In this document: positions 1-64,000 of the stretch, one piece after another
How positions within the stretch are numbered: the stretch's first letter is position 1
Layout: each line of letters opens with the position of its first letter
Source of the DNA: Chlorokybus atmophyticus
Lineage: Eukaryota; Plantae; Mesostigma and Chlorokybus algae
Length of the DNA stretch: 64,000 bases
Assembly: GCA_009103225.1 (NCBI GenBank)
Contig: RHPI01000401.1
Location: forward strand, 50,290-114,289
Direction: 5' to 3'
Notes under the pieces: model-generated
Database searches by the model: none
Told to the model about the DNA's origin: nothing
Seen by the model: only the letters and a program-made list of their open reading frames with translations
Program-made: the position numbers and the translations under genes

Positions 1-45
1 ACATTGTGCCAAAGCAGTACAAGCACTAGTGTGCCCAGGACATAC

Positions 46-2120
46 CACAAGAAGAAAATGGCTCCGATGTTGTAGCAACCACGGACAGGTTTGAACCAGA
101 AGTAATGGATCTCACAGTTTTTCCATAGGCTGAGCGTTGGATGCACAAGCGGCCTGACCTGGTTTGCATAGCGCCGTGAGGTTAACACAGGTCACAAAGT
201 GAGCAATACAATGACTAGAGGACAGGCGCTGCAAATGAACGTTGATGCGTCAGCGCAGCTGACTAGTTCTATCAAGTAGTATGGCACACAAGGATGTAGG
301 GTGGGCTGGCTACTATCTAGTAGTACAACGCTGAATGCCCTGCACATCAGCAAGAACGTACCTGCAAGTAGTAACTGAAAGTCAACTTGCACGCCAGTAA
401 CACCAACCAGAAGAGGGTGTACCAAGACGTTTGCCAGAGGGATTCCATCATGTTGCGCCCAACATAGACATGGGTGTCCGACCACCAAAAGAAGGGTAAA
501 AAGATGTAGTACAGGGGGTTATGCGGCCTACTGACGAGTTTGTTGATCAATGGGAGTACCCGGAGCAGGAACCTTGCAGTCGTGGGCCCAGCGTAACCCA
601 ATATGCACCAAAGAAAGATAACATCAAACTGAGTCCGCGTATGGGTCATCACCTGCAATCAAAGAAGGCGCTGAGCACTGTATAGCCAGAGACGCACAAG
701 ACACAACTGATGTTGCTATGCAGTGCTTGATGTCCTCCCCACCAAGATGTATAACATGAGGAGAGCTGAAGCGCAAGCGAGATGCAGGACAGCGTGCGCA
801 AATAGCCTGCAAAGCTCCAGCGCTCGCATGCGCTTCCATATCCCCCATGTAAATCGCAAGTTGAGCACCGCTTGTAGGAAGTTCGCAAATGCATATGTGA
901 CCACCAAGCTGCCCAGCATCCGCCACATGTGGTCCGTAAACAGGTGCTTCTCGTTAAAGGCAATGACAAACAGCGCTTGCAGCGACAAGATGTAACTGCA
1001 TTGAACAGCGACAGTAAATAAGTAGTCAACTTGTGAAAGCGGGACGCAAATGAGCAATATGTCTCGCAACTCACAAGCAGAAAAGGCGATGCCAACAGTG
1101 AAAAAGCGCCAGCCAGCTCCGTTTCTCCAAGAAAGTTTTGCGGGGCTTGCTCGAACTTAGCTGGAGAGTGCCATCAGCATCGCGCTTTGGCGGCCAGCAA
1201 ACAATCTTGTCGTTTATGTCTACGCACTTCTTGGACCAGAAGTACTCATTGACGTCGTCATAGTTACACCAAGCTGTATGTGGCTTGAAGCCCAGGCTGC
1301 TGCGCCTGCTCGTCTCATTTGCACTGTCGGCCTCCTTGGCGCAGATGTTGTAGATAGGAGTCACCATGGTCTTCAGATACTCGTCGTCCCTGACCTCATT
1401 ATCGCTCATGTTGGTGGACATCTCATGAAAGATGTAGCTGAGGCACTCGGGCAGAAAACGCAGATTGGCAGCTTCTCCCCAGATGAGGTAAAAGAGGCAT
1501 GTGGATTGGAGGAGCTGCTTTTTCTGCTGCTCGGTCAAGAGATCCGTCTCGGGCACGCTCACCACGGGATCAAGCTTCAAGTAAGTGCACCAAGTGGTGT
1601 AGTTATTGAAGGTTTTGTTGGCCAGCTCTTTCAGAGCTCTGTTGAAGGCAGTGTCCTGGCGCTGGCCGCCTCTGGTTTCGGCGCGCTTGAGTTTGTTGGC
1701 AAGGAGCAAGACCACATTTTCACGTTGATTCTTTACATTGTCTGCCTGGAAGCCACACACGCACTTCAACCAGTCGAATACGTCCTCCTTGTTTCCAGTC
1801 AGGCGCTGCTTAACATTAGCGACTCGAGATCGAGACGTCCTTGAGTCGTTGCGCTGGCGGATGATGATGAGGCCTTCTGCCTGCGTCCTCAACTCTTCGC
1901 GCACCGCCCGTACCTCTGGCAGCGTGGCAGCCAGATTTCTGCCTTCCAAAGGCATCACGTTGTATACGTGTCCCTGGGACATTGTGTGTGAGGCGGTGTA
2001 CATATGCATGTGCGCGTCTGCACGTGCCTGTGAGCACTATGCGTGCCTATGTGGGTGGAGCAATGTTCTCACACGTACCTGCGCAGTGCCAGGCGCAGTG
2101 GACGGCCCAGCCTCAGCCAT
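46..2120 (-). CDS. CALS: Callose synthase / 1,3-beta-glucan synthase (FKS1-type), 5' portion; the gene continues beyond base 1
   Basis: Exons 2120-2079, 2027-1075, 995-743, 652-362 and 158-46 join in frame across GT-AG introns of 51, 79, 90 and 203 bp. Family motifs: GFQADNVKNQRE, LIWGEAANLRFLPECLSYIFHEM, NYDDVNEYFW, RSWLALFHCWHRLF, YVGRNMMES, KLTFSYYLQVRPLV. No stops or frameshifts. The start at ATG 2120 (MAEAGPS) is inferred. Confidence 0.92.
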
Positions 2121-2750
2121 TGCAGTCTCTACCAGTCTCCTCAACCAGCGCTCGCTTTTTCCACTGGTCCGCCCATGCCATGCACATGCACCCCCAGAGA
2201 AGGCTCAGTGACCTGCGCACGGCGACGGCTTGACGCAGAGGCAGCAGCAGCGCAATGGGGCGACAAAGCTGACAACAGGCGCGCTGGAATTTGAGCTGCG
2301 CATGCACTGCCCTGCCCGCCGACGAACGGCCGCCCACCCCCTGCTCAGCGCGCCGATGTCCGGAAAGCGCTTCACGTTGGAACTTCCGCGACGCTCCACC
2401 TTGTGGAGCGTCGCGGAGAATGTCCGGCCGACATGCTGGGCAGCGACGCTCGGATTGCATACGCTGTGGGCTTGCAAGCCTGTCATGTCAAATAGAACAT
2501 CCAAAATGGCTGTGTTGGTACGCCATGATGGGTGTTTAACACCCATAACATGGCCAGCTTGAAGCTGGAAGGTTAGAAAAAGGCGCGGCTAGGCTTACCA
2601 CAGAGTTGCTGTGTTTTTCTAGATTTGTAAGTTGAAGCCCCGACACGACCGGCGACGACATGCTGGTCGGGGCGAAAGTTTGAGAGGGGAGCTAACAGCG
2701 CTATGTAGGTTACCTACCTCGCAGGGTACACTGTATAGGGGTTACAAGCA

Positions 2751-3160
2751 CAGGGGTGATGCTCACCGCAAACTCGCGTTTTTAACTGTCGGTGGCTGCC
2801 GTTTGGCCGATGGAGCGGCTGTGCGGCGGTCGTTGTTTTGCGACTTGTAGTCTCGCGCCGTAACGTGCTCACTGGCCTCGATAAACTATCGCAGGTCGCG
2901 TGGCGCCAGCTAAGACCGTCCGATCTATAAGGGCATGGGAAATTACCTTGATTACGCAACGACGTATAGTCCCGCGCATTATTATCGATTAAGCTGCGCG
3001 TCATTAAATGAATTGAAAGCTCGCGATACGCGTCCGATCACGACGAAACAATTCACGCCGTGCGATCTGTAGGCTGGACATTTGCGATGAGCACAATCAG
3101 GGGTGATGCTCAACGCAAGCCACAGTTTTCAACTGTTGGTGGTTGCTCGGTTTGTGACGG
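2751..3160 (+). repeat. Diverged ~60-bp direct repeat, 2 copies (about 2751 and 3098)
   Basis: caggggtgatgctcaccgcaaactcgcgtttttaactgtcggtggctgcc versus caggggtgatgctcaacgcaagccacagttttcaactgttggtggttgct. Lies between the divergent CALS and bZIP-like genes. Confidence 0.55.
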
Positions 3161-3699
3161 GTAACTGTAAGCCGCTCGGCCGAATGACCGGCTGCGCACC
3201 GGTCAGCGTCGGTTGTTTGCACCGTTATCATTCACAGAATTACGCTGTCCAGTCTGGGAGCCGGGGGGGGTCCGATTATCTTAAGTTTGCTGACTGCGAT
3301 CTATGTCGTTTGCCGTTGGGTAACGTGAGCAGGTGTGGATTCCGCCGTTCTGAGTTGTGTTGTGTCGACGTATTTGGGGGTCTTGGCAGCTTGTGATGTG
3401 TGATACCTGTTTGTGTGTGTCGACGACGTCCGGATTCAAACGGTATCAACAACAGCGCGCGCATTCCGCCAAACTTCAACGGGATGACGTAGTGAGGAGT
3501 GTGCTGGTTCTGGCTGTTCTGCGCTGTGCGAGGAATGCGGCGAGGTCTTTTTGGTGGAGGGCGGTGGCGATTGTGGTGCGACGGATGTCCAGGGTGATGG
3601 TGTTGAGGGTGAACGAGGAGAGGGGTGGTGGTCTGTTTGGCTCTCCTGCGGACCTTGGTGTGGGTGGAGACCATGTTGATGGCGGTGAGGATGCCTCTC

Positions 3700-5750
3700 G
3701 GGCCATTGCTGGTCGCGCAAGCAGGCGTGAGGGTGTGGTAGAACGTACAGCCAGTTCAACGGCTGATGGAGCGGCTAAGAAAAAGCGTAGGTTGCAGCGG
3801 CGGGAGTCTGCACGGAAGTATCGGGCAAAGAGAAAAGATGTGATTGATGTCATGCGGAGAGATCTGAACTTGTTTGACGGCATGCTTGACAGTGAGGTAT
3901 TGATTCAAGTGGCTTGCTCCGGGCTTTGCTGGAACTTGCTGTCTGATTGTCGCACTCTGGAGATGCTGAATGTGAGCGTGCTATGCCCATGCATTGCACT
4001 CTTGCACCAGTGCTTTTGGGCCAATGTGCTGTTATTGCACACACAGCGTGTGCATCCGCAGTGGCGTTTACCTGGCTCAGCAGGTTCTCCAGAAGGAAAT
4101 GTGGGCCGGTCTTTAGTGCCTTACATCAGCTCGCCTCTGAGCAATATGTGGTGAGTAAAAATTGTCTGCTGTCGTCGAAGTTGAGTGCAATGTCTTTGTC
4201 TATGTGTTTTGGGCGCAGCTGACAGCAGCTGTGCTTGTAACAGAGTGGTGGCTGTGAGAACCAGGAGAACGTGAATCCACACACCACACAGGGCAACTGC
4301 AACACGCGGAGTGCACTTGCACCAGCCGTGCCCCTGCAGCGGACAATCCCGGGCCCATTCACAGAGCACAGTGTGCACTAACAGAGCGTGGACAACATGG
4401 CATCTACGGGCTCGCAGCATACGAGGCCTCAGATAACTGGTTGCAGCCAACAGTATGCTGGAGGTCCGAGGGCGCCTTATATTAGGCCTGTTTATTATGG
4501 GTGGTGTACACCTTATCTTGTTACTGAAACCGGTACTGTGTTGAATTAGCAGCAATCAAGCATGTGCAGTGGACTAGTGCCTTTATACAACATGAACGCT
4601 TGTGCGGACAATTTATCCTGTGTGCAGGTCAGCGTTTTAAGTGCATGATATGTTGGCCAAGGCTGTGAGCTTGATTGCAATGTGTGCGCTTGTATAATGA
4701 TGGCTCTTTATGAAAACACGAAAGTATGTGAGACAGTGAGCCCCATGCAAGATGTGTTAACAGCATGGGAGTCAGAGAGGGTTGGCATGCTGAGTGAGCT
4801 GGCGACTACTGCAGCTGCATTAGCAACGGCCAGGGGAGACAACAATCAGTTAGCGATGAGGCTTGAAGAGTGCGAGTCTGCAAGGGGTATTCTGCAGATG
4901 CAGTTGGAGGATGCAACAACGGAGTATACTAGTGCACACTCTGACACATTAAGTGCGAGTCCACAGAGCTCTGGTGAGCAACCAAGCATGCGTGTAGTCC
5001 CTCATCTACATGGGCCCAGCTGTTGTGAAGTTAGTCAGCGGCTAGAGAAGGTGGGTGAGCAATCATAGTCCCTGGTACGGGAGCTGCAACAATGCAAGGC
5101 TAGCGAGCGGTGTTTGCAAGAGAAACTTGAGGGCTTGTATACCAAGGCTGCCAACGATGGCGAGATGCACCAGGGTGAAGTGTCGCGCTCGAGGGAGACT
5201 TTGCTCCAAGAGGGGCTGCACTTGCTGCTGCCAGCAATTGGAGGTGAGTAAGCATTGTCATGTGCAACATGTTGCAATGCATTGCATGCATAGCAACATG
5301 TTACCTTAAGAACAATTGTTCGGTTGTATGAGTTGAATGCACAGTGTGCGGACTTGGCATGGAGTTTGGCAACGGCGCAAAGCCTGGCAAATTCTAACAC
5401 GACAAGTGAGTGCCGAGAGGCATAGGTTTTTAACCTGGAGCAGCATGTGTGTCGCCTAAAGGATATGCTGCAGGTGCACACTATGCATGAACTTGCGTAA
5501 TTCACATGCCTAACAGCAGCGTGCTGTGTACCTTGCATGTTGTCGCTTAATGGCTGCAACATTGGCAAGGGACTCAGCATGACTTGGCTGATGCAGGAGC
5601 TATTACTCAGGACCTGCAAGGCAGAGCGTTGGGATTAGAGCAGGTGGCAACAGACAGCAAGGGTCACGTGCAGCCGCTGCAGCAGCGGGAACAATCCGTT
5701 GCCAGTCTGCACGATGCACTCGAGGCGCTTCAGTCTGATTAAGCAGAAGC
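3700..5750 (+). pseudogene. Multi-exon pseudogene with a bZIP-like basic region followed by coiled-coil exons
   Basis: KKKRRLQRRESARKYRAKRK (about 3778-3838) resembles a bZIP basic region. Heptad-like exons at about 4750-5243 and 5310-5474, splice donors such as GTGAGT at 4151 and 5244, in-frame TAG at about 5066 and 5414. Confidence 0.45.
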
Positions 5751-6149
5751 TGATGGCATGCAAGCTTGGCATTGACAACAAGTTAGAGAAGAGGAGCACC
5801 TGACATTGCTGCGGAGTGTGGCCATTGAATGCACACATGGCGAGTTGCCACATGAACCTCTGCTGTACGTAACGTGGCAGCTGCAGTCCCCCGGAGCAAA
5901 CATGTGAAGACGATAGAGGTCAGCAAGCTATACCATCTCAGCAACAGCCAGCACAATAACCTGGTGCGTACTTGCAAGAAAGTTCTGCAATTAGCACTGT
6001 TTGTAATCACGGGCACAAAAAGTTTTACCGTTGCAGCATCCTGGGGTGCTCCTGACTTGGTCAGCTGCTTTCAGATAAGTGTCTTGGTTTTGTGAAGTCG
6101 GTTGATGGCACGCCCGTGCTTGATGGCTTGCTTTTTGATTTCCATGATC

Positions 6150-7316
6150 TTTAGATGGTCTGAAGACCATGGAAATCAACTTATCTTAAAGCAGCTCACC
6201 AAGCCAGGAGCACCCCAGTATGCTGCAATGGCGACATACCATGAAATTCCGCTCGCCATATTCACAGAGGACGGGAGTATGCGCAAAAGAGACAAGTTAA
6301 AGTTTCTAGCGGACCTGGCATCTACTTGCCCTCGTGCACAACTACACAAACACCCTGCTGGTGTTGAATGCATCATAGCATAGGGCATGTTTGTCATCAA
6401 CAAAGGTCCTGTAAGCAGTGGTGTGGAGACCATGCATGACTACTTGGCTCAAACAATGCGTACCTCTCTGCTGCCACGCCTCTTTAACCCAAGCGTGCGA
6501 TCATTACACTTGGTGTTTAATGACCCTGCACATGCCACTGGAGTTAAAAGTAATCTACAAGCATCGCGCGACAATGGGACTGCGCGGACAAGCAGGACCT
6601 TGACGCCGCAAAGTGAGGTGCCACGGTCTTGGCGTGACTTGCTGGCTGACAGAGGCTTGAAAGCAGCCTCTGCAACTTGATGACGGCTCACCTCTGCGAG
6701 ATCGAGTCGCACCCTACTTGTGGACAGAGCTTCATCATAGCAGGCGGATCATACCACGTAGAGCTTAAAAACATGGCGAGGGTTGTCACCTGCACAGCAG
6801 GAGGCATTCGTTACGAAGTCAGTTCGCAATGCCAATGCAATCACGTTGAAGCGAACAGCCGTGTGTGGCAGCATGCACACCGTTGTGGGTTTGACACTGT
6901 ACTCATCTACTCTCCGGACACAAATCTGTCCATAATCGGCATGGCTGCCCTGGAGCAGTGGCAAGACCCATGAAGGCAAGTTTTTGTGCAACTTGCATTG
7001 AGTTCGAACAGCTTTGCAAGGCCACCATTCCTGCACTCGTCCAGACTGAATCTGCAATTTGTCACACATGCCACAGACACATTAAAGAGCACCAGCGTGC
7101 CAAGTTCCTGCTGTTGTTTTTCGCTGACATAGGGTCGGACTACACCTGTTACTTACTTTGCTGGCATTAGTGAACACTTCTACTGGTCTGAGGTCCTATG
7201 CCGAGAAACAAAGTTTATCTCAGGAGGTACAAACCTTGATGAAGCCGGAGGGACTGCATTGCTGCTGCGCCTCATTGGTTGCGCCTATTATGCCAAACAC
7301 AAGGTGGTCTTCCCTG
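6150..7316 (+). pseudogene. Academ(X)-like XPG/PIN nuclease region, 5' part (interrupted at 7317)
   Basis: IPLAIFTEDGSMRKRDK, HLVFNDP, WRDLLADR, CNHVEANSRVWQH, LIYSPDTN and IGSDYT match the HEEAD / DTD / GxDY pattern of XPG-FEN1-like nucleases in Academ-type elements. Contains stops and frameshifts. Confidence 0.6.
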
Positions 7317-9266
7317 CGTCGCAAAATTTACATGGTGACTGACAAGGGACTGAGGGACTGACGGGTGCCTGACCCTGCCTGACCCTACCTGACGTAATGA
7401 ATTTGTCCATAAAGGGACTTTTTGGGACGGACGTTACTATCAAGCAACGTATACCGACGGCAAGCGGTCGACCAATAAGTACAATTGACGGCGGCCTGCC
7501 TGTGACGGCAACACCGCACAATAAGGTGACGGCCGATTGTCAATCGTCCCATTTGCGCGATGGCGTTCTATTTGTATAGCTGATAAGTCACGTTTTGGTC
7601 ACATATAGTGACGGCCAACCGTCGGTCATACCCTGACTGTCGAAAAGTATGCGCGACGGCCTGCCTACTTTGGCAAGCCAGTCACCGTTTGTCCCTATCA
7701 TGTGACCTTACCGCGCACTTGACGCGGCGGCGACCTACTTATTGTGTGTCAAGTATGATAAGCAAGTGACCGCCGGTCCCTAAAGGTCGGCAAGTCGGGA
7801 CGGTGGTACCGGCCGGCAAGTAAAGACGCTAGTACGATGCAGCCGCCACACTATGTCAATTGTACGAATAGTGCCATTGTCGAAACAATGGCACTATCGT
7901 ACCATTGGTATGGTACGATAGTGCCATGGCGACAATAGTACTTTCGTACCATTATAATAATACGATAATGCCGTTGCGAGTCATGATTCGATAACGCGTT
8001 TGAATTACTTGGGCTGCCCAAGTTATTCAAACGCTTTACGGCTTCAAGTTGAACAGAGCGTTGCGGGCGGCGGCGGCAACCGCTATCAGTAGGTGAGTTT
8101 GGTTGCTGTCAGATGTTGTACTACGCGCAACACCGCATGCCATCTAACCACCCTCCTTGCCTTAGGGCGGCCATGCCAGGCCAGGCTAGGTCAGATCAAG
8201 ATTGGCGGCGGCAGCGGCGGTGGGAAAGGAACGGCGGCGGCGGAGCTGGAGCGGGCGGTGCAGGAGCCGCAGCTCAGTACAAGGGCAGTATTAGCAGCAG
8301 TACCTGAGGTAGTAGTAGCAGTAGTGGTAGTGGTAGTAGTAGTGGTAGTTCATGTTAAGAGTATTCCTACATACGATCAGCATCGACCCTCCACACAGGA
8401 GTAGAAGGTCGTAAGGACGAGCACTAGGTCCGGACTTAGCAAGATGGCATCGTCGGACCAGACTCCGGACTCCAGACTGGAGCCTTACTAACTGCTTCGT
8501 ATCTCCGCGTATACTTACTCATATTAGACGTGTGAGAGCTTGTTGAAAAGCTCTGATTGCAAGGAAGACAACACAGCTTAGAGCGCGTCAAAAGGCTGAG
8601 TATAGCTTACGCAGTGCTTGAAAACGTAGACGTGTGTGTAACTGGCTAGTATAAGAACCAGCGGACAACTTGTAATAGATGAATGTGATGTGACTTGTGT
8701 ATGCTCTGGTGGCGGTAGCTCTGTCTCTGTGTGTCTATGCTTGCCTCAACTACATGTGCATGCTAGTCCTTCAACAGTTCAGTTGTACTAGCAGCAATAG
8801 TAGCTCAGTATATTACATTGTAATTTATTTACTTTTGTTTTTAATTATTTGTCACGCATTCTTGCACAGCTGATGACGACAATCACGTGTGACACTCAAT
8901 CAAAACTGAGCGATACAAGCAGGTACCTTTAAGAGTACACATCATTAACGATAGGTACCTTAAGGTACCTGATAGTTTCGCTCAGTTATCGTACAGTTGC
9001 CGGTACCTAACTGATAGGTACCGATTAATTACCTGTTGGTTAGGTCAAGTCCCCTTTGCTTAATTTGTTGAGTACCTGACAGGTACCTATTAATTAGGGT
9101 CTGTCCCTTAATGCAGACGGCCGCCAACTGATGGTGACGGCCGTTATGCTCAGGTCCCTGTATTGAGATCGCCGGTAGATAAAAGGTCGACAGTCTAATA
9201 AAGTATCCTCAGGTGCAGGGCCGTTGCCAATATTCAGTCGGCCGGCAGGGGAAACATTTTGCGACG
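7317..9266. mobile_element. Non-autonomous TIR DNA transposon, copy 1 (11-bp TIR CGTCGCAAAAT, TSD TG)
   Basis: cgtcgcaaaat at 7317 and attttgcgacg ending at 9266, with TG on both sides. Removing it restores the host frame (KVVFPAYSS). Homologous to 40423-45031. Carries subterminal GACGGC and AGGTACCT repeats and several hairpins. Confidence 0.85.
8353..8776 (+). mobile_element. Copia-type solo LTR (424 bp, TSD GTTCA)
   Basis: TGTT...CAACA flanked by gttca at 8348-8352 and 8777-8781. Shares blocks with the LTR at 19427 (ccggacttagcaagatgg, ttagagcgcgt..aaggctgagtat). Absent from the paralogous site near 44530. Confidence 0.85.
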
Positions 9267-9830
9267 TGCATACAGCAGCGCTGCTAGCATCCTCCACGAC
9301 TGCAACAGTGTATCAGCACACAAGGATGACGTGCCATCTTCACACAAGTAGTTGCGCAGAATTTAAACTGTCATTCGGTGAAACTGCGGACTACAAGGAA
9401 GACATGCCTTGAGCAACATCACTGGAGCTACATGCCAGACGCAGCATCCGGGTGTTAAGCATGCGGCTACAGATGTGTGTGAATAAAATGAGGATGCCAT
9501 TACTTGCTGAGTATGGGTATCTCCTCGCTAATGGAGTGTACCGGGCTCAGCAGGACACAGAGGAGAGCATGCAAGCCACCAAGATGCGGGCGCAGCTAAT
9601 TATGCATGGATGCAATTGCAAGAAAAACAGGTGCACAAGACACTGCAAGTGCAAGAAGAATGGGACTGCCTGTGGAGCTGGCTGCGGGTGCTTTAACTGT
9701 CAGAACATTAAAAAGACAGCACCCCAAACCAACCATGCGGCCCTTACCGCAAGCGGATGACACAGACAGTGACAGCTCTCATGGTGAGTCCGAAAATGAC
9801 TTAGAAAATGAGCCAGCTCTACAGCGTTAA
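9267..9830 (+). pseudogene. Academ(X)-like element, 3' part with a C-terminal CXC / Cys-rich zinc finger
   Basis: SLELHARRS...AEYGY...HGCNCKKNRCTRHCKCKKNGTACGAGCGCFNCQN followed by an acidic tail. Continues the frame of 6150-7316 once the insertion is removed. Confidence 0.7.
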
Positions 9831-10933
9831 GTAGTAGACCACGGCTCCTCGGATGTAGATGAGTGATTCGACGTGCATGCAAGGCTCGCGCAAACAGAAG
9901 ACAGAGACATAGCTGGGTAAACATGTACACTTGTCAAATGTGTCAACGACCAGACGCACATGCTCTGGAACCAACCATGCATTCTCAGCCCGATATTCAC
10001 CACACTGGCATTTCAACAGGTTGACACAACACTGCCAGCACCCACATATGTACACACACTCAACAAAATCCACACCACACACACCCTAACATGCCTATAC
10101 ATGGTTACAGCCTATGCATCAGGCAGCACCACAAACTCGTGTGCACCGTGACATGGGCAAGTGCGGCCCAGTCTTGGTGTGGCTGGCAGCGTGATCCCGG
10201 ACGCGTGTACCCACTGGGCGCTCCATGCAAGTCCAGCCAAGGCGCCGCCCTAACCACCATTGCAACTCAAGTCAACTAACAGATCAATACAAATTCACAA
10301 GCACACTGCATACGGCACAACAGCAGGCACACAAGCATGCAATGTGTAGTCACAATTGGGACGCAAGCTAACCTGCAGCTGAGTCGTCACCCATTTAGAA
10401 AATGGCGCGTGCAAGTGGCTCCCCGTAGCCCAGGTGCTCCACATATCAGGCAGGACAGGACTCCAGCGCTCAGGGTTCGGCTACTCAGCATGCGCTGTGA
10501 TGGCCATCTCAAATCCATTACGAAAGTTGAGGTGCAGAGTCTCCAGGTTGCCATCCTCCATCTCACGAGGCCATATCATCAGCCCCGGTAATGTTACTTG
10601 CAGGGCAGAGCTATGTTCAGCATGGCTCCACACTGCTCACCAAGCGCTAAACAATAAACCTGCTAACACATTCGCATTAAAGTTGCAATAACCTGTCGCA
10701 TGTCGCGGAAGCAGGAGTTTGTGTCCCGCGTGGACGGATACCTTGATGGCCGATGCTCATTACGCGCACAATCAACAACAGGGGCGTCCTTCACATCTAT
10801 CAGAGTAGACCCACGATGCTGAGGCGCCGCACGCCGACCACGTGCATTTGCCACCATTGCCACCAAGTCCATGACGGCGGCAACGGCCGCGTTCTTCGGG
10901 CGCTCATCAGTCACAACTCTGGCGCCCATGCCG

Positions 10934-10967
<34 letters not shown>

Positions 10968-11493
10968 NCCCCAACAGAAGTCCCGGCCGCCACCCGCGGT
11001 ATGCCACCAGCTATGGCGGCAAAATTCTAGATGCGCGGGAGCACACCGCTTGACGTTAAAGGACCATGAATGGTCCGTGCCTTCGGGCCGGGATTTTGCC
11101 CTGCTTAGTGAAATCGGTGGATCATGTATGGTCCAGCTGTCATTGACAGTCGGACCATACATGGGACCGTGCATGATCCAAATCTCACGTGAACGGTCCC
11201 ATGTTTTTTTGGGGTCGCACCATGTTTGGTCCGGCCAGTTGCCGGTCGCATCAGGACTAGGTAAGAGCCAGCCAGCGGACCAGGGACTTAATCATGAATA
11301 TGTACTGATAACAATTATTACTGGTCCGGCCAGCGGACCATTGAATCCGCAATGTTTATTCAAAACCATCAGAGTTTGTTGCAAATGCAGGAAAAGTGCT
11401 GCGTTTTGAGCCGACGTCACCGGCCGCGCTCGGCCTGCGGGGCGGCAGCGCATAAGGCCGTGGCGTCTTAGAAATGATTAGTGAAGAACACAT

Positions 11494-11565
11494 GCGTCCA
11501 CCGAGAGTCGAACCCAAGACCTTTGGAATATAAACACGACACCCTAACCACTAAGCTACATGCGC
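11494..11565 (-). pseudogene. Degenerate tRNA-like sequence (Ile-like; pseudo-tRNA or SINE head)
   Basis: Reverse complement GCGCATGTAGCTTAGTGGTTAGGGTGTCGTGTTTATATTCCAAAGGTCTTGGGTTCGACTCTCGGTGGACGC has an A-box (TAGCTTAGTGG) and B-box (GGTTCGACTC). Acceptor and anticodon stems are mispaired. Confidence 0.6.
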
Positions 11566-12661
11566 ACGTACCGGTGGGGATAGCGTAGTACTTGCATTGT
11601 CTCGACGGCCGCTTGGCGACTGTTGGCGGCGGAAATTGCACAGGAAGTCGGCGTTGTGAATTGACAGGCCCATAGGCAGTGCATGCGCTATCAATGTGCA
11701 TAGGCTGTACCAGTATTAATCAACGGTATTACATTGTTTTTGGTTATTAATGATGACAGCCGCAACTCGGCGGCTACCGAGGGTTGTGAAACCACAATGC
11801 ATTGTTGGGGGCTGTCCTTAATAATGTAACCTTGTCAGGGGTTGTCCATATCCTGCTTGCGTGCGCATACACACACCTACATCTTTATATATGTAAGCGT
11901 TTGTGAATATATATGCATACGTTTACATGACATAAATACCAAAACCGCATTGCGGCACCAACAGAGGTGTTTACTGGATTTCTTGGACACAATGCTTGAT
12001 TAAAGTTGCCAATCATTCTGCGGTCTCATCAGAGGCTATTATAACAAGTGACGTCATTGATGTATACTTTTTATACATATGTATATGAGACATACTTTGT
12101 ATACGGCTCACCCCCAAGTACTACTGATATAACCATTTAGACCTGCATATTCATGCGTATAAGAATAGATTCGTTTATGACACATGCTGACATTTATATA
12201 TATTATAAGACACCTATATGCATTACAAGATATATATATCATACAATGACGTATACACATATATAATGTTCATATATACGTAGATACTTGAATAAACGCA
12301 TAGAACATGTTAATGGTGCATGTTTACAAATTTTTGCAAATACACGTACGGTACTATGAACCATGTTGATTGCATAGGCAGCCCCTTACAGCTTAATTGA
12401 CAGCCGGCCGGCTGTCAATCAGCCGCCGACCATTTGCGGCTATCCACTTGCGGCTGTCCACGGTGTATAGCCGACGTCGGTGCGGCTTGTCAATTAACAC
12501 GTTAAGTGCACAATGTGCAATCAGGCATGTAGGCAATCTACTGTATCTTACGTAGGTTATTGCTACCTACTCATAATAGCCACAGGGCCGCGGTCACTGG
12601 TCCGTGCCGCACCGTACATGGTGCGGCACGGACCGTGCGGCACAAAGTACGGTGCGCGGTA

Positions 12662-13122
12662 CAGTCTACCCCCGTTAAAAGACTTCGCTTTAAGGGAATA
12701 ACCCCGCTAAGATCATGGATTATATAAAGACCAATGGTTTTACAGGCAAATATCTTCGGTTAGTGGAATAGTCTTGTACGTAATAAGACTAAGGAGAAGG
12801 CTTGAAAATCTAAGTGGGCTCAGTCTTGTAACGGGGTAATACCTTGTTAATAGCATGATTGTCTTGTTGATATTTGAATAATTCTACAAAGCATTAAGTT
12901 CATTTATTGTATTGTATGGTTTAAAGGAAATATGACAGTGAATTTTGTTACGTCAGCAAATGATGACGTGGCTTGAAATTATCGGTCGATACCCCCATCA
13001 ACAGAATATATATTCTTTAAACAATTAAAGAATATACAAGCTTATAAGCGCCAAGAGAATAACCTCGTTAGTGGAATAACAAGCTGAAAGGTAAACGTGA
13101 TGCTTATAACGGGGTTAGACTG
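12662..13122. mobile_element. pogo/Tc1-type MITE (461 bp, TA TSD)
   Basis: TA|CAGTCTACCCCCGTTAAAAG ... CTTATAACGGGGTTAGACTG|TA: 20-bp TIR with 2 mismatches and an AT-rich interior. Terminus resembles the pogo TIR at 40995. Confidence 0.85.
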
Positions 13123-13920
13123 TAGTAGGGCCACAGGACCGCGGGACCGCACCTGGTTCGCATTCAGGGCCAACGTACATTACTGGTCCGTGCCGCACCA
13201 TGGATGGTGCGGCACGGACCATGCGTGGTGCACGTCGCCAGCCATTCACGGGCCGCGGGTCCCAGAACGGACCAGGAACGGTCCGTCCCCCGCGGACCAG
13301 GTAGTTCTGGCTGCGGGACACGGACTATGCATGGTCCGCGGGGTCCGTGAAAGGACCATGCATGGTTCTTCAATGTCAAGCCGTGTGGAGATGACCCAGC
13401 GCAGTGAGCGATAACTCCAACACTATCACCATGCTTGCGTTACTGACCCCGCAACAAAGCGAATGCCATCATACTGTCGCCTGTGCATCGACAGACGTGT
13501 CATCACCGCGTCTCAACCCACATCACCACCACCGACACTCTTAAACGCGAGTAAACGACATCAACACACGACGGCCATCAACCGGCTGACTGACAAGACG
13601 CCATTGAGTCTTGACCGGCATTAACTGGCTGAAGAAATAGAATGCCTTGCGCGCGCCCCCCNNNNNNNNNNCCCGCCCCCGGCTGCAGACTGTGTCAGTA
13701 TTGGACATGCGTAGATTTATTTATTAGGTTTGATCTCAGGAGCGTAGCGACGTCTCATATGCTAATGTTTTTGTCTTTGGCGGCGGCGATTGCAGTCTTT
13801 GCAGCGTCTTGTGTCGTTTAGCGCTGGCTCGCTGCAAGCAAACCGCTTGGAAGGAAGAGGAACAGCCCGCCGGCAACATGGGTGCTTGCTGGCTTGATAC
13901 GTTGCGTATAACATGTTCGA

Positions 13921-15181
13921 TTGTTCAATGCTTGTGATTCAGGCGACGCAGCTAATCTTGCCGCAGACGCAGCTAATGCTTCCGGATCAGGTGTCACGAT
14001 TATGGCAGCTATCAGCGCTAGTGGTGGCGCTGCAGCAGGCAGCGTTGCGGGCGCCTTACAGCATCGGGCGCCTCGAATGGAACGTGCGCGTCGCGATTTG
14101 AGGCATTATGGCGGTCTTCTTGATCATGGTGGGTGGGGTAGCGGGCGAGGGGCTAGGCGCGGACGTGGCGGTGCGCGTTGTCGGTACGTGCTTGCATTAT
14201 CGTGGCTGTCGTAATTATATTTTTAATGACATTGCTTTCATGCACCCGGGACGCTTGCGTTGCACGAGATTCGGCGTTATTAGGACAGCACGCATTTTTT
14301 CATTGCGCATCGCCCGCTTCAGCGTCTGGTTGCTGTGATTTGCGAGAACTTTAGGCTGGAGATGCGCTGGCTGTTGCGCTGCTCGCCTTGCAAGAAGCCG
14401 CGGAGTTCTATGTGTCCGAGCTTATAAAAGACACGTGGGTTTTGCGACGACGTTCCATTTAATTTCGTGTGTTTATCTAGAGGCCAGCGTGTCAAATTGT
14501 TTTTGGAAAGTCGGCGTGCCCAATTAGAGTAGTAGGTCGTTTGTCAACGGTGACGGGTTGTGTGATCCATATAACGTTGTTGTTCTTGCAGGAACCATTG
14601 CTGGCAGGGCCAAGCGCGTGACGGTGCAACAAAAAGATGTGTGGTCAGCGCAGCAAATCCGCCACAAGCTTTCCAATCTTGGCGCTGCTCAAGCCAAGTG
14701 GGCTGCCAATGCAGACTGTAAGAAGGAGGTTCGTCGCGAGCGCAACTGGATCGCTATCGAGGAGGTCCTAGATCAGCACTAGTAGAGGCGCTTGGAGCGT
14801 AACGCAGAGAGGAAAGCAACTCGCCGCGAGCAACGTGTTAAGGAGCGTGAAGACAGACGGGCAGCCAAAGAGCAACAGCGCCGTGGGGTAGGGCTCAAGA
14901 GGCAGACCTATGGGTCTGCTGGCCATTTTAATGACGAGGAGTTTGACCTCGAGATTAACCTTGAGCTTTCGGCGAAGACCCCTTCTTCGTCTTCCGAAGA
15001 GAAGGAGGACGACAGCCCCCCCTCTTCGCCTGAGCTCGTTCGTCGAAACACTCGCTATCGACGTAATACCTTCAACCCTCCCGATGGCGGCGGCAAAGAT
15101 TTATTGGGTGGTGGGCGTGGTCTTGGTCCGGGCGGTGGAGGACTGGGTGGTGCCATGCTCGCGCGCGGGATCAGGATTTGA
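13921..15181 (+). pseudogene. Divergent histone H3-like gene with 2 introns, a non-canonical N-tail and a charged C-terminal extension
   Basis: ARCR|PGTLALHEIRRY*DSTHFFIAHRPLQRLVAVICENFRLEMRW/ALLALQEAAEFYVSELIKDT|NHC/GRAKRVTVQQKDVWSAQQIR aligns colinearly with H3 [23 protein letters not shown]...AKRVTIMPKDIQLARRIR. Introns at 14184-about 14244 (acceptor damaged) and 14435-14591. TAG at 14281 and two small frameshifts. Confidence 0.88.
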
Positions 15182-15599
15182 GTGTACATATAGGTTGTTA
15201 TGAATCTGACATGATCTTTGCTTGGCTTGTTTGCGTTGTGATCGATATTCTGTGTGTGCGATCGGGTACTTGTGCGTGGCACTTGAAAATAACATGTGTG
15301 CCAATATGATAATATATCGGCATACGTACTGCACATTTATTGTCCCCAACAACGACGCCCGATAACTGTCAGCTTAACGGTTAGAACGGTGTCGTGTCGA
15401 TGTCGTTACTGATATTGAATATACATTTCATATGATAAGCATGTGATATCGGCGTTGATGAACTTGAAATTAGCCTGACAATGCCATATACATGTTGTGA
15501 CCGACTGAACGGTATCAGGGTCAGCGTTGCATTGCGCAACGCGATTGGGAGTTAAGGCTGAACGGCTATTGCATAGGCGGATAATTCTCCTCAACAACT

Positions 15600-16160
15600 T
15601 AGGCTACACGCCTGAGCTGATTTGCGACTACCCTTTGAGTGACGACGAGGTGGACGCCATGATACGTGAAGGCATGACCACAGATCGGCAATTTTGAGCA
15701 GAGTTCCAGACGGCACATTGACCGTTGTCTGCTTTGTCGTCGCATATTTGTAATAGCATATATTATGTCATCATATATGTGTCTTGTATATGTAATATAA
15801 GTCGCTGACAACAATTTGGTGCCAGGTGCCGCCAAATGTCTTTACGCCAAGTATGGCAGGCAATTTGAGCGAGGCACAGATCCACATGCAGCTTTGTCAA
15901 CACTGTTGAGAACCATAAATGTTGATTGCGGACGTGCACCTGAGTTCCCATGTATATGTGCAACGCAACTGCTGAAGTTGATTTGTATCTTTCAAGTCTT
16001 GGATTGGGACGAGTACAGACGCTTGATTTTTGACCAAGCGACTCGTATGTTGGCAAATTGCGTCGTTAAAACAATCAGATGTGCTTTGTTAATGAGGTTG
16101 AGGCTTGCGAGTTACAAGATTCGTTTTGTCCGTTTTAACATGCCGCATGTACACTGCTAA
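15600..16160 (+). pseudogene. Unknown protein, paralog A (intron-containing)
   Basis: LGYTPELICDYPLSDDEVDAMIREG...|GAAKCLYAKYGRQF...RRLIFD, homologous to paralog B with an intron at the equivalent position. Contains in-frame TGA stops. Confidence 0.5.
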
Positions 16161-16619
16161 AGCACAACATAGGCATAAACCCAACAGCGTCATTGATTTG
16201 AACAACATTTCGGATTTGAACAACCAAACCTGCCTGCTTTTCAAGGGGTCTCCGGCCAACGTATTCAGGCATTCTACACCATTTTTATGTCACTCTAAAG
16301 TTAAGTCCCGCTCTTTGGCTTTGGCCAATTCTTGCAAGTCGTACGTGGCTTCAATGTCCATGTTTACTTAACTGTCGAACGTTCAATTGTTGAGTAATTT
16401 ACTTAACTTTGTCGGGGGTTTGCGCGCATGTTGTTGAAAGCGAGTCTTGAGATGGATGGAGTGACCGATGTATACCGTACATGCATGTTGCATCGCGTGA
16501 TGATATGCCATTAGTATGTGACATTGCATTATTATTTTTGTGGCATGGTTCACCTTAGCTTACCAAATGCAATGTGGGTGAGCTTGTACACGTAGTACTG
16601 CTTCAAACCTTGTAAGATT

Positions 16620-17566
16620 TAGCTTTTTTCAATTTTGCGGCTTGATGACGATGTGGTCCTGCAGAGTAGATGCCGCGCTTGATGATGAGGGCATGTCAAT
16701 ACTCGGAATGTGTGAGCAGTCGTCCAGCATGCTACGGCGGCGCTTTTCTTTTTATGGTTGGCACTGGCACGTGTTGGCATATTTCCCTTATGAGCTCGAT
16801 GGCCTGGGCCTCTGTCAGGTGCTTGCAAATATCCCATATAATCGCCTCCAATCGAAAATGAGCTCCATCAGCTGGTCCGTTTTAACCAGGATGGTGTTCT
16901 CGTCGTGGCCGCTGTCCTTGATCATGGCTGCGTTGAGCGCCGCAAACGTGTCGTATCTGTGCATGTTCGGTAGGAACTCTTTGCCGAATTTGGCGAAGTA
17001 GTACTTGCTGGAGCCTGTAATTGAAATTGTGTTAGCACAGTTCCTATGATGACGTTCACACCCACAGACACATGTTTCCCTAATGCACAATCACATGTTG
17101 GAGGCGCGTTTTTATGGCCATATATTTCTTTAAAGCGCTTTTCGGCCTCTTCACCCTTGCGAGAGAGGCGGTCGACATCGTCTTGGGTCCAAAAGGTGAC
17201 ACCATAATACTCTTGCGGCAAGAAACTCAGGTTGTCTAATCTGAACTTCTGTCTGTCGGTCTGAACGTAAGGGGACTGGTTCTCAGCTGGTTCGTTGATA
17301 TTGATTGATTGCATTGGCTTTTTGTTAAACTTGGCATAATTTTCGTAATACCCGCCCACGATCTCGTCGACCCTGTGTGAATTTGCACATGTAAGTGATG
17401 TGCTCTGTTGGGAAAGTGACAGCGACGTTTCACATACATACTTCTCCATTGGTGGTGATGATTGATAAGCCGATATACTTGAAACGTTGCTGTGCCGCCG
17501 TTGCGCCGCCACCAGCCGACCGCCCTCTCGAGTGAAAGGGCCTGGTGGACCCATGGCCCCTTTCAT
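16620..17566 (-). pseudogene. Unknown protein, paralog B (intron about 17096-17015)
   Basis: LSFLPQEYYGVTFWTQDDVDRLSRKG...PPT|CSSKYYFAKFGKEF...MELIFDW, followed by several stops. Confidence 0.55.
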
Positions 17567-17779
17567 TTGCTCGCATCACGTGCCTATACGATAATGTCAT
17601 GTAAACTTATCTTACATGTACAACGTTAGTAACAACGTTATATAACTTATACCGTCATATCACACTTACTTGATCTATCACGCATTAGCATAATGTTCAT
17701 AGGTAATGTCGTTCCATCCCTTTTTGAAAACCATGGTCAGTTGTCAGACGTCTTTCGTCTCTTGAAGCGTCGGCGAGGC

Positions 17780-19200
17780 TAAGTCGGCAGGTTGGGGTAG
17801 TGTGTTCAATCCGAATGCTGAGCGATGCGTGACTCGCGACAGCGCCACGTAGCAAAGGCCTTGGCAAAAGGCATTTCGGATGTCAATGTATGTAGTGTGA
17901 TCTATAGTCATCACACGGCTTGACGTTCAAGAACCATGCATGGTCCTTCCACGGACCCCGCGGGCCATACATGGTCCGTCCCCGCGGACCACGAGTGTCT
18001 GGTCCGCGAGGGACGGACCGTCTATGGTCCTTTTGGGGCATCATATGGGTGGGGCATCATGGTCCATCATTATGATGCATGCCATGGCATTTGTGTGCGG
18101 TGACTGCATAACCTATTTGCATTGAGAATGTGCCTTTTCAGTAAGTTTGCCGTGGTTGGCGTAACAGTATTGCCGATAGCTTTATGTGACACGGACTATT
18201 TTATCAACGTCATCAATTTTAACAAATATGGCTTTTACATTGCCGACAGTGTGTGTTATCTCAGTGACCATTCCTGTTGAACCGTTGGTGTATCCTCTAC
18301 ACGATCCGTATTCTTAAACACTACGCGCACCGATAGCGACAATAGATAACCTATAGTAGTTACCGTCACTGATAAATTAGGCGACGCATGCTATTTGCAA
18401 TGAGGCTTCCGTGCACTTGCGTTTCAGTGGAATTGCTAATATGTTGCTGTTGTCGTAGAGGTATCGCAGTAATAAGTCATTGTAAAACATATTATCCGCA
18501 ACGTGTGAACATATCACCGTCACATGCGTTGTTTCGGCGACTACGTTACCGAAGTCACTTACGCACGCGGATACAACGTTGTCGATAATGGCCGCGATGG
18601 GTGGTTGCGTGCGTATCGTTCGTAAGAAATTCATGAACTCGATATCGCTTTGTTGACGAATCGATGTTGTACATTCGAATACGGTGGCACTCTCCCATCG
18701 ATGGCTTACTAATGTAGCGCAACGCTCGCAATTATTGCTGCGGTGGTGGCAAATGGCCGGTACTTCATGCGTATCATCTGCAAGGATCACTGTTAGGTTA
18801 TTCAGAATCATGGGCAATTTTGGGACCCCTTGATTCTTGACTATTCACGCCGTTGCGTCTTGATACTCATAACATGTGCGGTTTCATGCCATTTTCGTGA
18901 GAATATCCAATCGTTATCGTACTTTTTGTCCCATTTCTGCAAATCGAAATGGAGTTCTTCACCCATTTATGAATTGAGTATTCACGGTCGTTAGCGCGTG
19001 CTGCTAGCGACTTGCATGTTTATGGTGAATTGCGTTGAATAGGCGTGTTTTGGTAATCAAGACTTCAATGATGTGCGAATGCCGTGAACATTCCACCACA
19101 TCGTAAGCATTTCATGGTGGAAAGTGCTGAATAAGCACCCACAGCTATGGTTGTGTTGCTAAAAAACGTTTTGGTGAGTCAATACCGAAACTGTTCAACT
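17780..19200 (-). pseudogene. Degenerate Pif1-family (SF1B) helicase
   Basis: VILADDTHEVPAI, IRQQSDIEFMNFLRTIR, GARVVFKN...YTNGSTGMV, IGYAVTAHKCHGM|TID and GLCYVALSRV. Multiple frameshifts. No Rep/HUH domain seen. Confidence 0.8.
17912..18077. mobile_element. 166-bp remnant of the CACAC-TIR CACTA family inserted in the helicase (TSD CAT)
   Basis: Starts cacacggcttgacgtt, carries GGACC repeats and has cat on both sides. Removal restores HKCHGMTID. The right TIR is missing. Confidence 0.75.
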
Positions 19201-19426
19201 ATATTATATTACCATAACGGCATAGACGCCGCCATGGAATGGTGGACGTAAGTGTATATGCACGGTAAAACGGCGGGCACCGTACCAGGTCAGCGCCTTG
19301 GCCTGGTCTGATGGCTAGCCGGACGCATCCAGGCCGGCGAACCAATAACCAGGCCAAGCACTTGGCCTGGTTATTTTTGCCTGGTGGCGAAGTGGTGCGC
19401 AGGCCCTACGCCTACGTGGCCTTACC

Positions 19427-21945
19427 TGTTGAAGGTATCACATGGGTGATGCTTGTATCCGGTCAGCTTGCCCTCTACACAAGAGTCGAGAGTCGAAGGT
19501 ATGGGCTGAGCACGTGGACTCCGGACTTAGCAAGATGGTCGAGCCAGGACGGACTCCGGACCAGATGCTGAGTAGAGCGTTGGGAGAAACCGCGTAGCTT
19601 TGTAGATACGTAAGCTTAGCAAGCGTGGCTTAGCTTGTTGGAAAGCTCTGGTGGTGAGCTAAACAGCGCAACTTAGAGCGCGTTGAAAGGCTGAGTATTG
19701 CGCACGCGGTGCTTGCAAATGTAGACGTGTGTAGAAACTGGCGGGGTATAAAACCCCTGGACTTGTATGGCAGTAATGGCAGTAGCAGTCATGCTCTTGT
19801 GTTGATGTTGTTGGCGTGTCACTTGCACGTGTGTATGTCAACAGGTTATGGGCCCACACATGCTTGTGTAGGTTGATGGAGTGTGTTACGATTGTGTGAG
19901 TAGCTGTAATTGCTTGGTGGAATAGGTTGTAAAGTCTGCAAGTAGCAGAGGGGCAACCACGGCCACAAGCATGGACGGCTTGAAGTTCACAATTGAACCA
20001 CTGGACGTTGACAACTACAACATATGGAGCGTGAAGATGGAGCTACTACTGGCCCACAAGGAGCTGTGGAAGTATGTGGATCCAGCGGAGGCAGTCCCTG
20101 TAGGCGAAGCGAGTGTCTGGCCAAAACAAGGGAGAAAAGCTTTGTCTTTTATAGGTTTGCACATGGCTGATCATCACCTGGTGCTGGTGAAGGAGTGCAA
20201 GAGTGCACAGGAGCTTTGAACGAAGTTGGATAGCCACTTCAAGTCGCGCAACATGGCGAGGAGACTGCAGCTCAGGCAGGAGCTCAACTCATTGCGCAAG
20301 GAGAGCGGGGAGCCCATTGTCAAGTTCATGGCGCGAGCGAAGGCGTTGTGGAGGGACTTGCTGGGTGTTGGCCATGAGCTCAAGGAAGTTGAGGTGGTGT
20401 GGACTGTGCTCTCAGGTTTGCCCAAAGAGTACAGGGTGGTTGTCACTATCTTGGAGTCTGGGAAGGAGGACTTGTCAATGGATGGGGTGACACCAATGCT
20501 TCTTCAAGAAGAGCAGCGCTTGAGGAAGGAGGACGATGATGGGGAGGGAGCACCTGGAGGTGCTATGGCATTCACGTCATCATCGAAGCATCATGTGAGG
20601 AAGGGCTTTCGAGGCATCAACGTGGAGTGTTGGCAATGCGGGGAGCGTGGTCACATCAAAATGAAGTGTCCCAAGTTAAAGAAGGCTGATGGTGAGCATC
20701 GAGCGGTTGCTTTCCATGCATCGGATGAGGGAGCGGAGTATCCTGGGTGGGTGCTGGACACGGGAGCAAACAGGCATCTCACAAGCGACATGAGCAAGCT
20801 CACCAACCTCACTCCTTTACCTGAGCAAGTCACGCTGGATTTTGGGAACCGGCAGATGCTGGAAGCTGTTGCAAAGGGAGATGCCAATCTGAGGTGCAAG
20901 GTTGGTTGTATGGTGAAGGAGGTTGTGCTTAGGGATGTACTGTATGTGCCAGGTGCATGTGCTCGTTTGTTCTCAGTACGTAGAGCCACGATAGTCGGTG
21001 CAAGGGCTGTGTTTGATGCGGACAAGGCTCGTATAGAGCTTGGCGGTGTCACGCATGTAGTAGGCATCAACAGGGGTGGACTCTACTATGTGGAGGAGGA
21101 CGGTGCGCATAAGGTTGTTGCAAAGACAAGGGTGGTCGAGAAGATAGCGTTTAAGACACCACAAGGTCATGGCAACAAGGAGGAGGCACAGAAGGTTGCT
21201 GTCACAAGGAGCTCGGAGCCCGTGGGAGCTGCAAAGAGCTACAAGGAAGCGCTGGCGAGCAAGGCGCAGCAAGTGAAGGTTAGCAAGGAGCATGTGCATG
21301 AAGAGCATCACAGAGACAAGGGCAAGAAGTTGAAGGCCAACTTAGGGGCCCGAGTTGCTGTGAAGGACAAGGTGTTCTCTACAAACAAGTTTCAAGCTTT
21401 GGTGGGAAGCGTGGAGGAGCTGGAGCAAGAGGAGGTAAAGAGCTTCCATGCCATCGTTCGGAAGAAGAAGAGAAGCAAGGATTGCGAATATGTTGGAGGT
21501 GTTGAAGACCAAGCTGCCCGCGTGGGAGTGTTGAAGGTATCACATGGGTGATGCTTGTATCCGGTCAGCTTGCCCTCTACACAAGAGTCGAGAGTCGAAG
21601 GTATGGGTTGAGCACGTGGACTCCGGACTTAGCAAGATGGTCGAGCCAGGACGGACTCCGGACCAGATGCTGAGTAGAGCGTTGGGAGAAACCGCGTAGC
21701 TTTATGGATACGTAAGCTTAGCAAGCGTGGCTTAGCTTGTTGGAAAGCTCTGGTGGTGAGCTAAACAGCGCAACTTAGAGCGCGTTGAAAGGCTAAGTAT
21801 TGCGCACGCGGTGCTTGCAAATGTAGACGTGTGTAGAAACTGGCGGGGTATAAAACCCCTGGACTTGTATGGCAGTAATGGCAGTAGCAGTCATGCTCTT
21901 GTGTTGATGTTGTTGGCGTGTCACTTGCACGTGTGTATGTCAACA
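19427..21945 (+). mobile_element. Young non-autonomous Copia LTR element (gag-protease only; TR-GAG-like)
   Basis: 417-bp LTRs at 19427-19843 and 21529-21945 differ by 4 transitions. TSD TTACC. PBS GGTTATGGGCCCA at 19844. No integrase, RT or RNase H motifs. Confidence 0.95.
19971..21551 (+). CDS. Copia gag (CCHC knuckle) and protease with a Lys/Glu-rich tail; one in-frame TGA at 20217
   Basis: NYNIWSVKMELLL, RRLQLRQELNSL, CWQCGERGHIKMKC, WVLDTGANRHL, VLYVPG. Confidence 0.85.
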
Positions 21946-22681
21946 TTACCTGCGCTGCGGCGGCAAGGCCACGCAGGCTGTGCTGGTTAGACGAGTCCAA
22001 TGGAGTTGCGCACAATATGAGAAAGCGCGGAACCCAAACAAAACTGCATACCAACTTGGCGACGCAATTGAAGAAAAAGTGACGAGCGTGTTTCATGTTA
22101 GTTACGTCACTGTGAGTTAGCATAATTGAAATACTCTCGATTGCGCAGACATCTGTCTGAGCGGCTGCGGTGGAGGTGGAGGTGGAGATGGCGGCGGAGG
22201 TGACGGCTGGTGGCCGGCGGCACATCTCAAAGTGGAACAGTACTGCAGTGAATAGCTATGGCGGTTGACAATTGCTACATCTGGTGGGCGGCTGTATGGT
22301 TGCAGCGGCTACGACCATGACACCAGGCGGCAGTAGCTGTGGCGGCATCAGGTATGCTTTGCGTGCCCAGCTGCCCCCATCAACATGATCGTCACTCCTA
22401 CAAGAGGTTGCAAGGCCGCCGTCCGACTAACACCATTTTTTCAAACTTCGAAAGCTAGTTTAGGTTATGGTAGGATAGAGGCATAGTCACTCAACATGGT
22501 AGGGGTTGTACATCTTGATTGGTAAGTTATATACTCTGTTCTTTGTCATCTGTGTATGCACGCACGCAACATGATGCACATGCGCACGCGCATGCATGCT
22601 TGCATGCCTATACGCGTACTCATTGACACATGCACCCACACGCATACATCCGCACGAGTGCACACGCGGTGTGCTGAACGG

Positions 22682-23590
22682 CTAGAACAGGGAGAGTAGT
22701 GGGGCAGAAGGAAGAGTCCGGGCTGCTCTCTCTACCATACGCATGATGTCTATTGCTGACAAAGTGAGCAAGGTCTCTGGTCCACCCTTCACTCCCAGTA
22801 GCAGGTCAGTACGAAGCCACAGGGTGTCTGCAAGGTTCAAGGGGTTGATTGCCAATGCTTGTGCCTCATGCGCACCATCGTCCATCCACAACCAAGCCGT
22901 CACCATAACCGATCTCCCTGTGTGAGTGATGTGCATGAAACTCACCACAAGGAAGTGAAGCAGTGTAGTGTTGGGGTCTAGTCCCAGTGTGCACAAGCCC
23001 AATTGACGCCCCGTGTCAAGAGCATCAGCGGACGCCCCCGTGTGGGTGGCAATTGGGAGAGATAAGAGAGGAGATGAAGAGCGTGACAAACCTACCCACC
23101 AAGCGTCCTTTCTCCACCTGTACACAGCTGCAGCAAGGTGAGGTGCTGCAGGGGAAGGGTCTGTGTCGGGTGTGGTGAGAGGGGGACGAGGGGGACTGCC
23201 ATCTTCCTCTTGCTGAACGTCCGTTGCCGCCTGTCCTTTGTCTCCATGCATATGCCAGCTCGGGGAGAGTGCGAGTGGGCGTGTTAAAAACCTCGAAGGC
23301 TGCACTAGAGAGGGGGGCATAGAGCCGGGTGGAGGGGCTTCCATGGCTTCATCCTCCTCTGCAAACTTGGGTGGTTGAGGTGGGGAGGGGCAGCTGTGGT
23401 CTGCCATCCATTGCCTTGCCGCATCCGCCAGCTGCTGCAGTGTGATATGACCGACAACGGACTTGCTTGTTTTCAAGGAAGATGTGGTCTCCCAGTTATC
23501 AAGATTCACCCATCGCTCATATGGGCCAGGAGGATACCTTGTGGTGGCGTCCACCATGATAGGGCAGACAAATAAAAAGAACAGGGGCAT
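22682..23590 (-). CDS. Uncharacterised ORF, probably the C-terminal tail of the DNMT-Gypsy polyprotein
   Basis: 302-aa open frame on the same strand as, and downstream of, the INT-PHD region, separated from it only by nested insertions. No confident domain. Confidence 0.4.
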   Translation of the reverse strand: MPLFFLFVCPIMVDATTRYPPGPYERWVNLDNWETTSSLKTSKSVVGHITLQQLADAARQWMADHSCPSPPQPPKFAEEDEAMEAPPPGSMPPSLVQPSRFLTRPLALSPSWHMHGDKGQAATDVQQEEDGSPPRPPLTTPDTDPSPAAPHLAAAVYRWRKDAWWVGLSRSSSPLLSLPIATHTGASADALDTGRQLGLCTLGLDPNTTLLHFLVVSFMHITHTGRSVMVTAWLWMDDGAHEAQALAINPLNLADTLWLRTDLLLGVKGGPETLLTLSAIDIMRMVERAARTLPSAPLLSLF

Positions 23591-23633
23591 TATCTGTCTT
23601 GCTTCTCACAGAAACCGCCGACAGCAGCACTGC

Positions 23634-25770
23634 CAGCCCGAGTGGACCGACCAGATTCTACAAGTGTTTTGTGAATCAAAGAAGGGTATGAAAGTGTTGC
23701 AAGAGCTGAAAAATGCAGCTACGGACACTAGTGGGCATTGGTCAATGCGCGACGGGCTGCTATGGCACCACGGGCGCTTGTACATCCCCAACGTCGCGCA
23801 TATCCATGTGAAGTTGCTGAAGGAAGCTCGTGACGTGCCCATTGCTGGTCACCAAGGGTTGGAAAGGACTTTGGCAAGCTTAAAGCAGCGTTTTACTGGC
23901 GAGAGATGCATCGCGATGTGCGCGATTACATGGCATTGTGCGACGCATGCCAAAGGGTGAAGGCAAGCAACCAAAAGCCAGGTGGGTTGCTGCAAACCTC
24001 TCCCTGTGCCATTGTCCAAGTGGGAGCAAGTTATCATGGACTTTATCACGGGGCTACCAAAGACAAGACAAAAGAAGGGTACAACGCTATACTTGTGTTC
24101 GTCGACAAAACCAGCAAAATGGTACACTTGGCACCATGTGGTGAGTCTTGCACGGCACCGGAGGCAGCACACTTGTTCGTGAAGCATGTGTTTCGTTCTC
24201 ATGGATCACCACAAAGCATTATGAGTGATCGCAACCCGCGCTTTACAAGTAAGTTTTGGGAGGCGCTGCATAGTGCACTGGGTACCACACTGAGGTTTAG
24301 CACGGCATTCCATCCGCAAACTGATGGGCAAACGGAGCGGGCCAACCGTGTGATTGAGGACATGCTGCGTTGCTACATTAACGCGTGACAAGACAATTGG
24401 GCGGAGCTGCTTGAGTTGGTGGAGTTTGCGATCAACAACCACCACAATGCAAGCACAGGTGTCACTCCCTTCCTTATAAACTACGAGCAACATCCATTGA
24501 CACCGTTGACAGCATGGACGCCGCGGCAACATGACGTGCGTGTGGAAGCAGATGATGACTTCCTCACAAAGTGCGCGGACATTAATAAGGCAGCTAGGGA
24601 GGCGCTATTGGTGGCACAAAACAGGCCGAAGCAGTATGCGGACGCGCATCGCCGACACCTCACATTTTAAACAGGCAACATTGTGTTACTCTCCGTGAAG
24701 CATGTATAGGTGTGTACGAGAGTTCGCAAGCTGAATGAACGCTGGTTGGGACCATTTAAGGTCAGCAAAGTTATCTCGGACGTGGCGTACAAGCTGGAGC
24801 TACCCGACACCATGCGTGTGCACCCCGTATTTCACGTCTCCGTTCCAAAAGGCATATCGAGAACAACCGCCAAAAAGGCCACCCCCGGAAGTTGGCACGG
24901 ATGGTAAACCAGAGTGGGAGGTAGAAGACATCCTTGGTGAGAACTTTGTGCATGGCGTGCGCAAGTTCTTAGTGCAATGGAAGGGCTATCCATTGCATGA
25001 AGCAATCTGAGAGCCAGAGGCACACTTCGATAATGCTTGAGACGTTGTGCGTGACTATCTTGTTCGACGCCAACCTTGCGAGCTTCGAGGACGAAGCTCA
25101 CCTAGGGGGCAGGAGTGTAACATTCAAGGCCAAATTTCGTGATTTTCATGGCCATTTTAGGCCTTATTTGCGAGGTGTCATGTTTTTTATGACTTGTGGC
25201 GGATATTGGCGAGTTGCGAGTCTGCCGCAGATATCGACCGGCTCAGGGCCAGTCTGAAAGACGCCAAAAAACGGAGGGCTAGTTGAGAAGGGCTCGACCA
25301 GATTTATAGAAGGGCCTGGCGCCAAGTAGTATAACTTGACCATATGAGCAGCAAATGAGGAGATTTTTGGTGCGTCTAGAAGTGTACTACAAGATTCTGC
25401 AAGAACATCGACGATTCTAGTTCCGTCGAGCGCTAGAATCGTTTAAACAGTAGCATGTGCAGACTGGTAGGTATAAGAGTGACATTCTACAATTTGCAAT
25501 ACAACCTTTAGCTCCCTAGTTTCTTGTTTGCAAGCTTGGTGGTTAGCAGAGGTTGCTAGCGTGTGTCCACCGATGTGTGCTTACTTGTGTGACGATCCAA
25601 GGCGCCACACAAGTCGGTGTGTAGCTTTAAGCGCATGCGCGTGCGTACGCGATTGGCGAGGCGCGCGTGTGTGCTCGGCAGAGGGGGCAAGGTTCCGATG
25701 TGAATATCGGGTCTTGGTGAGAAGGTTGATTGGACCAACTCACAAGTAACAAGGCACGAGCACCGTCACA
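23634..25770 (+). mobile_element. 5'-truncated chromovirus (Ty3/Gypsy): integrase, chromodomain, PPT and 3' LTR
   Basis: Near-identical to the reverse complement of 30703-32850. FHPQTDGQTERAN, WEVEDILGE...FLVQWKGYP, PPT at 25104-25115, LTR 25116-25770 (TGTAACA...GTCACA). Confidence 0.9.
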
Positions 25771-26525
25771 GGTGCTGCGTGAGAGATGGCGCAGTATTAC
25801 GACAAACCGCCTGCGACTATGTTGGCGGATGTCAACTGCAACATTGACATAGCCATGGTTAAGGTGCGACGGATCGTGCGGCAAAAAGATGTGTATGTGG
25901 AGCACCTGCAGATGACCATGTTTGCCAACAAGCTGGGCTTGTTAATCGGCTGCGTGACTGTTCAGCGCGAGCATGGGGAATGGGTGCCACGGCCCGGCAG
26001 CGCAGTTTGGGTTGGAAATAAAGAAGCCCCCAACTCAGTCCTGGAAGTGAGCAACACTGCTCCTGATGAGCCATAAGCACTTTTGGCTCCTCAAGCCTGC
26101 AAGCACCGAACAATGGTCGTGGCCTAAGCATGAAGTGCCGCTGGAGGTAATAGACCTGGTCGGAGAGTGGCGGAATGGCGTTGCCAATCCCCCGCTACCA
26201 CCGGCTGCGACTTAGGGTGCTGCGCCAACGTCTCAGGCCTCGCCTTCGTGTGCTAGGCAAGAAGTAGCCAACGGTTCTGCACATCCTGCCTCCCCTCAAC
26301 CACAGCCACATGCTCGCAATAACAATTCAGCACCCTCCCTTCCTGCCGCACAGATCACAAAAGACTTGCCGCTTTTATGGTCGATTTGTGGTAATGTAAT
26401 GTCCCTTCCCGTTATATTCCCCCCCACTTAAAAACGCTGGCGTCCTCGGCAGCTGCTTCCCATCAGCTGGGGAATCATCCCAAGGGTCTGATTAGGGTCG
26501 GTCACCGGCCCCACCACCCAAGGAC

Positions 26526-27875
26526 AGGCCTGTTGTCGGGTCAAGGAGAGTCGAGGGTCACGCTGTCTCGGGCCGCTGCAGGGAAAGACATGCTGGCTAG
26601 CTCTGTTGCTGCAACATATTGTAACATGTAGCAAAAGTAAAAGATAACACAGCTTGTATAGCGAGGAGTGCTTGGTGGAGCTGCTCCGCTGTTGCTAAAT
26701 AACACGGATATGTGGAGGTGGTGTCATCCTTAGTGTACATGCTGTGCTGTAGGACACACAGTCAACAAGCCACTACTATATGTAGTGCTGTTTACACAGT
26801 TCTTTGCATGCGGAACATCTGTTCAGTGGTTAAGTGAGGTGAATGAGCAAGCAACACGTGGATACTATGCCCTAACCAATGCCAACAAACACACCACAAC
26901 CAGGCACACCAAGCTCACAGCAATGACAAGCACTATGCACACGAGCATGCAAAAACCTCACATAGTGAGGGGTCTCTAAGTAATCGGGATGGCGTGTTCG
27001 CAGTTCAAGTCGCTTCACAAGCTCTTAGCTTTTTCACTCACAGTGTCACCAGCTGATCCGGTGAACACCATGACTACATAAACAAGTCAATAAGTCAAAT
27101 TGTGACTGTTTTGAACATAAGATAACGATCATATCGAGGCTATTTCCACAGCGATCATCACTCGATATACAACACAACTTGTAACTGAACAGCTACGCGC
27201 GGTGCCTTTGTAGGCTATGGTCGTGAGCTACTCCAGAGTCATGACCTAGCTACTGGTCACTGACGCGCGCGCGTTGGTATGCTGGTAGGCCAGGCGATGG
27301 ATTTGATGCAGGAATGCTCGATGAAGGCTGGTATGCGCGTGCAATAGGCCTGACAGTTGTCGGGTCGAAGAGAGTCGAGGGTCACACTGTCTCGGGCCGC
27401 TGTAGGGACAGACATGCTGGCTAGCCCTGTTGCTGCAACATGTTGTAACATGTAGCAAAAGTAAAAAATAACCCAGCTTGTATGGCGAGGAGTGCTTGGT
27501 AGAGCTACTCCGATGTTGCTGAATAACACGGATATGTGGAGGCGGTGTCCTCCTTGGTGTACATGCTGTGCTGTATAACACACAGTCAACAAGCCCCCNN
27601 NNNNNNNNNNNNNNNNNNNNNNNNNNNNNNNNNNNNNNNNNNNNNNNNNNNNNNNNNNNNNNNNNNNNNNNNNNNNNNNNNNNNNNNNNNNNNNNNNNNN
27701 NNNNNNNNNNNNNNNNNNNNNNNNNNNNNNNNNNNNNNNNNNNNNNNNNNNNNNNNNNNNNNNNNNNNNNNNNNNNNNNNNNNNNNNNNNNNNNNNNNNN
27801 NNNNNNNNNNNNNNNNNNNNNNNNNNNNNNNNNNNNNNNNCATGCTTTGCTGTAGGACACACAGTCAACAAGCCA
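26526..27875. repeat. ~245-bp direct repeat (26526-26770 and about 27346-27595, plus a partial end at 27841-27875 after the gap)
   Basis: ggcctg...gtcgggtc...gagagtcgagggtcac...cacacagtcaacaagcc repeated at high identity. Interrupts the host Gypsy tail. Possibly TRIM-like LTRs; TSD not clean. Confidence 0.7.
27598..27840. other. Assembly gap (N run)
   Basis: Run of N. Confidence 1.
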
Positions 27876-27920
27876 CCCCCCCCGAGCTTCTGGGCAGGTT
27901 CCAGCTCCAGAGCTCAGTTG

Positions 27921-29329
27921 CTAACGCAGGTGAGGAGAGCCGTTGGTGCGGCAATCGTCGCACCAGTAGTCCTCCATGGGTATTGCGTTCAATGGGGGCT
28001 CCAGACAGTAGCAATGCAGGCCCTTGTTATAGCCATTGCAGAGCATCATGAGTGCGTCGTTGCCGGCGCTGTCGCAGCATTCACACCGTGTGCTGCGGGC
28101 GGGGCGAGGGTGCTGGATGCGCGCAAAGCCAGCTATATAAGGAAGGTGACATGGCGCGCAGTTCACCATGTTGTCTTTCAACCTCTCGCCATTTTTACCA
28201 AGGAGGTCCAGCACTCCCGTGGGGTACACCTTGAGTACCTTGTCGACGGTGCGGTCCATGGAGGTATTGAGCGTGTCCTTATTGGCTGCCATGCGGTAGG
28301 CAAAGTCCCCTGCTTGAAACCACCGTTGGCGCTCCTTGTAGAAGCCGCTTTGCACGCGCTCGTAGCGCAGGGTGATGCGGTGCTGTGCGATGCGTAGGTT
28401 GTTGAAGGCCATCGAAATGGTGTGCTCGAACAGCGCGGCGCGTGTGGTAATGTCGCGGTGCATCCAGTCGGGATCATCGAGGTTGTTCACCACACGATCT
28501 ACTTCCTGCTGTGCACAAAAGGGAAGCAATGGCGGACGCCCAAATAGCAGGTAGTGTGGGCTGTACTCGCGCAGAGCCGCTTGCTTTGACAATTCAAATC
28601 CAAGGGCCACCCACGGAAGGTGGTCGTCCCAGGTGTTCTTCTCATATCCCAGCACGTACTTGCGGAGTGCCTTCTTAATTATAATGGTCTGCACTGTACG
28701 CTCGGCGAGACCGTTGGCTTGGGGGTGGTCACGCGAAGTACGGTGATGATCAATATAGCATCTGTCCAACAGGGTGTCGAACTCTCCTCTGAACTCAGTG
28801 CCTTAGTCGGTAATAAACTCAGCGCAGCTGCCAAACTGGCTGAGGACATGGGAGAGGAAGGCTTGAGACACCCCCCTGCTGCTTTTTCGGGTAATGGCAC
28901 CAGTTCCACCCATTTGGAGAAGTGCTCGACCATGACCAGGATGTAACGGTTGCCACGTGCCGAGGGTGCCAACTCACCCATGATGTCGAATCTCCAGCAA
29001 TAAAAAAGACCGAAGATGGGGAGAGGGTGCAAGGTAGCGCTGCGTGTGTTGAGGCTGGCGCGTACCATGTCACACTGTCGGCAGTCGCTGACAAATCCCT
29101 GCACTTGTTTGGACAGCCCATACCACAAATATTGCGCCCTTACCAGGCTGACTGTACGCTTGACACCGAAGTGTCCAAGCTTAGTGTGGAGGGCAGTGAT
29201 GATGCCCTCATGTGTGGCTGGTGTCGGCACCTCCTTGTCTTCATCATGGACGCGGCAATACAACTTGTCATCCGCCCATCGATAGTGGCGGGTGCGTTTA
29301 TCGACACGATCTTGCTCTCGTGCACTCAT
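27921..29329 (-). pseudogene. Gypsy integrase with a C-terminal PHD finger (DNMT-Gypsy host element)
   Basis: LHTKLGHFG, CRQCDMV, WRFDIMG, VEHFSKWVELVPLP, HPQANGLAERTVQTI, then CECCDSAGNDALMMLCNGYNKGLHCYCLEPPLNAIPMEDYWCDDC (C4HC3 with one Cys>Tyr). Frameshifted. Confidence 0.9.
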
Positions 29330-30697
29330 GCTAGAGGGAAGCTGGCCACTTTGAAGGATGGAGAGTGATGGCTTGTCCAGCCGTATGTCTTGCCTGCTGC
29401 CGGCTCGGTGTCGTCGACTTCAATGTCGACCGCGTGGACGTCCCCTAGGGGTGCGGTCACCGTGGGGCCGATAGACTCAAGGGCAGGAGTCTCCTCTGCC
29501 ATTGAGGTGGCAGTGGTGCTGATGCGGCGCCATGAACGTAATGCGGCAACAGCAAACATGGCCGCCACATTGGGAGCTGCTGCTGCAGGGCTGAGCTCAT
29601 GCCGAGCTCCGGTTGCATCGTTGATGCTGAGGTGAGGGTTGCGACTGAGGCCATTGTCGTCATGGTTGGTGAGGCCGATTTGGTGATCGATCTCAAAGTC
29701 ATACTCCTGCAATAGCAGGGCCCAGCGAGCAAGTTTCCTTGTCAGTTCTTGGTTGGTCATCACTCGAGTGGCTGATGATCGGTGATCAGCTGAAATTGTC
29801 GACCGAAAAAGAAAGGTCTGAAGAACGAGATAGCCCACACTGCAACGAGGCACTCCCCCTCGTAGCTGCTGAAGTTGGCCTTAGCGATGTTGTTGCTTCG
29901 GCTAGCATATGACACCACCCGCTCCTTCTTGTTCTCATCGTGCTGCACCAGCACAGCCCCCATCTTAAGCTTGCTCCAGTCGGTGTGGAGGATGAAGGGC
30001 TTGGTGTAGTCAGGCGGTTGCAGGATGGTAGCGGTGGTTAGCCTGCCCTTTAGCTCCTCAAACGCCTGCTGCTGTGGCTCCTTCCACGCAAACTCCACTT
30101 CCTTGTTTAGAAGAAAAGTCGAGGGGCCGCGCGATCTTTGCAAAGTCCTTCACGAACGGCGATAGTAGTAGGCAAGGCCCACAAAGGCGCGCATGTGCGT
30201 AAGGTCCGTTAGAGCAAGGAAAGCTGCCAGGGCCTCCACCTTTGCCTGCTGTACGTACACACCGTGGGGCACAATCATGTGCCCTAGGTAGGGTACCTTG
30301 TGAGTGAAGAAGGTACACTTGTTGGGGTGCACAGTCATCCCCACCCCCTTGAGTCTCTCTAGCACCTCCTCGATGTGCCGTGAGTGCTCTTCGTTGCTGC
30401 GGCTAAAGATGAGAATGCCGTCAATATAACATCGCGTTAAGTCTAGCCCCTTCAAGGCTTTGTCCATAACGCGCTGGAACTTGGCAAGAGCATTCTCCAG
30501 TTCAAAATACACGAGCTTCCACTGGTACAGCTGCCGATTGCCCCAGAAAGAGATCTTGTGCTTATCCTCCTCCATAATGACGATCTGATTGTACCCTTGT
30601 CGCATGTCCAGGATGCTGAAGACGGTACAGTCTCCTACATCATCCAAGAATACCTTCTGCAGTGGGCATCGGATACCTGTCTTGTTTGGTATTGTTG
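29330..30697 (-). pseudogene. Gypsy RT C-terminal half and RNase H (DNMT-Gypsy host element)
   Basis: FSILDMRQGYNQI, FQRVMD, CYIDGILIFS, FILHTDWSKLKMGAVL, YEGECLVAVWA, LITDHQPL, KLARWALLLQEYDFEI. Confidence 0.9.
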
Positions 30698-30702
30698 TAA
30701 AG

Positions 30703-33700
30703 TGTGACGGTGCTCGTGCCTTGTCACCTGTGAGTTGGTCCAATCAACAACCCTCTCACCAAGACACGGTATTCACACCGGAACCTTGCCCCCTCTGCCA
30801 AGCACACACGCGCGCCCCGCCACTCGCGTACGCACGCGCATGCGCTCGAAGCTACACACCGACTTGTGTAACGCCTTGGATCGTCACACAAGCAAGCACA
30901 CACCGGTGGACACACGCTAGCAACCCCTGCTAGCCACCACTAAGCTTGCACACCAGAAACTAGGGAGCTAAAGGTTGTATTGCAAATTGTAGAATGTCAC
31001 TTTTATACCTACCAATCTGCACATGCTACTGTCTAGACGATTCTAGCGCTAGACGGAACTAGAAGCTAAGATTCTTGCAGAATCTTGTAGTACACTTCTA
31101 GACCTTTCCAACGCACCAAAGATCTATTAATTTGCTGCTCATATGGTCAGTTATACTACTTGGCGCCAGGCCCTTCCAAAAATCTGGTCGAGCCCTTCTC
31201 GACTGGCCCTCCGTTTTCTGGCGGCTTCCAGACTGGTCTTGGGGCCCCGGTCGATATCCGCGGCAGACTCATAACTCGCCGATATCCGCCACAAGTCATG
31301 AAAAACATAATACCTTACAAATAAGGCCTAAAATGACCATGAAAATCACGAAAGTTGGCCGTGACTGTCACACTCCTCCCCCCCCAGATGAGCTTCGTCC
31401 TCGAAGCTCGCGAGGTTGTCGTCGAGCAAGATAGTCACGCACAACGTCTTGAGCATTAGTCAAGTGTGCCTCTGGCTCCCAGGATGCTTCATGCAACGGA
31501 TAGCCCTTCCATTTCACTAAGAACTTGCGTACGCCATGCACAAACTTCTCACCAAGGATGTCGTCTACCTCCCACTCGGGTTCACCATCCGTGCCAACTT
31601 CGGGGGGCGACCTTTCTGGCGGTTGTTCTCGATATGCTTTCAGAAGGGAGACGTGAAAAACGGGGTGCACACGCATGGTGTCGGGTAGCTCCAGCTTGTA
31701 CGCCACGTCCGAGATAACTTTGCTGACCTTAAATGGTCCCAACCAGCGTTCACTCAGCTTGCAAACTCCCGTACACACCTATACATGCTTCACGGAGAGT
31801 AACACAATGTTGCCTGTTTAAAATGTGAGGTGTCGGCGATGCGCGTCCGCATACTGCTTCGGCCTGTTTTGTGCCACCAATAGCGCCTCCCTAGCTGCCT
31901 TATTAATGTCCGCGCACTTTGTGAGGAAGTCATCATCTGCTTCCACACGCACGTCATGTCGTCGCGGTGTCCATGCCGTCAACGGTGTCAATGGATGTTG
32001 CCCGTAGTTCATCAGGAAGGGAGTGACACCGGTGCTTGCATTGTGGTGGTTGATCGCAAACTCCACCAACTCAAGCAGCTCCGCCCAATTGTCTTGTCGC
32101 GCGTTAACGTAGCAACGCAGCATGTCCTCAATCACACGGTTGGCCCGCTCCGTTTGCCCATCAGTTTGCGGGTGGAACGCCGTGTTAAAAACTTCAGTGT
32201 GGTACCAAGTGCACCATGCAGCGCCTCCCAAAACTTACTTGTAAAGCGCGGGTTGCGATCACTCATAATGCTTTGTGGTGATCCATGAGAACGAAACACA
32301 TGCTTCACGAACAAGTGTGCTGCCTCCGGTGCCGTGCAAGACTCACCACACGGTGCCAAGTGTACCAGTTTGCTGGTTTTGTCGACGAACACAAGTATAG
32401 CGTTGTACCCTTCTTTTGTCTTGTCTTTGGTAGCCCCGTGATAAAGTCCATGATAACTTGCTCCCACTTGGACAATGGCACAGGGAGAGGTTTGCAGCAA
32501 CCCACCTGGCTTTTGGTTGCTTGCCTTCACCCTTTGGCATGCGTCGCACAATGCCATGTAGTCGCGCACATCGCGATGCATCTCTCGCCAGTAAAAACGC
32601 TGCTTTAAGCTTGCCAAAGTCCTTTCCAACCCTTGGTGACCAGCAATGGGCACGTCATGAGCTTCCTTCAGCAACTTCACATGGATATGCGCGACGTTGG
32701 GGATGTACAAGCGCCCGTGGTGCCACAGCAGCCCGTCGCGCCAATGCCCACTTGTGTCCGTAGCTGCATTTTCCAGCTCTTGCAACACTTTCATACCCTC
32801 CGTGTCTTTATGAAGCACTTGCCAAATCTGGTCGGTCCACTCGGGCTGCACTTGAGCCAGGGCCTCAATTGCATTAAGCCGGCTCAGCGCATCAGCAACA
32901 CCATTTCACGTACCGGGCTTGTACTTGATATCGAAGTCAAAAAGTTGAAAGAATTCAAGCCATCGAGCTTGTCTGCGACTTAGATGAGGTTGTGTTTGTA
33001 AGTACATCAGTGGAGAGTGATCCGTCTCAAGCACAAACTTTTTGCCTTTCAAAAAACAACGCCATTGTCGTAGCGCCATGACTTGCGCCAAAAGTTCCTT
33101 CTCGTGCACGGGGTAATTCAGCTCCGCACCACTCATCTTCTTGCTGAAGAATGCTACTAGTTGAAGGCCGTTGCCATGGTCTTGCTGCAAAACAGCTCCT
33201 ACGGCTGTGTCGGACGCGTCGCAAGCCAAAATAAATGTCTTTTCCATGTCGGGGTGAGCTAGGACTGGTGCCTCCGTCAGCGCCTTTTTCAACGCAGCAA
33301 ATGCATGTTCCTCTGTTGCTGACCAGCTCCAAGGCTTTCCCTTCTTGAGTAGGGCAGTCAAGGAAGCAGCTATGCGCAAAACCCCCATGATAAACTTGCG
33401 ATAATACCCCGCAAGGTTTAAAAAGGACATCACCTCCTTTACGTTGGTTGGGGAAGCCCACTCGCGCACCACCTGCACTTTGTTGGGGTCCGGCTTGATG
33501 CCTTCATGCGACACGATGTGGCCTAGGTACTCCACCTCTCGAAGCAAGAATTTGCACTTTTGTAGCTGGGCGTACAACTTGTGTTCGCGCAAGCACTGCA
33601 ACACGCGCCGTAGAAGTGCCACGTGCTCCTCCTTTGTTGTCGCGTACACCAAAATGTCGTCGAGGTACATGAGAACTCCCTTACCAATCAAGTCAGCAAA

Positions 33701-36700
33701 AACGCTGTTCATAAGCAATTTAGAATGTTGCCGGTGCGCTCGTAAGTCCGAAGGACATGACCAACCACTCGTAGTGCCTTTAATGTGTGTTATATGCTGT
33801 TTTCTCCACATCCTCGGGCGCGATGCGGATTTAGTGATAACCTCCAGCAAGATCAAGTGTTGTGAAGTACTGCGCACCTTGCAATTGCTCCAGCAACTTG
33901 TCGATACGTGGCAGTGGAAAGCAATTTCTCTTCGTGATGTTGTTGAGAGCTCGGTAGTCGACACACATGCGCAAGCTCCCCGTTCTTCTTTCGTATAAAC
34001 AAAATAGGTGCACCATAGGGGGACTTACTAGGCCTGATGTAGCCTCTTTTCAGCAAGTCCGCCACCTGCCTCTCGGCCTCCTCCAGCTCCAAAGGTGACA
34101 ACTTGTATACGGGTCGATACGGTGGCTTGTGCACGCCCTCAATCAGCTCCACCCGGTGGTCTACGCTCCGTGGAGGTGGTAGACCAGATGGAAGTCCGTC
34201 CACCATGATATCTTGGTATTCTTTAACAAGTTTACACACCTCGGGGTCCATCGTAGCCGTCTTAACATCGTCACGCAGCTCTGGTGCTGACTTTGCAGTG
34301 TTTTCATGCACCACGCACAACCATGCAGCCTTTGCCTTTCGTGGAGACAATAACTTCCTCAATTGCACATAAGAGATCTGGGCAACTGTCGTACCACCTG
34401 ATTGTGCGTGCCGCGCCTCGATGACGTCCGACGCAGCTTGAATGGAATCACCACCATGGTCTTCAACGGTGAGCGCGCGCTTCTTCCAATTGATGGATGG
34501 ATTATGTTGCCATAGCCACGGTAGTCCCAATATCCCGTCAAACCCGTTCCGTAGGGTGATGCAGCAAAATCGCATGTTCTTCTTCATCTTCCCAATGCGA
34601 ACGAACAACTCTTTGGTCATAAACGCAGCGCCATCACCTCCAGAGGGTGGCTCTCCATCAGCGAGCTTCACTTCACCTCCTCGTAATGACGAAAGCCAAC
34701 CGTAACGCTGCGCAATATCAATACTCATAAAGTTGTTGTTGGCACCGCTATCAATCATGAGCTTGCACTCTCTCCATCGTCCTTGGTCATCGCAAATGTG
34801 TGCTCAAAGCCCGAAGTACTTTTTTGTCTCCTCGTTTGCATAACTCACCACCATTGGCGCGTTCAAAGCCATCTCCTCCTACTTTTTGAATGGAAATGTC
34901 ACAGCATCCGTCCGTGCATGAGGCTCCTTCCTATCCCCAGCGGTAGCCTCCTCACCTACTGGGGGAAGTCGTTTTCCTGCTCCACGCCATTTTGCTCAAT
35001 GGTGTTGACGCGACGATCACGGCGAGGGTTGCCATCCGGTGTTGGCCTTTGCGTGCTTCGTTTGGGGCATCCGTACGCCAAATGCTCCGTCGACCCACAC
35101 GCATAACACTTGCGCACACCTTTACCTCTTTCACCACGTCCGCCGTGCTTCGCCTCACTTTCATGCGTGTGTATGGCACCCACCTCCATTGGTGCAGGCC
35201 CAGAGTCAGCTCCACCTCCATTGGCAAGTGCTAAACTTGGTTCTCCTCGTCTCCATGCATGTTGAAAGCCTCCCCGGGGCTGATCACCATGCCTTTGCTT
35301 CCAGTCAGTGTTTCTTGTGGTGGACTTGAAGTACAACGCGTCGAGACGCTCCGCGATGCGTATAGCCTCCGCGAGTGTCTTCGGGTCCCGTAGCTCCACT
35401 TCTTTACGCCCCAAAGGTTTTAAACCACGTGTATACCTGTCCAACTGCTCCTCCTCGGTCATATTGGGTATGGACATCACCAATCGCTGAAACGCGGCCG
35501 TGTACGCCATCACCGACCCCATTTGCACAAGGGCTGCAAGTTTGTCGCGTGCGGCCTTCACGCTCTCAACGGGAACAATTTGATGCCTGACCTCCAGTGC
35601 CAACTCTTCCATGGTGGTCAACAGTAGCGCCAACCCGTTTGCAACACGCGTACATTGATGCCTCCATCACACAAGTGCTGCACCTTCAAGCAATGTCGCT
35701 GCAACCTTCACGTGCAGATGCGTGGGCACCTCTGTGAGCTTCAACCAAGACGATACTTGAAAAATCCATTCATCCACTGCATCTCCATCACGTTGACCCG
35801 TGAATGGCTTGAGCTTTGGCACCTTCACATACACGCGCGAGCTTGATGCCATGGGAATTTGTACACGCGCCATCGCATGCTCATACGCCTCGCGTTGTGC
35901 TTGTGCCGCCGCTTGAGTGTGATGAAGCTCTTCCCTCAGTGCCAAGATGGCAGCTTGAAGCTCTTCCATGCGAGCATCCTCCATCTCCACTAACACACTA
36001 CACTCCGCTTCCGAATGAAAGGTGTAAGCGCCCACACACTTCCTCTCTCACCTTCGTAAACCGTGCTCCGATACCTTTTTGTGACGGTGCTCATGCCTTG
36101 TCACCTGTGAGTTGGTCCAATCAACAACCCTCTCACCAAGACACGGTATTCACACCGGAACCTTGCCCCCTCTGCCAAGCACACACGCGCGCCCCGCCAC
36201 TCGCGTACGCACGCGCATGCGCTCGAAGCTACACACCGACTTGTGTAGCGCCTTGGATCGTCACACAAGCAAGCACACACCAGTGGACACACGCTAGCAA
36301 CCCCTGCTAGCCACCACCAAGCTTGCACACAAGAAACTAGGGAGTTAAAGGTTGTATTGCAAATTGTAGAATGTCACTTTTATACCTACCAATCTGCACA
36401 TGCTACTGTCTAGACGATACTAGCGCTAGACGGAACTAGAAGCTAAGAGATTCTTGCAGAATCTTGTAGTACACTTCTAGACCTTTCCAACGCACCAAAG
36501 ATCTATTAATTTGCTGCTCATATGGTCAAGTTATACTACTTGGCGCCAGCCCTTCCAGAAATCTGGTCGAGCCCTTCTCGACTGGCCCTCCGTTTTCTGG
36601 CGGCTTCCAGACTGGTCTTGGGGCCCCAGTCGATATCCGCGGCAGACTCATAACTCGCCGATATCCGCCACAAGTCATGAAAAACATAATACCTTACAAA

Positions 36701-36751
36701 TAAGGCCTAAAATGGCCATGAAAATCACGAAATTTGGCCTTGACTGTTACA
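30703..36751 (-). mobile_element. Full-length chromovirus (Ty3/Gypsy) nested in the host RT; TSD TAAAG
   Basis: LTRs 36080-36751 and 30703-31372 (about 13 substitutions and 3 small indels by eye). tRNA-iMet-like PBS AGGTATCGGAGC, PPT at 31373-31386. Contains gag (CYACGSTEHLAYGC), PR (DSGA), RT (YLDD), RH, INT and chromodomain (FLVKWKGYPLHEASWEPE). Removal restores host DYRPL|YNNTKQDRYPMP. Confidence 0.97.
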
Positions 36752-36756
36752 TAAAG

Positions 36757-37260
36757 GGGGCGGTAGTCGCACATACGTCGGTCTCTCTAGTTGCCTGTTG
36801 AATCCTTCTTAAGGGGCATGACGGTCGCGGCCGCAAAGTCCGATGTGGACTCCTCAATCAGGCCTGCATCTAGCAAAGCCTTGCACCTCTGCTCCATCAA
36901 GTCTTTTTTCAACTTGGAGAGTCGGTACTGTCGTCGGAACACCGGTTCGGTGTCCACCGACTCAAAGTCCATTTGATAAATTGAGCAGGCGCTCAGTTTC
37001 TTCACGCTGAAGCTGAACTAACTCCTCCACTTGTTAAGGAGAGCCTCAAGTTGTTGTCGTGACTAACCTGTAGCAGGTGGCCCAATGGCATGGGACCAAG
37101 AGGTAGCGTTGGCAACTACTGGGATGTCCTCCACAGTGACTGCTGCCTGCTCCTTAATATGGCTAATTTTGAGGGCGCTGTGTGACGCTTTGGTCTCTCG
37201 CACGCGATCCGCCCACCCCCCCGCCAGGTGTTCGAGCTCCTGAAAACACACATGGCGGTC
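36757..37260 (-). pseudogene. Host Gypsy RT N-terminus and linker, in frame with the upstream DNMT
   Basis: EPVFRRQYRLSKLKKDLMEQRCKALLDAGLIEESTSDFAAATVMPLKKD...RRMCDYRPL. One frame with only point TAG stops. Confidence 0.85.
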
Positions 37261-38105
37261 TTATGGAGCAAAGCATATCATCAATAACCACACCATGCTG
37301 TTCTGGTCCATTGCGCGTCCCAACAATTGACATTGCTTAATGTCGGCTAGCTTGGAATCTGTGATATTGCCTGGAGAATCCCATGGCGCATTCGCGCTCA
37401 CGTGCGTTGGGTTCCTTCAGTTGGCTTGTGTTGGAATCCAACACCATGCCTTTGCCTTAGTTGCGGAAGGCGTATGATCCTTGGGAAGACACCAGAGTAG
37501 GGAAGACGACGTGGTTGACCGGGCTGATTGCACGGGTAGAAGTGATGGTGATCGTGTCGCGTGACTGGTTGTGCTCTGCGCTCAGGGTCTAGAATAGCGT
37601 CGACAGTGAGATCCCATGGACGACTGCTGTGTAGATATACAGCAAAGAGATCCTCGACTGTAGCTAGGTTGGTCCACTTGGCGCGGATGCGATGAGCACG
37701 GAAGCCATGACGCGCTGCGTTGATTTTCAGAGGATGTCCCAATAAAGAAACAAACCTGTTGAAAGCTGTTGGCCACGTGATGGCGCTTATCGTCCTTGGA
37801 GTGCACATTCTCGATGATGTATCCCGGAGGCCTGGACAGCTGGTTGCTCTGCAGGATTTTTACGACACGCATCAGTTCCCTGAACAGTCGCGAGCGAGGA
37901 TCAGCGAGTCCTTGGCCTCTGCCTGCTATTGAATATCCTTAACACTCCCATCCTTTTATCAGCCGGTTGATGTTGCCCACCGCCAGGAGGTGATCCGCGC
38001 TGATCCGACGGATGTCCTGTGGCAGTGCCTTCAGGCTGTCTTGCAGCGCCGATATCGGCAGCCGCTGCGGGTAGCATTTGCGTAGGTGACGCAGGTGGTG
38101 GTACT
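37261..38105 (-). pseudogene. C5 cytosine DNA methyltransferase catalytic domain in the Gypsy pol (motif I lost)
   Basis: LPQDIRRI (III), GWEC*GYSIAGRGQGLADPRSRLF (IV), YIIENV (VI), AHRIRAKWTNL (VIII), EPNARERECAMGF (IX), QLLGRAMDQN (X). TAA stops and about 3 frameshifts. Confidence 0.9.
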
Positions 38106-38674
38106 GAATAGAAGGGCTGTACCGACTTGAGATTTTGGAGGTCCACGAACTCACAGGCAGATTAGTTACTAGAAGTCCAGGAAATTAAGCTTTTTATTAA
38201 AAAGGGGTTTACCGATTTGAGATCTTGGAGGTCCAATAACCCACATGCAAATTATTTATTGGACTTTTCAGATCTCAGGCATGGAGCCTGATATACTGTG
38301 TTGCTGAAGTGCTATCAACGCAATCCTGTATAGACAATAAACTCCAACACCTCAAGGTGTATCAAAGGGCTTTAGGTGAGTTTCTGAGCACTCACGCCTA
38401 CTTACTACCAGAATTACAGCAGAGTGTCTCCATGTGAATGTTGCTGATGTATGCGAATTGCTGCATGAGGGATGTGCGTGTGTGGACAATACATGCTGAC
38501 TATGTATGCAACAAGTGCCCGCGCCCCTGCTACAGTAAGCTGTGCTTATCATGCGTGCCACACAACACATAAATAGTCATATGTTGTGTGTGCAACTTGC
38601 AGGATACAAAGTGCAATTGTGCAACAGCATCTGTGCAGCTGCAACTTTGTACCTGCAACATTGCAGCTATGCAA

Positions 38675-40420
38675 CATCGCAAACTTTACAGGACGACTGA
38701 TTAAGCACCGAGGGACTGACGGGTGCCTGAGCCTGCCTAAGCCTGCCTGCCGCTGCCTGCACTGTTACTTTTGAACTGTTGGGAAGGCGTTAGCGTACGT
38801 GGACTAATGCAGACGGCTGCGGGCCGAAAGTAGTTGTCAATGGCACTAGCCGGCCGAGAGTTGTCAACTAGTTACCCTTTGGCGGATGTGTACAGACGGC
38901 CGTTAGCCGGTAGTTACAGACAGCTAACAGCAATAGTTGGCATTTTCTTTGCCATTATATTGTTGTTAATATGTGACCCTTATCGTTTGACAAAAGTTGG
39001 CAATTCTTGCCGTAAGCGAACACTAACATGCCATGCAGTGTGCAAACCTTGGACTGATTGTTTGATCTGGCAACTATAAGCCCACAATCTATACAACGTG
39101 CCGGCAGTTGTGAGAGTATGTCCACTTGCAACTAAGCAGCCGACTTGCGCATGAAACCGTTTCATGAGTGCGACAACCAGACTTAATGTTTTAGGTTGTC
39201 ACTACCTACAACATTGAGTCTGGTTGTCGCACTCATGAAACGCTTATCAACCCGTGGTGCCTGCCTCTAAACTCCTCCTGTTCCTCCTTTAATAAGTCTT
39301 CTGCTTTAACATCGGAGTCATCTTCCTCTGCTGCCTCGCTCGCTGACAATACAGCGGCTACTTTATCCATCAGCTTGAAAGTCAGCACCTTACCGTGCAC
39401 GCGCATGCGCTTGATGTTCGCTTTGAGAGTGACCATCTGCATTTGGTACTGCTGTAAGAGTGGCGTGCTGCCAGAGGACTAGCCCATCAGCATACACATG
39501 CTTACCTTGTCTTCCGCTTTGTTGCACTCCGTTGGGCAGACAGTCAGCCTGCCGCGCTGCTCGCATTTCACTCTGATCAACATGGCAATCTGCAAGCATA
39601 CTGCTTAATATTGCCGCTGGAAACATTGAACTAGTTCATGGATTACCCGTTCGTGGTACTCCGCAGCTTCTCTTTTGCGATTTGTCAGCTTTCGCAAGTA
39701 GAAATAGGCTGTGCATTTACGAAATTGGTCATGCTGTTCATGTGCGTGACACTAGAGGGTGTGCATGAGGGTGTGCATGTGGTATTGACAGTGTATGTCA
39801 TGTGCAAGATACTAGAGGCTGTGCATGTGCAAGATAAAAGAACCCTAGCATGTGGCATTGACAGTGCATTGTAACCCACCTTGGTTATGCCAGTCTTGTT
39901 TGGTCCCTTCAATCATGTCGCCGTGGTCACAGCTGCTGGTGGGTTGGATGTGTTTAGATGCAGTATTGTGGTGTGCCTTTGCCCACTCTGAGGGGGAGCC
40001 CTTTAAGATATCGCCTAAGTCACTGTTGTCATTAGCTGTGCCCTTGGCAGGCATGGTGGGGTTTAACACCAAGGACACCCCATCGGCACCTTGCCCGCCG
40101 TACGAACATGGGCTTCATCCCGAACCTCGACCACAACGCGCACTACGCCCCTGGCAGCGCCGCTAACAATGCACCGAACGCCACATACCCTCGCCATCAA
40201 CGCCCTGTAAGGGCATAGCTTGGCGGAACCACCAATGGTGTTTTCATGCGCAGGGATTGGCATTGCCAGCACTTGTCAATGGTACGAATTGCCATCGCCA
40301 CTATACAAAGATACCATTGACATAGTACCTTTTGGCAAAGGCATCTTCGTACCATTGAAACGGTTTAATGATATTAATGCAAACTCACCCCACCCTGGAC
40401 GTGCAATGGCTCGACCGTAC
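38675..40420. mobile_element. Left arm of a probable Plavaka-type element (shares the CGTCGCAAA terminus) with a degenerate minus-strand unknown gene (about 39233-40080)
   Basis: catcgcaaactttacaggacgactga...agggactgacgggtgcctga matches the left end of the 7317 and 40423 elements, with GACGGC repeats. Continues at 45032 after the nested insertion. Confidence 0.6.
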
Positions 40421-40994
40421 CACGTCGCAAGTTTTACATGGTGACTGACAAGGGACTGAGGGACTGACGGGTGCCTGACCCTGCCTGACCCTACCTGACG
40501 TAACGAATTGGTCCATAAAGGGACTTTTTGGGACGGCCGTTACTATCAAGCAACGTCTACCGACGGCAAGCGGTCGACCAATAAGTACAATCGACGGCAG
40601 CCTGCCTGTGACGGCAACACCGCACAATAAGGTGACGGCCGATTGTCAATCGTCCCATTTGCGCGATGGCGTTGTATCTGTATAGCAGATAAGTCACGTT
40701 GTGGTCACATATAGTGACGGCCAACGGTCGTACCCTGACCGTCAAAAAGTATGCACGACGGCCTGCCTACTTTGGCAAGCCAGTCGCCGTTAGTCCCTAT
40801 CAAGTGACCCTATCGCGTTTATTAAGTGACGGCCGATCCCCGGTCGTGCACTTAGCGCGGCGGCGACCTACTTAATGTGTGTCAAGCATGGCAAGCAAGT
40901 GACCGCCGGTCTTTAAATGTCAGCAAGTCGGGACGGTGGTATCGGCCAGCAAGACGAGACGCGGGTACAATGCAGCCGCCGTACTATGTTAATA

Positions 40995-43900
40995 CAGTCT
41001 AACGTCGATAAGTGCATACCATCGGGAACAGGCGTTCTTATGCACTTATCAAGTTTATGTTACTATCGCTAAGTGCATAAAATATGCACATATAGCCAGC
41101 GTAAGTGCATAACTTATGCACTTATCAAGTGCAAACAGTATTTGAACTGTACGCTTCATTTCAATAGATATCAATCAATTTATACGTTTGTATATGATGG
41201 TGTGCGAGCATTTATATGGGTGTCGCGTCACGTCATTATCATGAGCTCGCGCAATGTCTACAATAGCATCATTAGGCAGCATATTGACTTCGTTACTAAT
41301 TACACGTGTGCAAAGTTCCGCATGGAGTTGCAGTCTACATGCATGGTATACATATACTTATTTGCATATTTACTCATCAATCACAATATGAGAGGTGCTG
41401 GGACGTGCGTTGCTATCTACATGCATACCACAATCAGCAGCAGCAGAGTCTACATCAACATCTACATCGATGTTTCTACAATGCATGAAGTGTGTCATGC
41501 GTGTCTGGCGCACTTGACGACCAAAAAGCCGCAAGTGTGTCATCTTGGTGATAAGCTTGTGGATCATCAGCTGCTCCACCTCCGTAAACTCTTCACCGTT
41601 CTCGCCGGCCATGTACTTGTCCGCATTGCCGAGGCCTTCAATGGCATCATGCATCGTCACACGCACAGGCTCCTCCTCATCGAAGTTAATGCCATCATCT
41701 GCATAATACACTTACTAAGAGATTCAACAAGTTGCAATAAAAACAGATGCTTGCGATTTGCTTACACACCGTCTATTATGTCGACTGCAGCCTCCACCGG
41801 TGCCCCAACCGCAGCAAGGATATCTTGGTCGCTGCGCCCAGCATGTGTAGCCAGATGATCATCCGCAACCACGAAGTCAGTTGCTGTTGGCAGATCAGAT
41901 GATGGAATTGGTAAGCGAGGCAGCATAGCTTCCAATTGACCTGTGGCTTGTGCTGTAGCTTCATCTGTGCTTGTTGTCGTCGCCCCTTTAAACCACTCAG
42001 GTGGGCAGATGCCACTTTTCCGCCAGCAATTGCTAATCGAAGTGTCCTTGATCTCGGCCCATGCTGCTTTTAACCAGATAATGGCGTCACGAACATCAAC
42101 TCTGACTTTGGAGATTTCAGTATAAGCTCTTGCTTCGTAGCAATCAAGCAAATGCATCACCAGCTTTTGCTTGTACCTGGCATGCACATAAATAGTTAGC
42201 AAAAGATGACACTAAGACTAGCACACAGACGCACGCAAACAGAACACACACATGCACGCCCCAGCACACGGACACACAAGCACACATGCCAACACAACTG
42301 CACACGGACACACAAGCATACACAAACACACATGCAAACAGAACTGCACATGGACACACAAGCACACACATGCACGCACACTCACGCACGCATGCACCCC
42401 ACACACGCATGCAAAAGCATGCACATGCCAGCACGCACACACACAACACATACCTAGCTTTAAAGGCTGCAATAATCCCCGCATCCATTGGTTGGATGAC
42501 AGATGTTGTGTTTGCCGGAAGGAACAATGCAGTGACGTTGGACAACTCCAGCCCCTTGAAGGTGGTAATCTTCACTTCTGTTGCATGCATGCATGCATGC
42601 ATGCAAGCAAGAGTTGTCAAGCAACAAGATAACCTTGCGCTTCTGTAGCTTCATATCAAAGTTGAATTGCGTAAGCCATCGGCTGAACACCTGCAGCAGT
42701 CAAGAGGATATAAGCTCAACTAAGCTAACTCACAACACAAGTTGCACAATGCAAATGGCAGCTACCTGGCTGGTCATCCATGCTATGTCATTGTACTCGT
42801 ATTCAACATTGATTTGAATGGGAGTCCAACGACCAAAGCAACGTGGCTTCATTGCGGTGCCGATGAACAAAAGAGGCCGCTTCTCTGTGCCACTTGCGTT
42901 GCTACACAAAGCAAGTGTGCAGCGAGCCTTTTGTTTCTTGAATCCCCTAACATGAGCTCCCACCAGACCGAGAGTGCGGCTAGGGCGTGCTCTATAAAAC
43001 AACCCAGTTTCATCCATGTTGAATACATCATTGGGAGAGTATTCGGCAAGCAAGATGGGTAACTCACAGCGAGATACTTCTATCCCTTCGATGTCTGCAT
43101 ATGCTGCTTCACCATGCAGTGCAAACGAGCGAATGCCGCGACGCTGCTTGAAGTTGCACAACTACCCTGCAGACACCTTAAACAACTCTGGCAACTTCAT
43201 GAGTTTGTGAAACTTCAAGGCCTGTGCCTTCAACAGTACATTTGTCAAGGGGCTGTTTGCAGCAGTAACATCACTAAACCACTCATAGAGTGCTGCTTCT
43301 AACAGAGGGAACTGTGCAGGCCGGAGTCTTGTAACATCTGCTACAAGAAGGCCTCCGTCTACTACAGCTTGTTCAAATCAGCGTTTTTCAACAGCCGAGA
43401 TAAAGCGGATTGCGTGATGTCAATACCCAACTCCTGTTTGATTAATTGAATCTTCTCTGCCTGCTTTGCAACTGCATGCTCCTTGCACAGGTCCACAATG
43501 CCCTTCTTGTCGGCTAAACTAAATGTTTTGTGCTTAAGCTTTTTCTCTATTGCGGCCATCTACAAATGCACAACAATCAGCAACAATATCATACAACAGC
43601 ACTGTGAGTGTAGCACAGTTTGATAGTATCGCCCTGTGAAGACACTGTGCAGGAAATCAGTGACGCCATGTTGTGACTGTCTTACCTTATTGTCGCCACT
43701 CCTGCGCCACAAAGCACACAACCAGACCCCCCATCACCGTCACCGCCGCCGCCGCCGCCGCCGCCCCCAGCTACAACGGCGTCCAGGTCGCTGCGCCGGC
43801 GGCAGACAAGCCCTAATTCGCCTGCGAAACCCTAATTGACCTCGATAAGTGCATAAGCACACTAGAATATGGGTCTCATATAAAATGCACTTATCGATGA

Positions 43901-44014
43901 GTGCATATGCGCTTAGCGAACATGCATTACCCCTAAGGACGTCGGTGACAGCGAAAAATATGCACATAACGCGGATATGCACTTATCAAATATGCATTTA
44001 TCGAGGTTAGACGA
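40995..44014 (-). mobile_element. pogo/Tigger-like DNA transposon (3020 bp, TA TSD)
   Basis: TA|CAGTCTAACGTCGATAAGTGCATA ... TATGCATTTATCGAGGTTAGACGA|TA: 24-bp imperfect TIRs with subterminal ATAAGTGCAT repeats. Confidence 0.92.
41370..43559 (-). pseudogene. pogo/Tigger transposase (HTH plus DDE_1-type domain), intron-containing, disabled
   Basis: SQSALSRLLK-like HTH, LEAALYEWF, FKQRRGIR, VFNMDETGLFY, AWMTS, ILLLDN, TSVIQPMDAGIIAAFKARY, ISNCWRKSGI. Frameshifts, including at (TGCA)6. TG-rich intron at about 42180-42450. Confidence 0.92.
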
Positions 44015-45114
44015 TAGTACCAACAATACCATTGTCGCAATGGCACCATCGTACCATACTGATGGTACGATAGTGCCATTGCGACAATAGTACTTTCGTA
44101 CCATTATAATAATACGATAGTGCCGTTGCGAGTCACGTTTCGACAACGTGTTTGAATAACTTGGGCTGCCCAAGTTATTCAAACGCTCAACGGCTTCAAG
44201 TTGAACAGAGCGTTAGCGGCAGCGGCGGCAACGGCAACGGCTAACAGTAGGTGAGCTTGGTTGCTGTCTGACGTTGTACTACGCGCAACACCGCATGCCA
44301 TCTAACCACGCTCCTTGCCTTGGAGCGGCCAGGCCAGGCCAGGCTAGGTCAGACCAGACCAGGCGGCGGCAGCGGGGCGGAGAAGGAACGGCGGCGGTGG
44401 AGCTGGAGCGGGCGGTGCAGGAGCCGCAGCTCAGTACAAGGGTAGTACTAGCAGTAGTACCTAGGGTAGTAGTAGCAGTAGTGGTAGTGGTAGCAGTAGT
44501 GGTAGTCTAGTCGTGGTAGCAGTAGTGGTAGTCCAGTCGTACTAGCAGTAGCTCAGAATATTACATTTTAGTTTTTTTTTAATTATTGATTTTTTTGTTT
44601 TTTATTATTTGTCACGCATTCTTGCACAGCTAATGACGACAATCACGTGTGACACCTAATTATAAATGAGCGATACCAGCAGGTACTTTTGAAGGTACAC
44701 ATCATTAACGGTAGGTACCTGACAACCTTAAGGTACCTGACAATTTTGCTCAGTTAGCGTACAGTCGCTGGTACCTAACTGATAGATACCTATTGATTAC
44801 CTGTTAGTTAGGTCAAGTCCCCTTTGCTTAACTGTTGAGTACCTGACAGGTACCTATTCATTAGGGTCAATCCCTTTATGCAGACGGCCGCCAACCAATG
44901 GTGACGGCCGTTATGCTCAGGTCCCTGTATCGAGATCGCCGATAGACTGAAGGTCGACAGTCTCACGAATATCCTCGGGTGCACGGCCGTTGTTAATATT
45001 CAGTCGGCCGGTAGGGGAAATAAATGCAACGCATAGTAATGGTACGACGGAGTCGTCACGCCAGTAAATGGCGGCCAAGTTTCTCGCCTCTGGCATGCAA
45101 GGGTAGCGGCGGCG

Positions 45115-47242
45115 GTGCGTGTTGCTGGATTTGATGATGCAGGTTACATTGGTAGCACCTGTGTCGACGTCAGTAGTGAGCTATGGGAGCCCTTTGTCTA
45201 TATTGCCACACGCAGCTCGGACTTCATGCACATTGTTAGCAGCAGGGCGTGCAAGCAAATTAAGCTGTATGTCGGCCAGCGTCCATTACATTACGATGCG
45301 GATCATGTTGAACTGGGGAGTTTGATCCAGGATGCGCACATGCTTGATGCTAAAGGACCCCTCCAGGAGACACACGCACAGGAGCAAAAGGAGGAGGAGG
45401 AAGTGAACGAGGGCTTTCGATGTGTGCGTGTGCCTCGGAAACCACGCCAACATGAAAGTGCAGGCGTCCGTTCCTTTGCACGCGTTTGAAACCAGGTGGT
45501 ATGGCTCGGAGCATGCTCTTGCGGTGGCATTTGTACAGTGCAACGACGGCCAAGGCCTGTCGGACTCCGACATGGGGTGAATCATCAAGTGCATCCGAAA
45601 TGCACATTTTCTTACCGAAGAGCTCCAGTGGGAGACCGGTGTGCATGTGGCCAGCTACTTCCGGACCACAATTGCTAGCTCTCAGTCGGAGGTGTGTTCA
45701 CGGTGTGCGGTGCATGTGCTTCAACCATCAAAGCCATGTCACATATGCACATGCGAGTGTGCTGCCATATCAAAACTACGTGACGGCTGACCTGCGCAAG
45801 CCTGGGAACCCTGAGGATCATGACATCAGCGCCACATATATGCCGGTCAAGGTCTGTGAAATGCAATAGAAATGCAAACTTATGCAGTATTTAATCTGAG
45901 GCCAAAATGGCTATTAATGCTCTTGGTTGTAGCTGGTATGGCTCGCGTGGTTGTATGGCAATCCGCATGCAGCTGATGGCTTAAACTTTCAGTACAGTGG
46001 TGACGAGCACAGCTTTGGCCATCCTTCCACGGGCGATTAATGGAAGGATGTTGAGGTGGATTGGAGGAGAGAGGTGGAGGAAGCGTCCTACTTGGCGTCT
46101 GCCATTTTGTACAATGACAAGACCACGCTGGACAGCGTGGGCAAGCGCTCTGGCTACCATCTGATGGCATCGCTTGCCAACTACAGTTGGGACATGTATA
46201 ATAGCAACATGGGGGTTGTTATGATAGCGCTTCTGCCAGTGGTTCACGCAGTGGCCGGGCATTCCACCTGGGCGCAGGGCAAGGAATCGTTCCTAATTCA
46301 AAAATGTGAGATTCTTCATGACGCTTTGAATGTAGTGTTAGGGGATGTGAAGTGGGCGCGCTGGGAAGGTCTGCAGCTCATCGACCCGAATGGCATCGAA
46401 CGTCGTGTGTTTCCCGCTCTTACAAACTACATCAGCGACTTGCAGGTATTGGGCATGCATGGTTGTAATCGGATGCAGCCCGACGGCAAACAGTGCATGG
46501 AGGATGTTGTCGGTGGAGCATATGAGTCTGTCGTATTGCAAGAGACTGCCACACTCACATGCACTGTGTCGGGCAACCAAATATGACATCCTTGTGATGT
46601 TTGTCTCGTCATCAATCAGATCTGTTGAAGATGAATGAAGACGCGGAATTGAGAACCGAGGCTTTCGACACACCCGCAATACGACAGCTGCGGGTGGACC
46701 TGCATAGCGGTGTTTGGAATGCACGCCAGACAGCTAAGGCTTGCAAAGAGCAGCACTCCATGCATGTCGAGGAGGTAATGGTCAAATTACCTGCATTCGT
46801 GAAGATGAATGGTTTTTCGTGTAAGTAGGCAATGTGGTTTGGCAATAGAATGCATTGTGAGGTTGGCGACAGTCGCGGATGCCGGGAGCTGACTGCTATT
46901 CTCGCCTTGCCCATGACGCAATGCATGTGCTGGAAGGCATCATTGACCATATACTTGTTGCTGTGTACGACGCTACGAAGAAACGCATGCGTCCATCCAC
47001 GAGACAAATTCATGCAGGCCAGACACATTCTTGGTGTTGCTTTTGTGTAAACACAAAAGCAAGCAACACGTGCTCACAAGCAAATGTGCACAGGCTGAAT
47101 GCATGCAAGGCGACTCTACGGGTTTTGCACTTTGAGGCACCCACAAGCACAGTAGATTTTTTCCTGTCGAACCACTCCCTTAAAATCGTGGAGAAAGTGG
47201 CGCAACTGCTGCCGGTCCTTGCAGACGGTTTGCTGCTTGACA
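45115..47242 (+). pseudogene. Plavaka-like (CMC-related) transposase, degenerate, interrupted at 47243
   Basis: HPSTGD*WK, AILYNDKTTL, YHLMASLAN, IALLP, GLQLIDPNGIERRVFPALTNYISD, HPCDVC and HDAMHVLEGIIDHI match the Plavaka pattern (SDKT, PDG..R..FP, AD, CPxC, DxLH). Confidence 0.75.
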
Positions 47243-48393
47243 CACACGGATTGACGTTCGGGGACCATGTATGGTCCTTCCACGGACCCCGCGGGCCATA
47301 CATGGTCCGTGCCCCGAGGACCACGAGTGCCTGGTCCCCGGGGGACGGACCGTCCATGGTCCTTTCGGGGCCCCGATACCTGGCGCGCAGTCGCGCACCA
47401 TACATGGTCCGCGGCCGGACCAGGTGATATACCGGTCCGATATGCCGTGAAAGTCCGGAACATGAATGGTTCGCAGCCGGACCAGGCATTTTCCCGGTCC
47501 GACTGTCAGTGGGTCTACGGACCATGCATGGTCCGGACTACATCAATGCTTGACCATATATGTTCCGGTAGATAACATCAAAGTGGCTGGTCCGGACCGG
47601 AATCATTGGGCGGACCATTGCTGGTGCACGCTGAGCTTATCGGTCACTTTTGACAAGCAGCACGCACCGTGCATGGTCTGCGGCTCATGAAAGCTCATAC
47701 AGGTCCACATTTTCGTAAGATGGCGGACCATTCATGGTCTTTAACCCAACCAGGCTCTTCCTAATCCGATTATCCGCGGGTAGGGACCATGCATGGTCGG
47801 TACCACATGGTTGCTGAACCATGCATGGTTCGAGGTTGGTCCTCACGTAAATGATTCCGGTTCGGCATATTATGTAATTACATGGAGTGAAGACTGGGCA
47901 GTCGCACCATGCATGGGCCACTACTGGCCACTACCGGCGCGACGGATGAAAAAAGAATGATCTGCAAATTATGGCAGTGGAGGATGTGCTCATTGACCCC
48001 GTTAGTGCATGCATTCGGACAAGTGAATGCATTGACAGGGTCAACCAGCACATCCCTCCCATTGCCATAAGATAGTATTTTGGGTATGTTCTCGAATATG
48101 ATACACGTCATAGCTGAGATTGCACGGACGCTGGGATACAACGTAGCCGAGCCTCATCTGATCGTCGATTCAAGCGTATCGAACGGTCGGCATATTCAAA
48201 TTACATGGAGTGAAGACTTGACAGTCGCACCGTGCATGGTGCGACTGTCGAGTCACGTGCATGGGCCAACAATAGGGTTCCTACCTACATGGTCTGCGTA
48301 ATAGGGTTGCGCTCAGAGAGGGAGCGGCGGCGCTCTGGTTGGTGGCGGCGGCCTCGTTGGCGGTGTCTTTGCTGGCAGAATCTAGCTGTACCA

Positions 48394-51300
48394 ATGGCCA
48401 GTAAAAGGGCTGTCCGCTTCGCCAAGGACATTAGTACTAAGCTGGGAATCAACTTGCAACCAGCCAGTAAGAGGAACACCTTTCGTAGGAACAACCGCCT
48501 TCGCAGCCAATAGAGTTCCCTACCCTTACCGGAGCAGGCTGATGTCGTCCAGCACCATGTGGTTGATGACCAGCCCATTGAGGCTGTCAACCCTCAGCCC
48601 GCCCATGAAGATCCGGCCATGCTCGGGCAGCATAGCGACATCAGCCAGCAGCATGAGCAGTAAGTTGACCACGCTGTTGTACCTGGCGTACTGCTCTTCA
48701 TTGAGTATACATGACAGTATGCATGCCACTAACAATAGGAATGATGTACATAAACAGCCTTCACCATGCTAAGAGACTGTCGATCACCTTAGTGCACTTG
48801 CTGCCTTGCTGTGATCTCCACTGTCAGCCGATGGTGCCATTGCACGTGGTGTGTCACTGACTGCAAGATTGCTTCAGGCATCCCTTGCTTGGACAGCCGA
48901 CTGTTAATTTGGCCGGCACCAGCACTGAAGCGGCAGCTACACTTCACGAAAGGGAACAGTCAGGTGGACAGCCGACTTTCGATGTTGCCAGCACCAGCAG
49001 TGCCGCGACAGCTCCACTTCAACATCAGGCTGATCCACAGCCGACTGTCAACATGCCCAGCTCCAGCAGCGCCGCAACTGCTCCACTTCAGCATCAGTCG
49101 GATTGACAGCCGACTGTTGACATGCAAATTGAAGACATGTTTGAGCCTCTTGGTAGCAATGATGATGATCCAAAACAGCAAGAAGTGTCCTACACAATTT
49201 GCTCTTGCCTAAGGTGCCTTGGCAAGGTGAGCAATGAACTTGTTGCGCGCACAGTTGTCGTACTGTAGCTGCCCATGTCTGGGAATGCTGCATGCCTGCG
49301 ACTGTCCGTAGCGCCACCATGCGCGTCCGTAGCCCACCATGCGCGCACTTTCAGCATTGCCATCCATGCTACCTACACTGACAGTCGTATGTTGCGATTG
49401 GGCAGTGGGTTGAGTTGGAGACTTCATTGGCTCACATGCGACTGGACGAGGCAGCGCAAGAAAGTATGCACCCACCGCCAATGCCTTCAGCGCAATGTGA
49501 TGCACCTCAACCCGGCATTTCTCGTCAACAACAGTCCTCGAAAACACCCACGCAAAAAATGCTGGACAAGTTCATGTCGTTGCTGACAGACTTGGAGGAC
49601 TCTCATGCACAGCAATCACTGATCAACAACGTGCTGAAGACTGTTTTTGGTGCCGAAGACTCCATTGCACAGCTGACCAAGGATCCCGCCTACAACCACA
49701 GTCAGCTCCGTAACGATCTCCATGCCTTGCTCGGCCAGCGCAACCCCTCCGAGCCGGCTGACATCACGGCCGTCGATGCATTGCTGACTTCCATCGGAAT
49801 GCCAGAGTCACAGAGATATACAGCATGCACACGATGCAATTATCTCTTTCCAGATGCCTATCCATCAGGCTACGGTGACTGCGAGGACAGCTGCCAAGAC
49901 GACAGTCGCCACAAGATTCTGAAACGCTTGTGGGAACAGCCGTGCGGAGGCGAATGCGGGCGCACGCGCAAGGAGTGTATAGATTTTTTGTACACGCCCA
50001 TTGGTCCAAGACTCGGTCCGTGGCTGCAAGTTCCTTCGATCGCATATGACAACCTTGCTGCTTGGCGAGACAAAGACACCTGGTTCAACGTGCCAGCAAA
50101 CCATCCCCCAGCTCCTCAATGGGAAGCTTGGCATGGCAGCAAGTGGAGAGATCTGACTGCTTTTTGGGACTGCACGAAGACCATCCCTCTGCCAAACAAA
50201 TGCGACTGTGGACGCTACAATTATGACATTGACATGTCGCAGCACAGGGATGGTTATCAGAAATGGCATTGCGAGTGCTCCTATGAGAATGAAGAGGCTG
50301 CGCAGCAGTGTACTGGAGACCCACGCAACATTGGGCTCATGCTGCACAGTGATGGTTTCAGCTGCGCATCCACTACAAAGCGGAGCACCCTTGTCATCAA
50401 CGTCGTTGTGCTCAATGGAGGCAAGCGCGTCAGCTCACAGGCGTCTTCCATCATGCCAGTAGTATTTGTCCCAGTTGACGAGCTACTCGACGCGGACAAG
50501 GACTGTCTGAACCCGTTCATGAAGCCCATGGTGGATGAGTTGGAGGATTTGTACGCCATGGGCTTCCCCACGCACTACGGATTGGACTCCAGCCAGGTGG
50601 ACATCAAGCTCCCTCATCGATTGGCTGGTACGCTCGCATGCATCTGTTTAGCAGTGCCACGCGCACGCAGCTGTTCTTGCGACTGTCATATGTATGGAAT
50701 GCATTGCTGTTCTTGTTTAAGCTCAGGACTGTCTTTGCGCTGTCAACTGCGACTGTCAATCTTATGCGCTCCACTGCTATGCTTGTATGAGTTCGCTTGA
50801 GCAAGGCTGTTCATGCGACTGTCCATTCCAGGTTCCATGTCCGACAGTCCAAATCGACAGTCGCGGCTGTGTCCCGTGCATAGTCGCGTACGCGCGCTGC
50901 TGCGCACGAAGCAATGAGTCCTGATGCCTCCAATGGTTTGCAGGTGATAAGATTTTCCTGAGAGCCATGGTCATGAACATTGCCGGTGACAATCCAGCCC
51001 AAAGCGAGATGGGGCAATTCAAGAATGGCGGCTTATGCGGTTGCAGGGCTTGTTGCCTGCTGGCAACTCATATCCGGCACTCTACTGTCACCAAAAAAGT
51101 CACTCAAGATCCCAGCACTGGCAACGATGTTGTTGAAGAAACTCGGAGCAACAGGACCGACTTCCACTATGCTAGCAGCCGCTACCACAGTCGCCATCCA
51201 TTTGCCAAAAGAACTGCGAGGCAACATACCAGCTGGCCGATGAAGTTGAAAGCATTGAAGACCCCAATCGCAAGAAAGAAAAGGCCAAGAAGTATGGCGT

Positions 51301-53525
51301 CAACGGGCTGTCGCTTTTGTGGAGGCTTTGGCGGATGTACAAGTTTGACCCATGTCAGGACATGGTCTTTGATACCATGCACACGCTAGCCGAAGGACTG
51401 GCCAAGAGCTTGACAGCCTGCACTCTGATGGATGGTGGGGACGAGCAGGTCAGCAAGGCTGACATCGACAGTCGGCTGTCCGTGATGAGAAATGCAAGAC
51501 CAAGAGAGGTGAAGAATGGTAATCGCTGGCCACACGGCCTCAGCAGTCGCCTTGGATGGTGGAAGGCGCAGGAGCACCAGTTCTTCGTGCAATTCGGTGT
51601 GCCCTATGTTTTTCACAAGCTGCTCAGCGAAGAAAGGAGAGATCTCGTCATGTGTCTCCACATGATCTTCCGCTTATTCTTTGACATCTCACGGCGCTTT
51701 GGTTGGGATTTAGACCGCCTGGAGCTCGCGGATGCATTGCTCAGGTACTGGAAGGTCAACAGCGAGATCTGCTTTGGCACCAATAAAATGATTTTGGAGC
51801 ACATTGCGGGAACTTGCCACCTGCTTGACAACATCCGTAGACACGGCAGCCATGACGTGTTCAGGTGCTACGCCGCTGAGCGCGCTGTGAAGCTGTATGT
51901 CAACACCCCGTCCAACTGCAAGGATTACGAGATCAGCTTTATGAAACGTTCTGTCAGGAGATGGTTTGTGCGACTATTTGGCGTCATGCGTGACGATCAG
52001 CGTTCAGGCCTGCTGCTCTGCCATAGAGTTGGCAACATACTGTCTACAATCTGCAAAACAGAATTCAACGGGTCCACCTGGTATGAGGTCGCCACAATCA
52101 AGCACGCAGAGGATATTTGGGCGCTTGTGGAAGCATACCCCACCCTGGCACACTCCAGGCGCATCAAAGAACAAGGCATAGTGATTGGGCGAGGCAACAC
52201 TCATTATGTCGCGAGCGACGGCTTGTTCGAGAGCATCTGTGCACAAGAGAACATTGCCATTGGCACCCCGACACGGCGAACAGTGCGCGACTACAAAGCC
52301 TATATGAGGGACGGCCTGGTATACAGGTGTGCTTTATATCTTAATTATGAATGCAGCACATTTGTCATCGACAGTCCCACCAACGACTGTCACACAAACT
52401 GTCACTGGTGCGACTGTCCGTTATAGGGTCTCTATCTCTGTTATCTACAGTCCCAGCATTGACAGCCGCGCAGACTGTCAATGCTGAGACTGTCAAACAG
52501 CGACTGACAGATATTCTCTCTCTTTCTCACACACAGGCGCGACTGCAAGGATGCTGTGATGCTGGATGGAAACAGGCCAGCCACCGTCAACAAAATCTTC
52601 ATATTCTTTCACGCCGAGTGCCATGTGTACATTGCTGTCAACCGCTACAGCCTGCAAAAAGATGCTGCTGGAAATCAATGCATGGACGCAGATTCCGGTG
52701 CCTTGCATGTGGGGCGTTTGGAAAACACCAACATTCTTGTCCGAGGCCACCAGCTGCTGCGCAAAGTGTGGATGCTGACGGAGAGACCAAGACTGCTCCC
52801 CTACATGCTGGCTTACGATTTCAGCAACCCAGAGCTGCGATTGCGAGCAGCTGATATACCTCTGCCAGTATGGCCTGAAAACGGGGATGTGGTGCTTGTG
52901 AGACATGAGGATGAGAAGAAGTCGGTCTTTGACTTTCGCGTGCCAACTGACCCACCAGCACCTGTATCTGATGATCCACCGCCATGGATTGTTATTGTTC
53001 GACAGCCTCAAGTTGACGATGAAGGCAACATGTTGGTTGACTACCTGAAGCCTGCTCCTTGATCAGCGAGTGCTCGCCAAGGCCTACCACGGTGGGTGGT
53101 CAATAAGGACTGTCGCAACCAAAAGGTGTCACCCATTGCGGTCAAGAGGAAGCTCAACTGGCAGCAAGCTGATCAAGGCAGATGGCAAGAGCAGCCGACA
53201 ACTGAGGTTGTGCGTATGTTTTACGACAGGCACATCATGTACTACAAAGCAGGCGAGGCTGAGACAGGTACGCATCACTTGTCTCATGAGTGTTGTTCCT
53301 TGACAGTCCCATGGACAGTCGGCTGTCCATAGGACTGTCGGGTAACAACACTATCAGTGTGTGATTTTGGCACAAGGCATTACACAAGGCATTACTGAGC
53401 ACGCATTGGTTACTGTGAGTAACACACTTGTACATTTCACAGATTATGTACACAAGGAAGGGTCAAGCGTACCAGCAGATCTACTTGCAGCGCGCAAAGG
53501 CCAACTGCTAGGCAACTTACACTAA
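48394..53525 (+). pseudogene. CACTA/EnSpm TnpD-like transposase, multi-exon, lightly disabled
   Basis: YTPIGPRL, WHGSKWRDL, RNIGLMLHSDGF, PFMKPMVDELEDL, GDNPAQSEM..CGCRAC, GVNGLSLLWRL, FDTMHTLAEG, WKAQEH, HLLDNIRRHG, CYAAERAV. Introns at about 50625-50943, 52328-52536 and 53271-53443. One frameshift near 51215, stops at 48511 and 53060. Confidence 0.88.
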
Positions 53526-56500
53526 AGCTATAAACCAGGGAAACATCAACCAGCATCAGGAGGAGGAGGTGGAGGACGAGGAGGACCAGCAGCAGCACCA
53601 GCAGCAGGAGGAGGAGGAGGAGGAGGAGGACGAGGAGGTCTTGGTATGGAGCACTGAGCGCGGTAGCTGCTGAGGGCTGATACACCTGCGGGGGTTTGCA
53701 ACCACGCCCATGCAGCGGCATAGTCCATTGGACGCTGTAGCTGATACAATGGCGATGCCGCTGGTCCTCGAAGTGAAGCCATCCCTCCGTCAAGGTTACG
53801 GAGGTGGTGCACAAACGTTGATAGCATGACAACCATTACGTCAAACATGGAAATTAGGGTAGCGCGCCTTGTGATTTCGGGTTCCTGCAAGATGCCAGTG
53901 TAGTGCGACTCGGCGTTCCTGTAGAAGTCCAAGAACCCACTGGCACCTTGTTGAAAGCCAGTGAATGGAATGGCACTCCGTTGTGATTGCTGCCACGCCT
54001 GCCTGATTTGAGCTGCACGCCGTATGAAGATACCCGGCCATTCGACTGGGTCCTCCCGAAATCTTTGTGGCCAATCGTCAAAGAGCTGAGTGGTTGGCAA
54101 ACGGCCCAACACTATTGTACGTTCATAATTTCGCAGTGCAAAAAATTGGTTGGAAACCTCACGCGCCCACTCCCTGGTTCTGCCGATTAGGTACTGCACA
54201 CGATCCTGTGCTACCTGCTGGAGCTGTGCTCTGTGATCTGCCACCTGCTTGTCCAGCTGTTCTTTGAGGTCTCTCACCTGCTTGTCTAAAGCTTCTGCAC
54301 GTGCTAGCGCTTCATTCAGCTTTTCGTCAACGCATGGGTCGATAGCCCCTCCAACAGCCTCTGATGTTGAAGGCACTGCAGCCAGCCTTTGCTCCAACTC
54401 TTGATAGCGGGTTTGCGCCTCTGCCAGCTGCCGCTCTGCTTCATTGGCTCTTCTTGTCGCGGCATCGACAGTCGCTGCATCGACAGCCCCTCCAACGGCC
54501 TCTGATGCTGACTGCCTCGCCGCTTGCTGTGCTACCTCCTGCTCCAGCTGGCGAATGCGCTGCCGAGAACTCTCCATCTCTTCCCCAATCTTGGCGCCCG
54601 CAGAGGAGCTAGAGGCCATTGCCAGCATGCGCGATTGCAAATCAAAGTTTCGCAATTCGAGGCCGCGAATCTGGGCGTCAATAGATGCCGCACGCTCCTT
54701 GGCGGCTTCGATTGCTGTAGCCAACTCCTCTTGCAGTTTGGCGACCTCAGCATCGGTGGTTGCAGCCCTCTGCTGCAACTCCTCCCTCTCCTTGCGCAGG
54801 TTGTCCACCTGAGAGTTGGAAGCGACAGCCCTCTGCTGCAACTCCGCCAATTCCTTTTGTAGCTTGGCGACCTCAGAGTTGGAAGCTGCAGCCCTCTGCT
54901 CCGCATGCTCCAAATCCTTGCGCACATTGTTGACCTCAGCATCGGTTAATGCAGCCCTCTGCTCCGTCTCCTCCAAATCATTGCGCAGCTTGGCAATAAC
55001 AGCATCTGATGCCCCAGCCCTCTGCTCCGACTCCTGGAACCTCTTGCGCAGCTCGGCTAAGAGTAGGTTGAACTCATCGTTTGTTCTTGATGCTGTCTTT
55101 ATCGTCTCCTCCAACTCCTTGCGCACCCGGGCGACCTCAGCGTTGGCATCTGCAGCCCTCTGTTGCGTCTCCTGTAACTCCTTGCGAAGGATTGCAACCT
55201 GTTGCTGCGACTCCGCTACTTCAAGGTCAAGAGTACGCTGGTAATACTGCTTGCGCGCCTCGTTCACACTGACTAGGCTGGTCTGCAGGTTGTCACGAGT
55301 TGCAAGAACGCGCTCTTGTCCTTGCTGTCGCACATAGACATCAAGTACAGAGGCCACAACAGATTATCAAAGCCCCCCCCCCCCTTCTTCCACAAAGACT
55401 GTACGCGATGCAATTATTCTCACCAATGCTTGTCTTGTAAGCCCGAGGGCGAATGACAGCTGTTCTGCAGAAATCTCCACAGCGTTTGCCACACATTTGC
55501 CACTCGCTCAATTTCGATGCGTCATTGACGGCCTTGCGGTGCTCCTCGTGGGCCTTCTTGAAACCTTCAATTGTATCACGCGCTGCTGCTAGAGCCTCCT
55601 CTCCAGCTTGTGGCCGCACAGCTGGTAGAGTTGGCCGTGCAGGAGTGTCTGGCTGAAGGGGACGTTTCTTCTCAGCTGGGGGTGTAGACATGGGGGCACT
55701 TGTTCTCTCTCTCTTTCTCTTGGCAGATGGACGGGGACTGTCATGGAAACTGTCGTGAGGTGGACTGTGGTGAGGTGGACTGTCGGCTGGTGGACTGTCC
55801 GCGCGACTGTCATAAGGTGAACTGTCCTTGGGACTGTGGGGAGGTGGAGTGTCAGGTGCAGGATTTTCACGCTCAGCTTGTCTCTCCAGCCAGGTCTTCA
55901 GTGGTGGAGGTGCGGGGTGCAAGGGCACTCTCAACTGATGGAGATGATCGTCGTGTGAATGGGGAGTATCAGGGTTGTTGATCGCCACCAATAAAGATGC
56001 TGCAGCTTGTGCCTCCGCCCGTGTGTCAGCTTCGCTCTGCTCTTCTACAAGTGTACGCACAATGTCCCGCTTGAGTTCGTCAAGCCATTCCTTTCTGGAC
56101 TCCTTGAAGCCCTTCTGCAGCATACCTCGGATCTTTCTCTCCCAATCCTTTTCCCAGTCCTCCCCCTTCAGTGCCAATGCTGTCGCCTGCCTGGTGAGAG
56201 CCCCCTCTCTGGTAGCAATAGCTGTTGTCTGAGTTTTGTGCATCTCGGCAGTCTTTCTCTGGATACCAGCGACCTTTTCCTGCAAAAACAGGTAACAGTT
56301 TAAGCAAATGTGTGAAGTGAAAGGTGCACCACATGCTGACGTACCCTGATCACGTTCTCTTGTTCTATCCGTAGGTCTCACTCCCTAATGACTTGTTTTA
56401 GGGCGTCGACTTGTCTGTTTGCGGCCTCTTTTATTTCGTAGGCAGCATCATAAACCGTTTTACAGAAATGAACAGATATTTGACGCTAAATATGGGCTTC

Positions 56501-57009
56501 AGAATCTATCTGTTGACACATGCACGTGATCTTGGTTGTTAGCATACATGTCACAGTGCATGCAAGTGCACTGCGACAGGAATGCAAAACAACAGACTGT
56601 CGATAAGACTGTCGAAGAGATTGTCATTGTTGGAAGACTGTCAGTACAACTCACCATTCTTGTCTTTGCGTCCGCATTGGGCATGCTGAAGACACGCTGG
56701 ACCAAACGCATGGAATATGCGAAGTCACTCTCGCCCAGCTGCCTTGGTGGCTTGCTGGTAAGCAACCACATAGCGTCCTCCGTGGTCAACTTCCAACTTC
56801 TCGCAAGCCTCTGCGCCGCATCCTCCGTTTGCTACAGTTGGGTCTGCCAGCAAAGAAGGCAAGTTAGCTTCCAGTGTCACAGTTGTGGAGTCATTGACAG
56901 TCTCGCATTGACAGTCGCACTAGCAAGGCATGCAAACTGGGCATGCAGCAATGCAATCACACTTACTTGGTCTGTCTGCCCGTCTGGTGGCGCATGGAAA
57001 GGGGTGTAG

Positions 57010-57490
57010 TCCAAGAGTAGCTCCTCCCCTGCCTTGATGTCCCTAGTCGCATACACAATGACAGCTGGGTGGCCGACGTCATCGAAGTCCGAGTAGAACA
57101 TGACGTTGGGCTGAGTGTGCCCATGTGCGGAATTGATGTAAGCCGCTACACAGCCAGTGCGGGGGTGCCCGTCGATGATAACCTGATATTGGCTTGGTGT
57201 ATCTGGTGGAAACAGGTTGACGTGATATCGCCGGTGGTGTCGGATGTCGCTGATTTGCTGGTAACGATGCAAGACCTCCTCCATCTCCTGTTGCTTTAAC
57301 CATTTGCCGTCATATGGCAACAGGTAAGCCTCTGCACAGATGCGCACAAGTCATGAGTGATCCGCGAGTACACAGAGAGACATGCACACAAAGATACACA
57401 CGCACACACGTGCACGTACCATTTGGAATGTCTTCGCAGGCAAACAGTCCCAGTTCAGCACCAGTGATGGTTGAGTCCTTGATCAACCAG
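57010..57490 (-). other. SET domain (lysine methyltransferase fold) exons
   Basis: GxGLFA N-terminal motif, YINS..PN (NHS variant) and ELxxDY C-terminal signature, split by an intron at about 57418-57336. Confidence 0.85.
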
Positions 57491-58312
57491 CTGTGCGTAA
57501 GATACTTGAAACTGCTCGTTGACTGGGATGCGTGTGGATGCTCTTGCATCCTCCACATTATCCAGTCTCCACAGCTGGTGCTTGTCTCCAGCGCTACGAT
57601 GGATGAGCTTGAGGTTTGGTATCTCCCGGTCAGTCTGTTTAATGCAGTGATAAGTAACCATCAGACTCTAGCGCAAAGATAAACACAGACCATTACATTG
57701 GCATAGGCTGTCATGATATGTTCTCACCCTCAAATAGTCAGCAGAAAGTTAAGGTGGCGCTTTGGAACCTGTTGAGGGGTAGCGTTTCACCTGAAATTTT
57801 TTCATCTCTTCAAGAGCACTGGCGAATTCCGCTGCATAATCCACTGCTGCGGCTTGGCGACGCCTTGAGGGTTTCCGCTTCGGTGGACTGGGTGTCGGAC
57901 CCTCCTCAACCTCGACCTTGTCCTCGTCCTCGTCCTCGTCCTGTGGTTCTTCTGCTACTCCTGCTCCTCTTGATCTTCCTGCTCCTCGAGATCGTGTTGC
58001 TCTGCGTGTCCAGGTATGCATAGCCGCCAGCTGTTGCATTTCTTCGTACAGTTCTTTGGTCTGAAACATGGCAGGGTTAGTACGCATGTTGCAGTATGGT
58101 TTCATTGCTGCTGTGCGAATTCAGCAACTCACATATCCTGGAATAGCGTTGATGTCTGCCATCTTGCAGTGCTTCAAGTTTGGGACTATGGGATTGGGGT
58201 AAGGGGGCAGTTGCTCATCCTGCAGCACGCCGCTGCTGGTGAGTTGCATTGTGCGTTCAAACATGTCACGAAACTTCAAGTAGTCCAAGAACACGACGGT
58301 TGCACTCGTATT

Positions 58313-58390
58313 ACAACCGATATGCGCAGGATTCAAGCAACGGCTGTCAAGTACAACCGATATGCGCAGGATTCAAGCAACGGCTGTCAG
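58313..58390. repeat. 40-bp tandem duplication (2 copies)
   Basis: acaaccgatatgcgcaggattcaagcaacggctgtca repeated at a 40-bp period. Confidence 0.95.
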
Positions 58391-59105
58391 GTATCTGCAC
58401 CATGAGCCAATGCGCTGTACGCATGCGCAAGGCACATCATTGACAGTCCAGGCAGGATGTTGCAAGAACTTGGATCAAGAATGCCTGAGGGTTCGTACCC
58501 TGATGGATTGCTGGATTTCCTCTGCCAACTTTTCGAGTGTAGCCTTGTCCTCCCTCCCTCCCTTATTGCTGAGCACGCGCATCATTCGGCACAGAGCACC
58601 TAACCAGTGCTGTGCGATTTTCGTGGGCTTGGTCTCTCCCATGCCAGGTTGGCCGTCTGCATTACGGTGACCAGCGTGCACGTTGTTCATACAGTAAAGG
58701 CAGCCCCATATAAACTGCGGCGCTGTGGACGACCTCCTTCGAGCCATGGTGTACTGCCTGGGACTGTCCACTGTGCCAAGAGACTGTCGACGCCTACCCA
58801 ACAGCACCCTGAACCAAACCCTTCACCCCCAATCTTTGCTCAACAACAACAACAACCATGCCAAAGGTCTTGCAACGCTTGTGTACGCCGCCAACCCTAA
58901 CCCACAGACAGCCGTCAATTCCTAGGCGNACCGACAGCCGTTAATTCCTAGGCGAGTTCAACCCTAATTTACCGACAGCCGCGTCGCTCTCTTAGCGAGT
59001 TGCATTGTTGCGCTACTTGTGCGGCTTGTGTGGCTTGTGCGAACTCACAACGCTTGTGCGGCTTGTGCGGTTGATAATGTAAGGCACTGGTCCGACAGTC
59101 CCTGT

Positions 59106-59425
59106 TGACAGTCGACAGCTTGGGTTGCTCACTTGCTGTGGTGCCAGGACACTTGCACTTCTGCTGTGCTGTTTGCCAGTTGATTTCAGCTGTTGAAAGG
59201 TGAGCAGGTTGCTTGCAAGCTTGAATGCTTGCTTGCTTGCATGACAGTCTCTGTTCACAGTCGACAGCTTGGGTTGCTCACTTGCTGTGGTGCCAGGACA
59301 CTTGCACTTCTGCTGTGCTGTTTGCCAGTTGATTTTAGCTGTTGAAAGGTGAGCAGGTTGCTTGCAAGCTTGAATGCTTGCTTGCTTGCATGACAGTCTC
59401 TGTTGACAGTCGACAGCTTGGGTTG
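59106..59425. repeat. ~149-bp tandem repeat (2 copies plus a partial third) between divergent genes
   Basis: acagtcgacagcttgggttgc...gcatgacagtctctgtt repeated, with unit starts near 59106, 59256 and 59404. Confidence 0.95.
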
Positions 59426-59489
59426 CCCCAAGTGTGAAGTCAAACTGTTTGCTCTAAGTTCAGTTGTTTGTTCAGGCAGTCCAACTGAC

Positions 59490-60960
59490 ACCATGACCAC
59501 TGGGGAGGCAAGACAAATGCCCGCTGCAGCTGATTGCTTCAGAGCAAAGGGGAACCACTTGCTGGGCCAAATGACGGGCTCGCAGTTCATGATGAAACCA
59601 GAGTTCAAGCATATGCGCACAACGCATATCAACAACCTGGCGAAGCAAAAGAGATGCTGAGCAAGTGGCCACCACCTCAAGGCATGAAAGGCACAGACTT
59701 CAAGCAGAACGCCCAGCACCGGCAGGAGCTGGACGATGTCTGCGAGACTGTATTGCAGGCGTCAGAGCCACTGGTCTTTGACACAGACCACACCCTGAAA
59801 TGGACCAAAGGCAAGCTGCTAGTAGAGTTGAGCTGTGTTGAAGCAAGCCTTCCAAGCAGCATGGCACCTTCTCCTCGGTTTTATTGTGTCTCCTTCTCTG
59901 TCTTGCCATTGACAGTTCTTGCCCTGCATATCATTCATGCTTTTAGTTGTCGGTTGCTCAGTAACCAGTTGCGTTATGCTATGTTCCAAGATGTGACCTC
60001 CTTGCGGATGGCTACCAAAGGACTGTCGCTGCCATGTCTCATCTGCTTGTGTTTCTGCAGCACAAATCAAGAGTCATGTTCTCCAGCTACAGTACTCTGT
60101 TGGCGCGAAGCGCGGTAGTGATTACGGGCAAAGCATGGAAGAACGCAATGCTACCAAGAAGCAAAGGCGATCCAGCGACAGGGAAGCTACCCAAGGCAGC
60201 CGCGCTACCGAAGCTGCTGCTGGCTGGGGCATGACTTTTTCGATTGGCAGGGACTTGAGGGCCAACCAGCAGGTGGTCATGCTTGCGCCTTTGACTGCTG
60301 AGCCTCTAACAGATGCTCAGTACCCGGCCACTTGGCTGAAAGAGAGGTAACTATTGTGCTGTCGGCTGTCGATCAAGTTCTACAGTCCTCACTGGTTTGC
60401 TTAGCTGTGCCTCCATGGCTGCGTACTGGATTTACACATGCTGCCTGCTGTCTGTTAACTCAGAATTTCCTAACAGGGGTGCGGACGGGTTCGCTGAAGA
60501 TCAGGTGTTTGACATTGCCAACAACGCAGTAGTTGTTGGCGTCGCCACCATCAAGTTCGTATGCGAGCCAGAACAACCAATGCGGACGTACAGTGTCTGT
60601 GTTACCCACTGGATGCCAGTGAGAAGCGAGGATGGCAACCTTGGCATTCGCCTACCTGTGAAAGAGAGGCATTTTCTCTATGGCCAGCTGGCAAGCAGCT
60701 GCCATGGTGGGCGTACTCTGGAGGTACATTGCTTGCTGTGGATATGCTCCTGCTGTGACTGTATGGTGCATGAGTGCAAGAACATTTTGTGTTAAACAAC
60801 ATGCAGGGCAGGGAGATGGAGTGGCCCATGATGTTCTTGGCCGGCGGAGGCATCTGTCCATGTGAGGCATGCGGCAACAACGATCGCATTGTGGTGCCGG
60901 GTTGCATCAAGGACATACTGCCTACGACCGCAGCTCGGCACAGCACAGACACAGAGGTCA
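59490..60960 (+). pseudogene. Third multi-exon unknown gene of the CACTA element (possible TnpA-like)
   Basis: Open exon-sized blocks bounded by donors (GGCAAG about 59810, GTAACT 60347, GTACAT 60724, GTCAGT 60957). DIANNAVVVGVATIKFV weakly resembles Tnp1/En/Spm C-termini. Truncated by the gap. Confidence 0.4.
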
Positions 60961-61096
60961 GTAAGGGCTGTTGTCAGCGCATGGCATGACTCATTGGCAC
61001 GCGTTTGCTCGCACACTCACAGTAGCACACATACCATCTCTTGCAACATCACGCACAGTGTCCAACTATCTGTTGCTCACTGCCTCTCACAGACAC

Positions 61097-62090
61097 NNNN
61101 NNNNNNNNNNNNNNNNNNNNNNNNNNNNNNNNNNNNNNNNNNNNNNNNNNNNNNNNNNNNNNNNNNNNNNNNNNNNNNNNNNNNNNNNNNNNNNNNNNNN
61201 NNNNNNNNNNNNNNNNNNNNNNNNNNNNNNNNNNNNNNNNNNNNNNNNNNNNNNNNNNNNNNNNNNNNNNNNNNNNNNNNNNNNNNNNNNNNNNNNNNNN
61301 NNNNNNNNNNNNNNNNNNNNNNNNNNNNNNNNNNNNNNNNNNNNNNNNNNNNNNNNNNNNNNNNNNNNNNNNNNNNNNNNNNNNNNNNNNNNNNNNNNNN
61401 NNNNNNNNNNNNNNNNNNNNNNNNNNNNNNNNNNNNNNNNNNNNNNNNNNNNNNNNNNNNNNNNNNNNNNNNNNNNNNNNNNNNNNNNNNNNNNNNNNNN
61501 NNNNNNNNNNNNNNNNNNNNNNNNNNNNNNNNNNNNNNNNNNNNNNNNNNNNNNNNNNNNNNNNNNNNNNNNNNNNNNNNNNNNNNNNNNNNNNNNNNNN
61601 NNNNNNNNNNNNNNNNNNNNNNNNNNNNNNNNNNNNNNNNNNNNNNNNNNNNNNNNNNNNNNNNNNNNNNNNNNNNNNNNNNNNNNNNNNNNNNNNNNNN
61701 NNNNNNNNNNNNNNNNNNNNNNNNNNNNNNNNNNNNNNNNNNNNNNNNNNNNNNNNNNNNNNNNNNNNNNNNNNNNNNNNNNNNNNNNNNNNNNNNNNNN
61801 NNNNNNNNNNNNNNNNNNNNNNNNNNNNNNNNNNNNNNNNNNNNNNNNNNNNNNNNNNNNNNNNNNNNNNNNNNNNNNNNNNNNNNNNNNNNNNNNNNNN
61901 NNNNNNNNNNNNNNNNNNNNNNNNNNNNNNNNNNNNNNNNNNNNNNNNNNNNNNNNNNNNNNNNNNNNNNNNNNNNNNNNNNNNNNNNNNNNNNNNNNNN
62001 NNNNNNNNNNNNNNNNNNNNNNNNNNNNNNNNNNNNNNNNNNNNNNNNNNNNNNNNNNNNNNNNNNNNNNNNNNNNNNNNNACATACACG
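61097..62090. other. Assembly gap (N run)
   Basis: Run of N. Confidence 1.
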
Positions 62091-64000
62091 AGCAGCCAGA
62101 CCTTGTTGTCTGCATGGATGAAGAGCCCAGGGTCTGCAGAGGATGCGGTGAAGCCAAGTGCCTCCAGCTCCTTGGTGAGCTTGATGTGCCACATACGCGG
62201 TGCCTGTCGCAGCCCGTACAGTGCCTTGATCAGCTTGCACGCTGTGCCTCTCTCCCCTTCTTCATATCCAGGTGGTTGGTCGATGAGGATCTCCTCCTCC
62301 AGCTCTCCGTAGAGGAAGGCAGTCTTCACATCCAGGTGATGTAGCTCTAGGTCTTCAGCAGCAACCACAGCTAGCAGTGCACGGAAGGTGGTATGCTTAC
62401 TTGCAGGTGCAAACACTTCGTTAAAGTCCACACCTTCCTTCTGCAAGAAGCCCTTTGCCACCAGTCTTGCCTTGTAGCGCTCAATGTTGCCCTGACCATC
62501 ACGCTTCACCTTGAAGACCCATTTCACTGGAATGGTCTTCACTCCTTGCGGTAACTGCTCCAGTGACCAAGTGTTGTTGGCATGGAGTGACGCAATCTCC
62601 TCGTCCATAGCACGCTGCCATTGCTCCGCATCTGGTGCTAACAATGCCTCCTCGTAGGTGCTTGGCTCCTCATTGTGCACACTGGCGACGTGTGCCTTGT
62701 GTAAGAAGTCAGGTGCCTTTCTCTCCCTCACTGGGTATCTCCGAGCTGCGTGCTCCTGCTGTTGGTACGGCTCCTCTTGACCTGCTACAGCTGAGTCCTG
62801 CTCACCCTTATCGTCGATGATGGCCTTGCCTGTAGCCTCCACTGTTTCAGGATGCTCCGACTGTGCTTCATCTTCATCTCGAGGAAAGAAGCCTGCTTCT
62901 GGTTGTGATAATCCCTGATGGAAAACCACCTCTCTACTCACAACAATCTTCTGAGTGTCCTCGAGCAAGATCCTGTAAGCCTTGGAACCCGGTTCATAGC
63001 CAACAAAGATTCCCTTCTTGCTGACCGGTTCCAGCTTGTGCCTGAGCTGTTTAGGCACTAGTGCATATGCCGTGCATCCAAACACACTCATACCACTCAC
63101 ATCTGGTGTGGTCCATAGAAGTGCTCCCACAGAGTCTTCTGCTTTGAGCTCACCGGAGACCTGTTGCGGATGTAGTTGGCAGTGAGTACCGCCTCCTTCC
63201 ACAGACTGTCTTCCATCGTTGTGTCGTTCAGCATGGCTCGAACACGCTCCAAGAGTGTCCTGTTGAGGCGTTCAGCTGCTCCATTCTGCTGCGGGGTGTA
63301 GGGTGCCGCTGTCTCGTGGCGTATGCCCTTGCTGGCGAAGAACTCCTTGAACTCCTTGTTGATGTACTCCCCTCCTCGATCACTCCTCATTGCCTTCATC
63401 TTGTTGCTAGACTGGGTCTCCAACAAGGCCACGACTGTGCGCACAGCTCCAGCAACTTCTGACTTTAGCGTCAACAGAAAGATGATGGACAGCTTGCTGT
63501 AGTCGTCGAGGAATGTACCAAAGTACCTGGCCCCTCCCTTCGCCACAATGCGCATAGGGCCACAGACATCCATGTGCACAAGCTCGCAAGGATGCTGACT
63601 GCTTGAAGAGGATGATGGGAATGGCATAGCATGCTGCTTTGCAACCAGGCATGGTTCACAAAGTGCACCTGATGCATTCTTGAGTTCTTCTGTGCTGAGA
63701 TGGATGCCCTTGACCATCTTCTCAGCGACAAGGCGAGTGAGGTTGACGTAGCTGAGATGCCCGAACCTCCGATGCCACAATGTTGGCGACTCCTTGTCCT
63801 TCACCACCATGGCTTGAATGTCTCTGTCTTGAGGCTGCTCCACGTGGTAGAGCCCTCCCGGATCAGCGATTCCAACCATGTGCACGACCCCATCAAGGAT
63901 GACTGTGCAGCCACCCTTCCGAAATAGGATCTCCGCGCCTAAGCGCTCCGCAACCCTCACAGAGAATAGACTCGCAATAGCCTTAGGAACATGCAGGACG
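62091..64000 (-). mobile_element. Copia pol fragment: GAG-pre-integrase, integrase and RT (ends outside the window or in the gap)
   Basis: LWHRRFGHLS, CEPCLVAK, LVHMDVCGP, SDRGGEY, PQQNGAAERLNRTL, WVFKVKRD, RYKARLVAKG, LDVKTAFLYG, LYGLRQAPRMW, LLVY. One frameshift near 63150. Confidence 0.95.

Follow-up and report, generated by a model that had tools for sequence, protein, structure and literature searches.

To our knowledge, self-regulation of transposons through private arrays of short motifs has been shown experimentally only in Arabidopsis, in the VANDAL/VANC and Spm/TnpA systems. In the first, YAGTATTAY motifs, the binding sites of VANC21, crowd the introns and the intergenic and terminal non-coding DNA of VANDAL21 (Hiun), partly as tandem repeats (Hosaka et al., 2017, PMC5735166). 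In the second, Spm1 TnpA (KAKUSEI) acts on clusters of CCVTCGCAAA for which a high density is required; both its motifs and the hypomethylation that TnpA induces are limited to the ends of the transposon, and TnpA-like proteins appear to be restricted to flowering plants (Sasaki et al., 2026 preprint, bioRxiv 10.64898/2026.08.24.746577). Sites for a host factor can also lie within a transposon, as reported for p53 sites in zebrafish EnSpm-N6_DR (PMC3485254). Here we analyse a palindromic heptamer, GACWGTC, that fills the body of a CACTA/EnSpm-like element of the alga Chlorokybus atmophyticus, and compare it with these systems.

The carrier element and its genes

The window, by which we mean the whole 64,000-nucleotide stretch of contig RHPI01000401.1 that was analysed, holds on its forward strand a CACTA/EnSpm-like element of ~14 kb (47243..61096). 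Its left end at 47243 is matched by two other termini in the window, and its right end is missing at an assembly gap (N run, 61097-62081). Comparison of the four related termini in the window (11042+, 13387-, 17912+ and 47243+), which start with CACAC(G/C)G where the CACTA superfamily criterion is CACTA/CACTG, delimits a left terminal inverted repeat CACACGGATTGACGTT (47243..47258, + strand). Subterminal arrays of short repeats, a CACTA/EnSpm feature, are present as palindromes of the GGACCATGCATGGTCC type (47260..47920), which also occur in the related ends (11060-11330, 13130-13370 and 17930-18030). Two of the termini bound a 2.3-kb non-autonomous relative (11042..13387, + strand) flanked by a 3-bp target duplication (GAG/GAG).

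The first gene (49122..53510, + strand; exons 49122-49226, 49406-50627, 50944-52326, 52537-53267 and 53443-53510) gave as a raw ORF only a weak Pfam match to Transposase_21 (E 8.5e-5, below the cutoff), but its spliced 1169-residue model aligns with tnp2 transposases over 500-930 residues (E 1e-64 to 1e-70) and is thereby identified as the tnp2-type (Transposase_21) DDE transposase expected of CACTA/EnSpm. This copy of the gene is interrupted twice, by a 1-bp frameshift near 51217 and by a stop codon (TGA, 53060-53062); public contigs with other copies show an additional A following 51217 and, at position 53060, an A. Gene 2, on the opposite strand (53546..58747), encodes a SET domain (Pfam, E 3.4e-8) and a long coiled coil. 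It is separated by a divergent intergenic/promoter region (58748..59493) from gene 3 (59494..61096, + strand), a multi-exon gene interrupted by the gap and without family matches.

Enrichment, form and placement of GACWGTC

GACWGTC is enriched in this element, dispersed through it, unevenly shared between its compartments, sharply defined in sequence and unbiased in orientation. The window holds 53 copies, against a mean of 8.8 and a maximum of 15 in dinucleotide shuffles; 44 of them lie in the element (47243-61096), and the 9 in the remaining ~50 kb represent the background level. A sequence-only reading of this DNA had put ~43 copies in 48200-60030 and ~8 elsewhere at background level. Exact recounting returned 43 for the former; for the latter the level was right and the count is slightly higher, with 10 copies outside that interval, one of them in the element's left subterminal region (47501). 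The excess holds against a Markov background, since models of order 1-2 trained on the element's own sequence expect 2-3 copies. In an unbiased scan of the element against the rest of the window GACAGTC/GACTGTC was the top 7-mer (43 vs 2.4 expected, Poisson p ~7e-38). No 7-mer exceeded 31 copies in any other 12-kb stretch of the window, and a comparable word was absent from two distant CACTA loci and from the window's gypsy, copia and other sequences. The ~2 kb of host callose-synthase gene within the 50-52 kb outside the element carry the motif at background.

The word is sharply bounded: the exact heptamer is ~18-fold enriched, while one-mismatch variants are near background (40 vs 27 expected) with the exception of GACAGCC (19 vs 10 outside). 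A more exact form of the motif is GACAGYC, whose extended consensus reads a-T-Y-GACAGTC-(not A)-c. The base at -1 is T in 20 and C in 16 of the 44 sites, and T is found at -2 in 23. Within transcribed DNA 15 sites are in sense and 16 in antisense orientation, and both orientations are found inside single introns. This absence of bias relative to transcription, given the asymmetry of the extended consensus, argues for recognition on DNA rather than RNA.

Density falls from 18/kb in the transposase introns to 9/kb in the divergent promoter and 1.1/kb in exons, compared with a background of 0.2/kb, and non-coding DNA holds 35 of the 44 copies. In the transposase gene 16 of the 20 motifs lie in four introns totalling just 880 nt (binomial p 1.4e-8), and the other 4 are exonic. 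Intron 1 (49227..49405) has GTGAGC..CAG splice sites, restores the frame when spliced and carries 2 motifs (49300, 49380). Intron A (50628..50943) carries 6 (50681-50856), intron B (52327..52536) 5 (52370-52488) and intron C (53268..53442) 3 (53302-53333). Introns A and B are confirmed because homologues align contiguously with the spliced protein across their junctions (for B, the alignment with P0013), and diverged copies in public contigs lose alignability exactly at the borders of intron A. The sub-clusters that the sequence-only reading had listed, here and in the rest of the element, were all recovered, and its placement of motifs in introns stands for the transposase gene; the introns of genes 2 and 3 are putative, being drawn from ORF breaks and the GT..AG consensus.

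Gene 2 (- strand) carries 6 putatively intronic motifs: 3 (56595, 56607 and 56636) in an intron starting GTGAGT (56560..56654), partly as a 12-bp tandem repeat; 2 (56896 and 56910) in an intron that follows the SET domain with the 5' splice site GTAAGT (56832..56967); and 1 (58442) in the first intron (58272..58496), which also has two 40-bp repeats with the variant GGCTGTCA. Gene 3 has one motif (60021), in its first putative intron. Several introns of gene 2 and most of those of gene 3 are motif-free. The divergent promoter region holds 7 motifs (58762-59405), five of which belong to a 149-bp tandem repeat present in 2.2 copies (59094-59426); the region also has three GACAGCCG sites (58907-58980). 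The transposase gene is preceded by a hairpin with 20-bp arms formed by a GACAGTC/GACTGTC pair (48215..48254, fold z = -5.25) and, directly 5' of the ATG, by tandem repeats of 69-75 bp (48882..49125), each with the composite GGACAGCCGACTGT(C).

Exons contain 9 copies (4 in gene 1; in gene 2, 54467 and 4 at 55736-55805 within an Asp-Ser-Pro-Pro coding repeat), where synonymous codon shuffling predicts 1.9 and reached 9 in none of 2000 shuffles. Without the coding repeat the excess persists (5 vs 0.84, p 0.002), which indicates that the DNA word itself is favoured in exons and more than tolerated.

Possible readers of the motif

Our leading reading, tentative and with not quite half of the weight in our judgement, is that GACWGTC constitutes a family-specific array of protein-binding sites through which the element controls its own expression or chromatin. 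On this reading the motif is maintained at high density in the non-coding interior of the CACTA family, namely its two promoter regions and its introns, those of the transposase gene foremost. A protein with sequence specificity, most likely encoded by the element, would bind it on double-stranded DNA; local site density would direct this protein to copies of its own family, and it would then control them in trans at the level of transcription or chromatin state. We infer the binding of a protein, its origin in the element and an activating or anti-silencing effect as opposed to repression, and an anti-silencing role in particular is suggested by analogy.

That analogy is with VANDAL21, in which, as here (where the comparison is within the window), a short motif is highly enriched in one family and rare elsewhere, gathers in the element's non-coding DNA, introns and intergenic sequence included, partly as dynamic tandem repeats, and would draw its specificity from site density instead of single sites. 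The two differ in superfamily, VANDAL21 being Mutator-like, and in arrangement: VANC21 motifs are arrayed in one orientation, whereas the core of GACWGTC is palindromic and occurs in both, most of its copies lie outside tandem arrays (12 of 44 inside, by Tandem Repeats Finder, TRF) and exons are favoured too. With a tnp2/CACTA transposase and no Pfam match to a VANC-related family in any ORF or exon segment, the element was rejected as a VANC-type (VANDAL) member. With En/Spm it shares the superfamily and family-specific motif clusters, which in Spm are read by an element-encoded activator of cognate copies. Spm TnpA motifs, however, sit at the termini, whereas here the termini carry the GGACCATGCATGGTCC palindrome, distinct from GACWGTC much as the sequence-only reading had set GACWGTC apart from subterminal GGACC repeats, and GACWGTC fills the body. 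Having a single copy (47501) in its 950-bp left subterminal region and another motif at its termini, the element was likewise rejected as a Spm TnpA system, and the gene 2 and gene 3 pieces gave no family or structure match to a TnpA-like protein with two tandem helix-turn-helix motifs.

Dimeric coiled-coil factors such as AP-1 and GCN4 bind 7-bp pseudo-palindromic sites (TGA-C/G-TCA). GACWGTC similarly has two inverted 3-bp half-sites around a central base, and one of the element's genes specifies a long coiled-coil protein with the potential to dimerise. Pfam detected no bZIP or other basic region in the element, and we take this as no more than a likeness. More generally, a DNA-binding domain was found in none of the three element genes, nor, for genes 2 and 3, by Pfam, a protein atlas, a PDB sequence search and two AlphaFold runs. 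The proposal of the sequence-only reading that the SET/coiled-coil protein or the gene 3 product binds the motif thus found no support. Several features that fit its interpretation were supported: the motif is element-specific, dispersed, mostly non-coding, favoured even in exons and without orientation bias. A more specific form of our reading, which we consider quite unlikely, is that a dimer of the SET/coiled-coil protein, alone or with the gene 3 product, is recruited to GACWGTC arrays across the family and deposits a histone mark that protects from host silencing or tunes it.

The lack of an element-encoded DNA-binding domain would also fit a site for a host transcription factor, gathered as intronic and promoter enhancers that time expression to a life-cycle stage or stress, an explanation that we judge unlikely but worth keeping in view. 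Promoter regions (both of them) and first introns are where the sites are grouped, and T is frequent at -1 and -2; about half of the sites read (T)TGACAG, presumably the core bound by TALE homeodomain proteins (KNOX/BELL/MEIS). Yet the 16 sites with C at -1 are without TGAC, and the sequence outside the element, host callose-synthase gene included, does not rise above background. A precedent for transposons loaded with host factor sites comes from EnSpm-N6_DR, reported as a CACTA-type element with several internal copies of a short palindromic site; there the factor is a known host protein (p53) and the carrier is non-autonomous, whereas the 2.3-kb non-autonomous derivative here is nearly motif-free (PMC3485254).

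It is rather improbable, in our estimate, that the motif is a functionless by-product, small units of which would have been dispersed by slippage during replication, template switching and gene conversion in the fast-evolving non-coding DNA of a young element. Several observations favour this view: 12 motifs belong to short tandem arrays (periods of 12, 13, 15, 69 and 149 bp), three clusters consist of local inverted duplications folding into hairpins, 12-15 bp is a repeated spacing, and diverged copies in public contigs have had introns replaced wholesale. Motif turnover inside internal repeats is at about the neutral rate (1 of 6 motifs has changed in the 149-bp repeat, and the two intron B units differ by several changes), and the persistence of all motifs in a copy with a defective transposase fits youth as well as selection. 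One tandem duplication, on the other hand, is refuted as the sole source, because at least 38 of the 44 copies have unrelated ±20-nt flanks. Moreover, the exact heptamer, in both orientations, recurs in at least 7 introns as well as in two promoter regions and in exons of two genes, the codon-shuffle excess is found in exons, where slippage acts less freely, and other repeat-rich parts of the window have produced no such word.

Alternative splicing is a known mode of regulation in En/Spm and P elements, and the motifs could be read in RNA, as pre-mRNA splicing regulators or A/T-paired intron hairpins that govern whether the transposase transcript is spliced alternatively or retains introns, or that give rise to small RNAs. 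Although the transposase introns have the highest density and form very stable hairpins (30-bp arms enclosing the three motifs of intron C, 53289-53352, z = -6.2; 19-bp arms within intron B, 52447-52493, z = -4.2), we find this very doubtful: 7 motifs fall within the divergent promoter, which is not transcribed, and further ones upstream of gene 1, the 15:16 orientation ratio is at odds with an asymmetric consensus read in transcripts, and the intron A and gene 2 clusters fold no better than shuffles (z 0.2 to -1.6).

The 2.3-kb derivative has one GACWGTC and five GACAGCC/GGCTGTC, including the GACAGCC variants noted earlier from sequence (11755 and 12399/12410); that it has transposed with one copy, and that the subterminal motif is a different one, indicates that GACWGTC is not needed in cis for mobilisation. 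It is most improbable, then, that the motifs are internal transposase-binding sites which help to assemble the transposition complex as a transposition enhancer, for despite the resemblance of TTGAC(G/A)TT in the terminal repeat to the TTGACAGT part of the extended motif, the sites are scattered over 12 kb and not near the ends, where the subterminal region is nearly motif-free and has its own palindromes.

Significance for transposon self-regulation

Being short, exact and dense, GACWGTC lends itself to simple binding and reporter tests. Should a host factor turn out to be its reader, the motif would reveal the life-cycle stage at which the element is expressed. The link to a SET-domain cargo gene makes the element a concrete candidate for a transposon able to set its own chromatin state; if true, an early-diverging streptophyte alga would possess a histone methyltransferase system that is encoded by a transposon and targeted by sequence, with a mechanism different from VANC and TnpA, both of which act without an enzyme of their own. 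The presence of so clear an array throughout the body of an algal CACTA element would point to an older origin and a wider distribution of self-regulation through private motifs in the green lineage.

Enrichment and form of the GACWGTC motif

A pattern search of the 64-kb window returned 53 copies of GACWGTC (GACAGTC or GACTGTC), compared to a mean of 8.8 and a maximum of 15 in dinucleotide-preserving shuffles. Exactly 43 of them lie in 48200-60030, matching the manual count of about 43 in the sequence-only reading, and every sub-cluster it described was found where it had been placed; outside this interval there are 10 copies rather than the estimated 8 or so. The carrier, a CACTA/EnSpm-like element, was taken to start at 48200, but its left end is actually at 47243, and the element so delimited holds 44 copies. 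When every 5- to 9-mer was scored in 48200-60030 against the rest of the window, GACAGTC/GACTGTC was the top-enriched 7-mer (43 versus 2.4 expected, Poisson p ~7e-38), and its sub-words topped the 5- and 6-mer lists. In sliding 12-kb windows, every other 7-mer reached at most 31 copies, and at most ~19 outside the element and its subterminal repeats, while order 1-2 Markov models trained on the element predict 2-3 copies of GACWGTC. The enrichment is real and highly non-random.

Other sequences in the window are at background level (0.2 motifs/kb): one copy in 10 kb of gypsy sequence, none in a 9.5-kb copia-rich stretch and four in the 9 kb of 38106-47242. None occurs in the first 6 kb, some 2 kb of which belong to the intron-containing host gene for a 1,3-beta-glucan (callose) synthase (N-terminal part, 350-2036, minus strand; FKS1 domain 1, E 6.5e-29), a very small host-intron control.

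The exact heptamer is ~18-fold enriched in the element, versus 40 observed and 27 expected for the pooled one-mismatch variants. The exception is GACAGCC/GGCTGTC, with 19 copies in the element and 10 outside (~8-fold once corrected for length), so that the unit is better written GACAGYC. Its core consists of two inverted 3-bp half-sites with one base between them, and neighbouring motifs are 12-15 bp apart ten times. Orienting the 44 sites on the central A revealed asymmetric flanks, with A at -3 in 20, T at -2 in 23, a pyrimidine at -1 in 36, A at +7 in none and C at +8 in 23.

Motif distribution across the genes of the element

For gene 1, on the plus strand, which encodes a Transposase_21 protein, five exons joined by GT..AG introns were modelled (49122-49226, 49406-50627, 50944-52326, 52537-53267 and 53443-53510). 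Across the junctions of introns A (50628-50943) and B (52327-52536), the predicted 1169-aa protein can be aligned without interruption to distant tnp2 transposases (E 1e-64 to 1e-70), for example to P0013 along residues 95-1027 and to P0035 along residues 339-858. Gene 2, on the minus strand, encodes a SET-domain (E 3.4e-8) and coiled-coil protein, and the multi-exon gene 3, divergent from it, is cut by the assembly gap.

The transposase introns (880 nt) hold 16 motifs (18/kb), compared to four (1.1/kb) in its 3.5 kb of exons, a bias to introns with a binomial p of 1.4e-8 in this transcription unit. Seven more (~9/kb) lie in the 746-bp divergent promoter (58748-59493) and five upstream of the transposase ATG, one of these being subterminal. 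Putative introns contribute six motifs in gene 2 and one in the first intron of gene 3, and gene-2 exons contribute five, four of which fall within an Asp-Ser-Pro-Pro coding repeat. The proposed intron clustering is thus upheld, securely in gene 1, while that in genes 2 and 3 relies on introns predicted from sequence.

Exonic copies are also in excess. Shuffling synonymous codons inside four in-frame coding blocks gave a mean of 1.9 motifs against nine observed, a number reached in 0 of 2000 shuffles; after removal of the coding repeat, five remained against 0.84 (p 0.002). GACWGTC is thus favoured at the nucleotide level, even under protein-sequence constraint. A 19-mer, CAT(C/G)GACAGTCGGCTGTCC, is shared by a transposase exon (51463-51481) and intron C (53310-53328), and its reverse complement occurs in 69-bp repeats upstream of the transposase gene.

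Relatives of the element within and beyond the window

The left terminal sequence CACACGGATTGACGTT at 47243 (+) recurs at 11042 (+), 13387 (-) and 17912 (+). Next to it, GGACCATGCATGGTCC-type palindromes occupy about 650 bp (47260-47920). Their core is CATGCATG, the RY element targeted by plant B3-domain factors, and their outer half-sites, GGACC/GGTCC, share GAC/GTC triplets with the body motif at a wider spacing. The right end is lost within an N run (61097-62081), shortly past which is a retrotransposon integrase ORF (rve, gag_pre-integrase; 63097-63960, minus strand).

A 2.3-kb non-autonomous relative (11042-13387) has the same termini, a 3-bp target duplication (GAG/GAG) and an AT-rich, unrelated interior with the palindrome TTGACAGCCGGCCGGCTGTCAA at 12397-12418. 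As had been read from the sequence, it carries the GACAGCC variant, five times, beside only one GACWGTC. A poly-C run of ~40 bases (10930-10975) lies shortly upstream. The left end at 17912-18039 (91% identity to 47243-47371) is an orphan: no matching right end was found in the window and a copia-type gag/pol ORF (20226-21551) lies beyond it, so this element was probably broken by nested insertions.

DNA contigs from two public runs (X1 and X2) indicate a multi-copy family. They show 309 differences from the window copy, 40 of which were listed. The 1-bp deletion causing a frameshift near 51217 and the premature TGA at 53060-53062 in the window copy are absent from the public contigs, which have an extra A near 51217 and an A at 53060 giving AGA; probably, the window copy is dead or these are assembly errors. 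Exons of the public copies can be aligned, whereas their introns become unalignable exactly from the exon borders (50634/50937, 52328 and 53275/53420), a fast intron turnover akin to the dynamic non-coding regions of VANDAL21. In one contig, sequence like that of a gene-3 intron at its 3' end (compare 60775-60803) is fused directly to 50655, pointing to rearranged variants of the element in the source genome. No exact GACWGTC was seen in ~330 nt of loose ends of diverged copies in public contigs, which hints, weakly, at differences between diverged subfamilies.

A homologue search with the transposase ORF of 461 aa yielded a single distant match, and an exhaustive representative search none above 35% identity, indicating that the family is missing from the protein collections searched. 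Two distant CACTA loci of other organisms (L001 and L002, of the transposases P0013 and P0003) lack a saturating word and hence serve as negative controls only. Metagenome scans with the terminal-repeat pattern gave no match. The three-motif cluster pattern matched 120 contigs, which were rejected as relatives: they are satellites that repeat strictly every 16-21 nt and do not resemble the element. In L050, L056, L106 and L115, several of them from sample Ga0307489, the repeat is 20-21 nt long, of the type TAAGACAGTCAAGGCCA-ATAT. A methylation-decay check (CpG observed/expected ratio and CWG density) gave nothing distinctive for the element. Literature searches found neither GACAGTC nor GACTGTC as a named motif, nor any account of SET-carrying CACTA elements from streptophyte algae.

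Candidate binders, rival explanations and known systems

The data are best explained if GACWGTC forms a family-specific array of binding sites, read on DNA, within introns and regulatory regions of the autonomous element; the array is distinct from the terminal sites serving transposition. Pfam on ten further exon pieces, a protein atlas, PDB sequence searches and a homologue search started from the C-terminal helical domain of the gene-2 protein recognised no DNA-binding domain in gene 3 or in the SET/coiled-coil gene, this helical domain included. Two single-sequence AlphaFold models (pLDDT 57 and 55) were too low in confidence for a fold search. A BED-like Cys/His pattern suspected in gene-2 exon 1 was unsupported. 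A dimer would fit two inverted half-sites, and one product of the element has a long coiled coil; this is a resemblance and not evidence.

Alternatively, the sites could be bound by a host transcription factor, and about half contain TGACAG, presumably the TALE-homeodomain core. Another rival is neutral spread of small motif-bearing units by slippage and template switching. When the 44 copies were grouped by the 20 nt on each side, in either orientation, 38-42 independent contexts remained, and only 12 copies lie within Tandem Repeats Finder arrays (periods 12, 13, 15, 69 and 149 bp); the copies are therefore dispersed, and not the product of one recent tandem duplication.

The motifs might instead act in RNA, in splicing or small-RNA production. 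Despite the asymmetric flanks, 15 copies in transcribed DNA are sense and 16 antisense. Very stable hairpins are predicted at 53289-53352 (intron C, 53268-53442; near-perfect 30-bp stem, z = -6.2), 52447-52493 (intron B, z = -4.2) and 48215-48254 (upstream of gene 1, z = -5.25), but folding better than shuffles was not found for intron A, both gene-2 clusters or the 149-bp repeat. Hairpins thus arise locally, as by-products of motif pairs in inverted orientation, and are not a common denominator. One public contig skips 53275-53420, the hairpin block of intron C being missing or replaced in some copies. As for an internal transposition enhancer, the 2.3-kb derivative was mobilised without the array, which is hence dispensable in cis for movement.

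A private address code read on DNA is plausible and partly supported by the pattern, with every functional step inferred. The closest experimentally understood systems are VANC21, which binds motifs dense in introns and intergenic DNA of VANDAL21 with specificity deriving from this density (PMC5735166), and Spm TnpA, which reads cognate motif clusters, at the termini only, to activate its element (preprint 10.64898/2026.08.24.746577). Judged by anatomy, the Chlorokybus element would work like both, but it is a member of neither: unlike VANDAL21, it lacks a VANC protein, belongs to another superfamily and has motifs in mixed orientation, and in contrast to Spm its motifs are in the body and not at the termini. 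The GACWGTC array would fall among the known motif arrays for transposon self-regulation, as a new variant.
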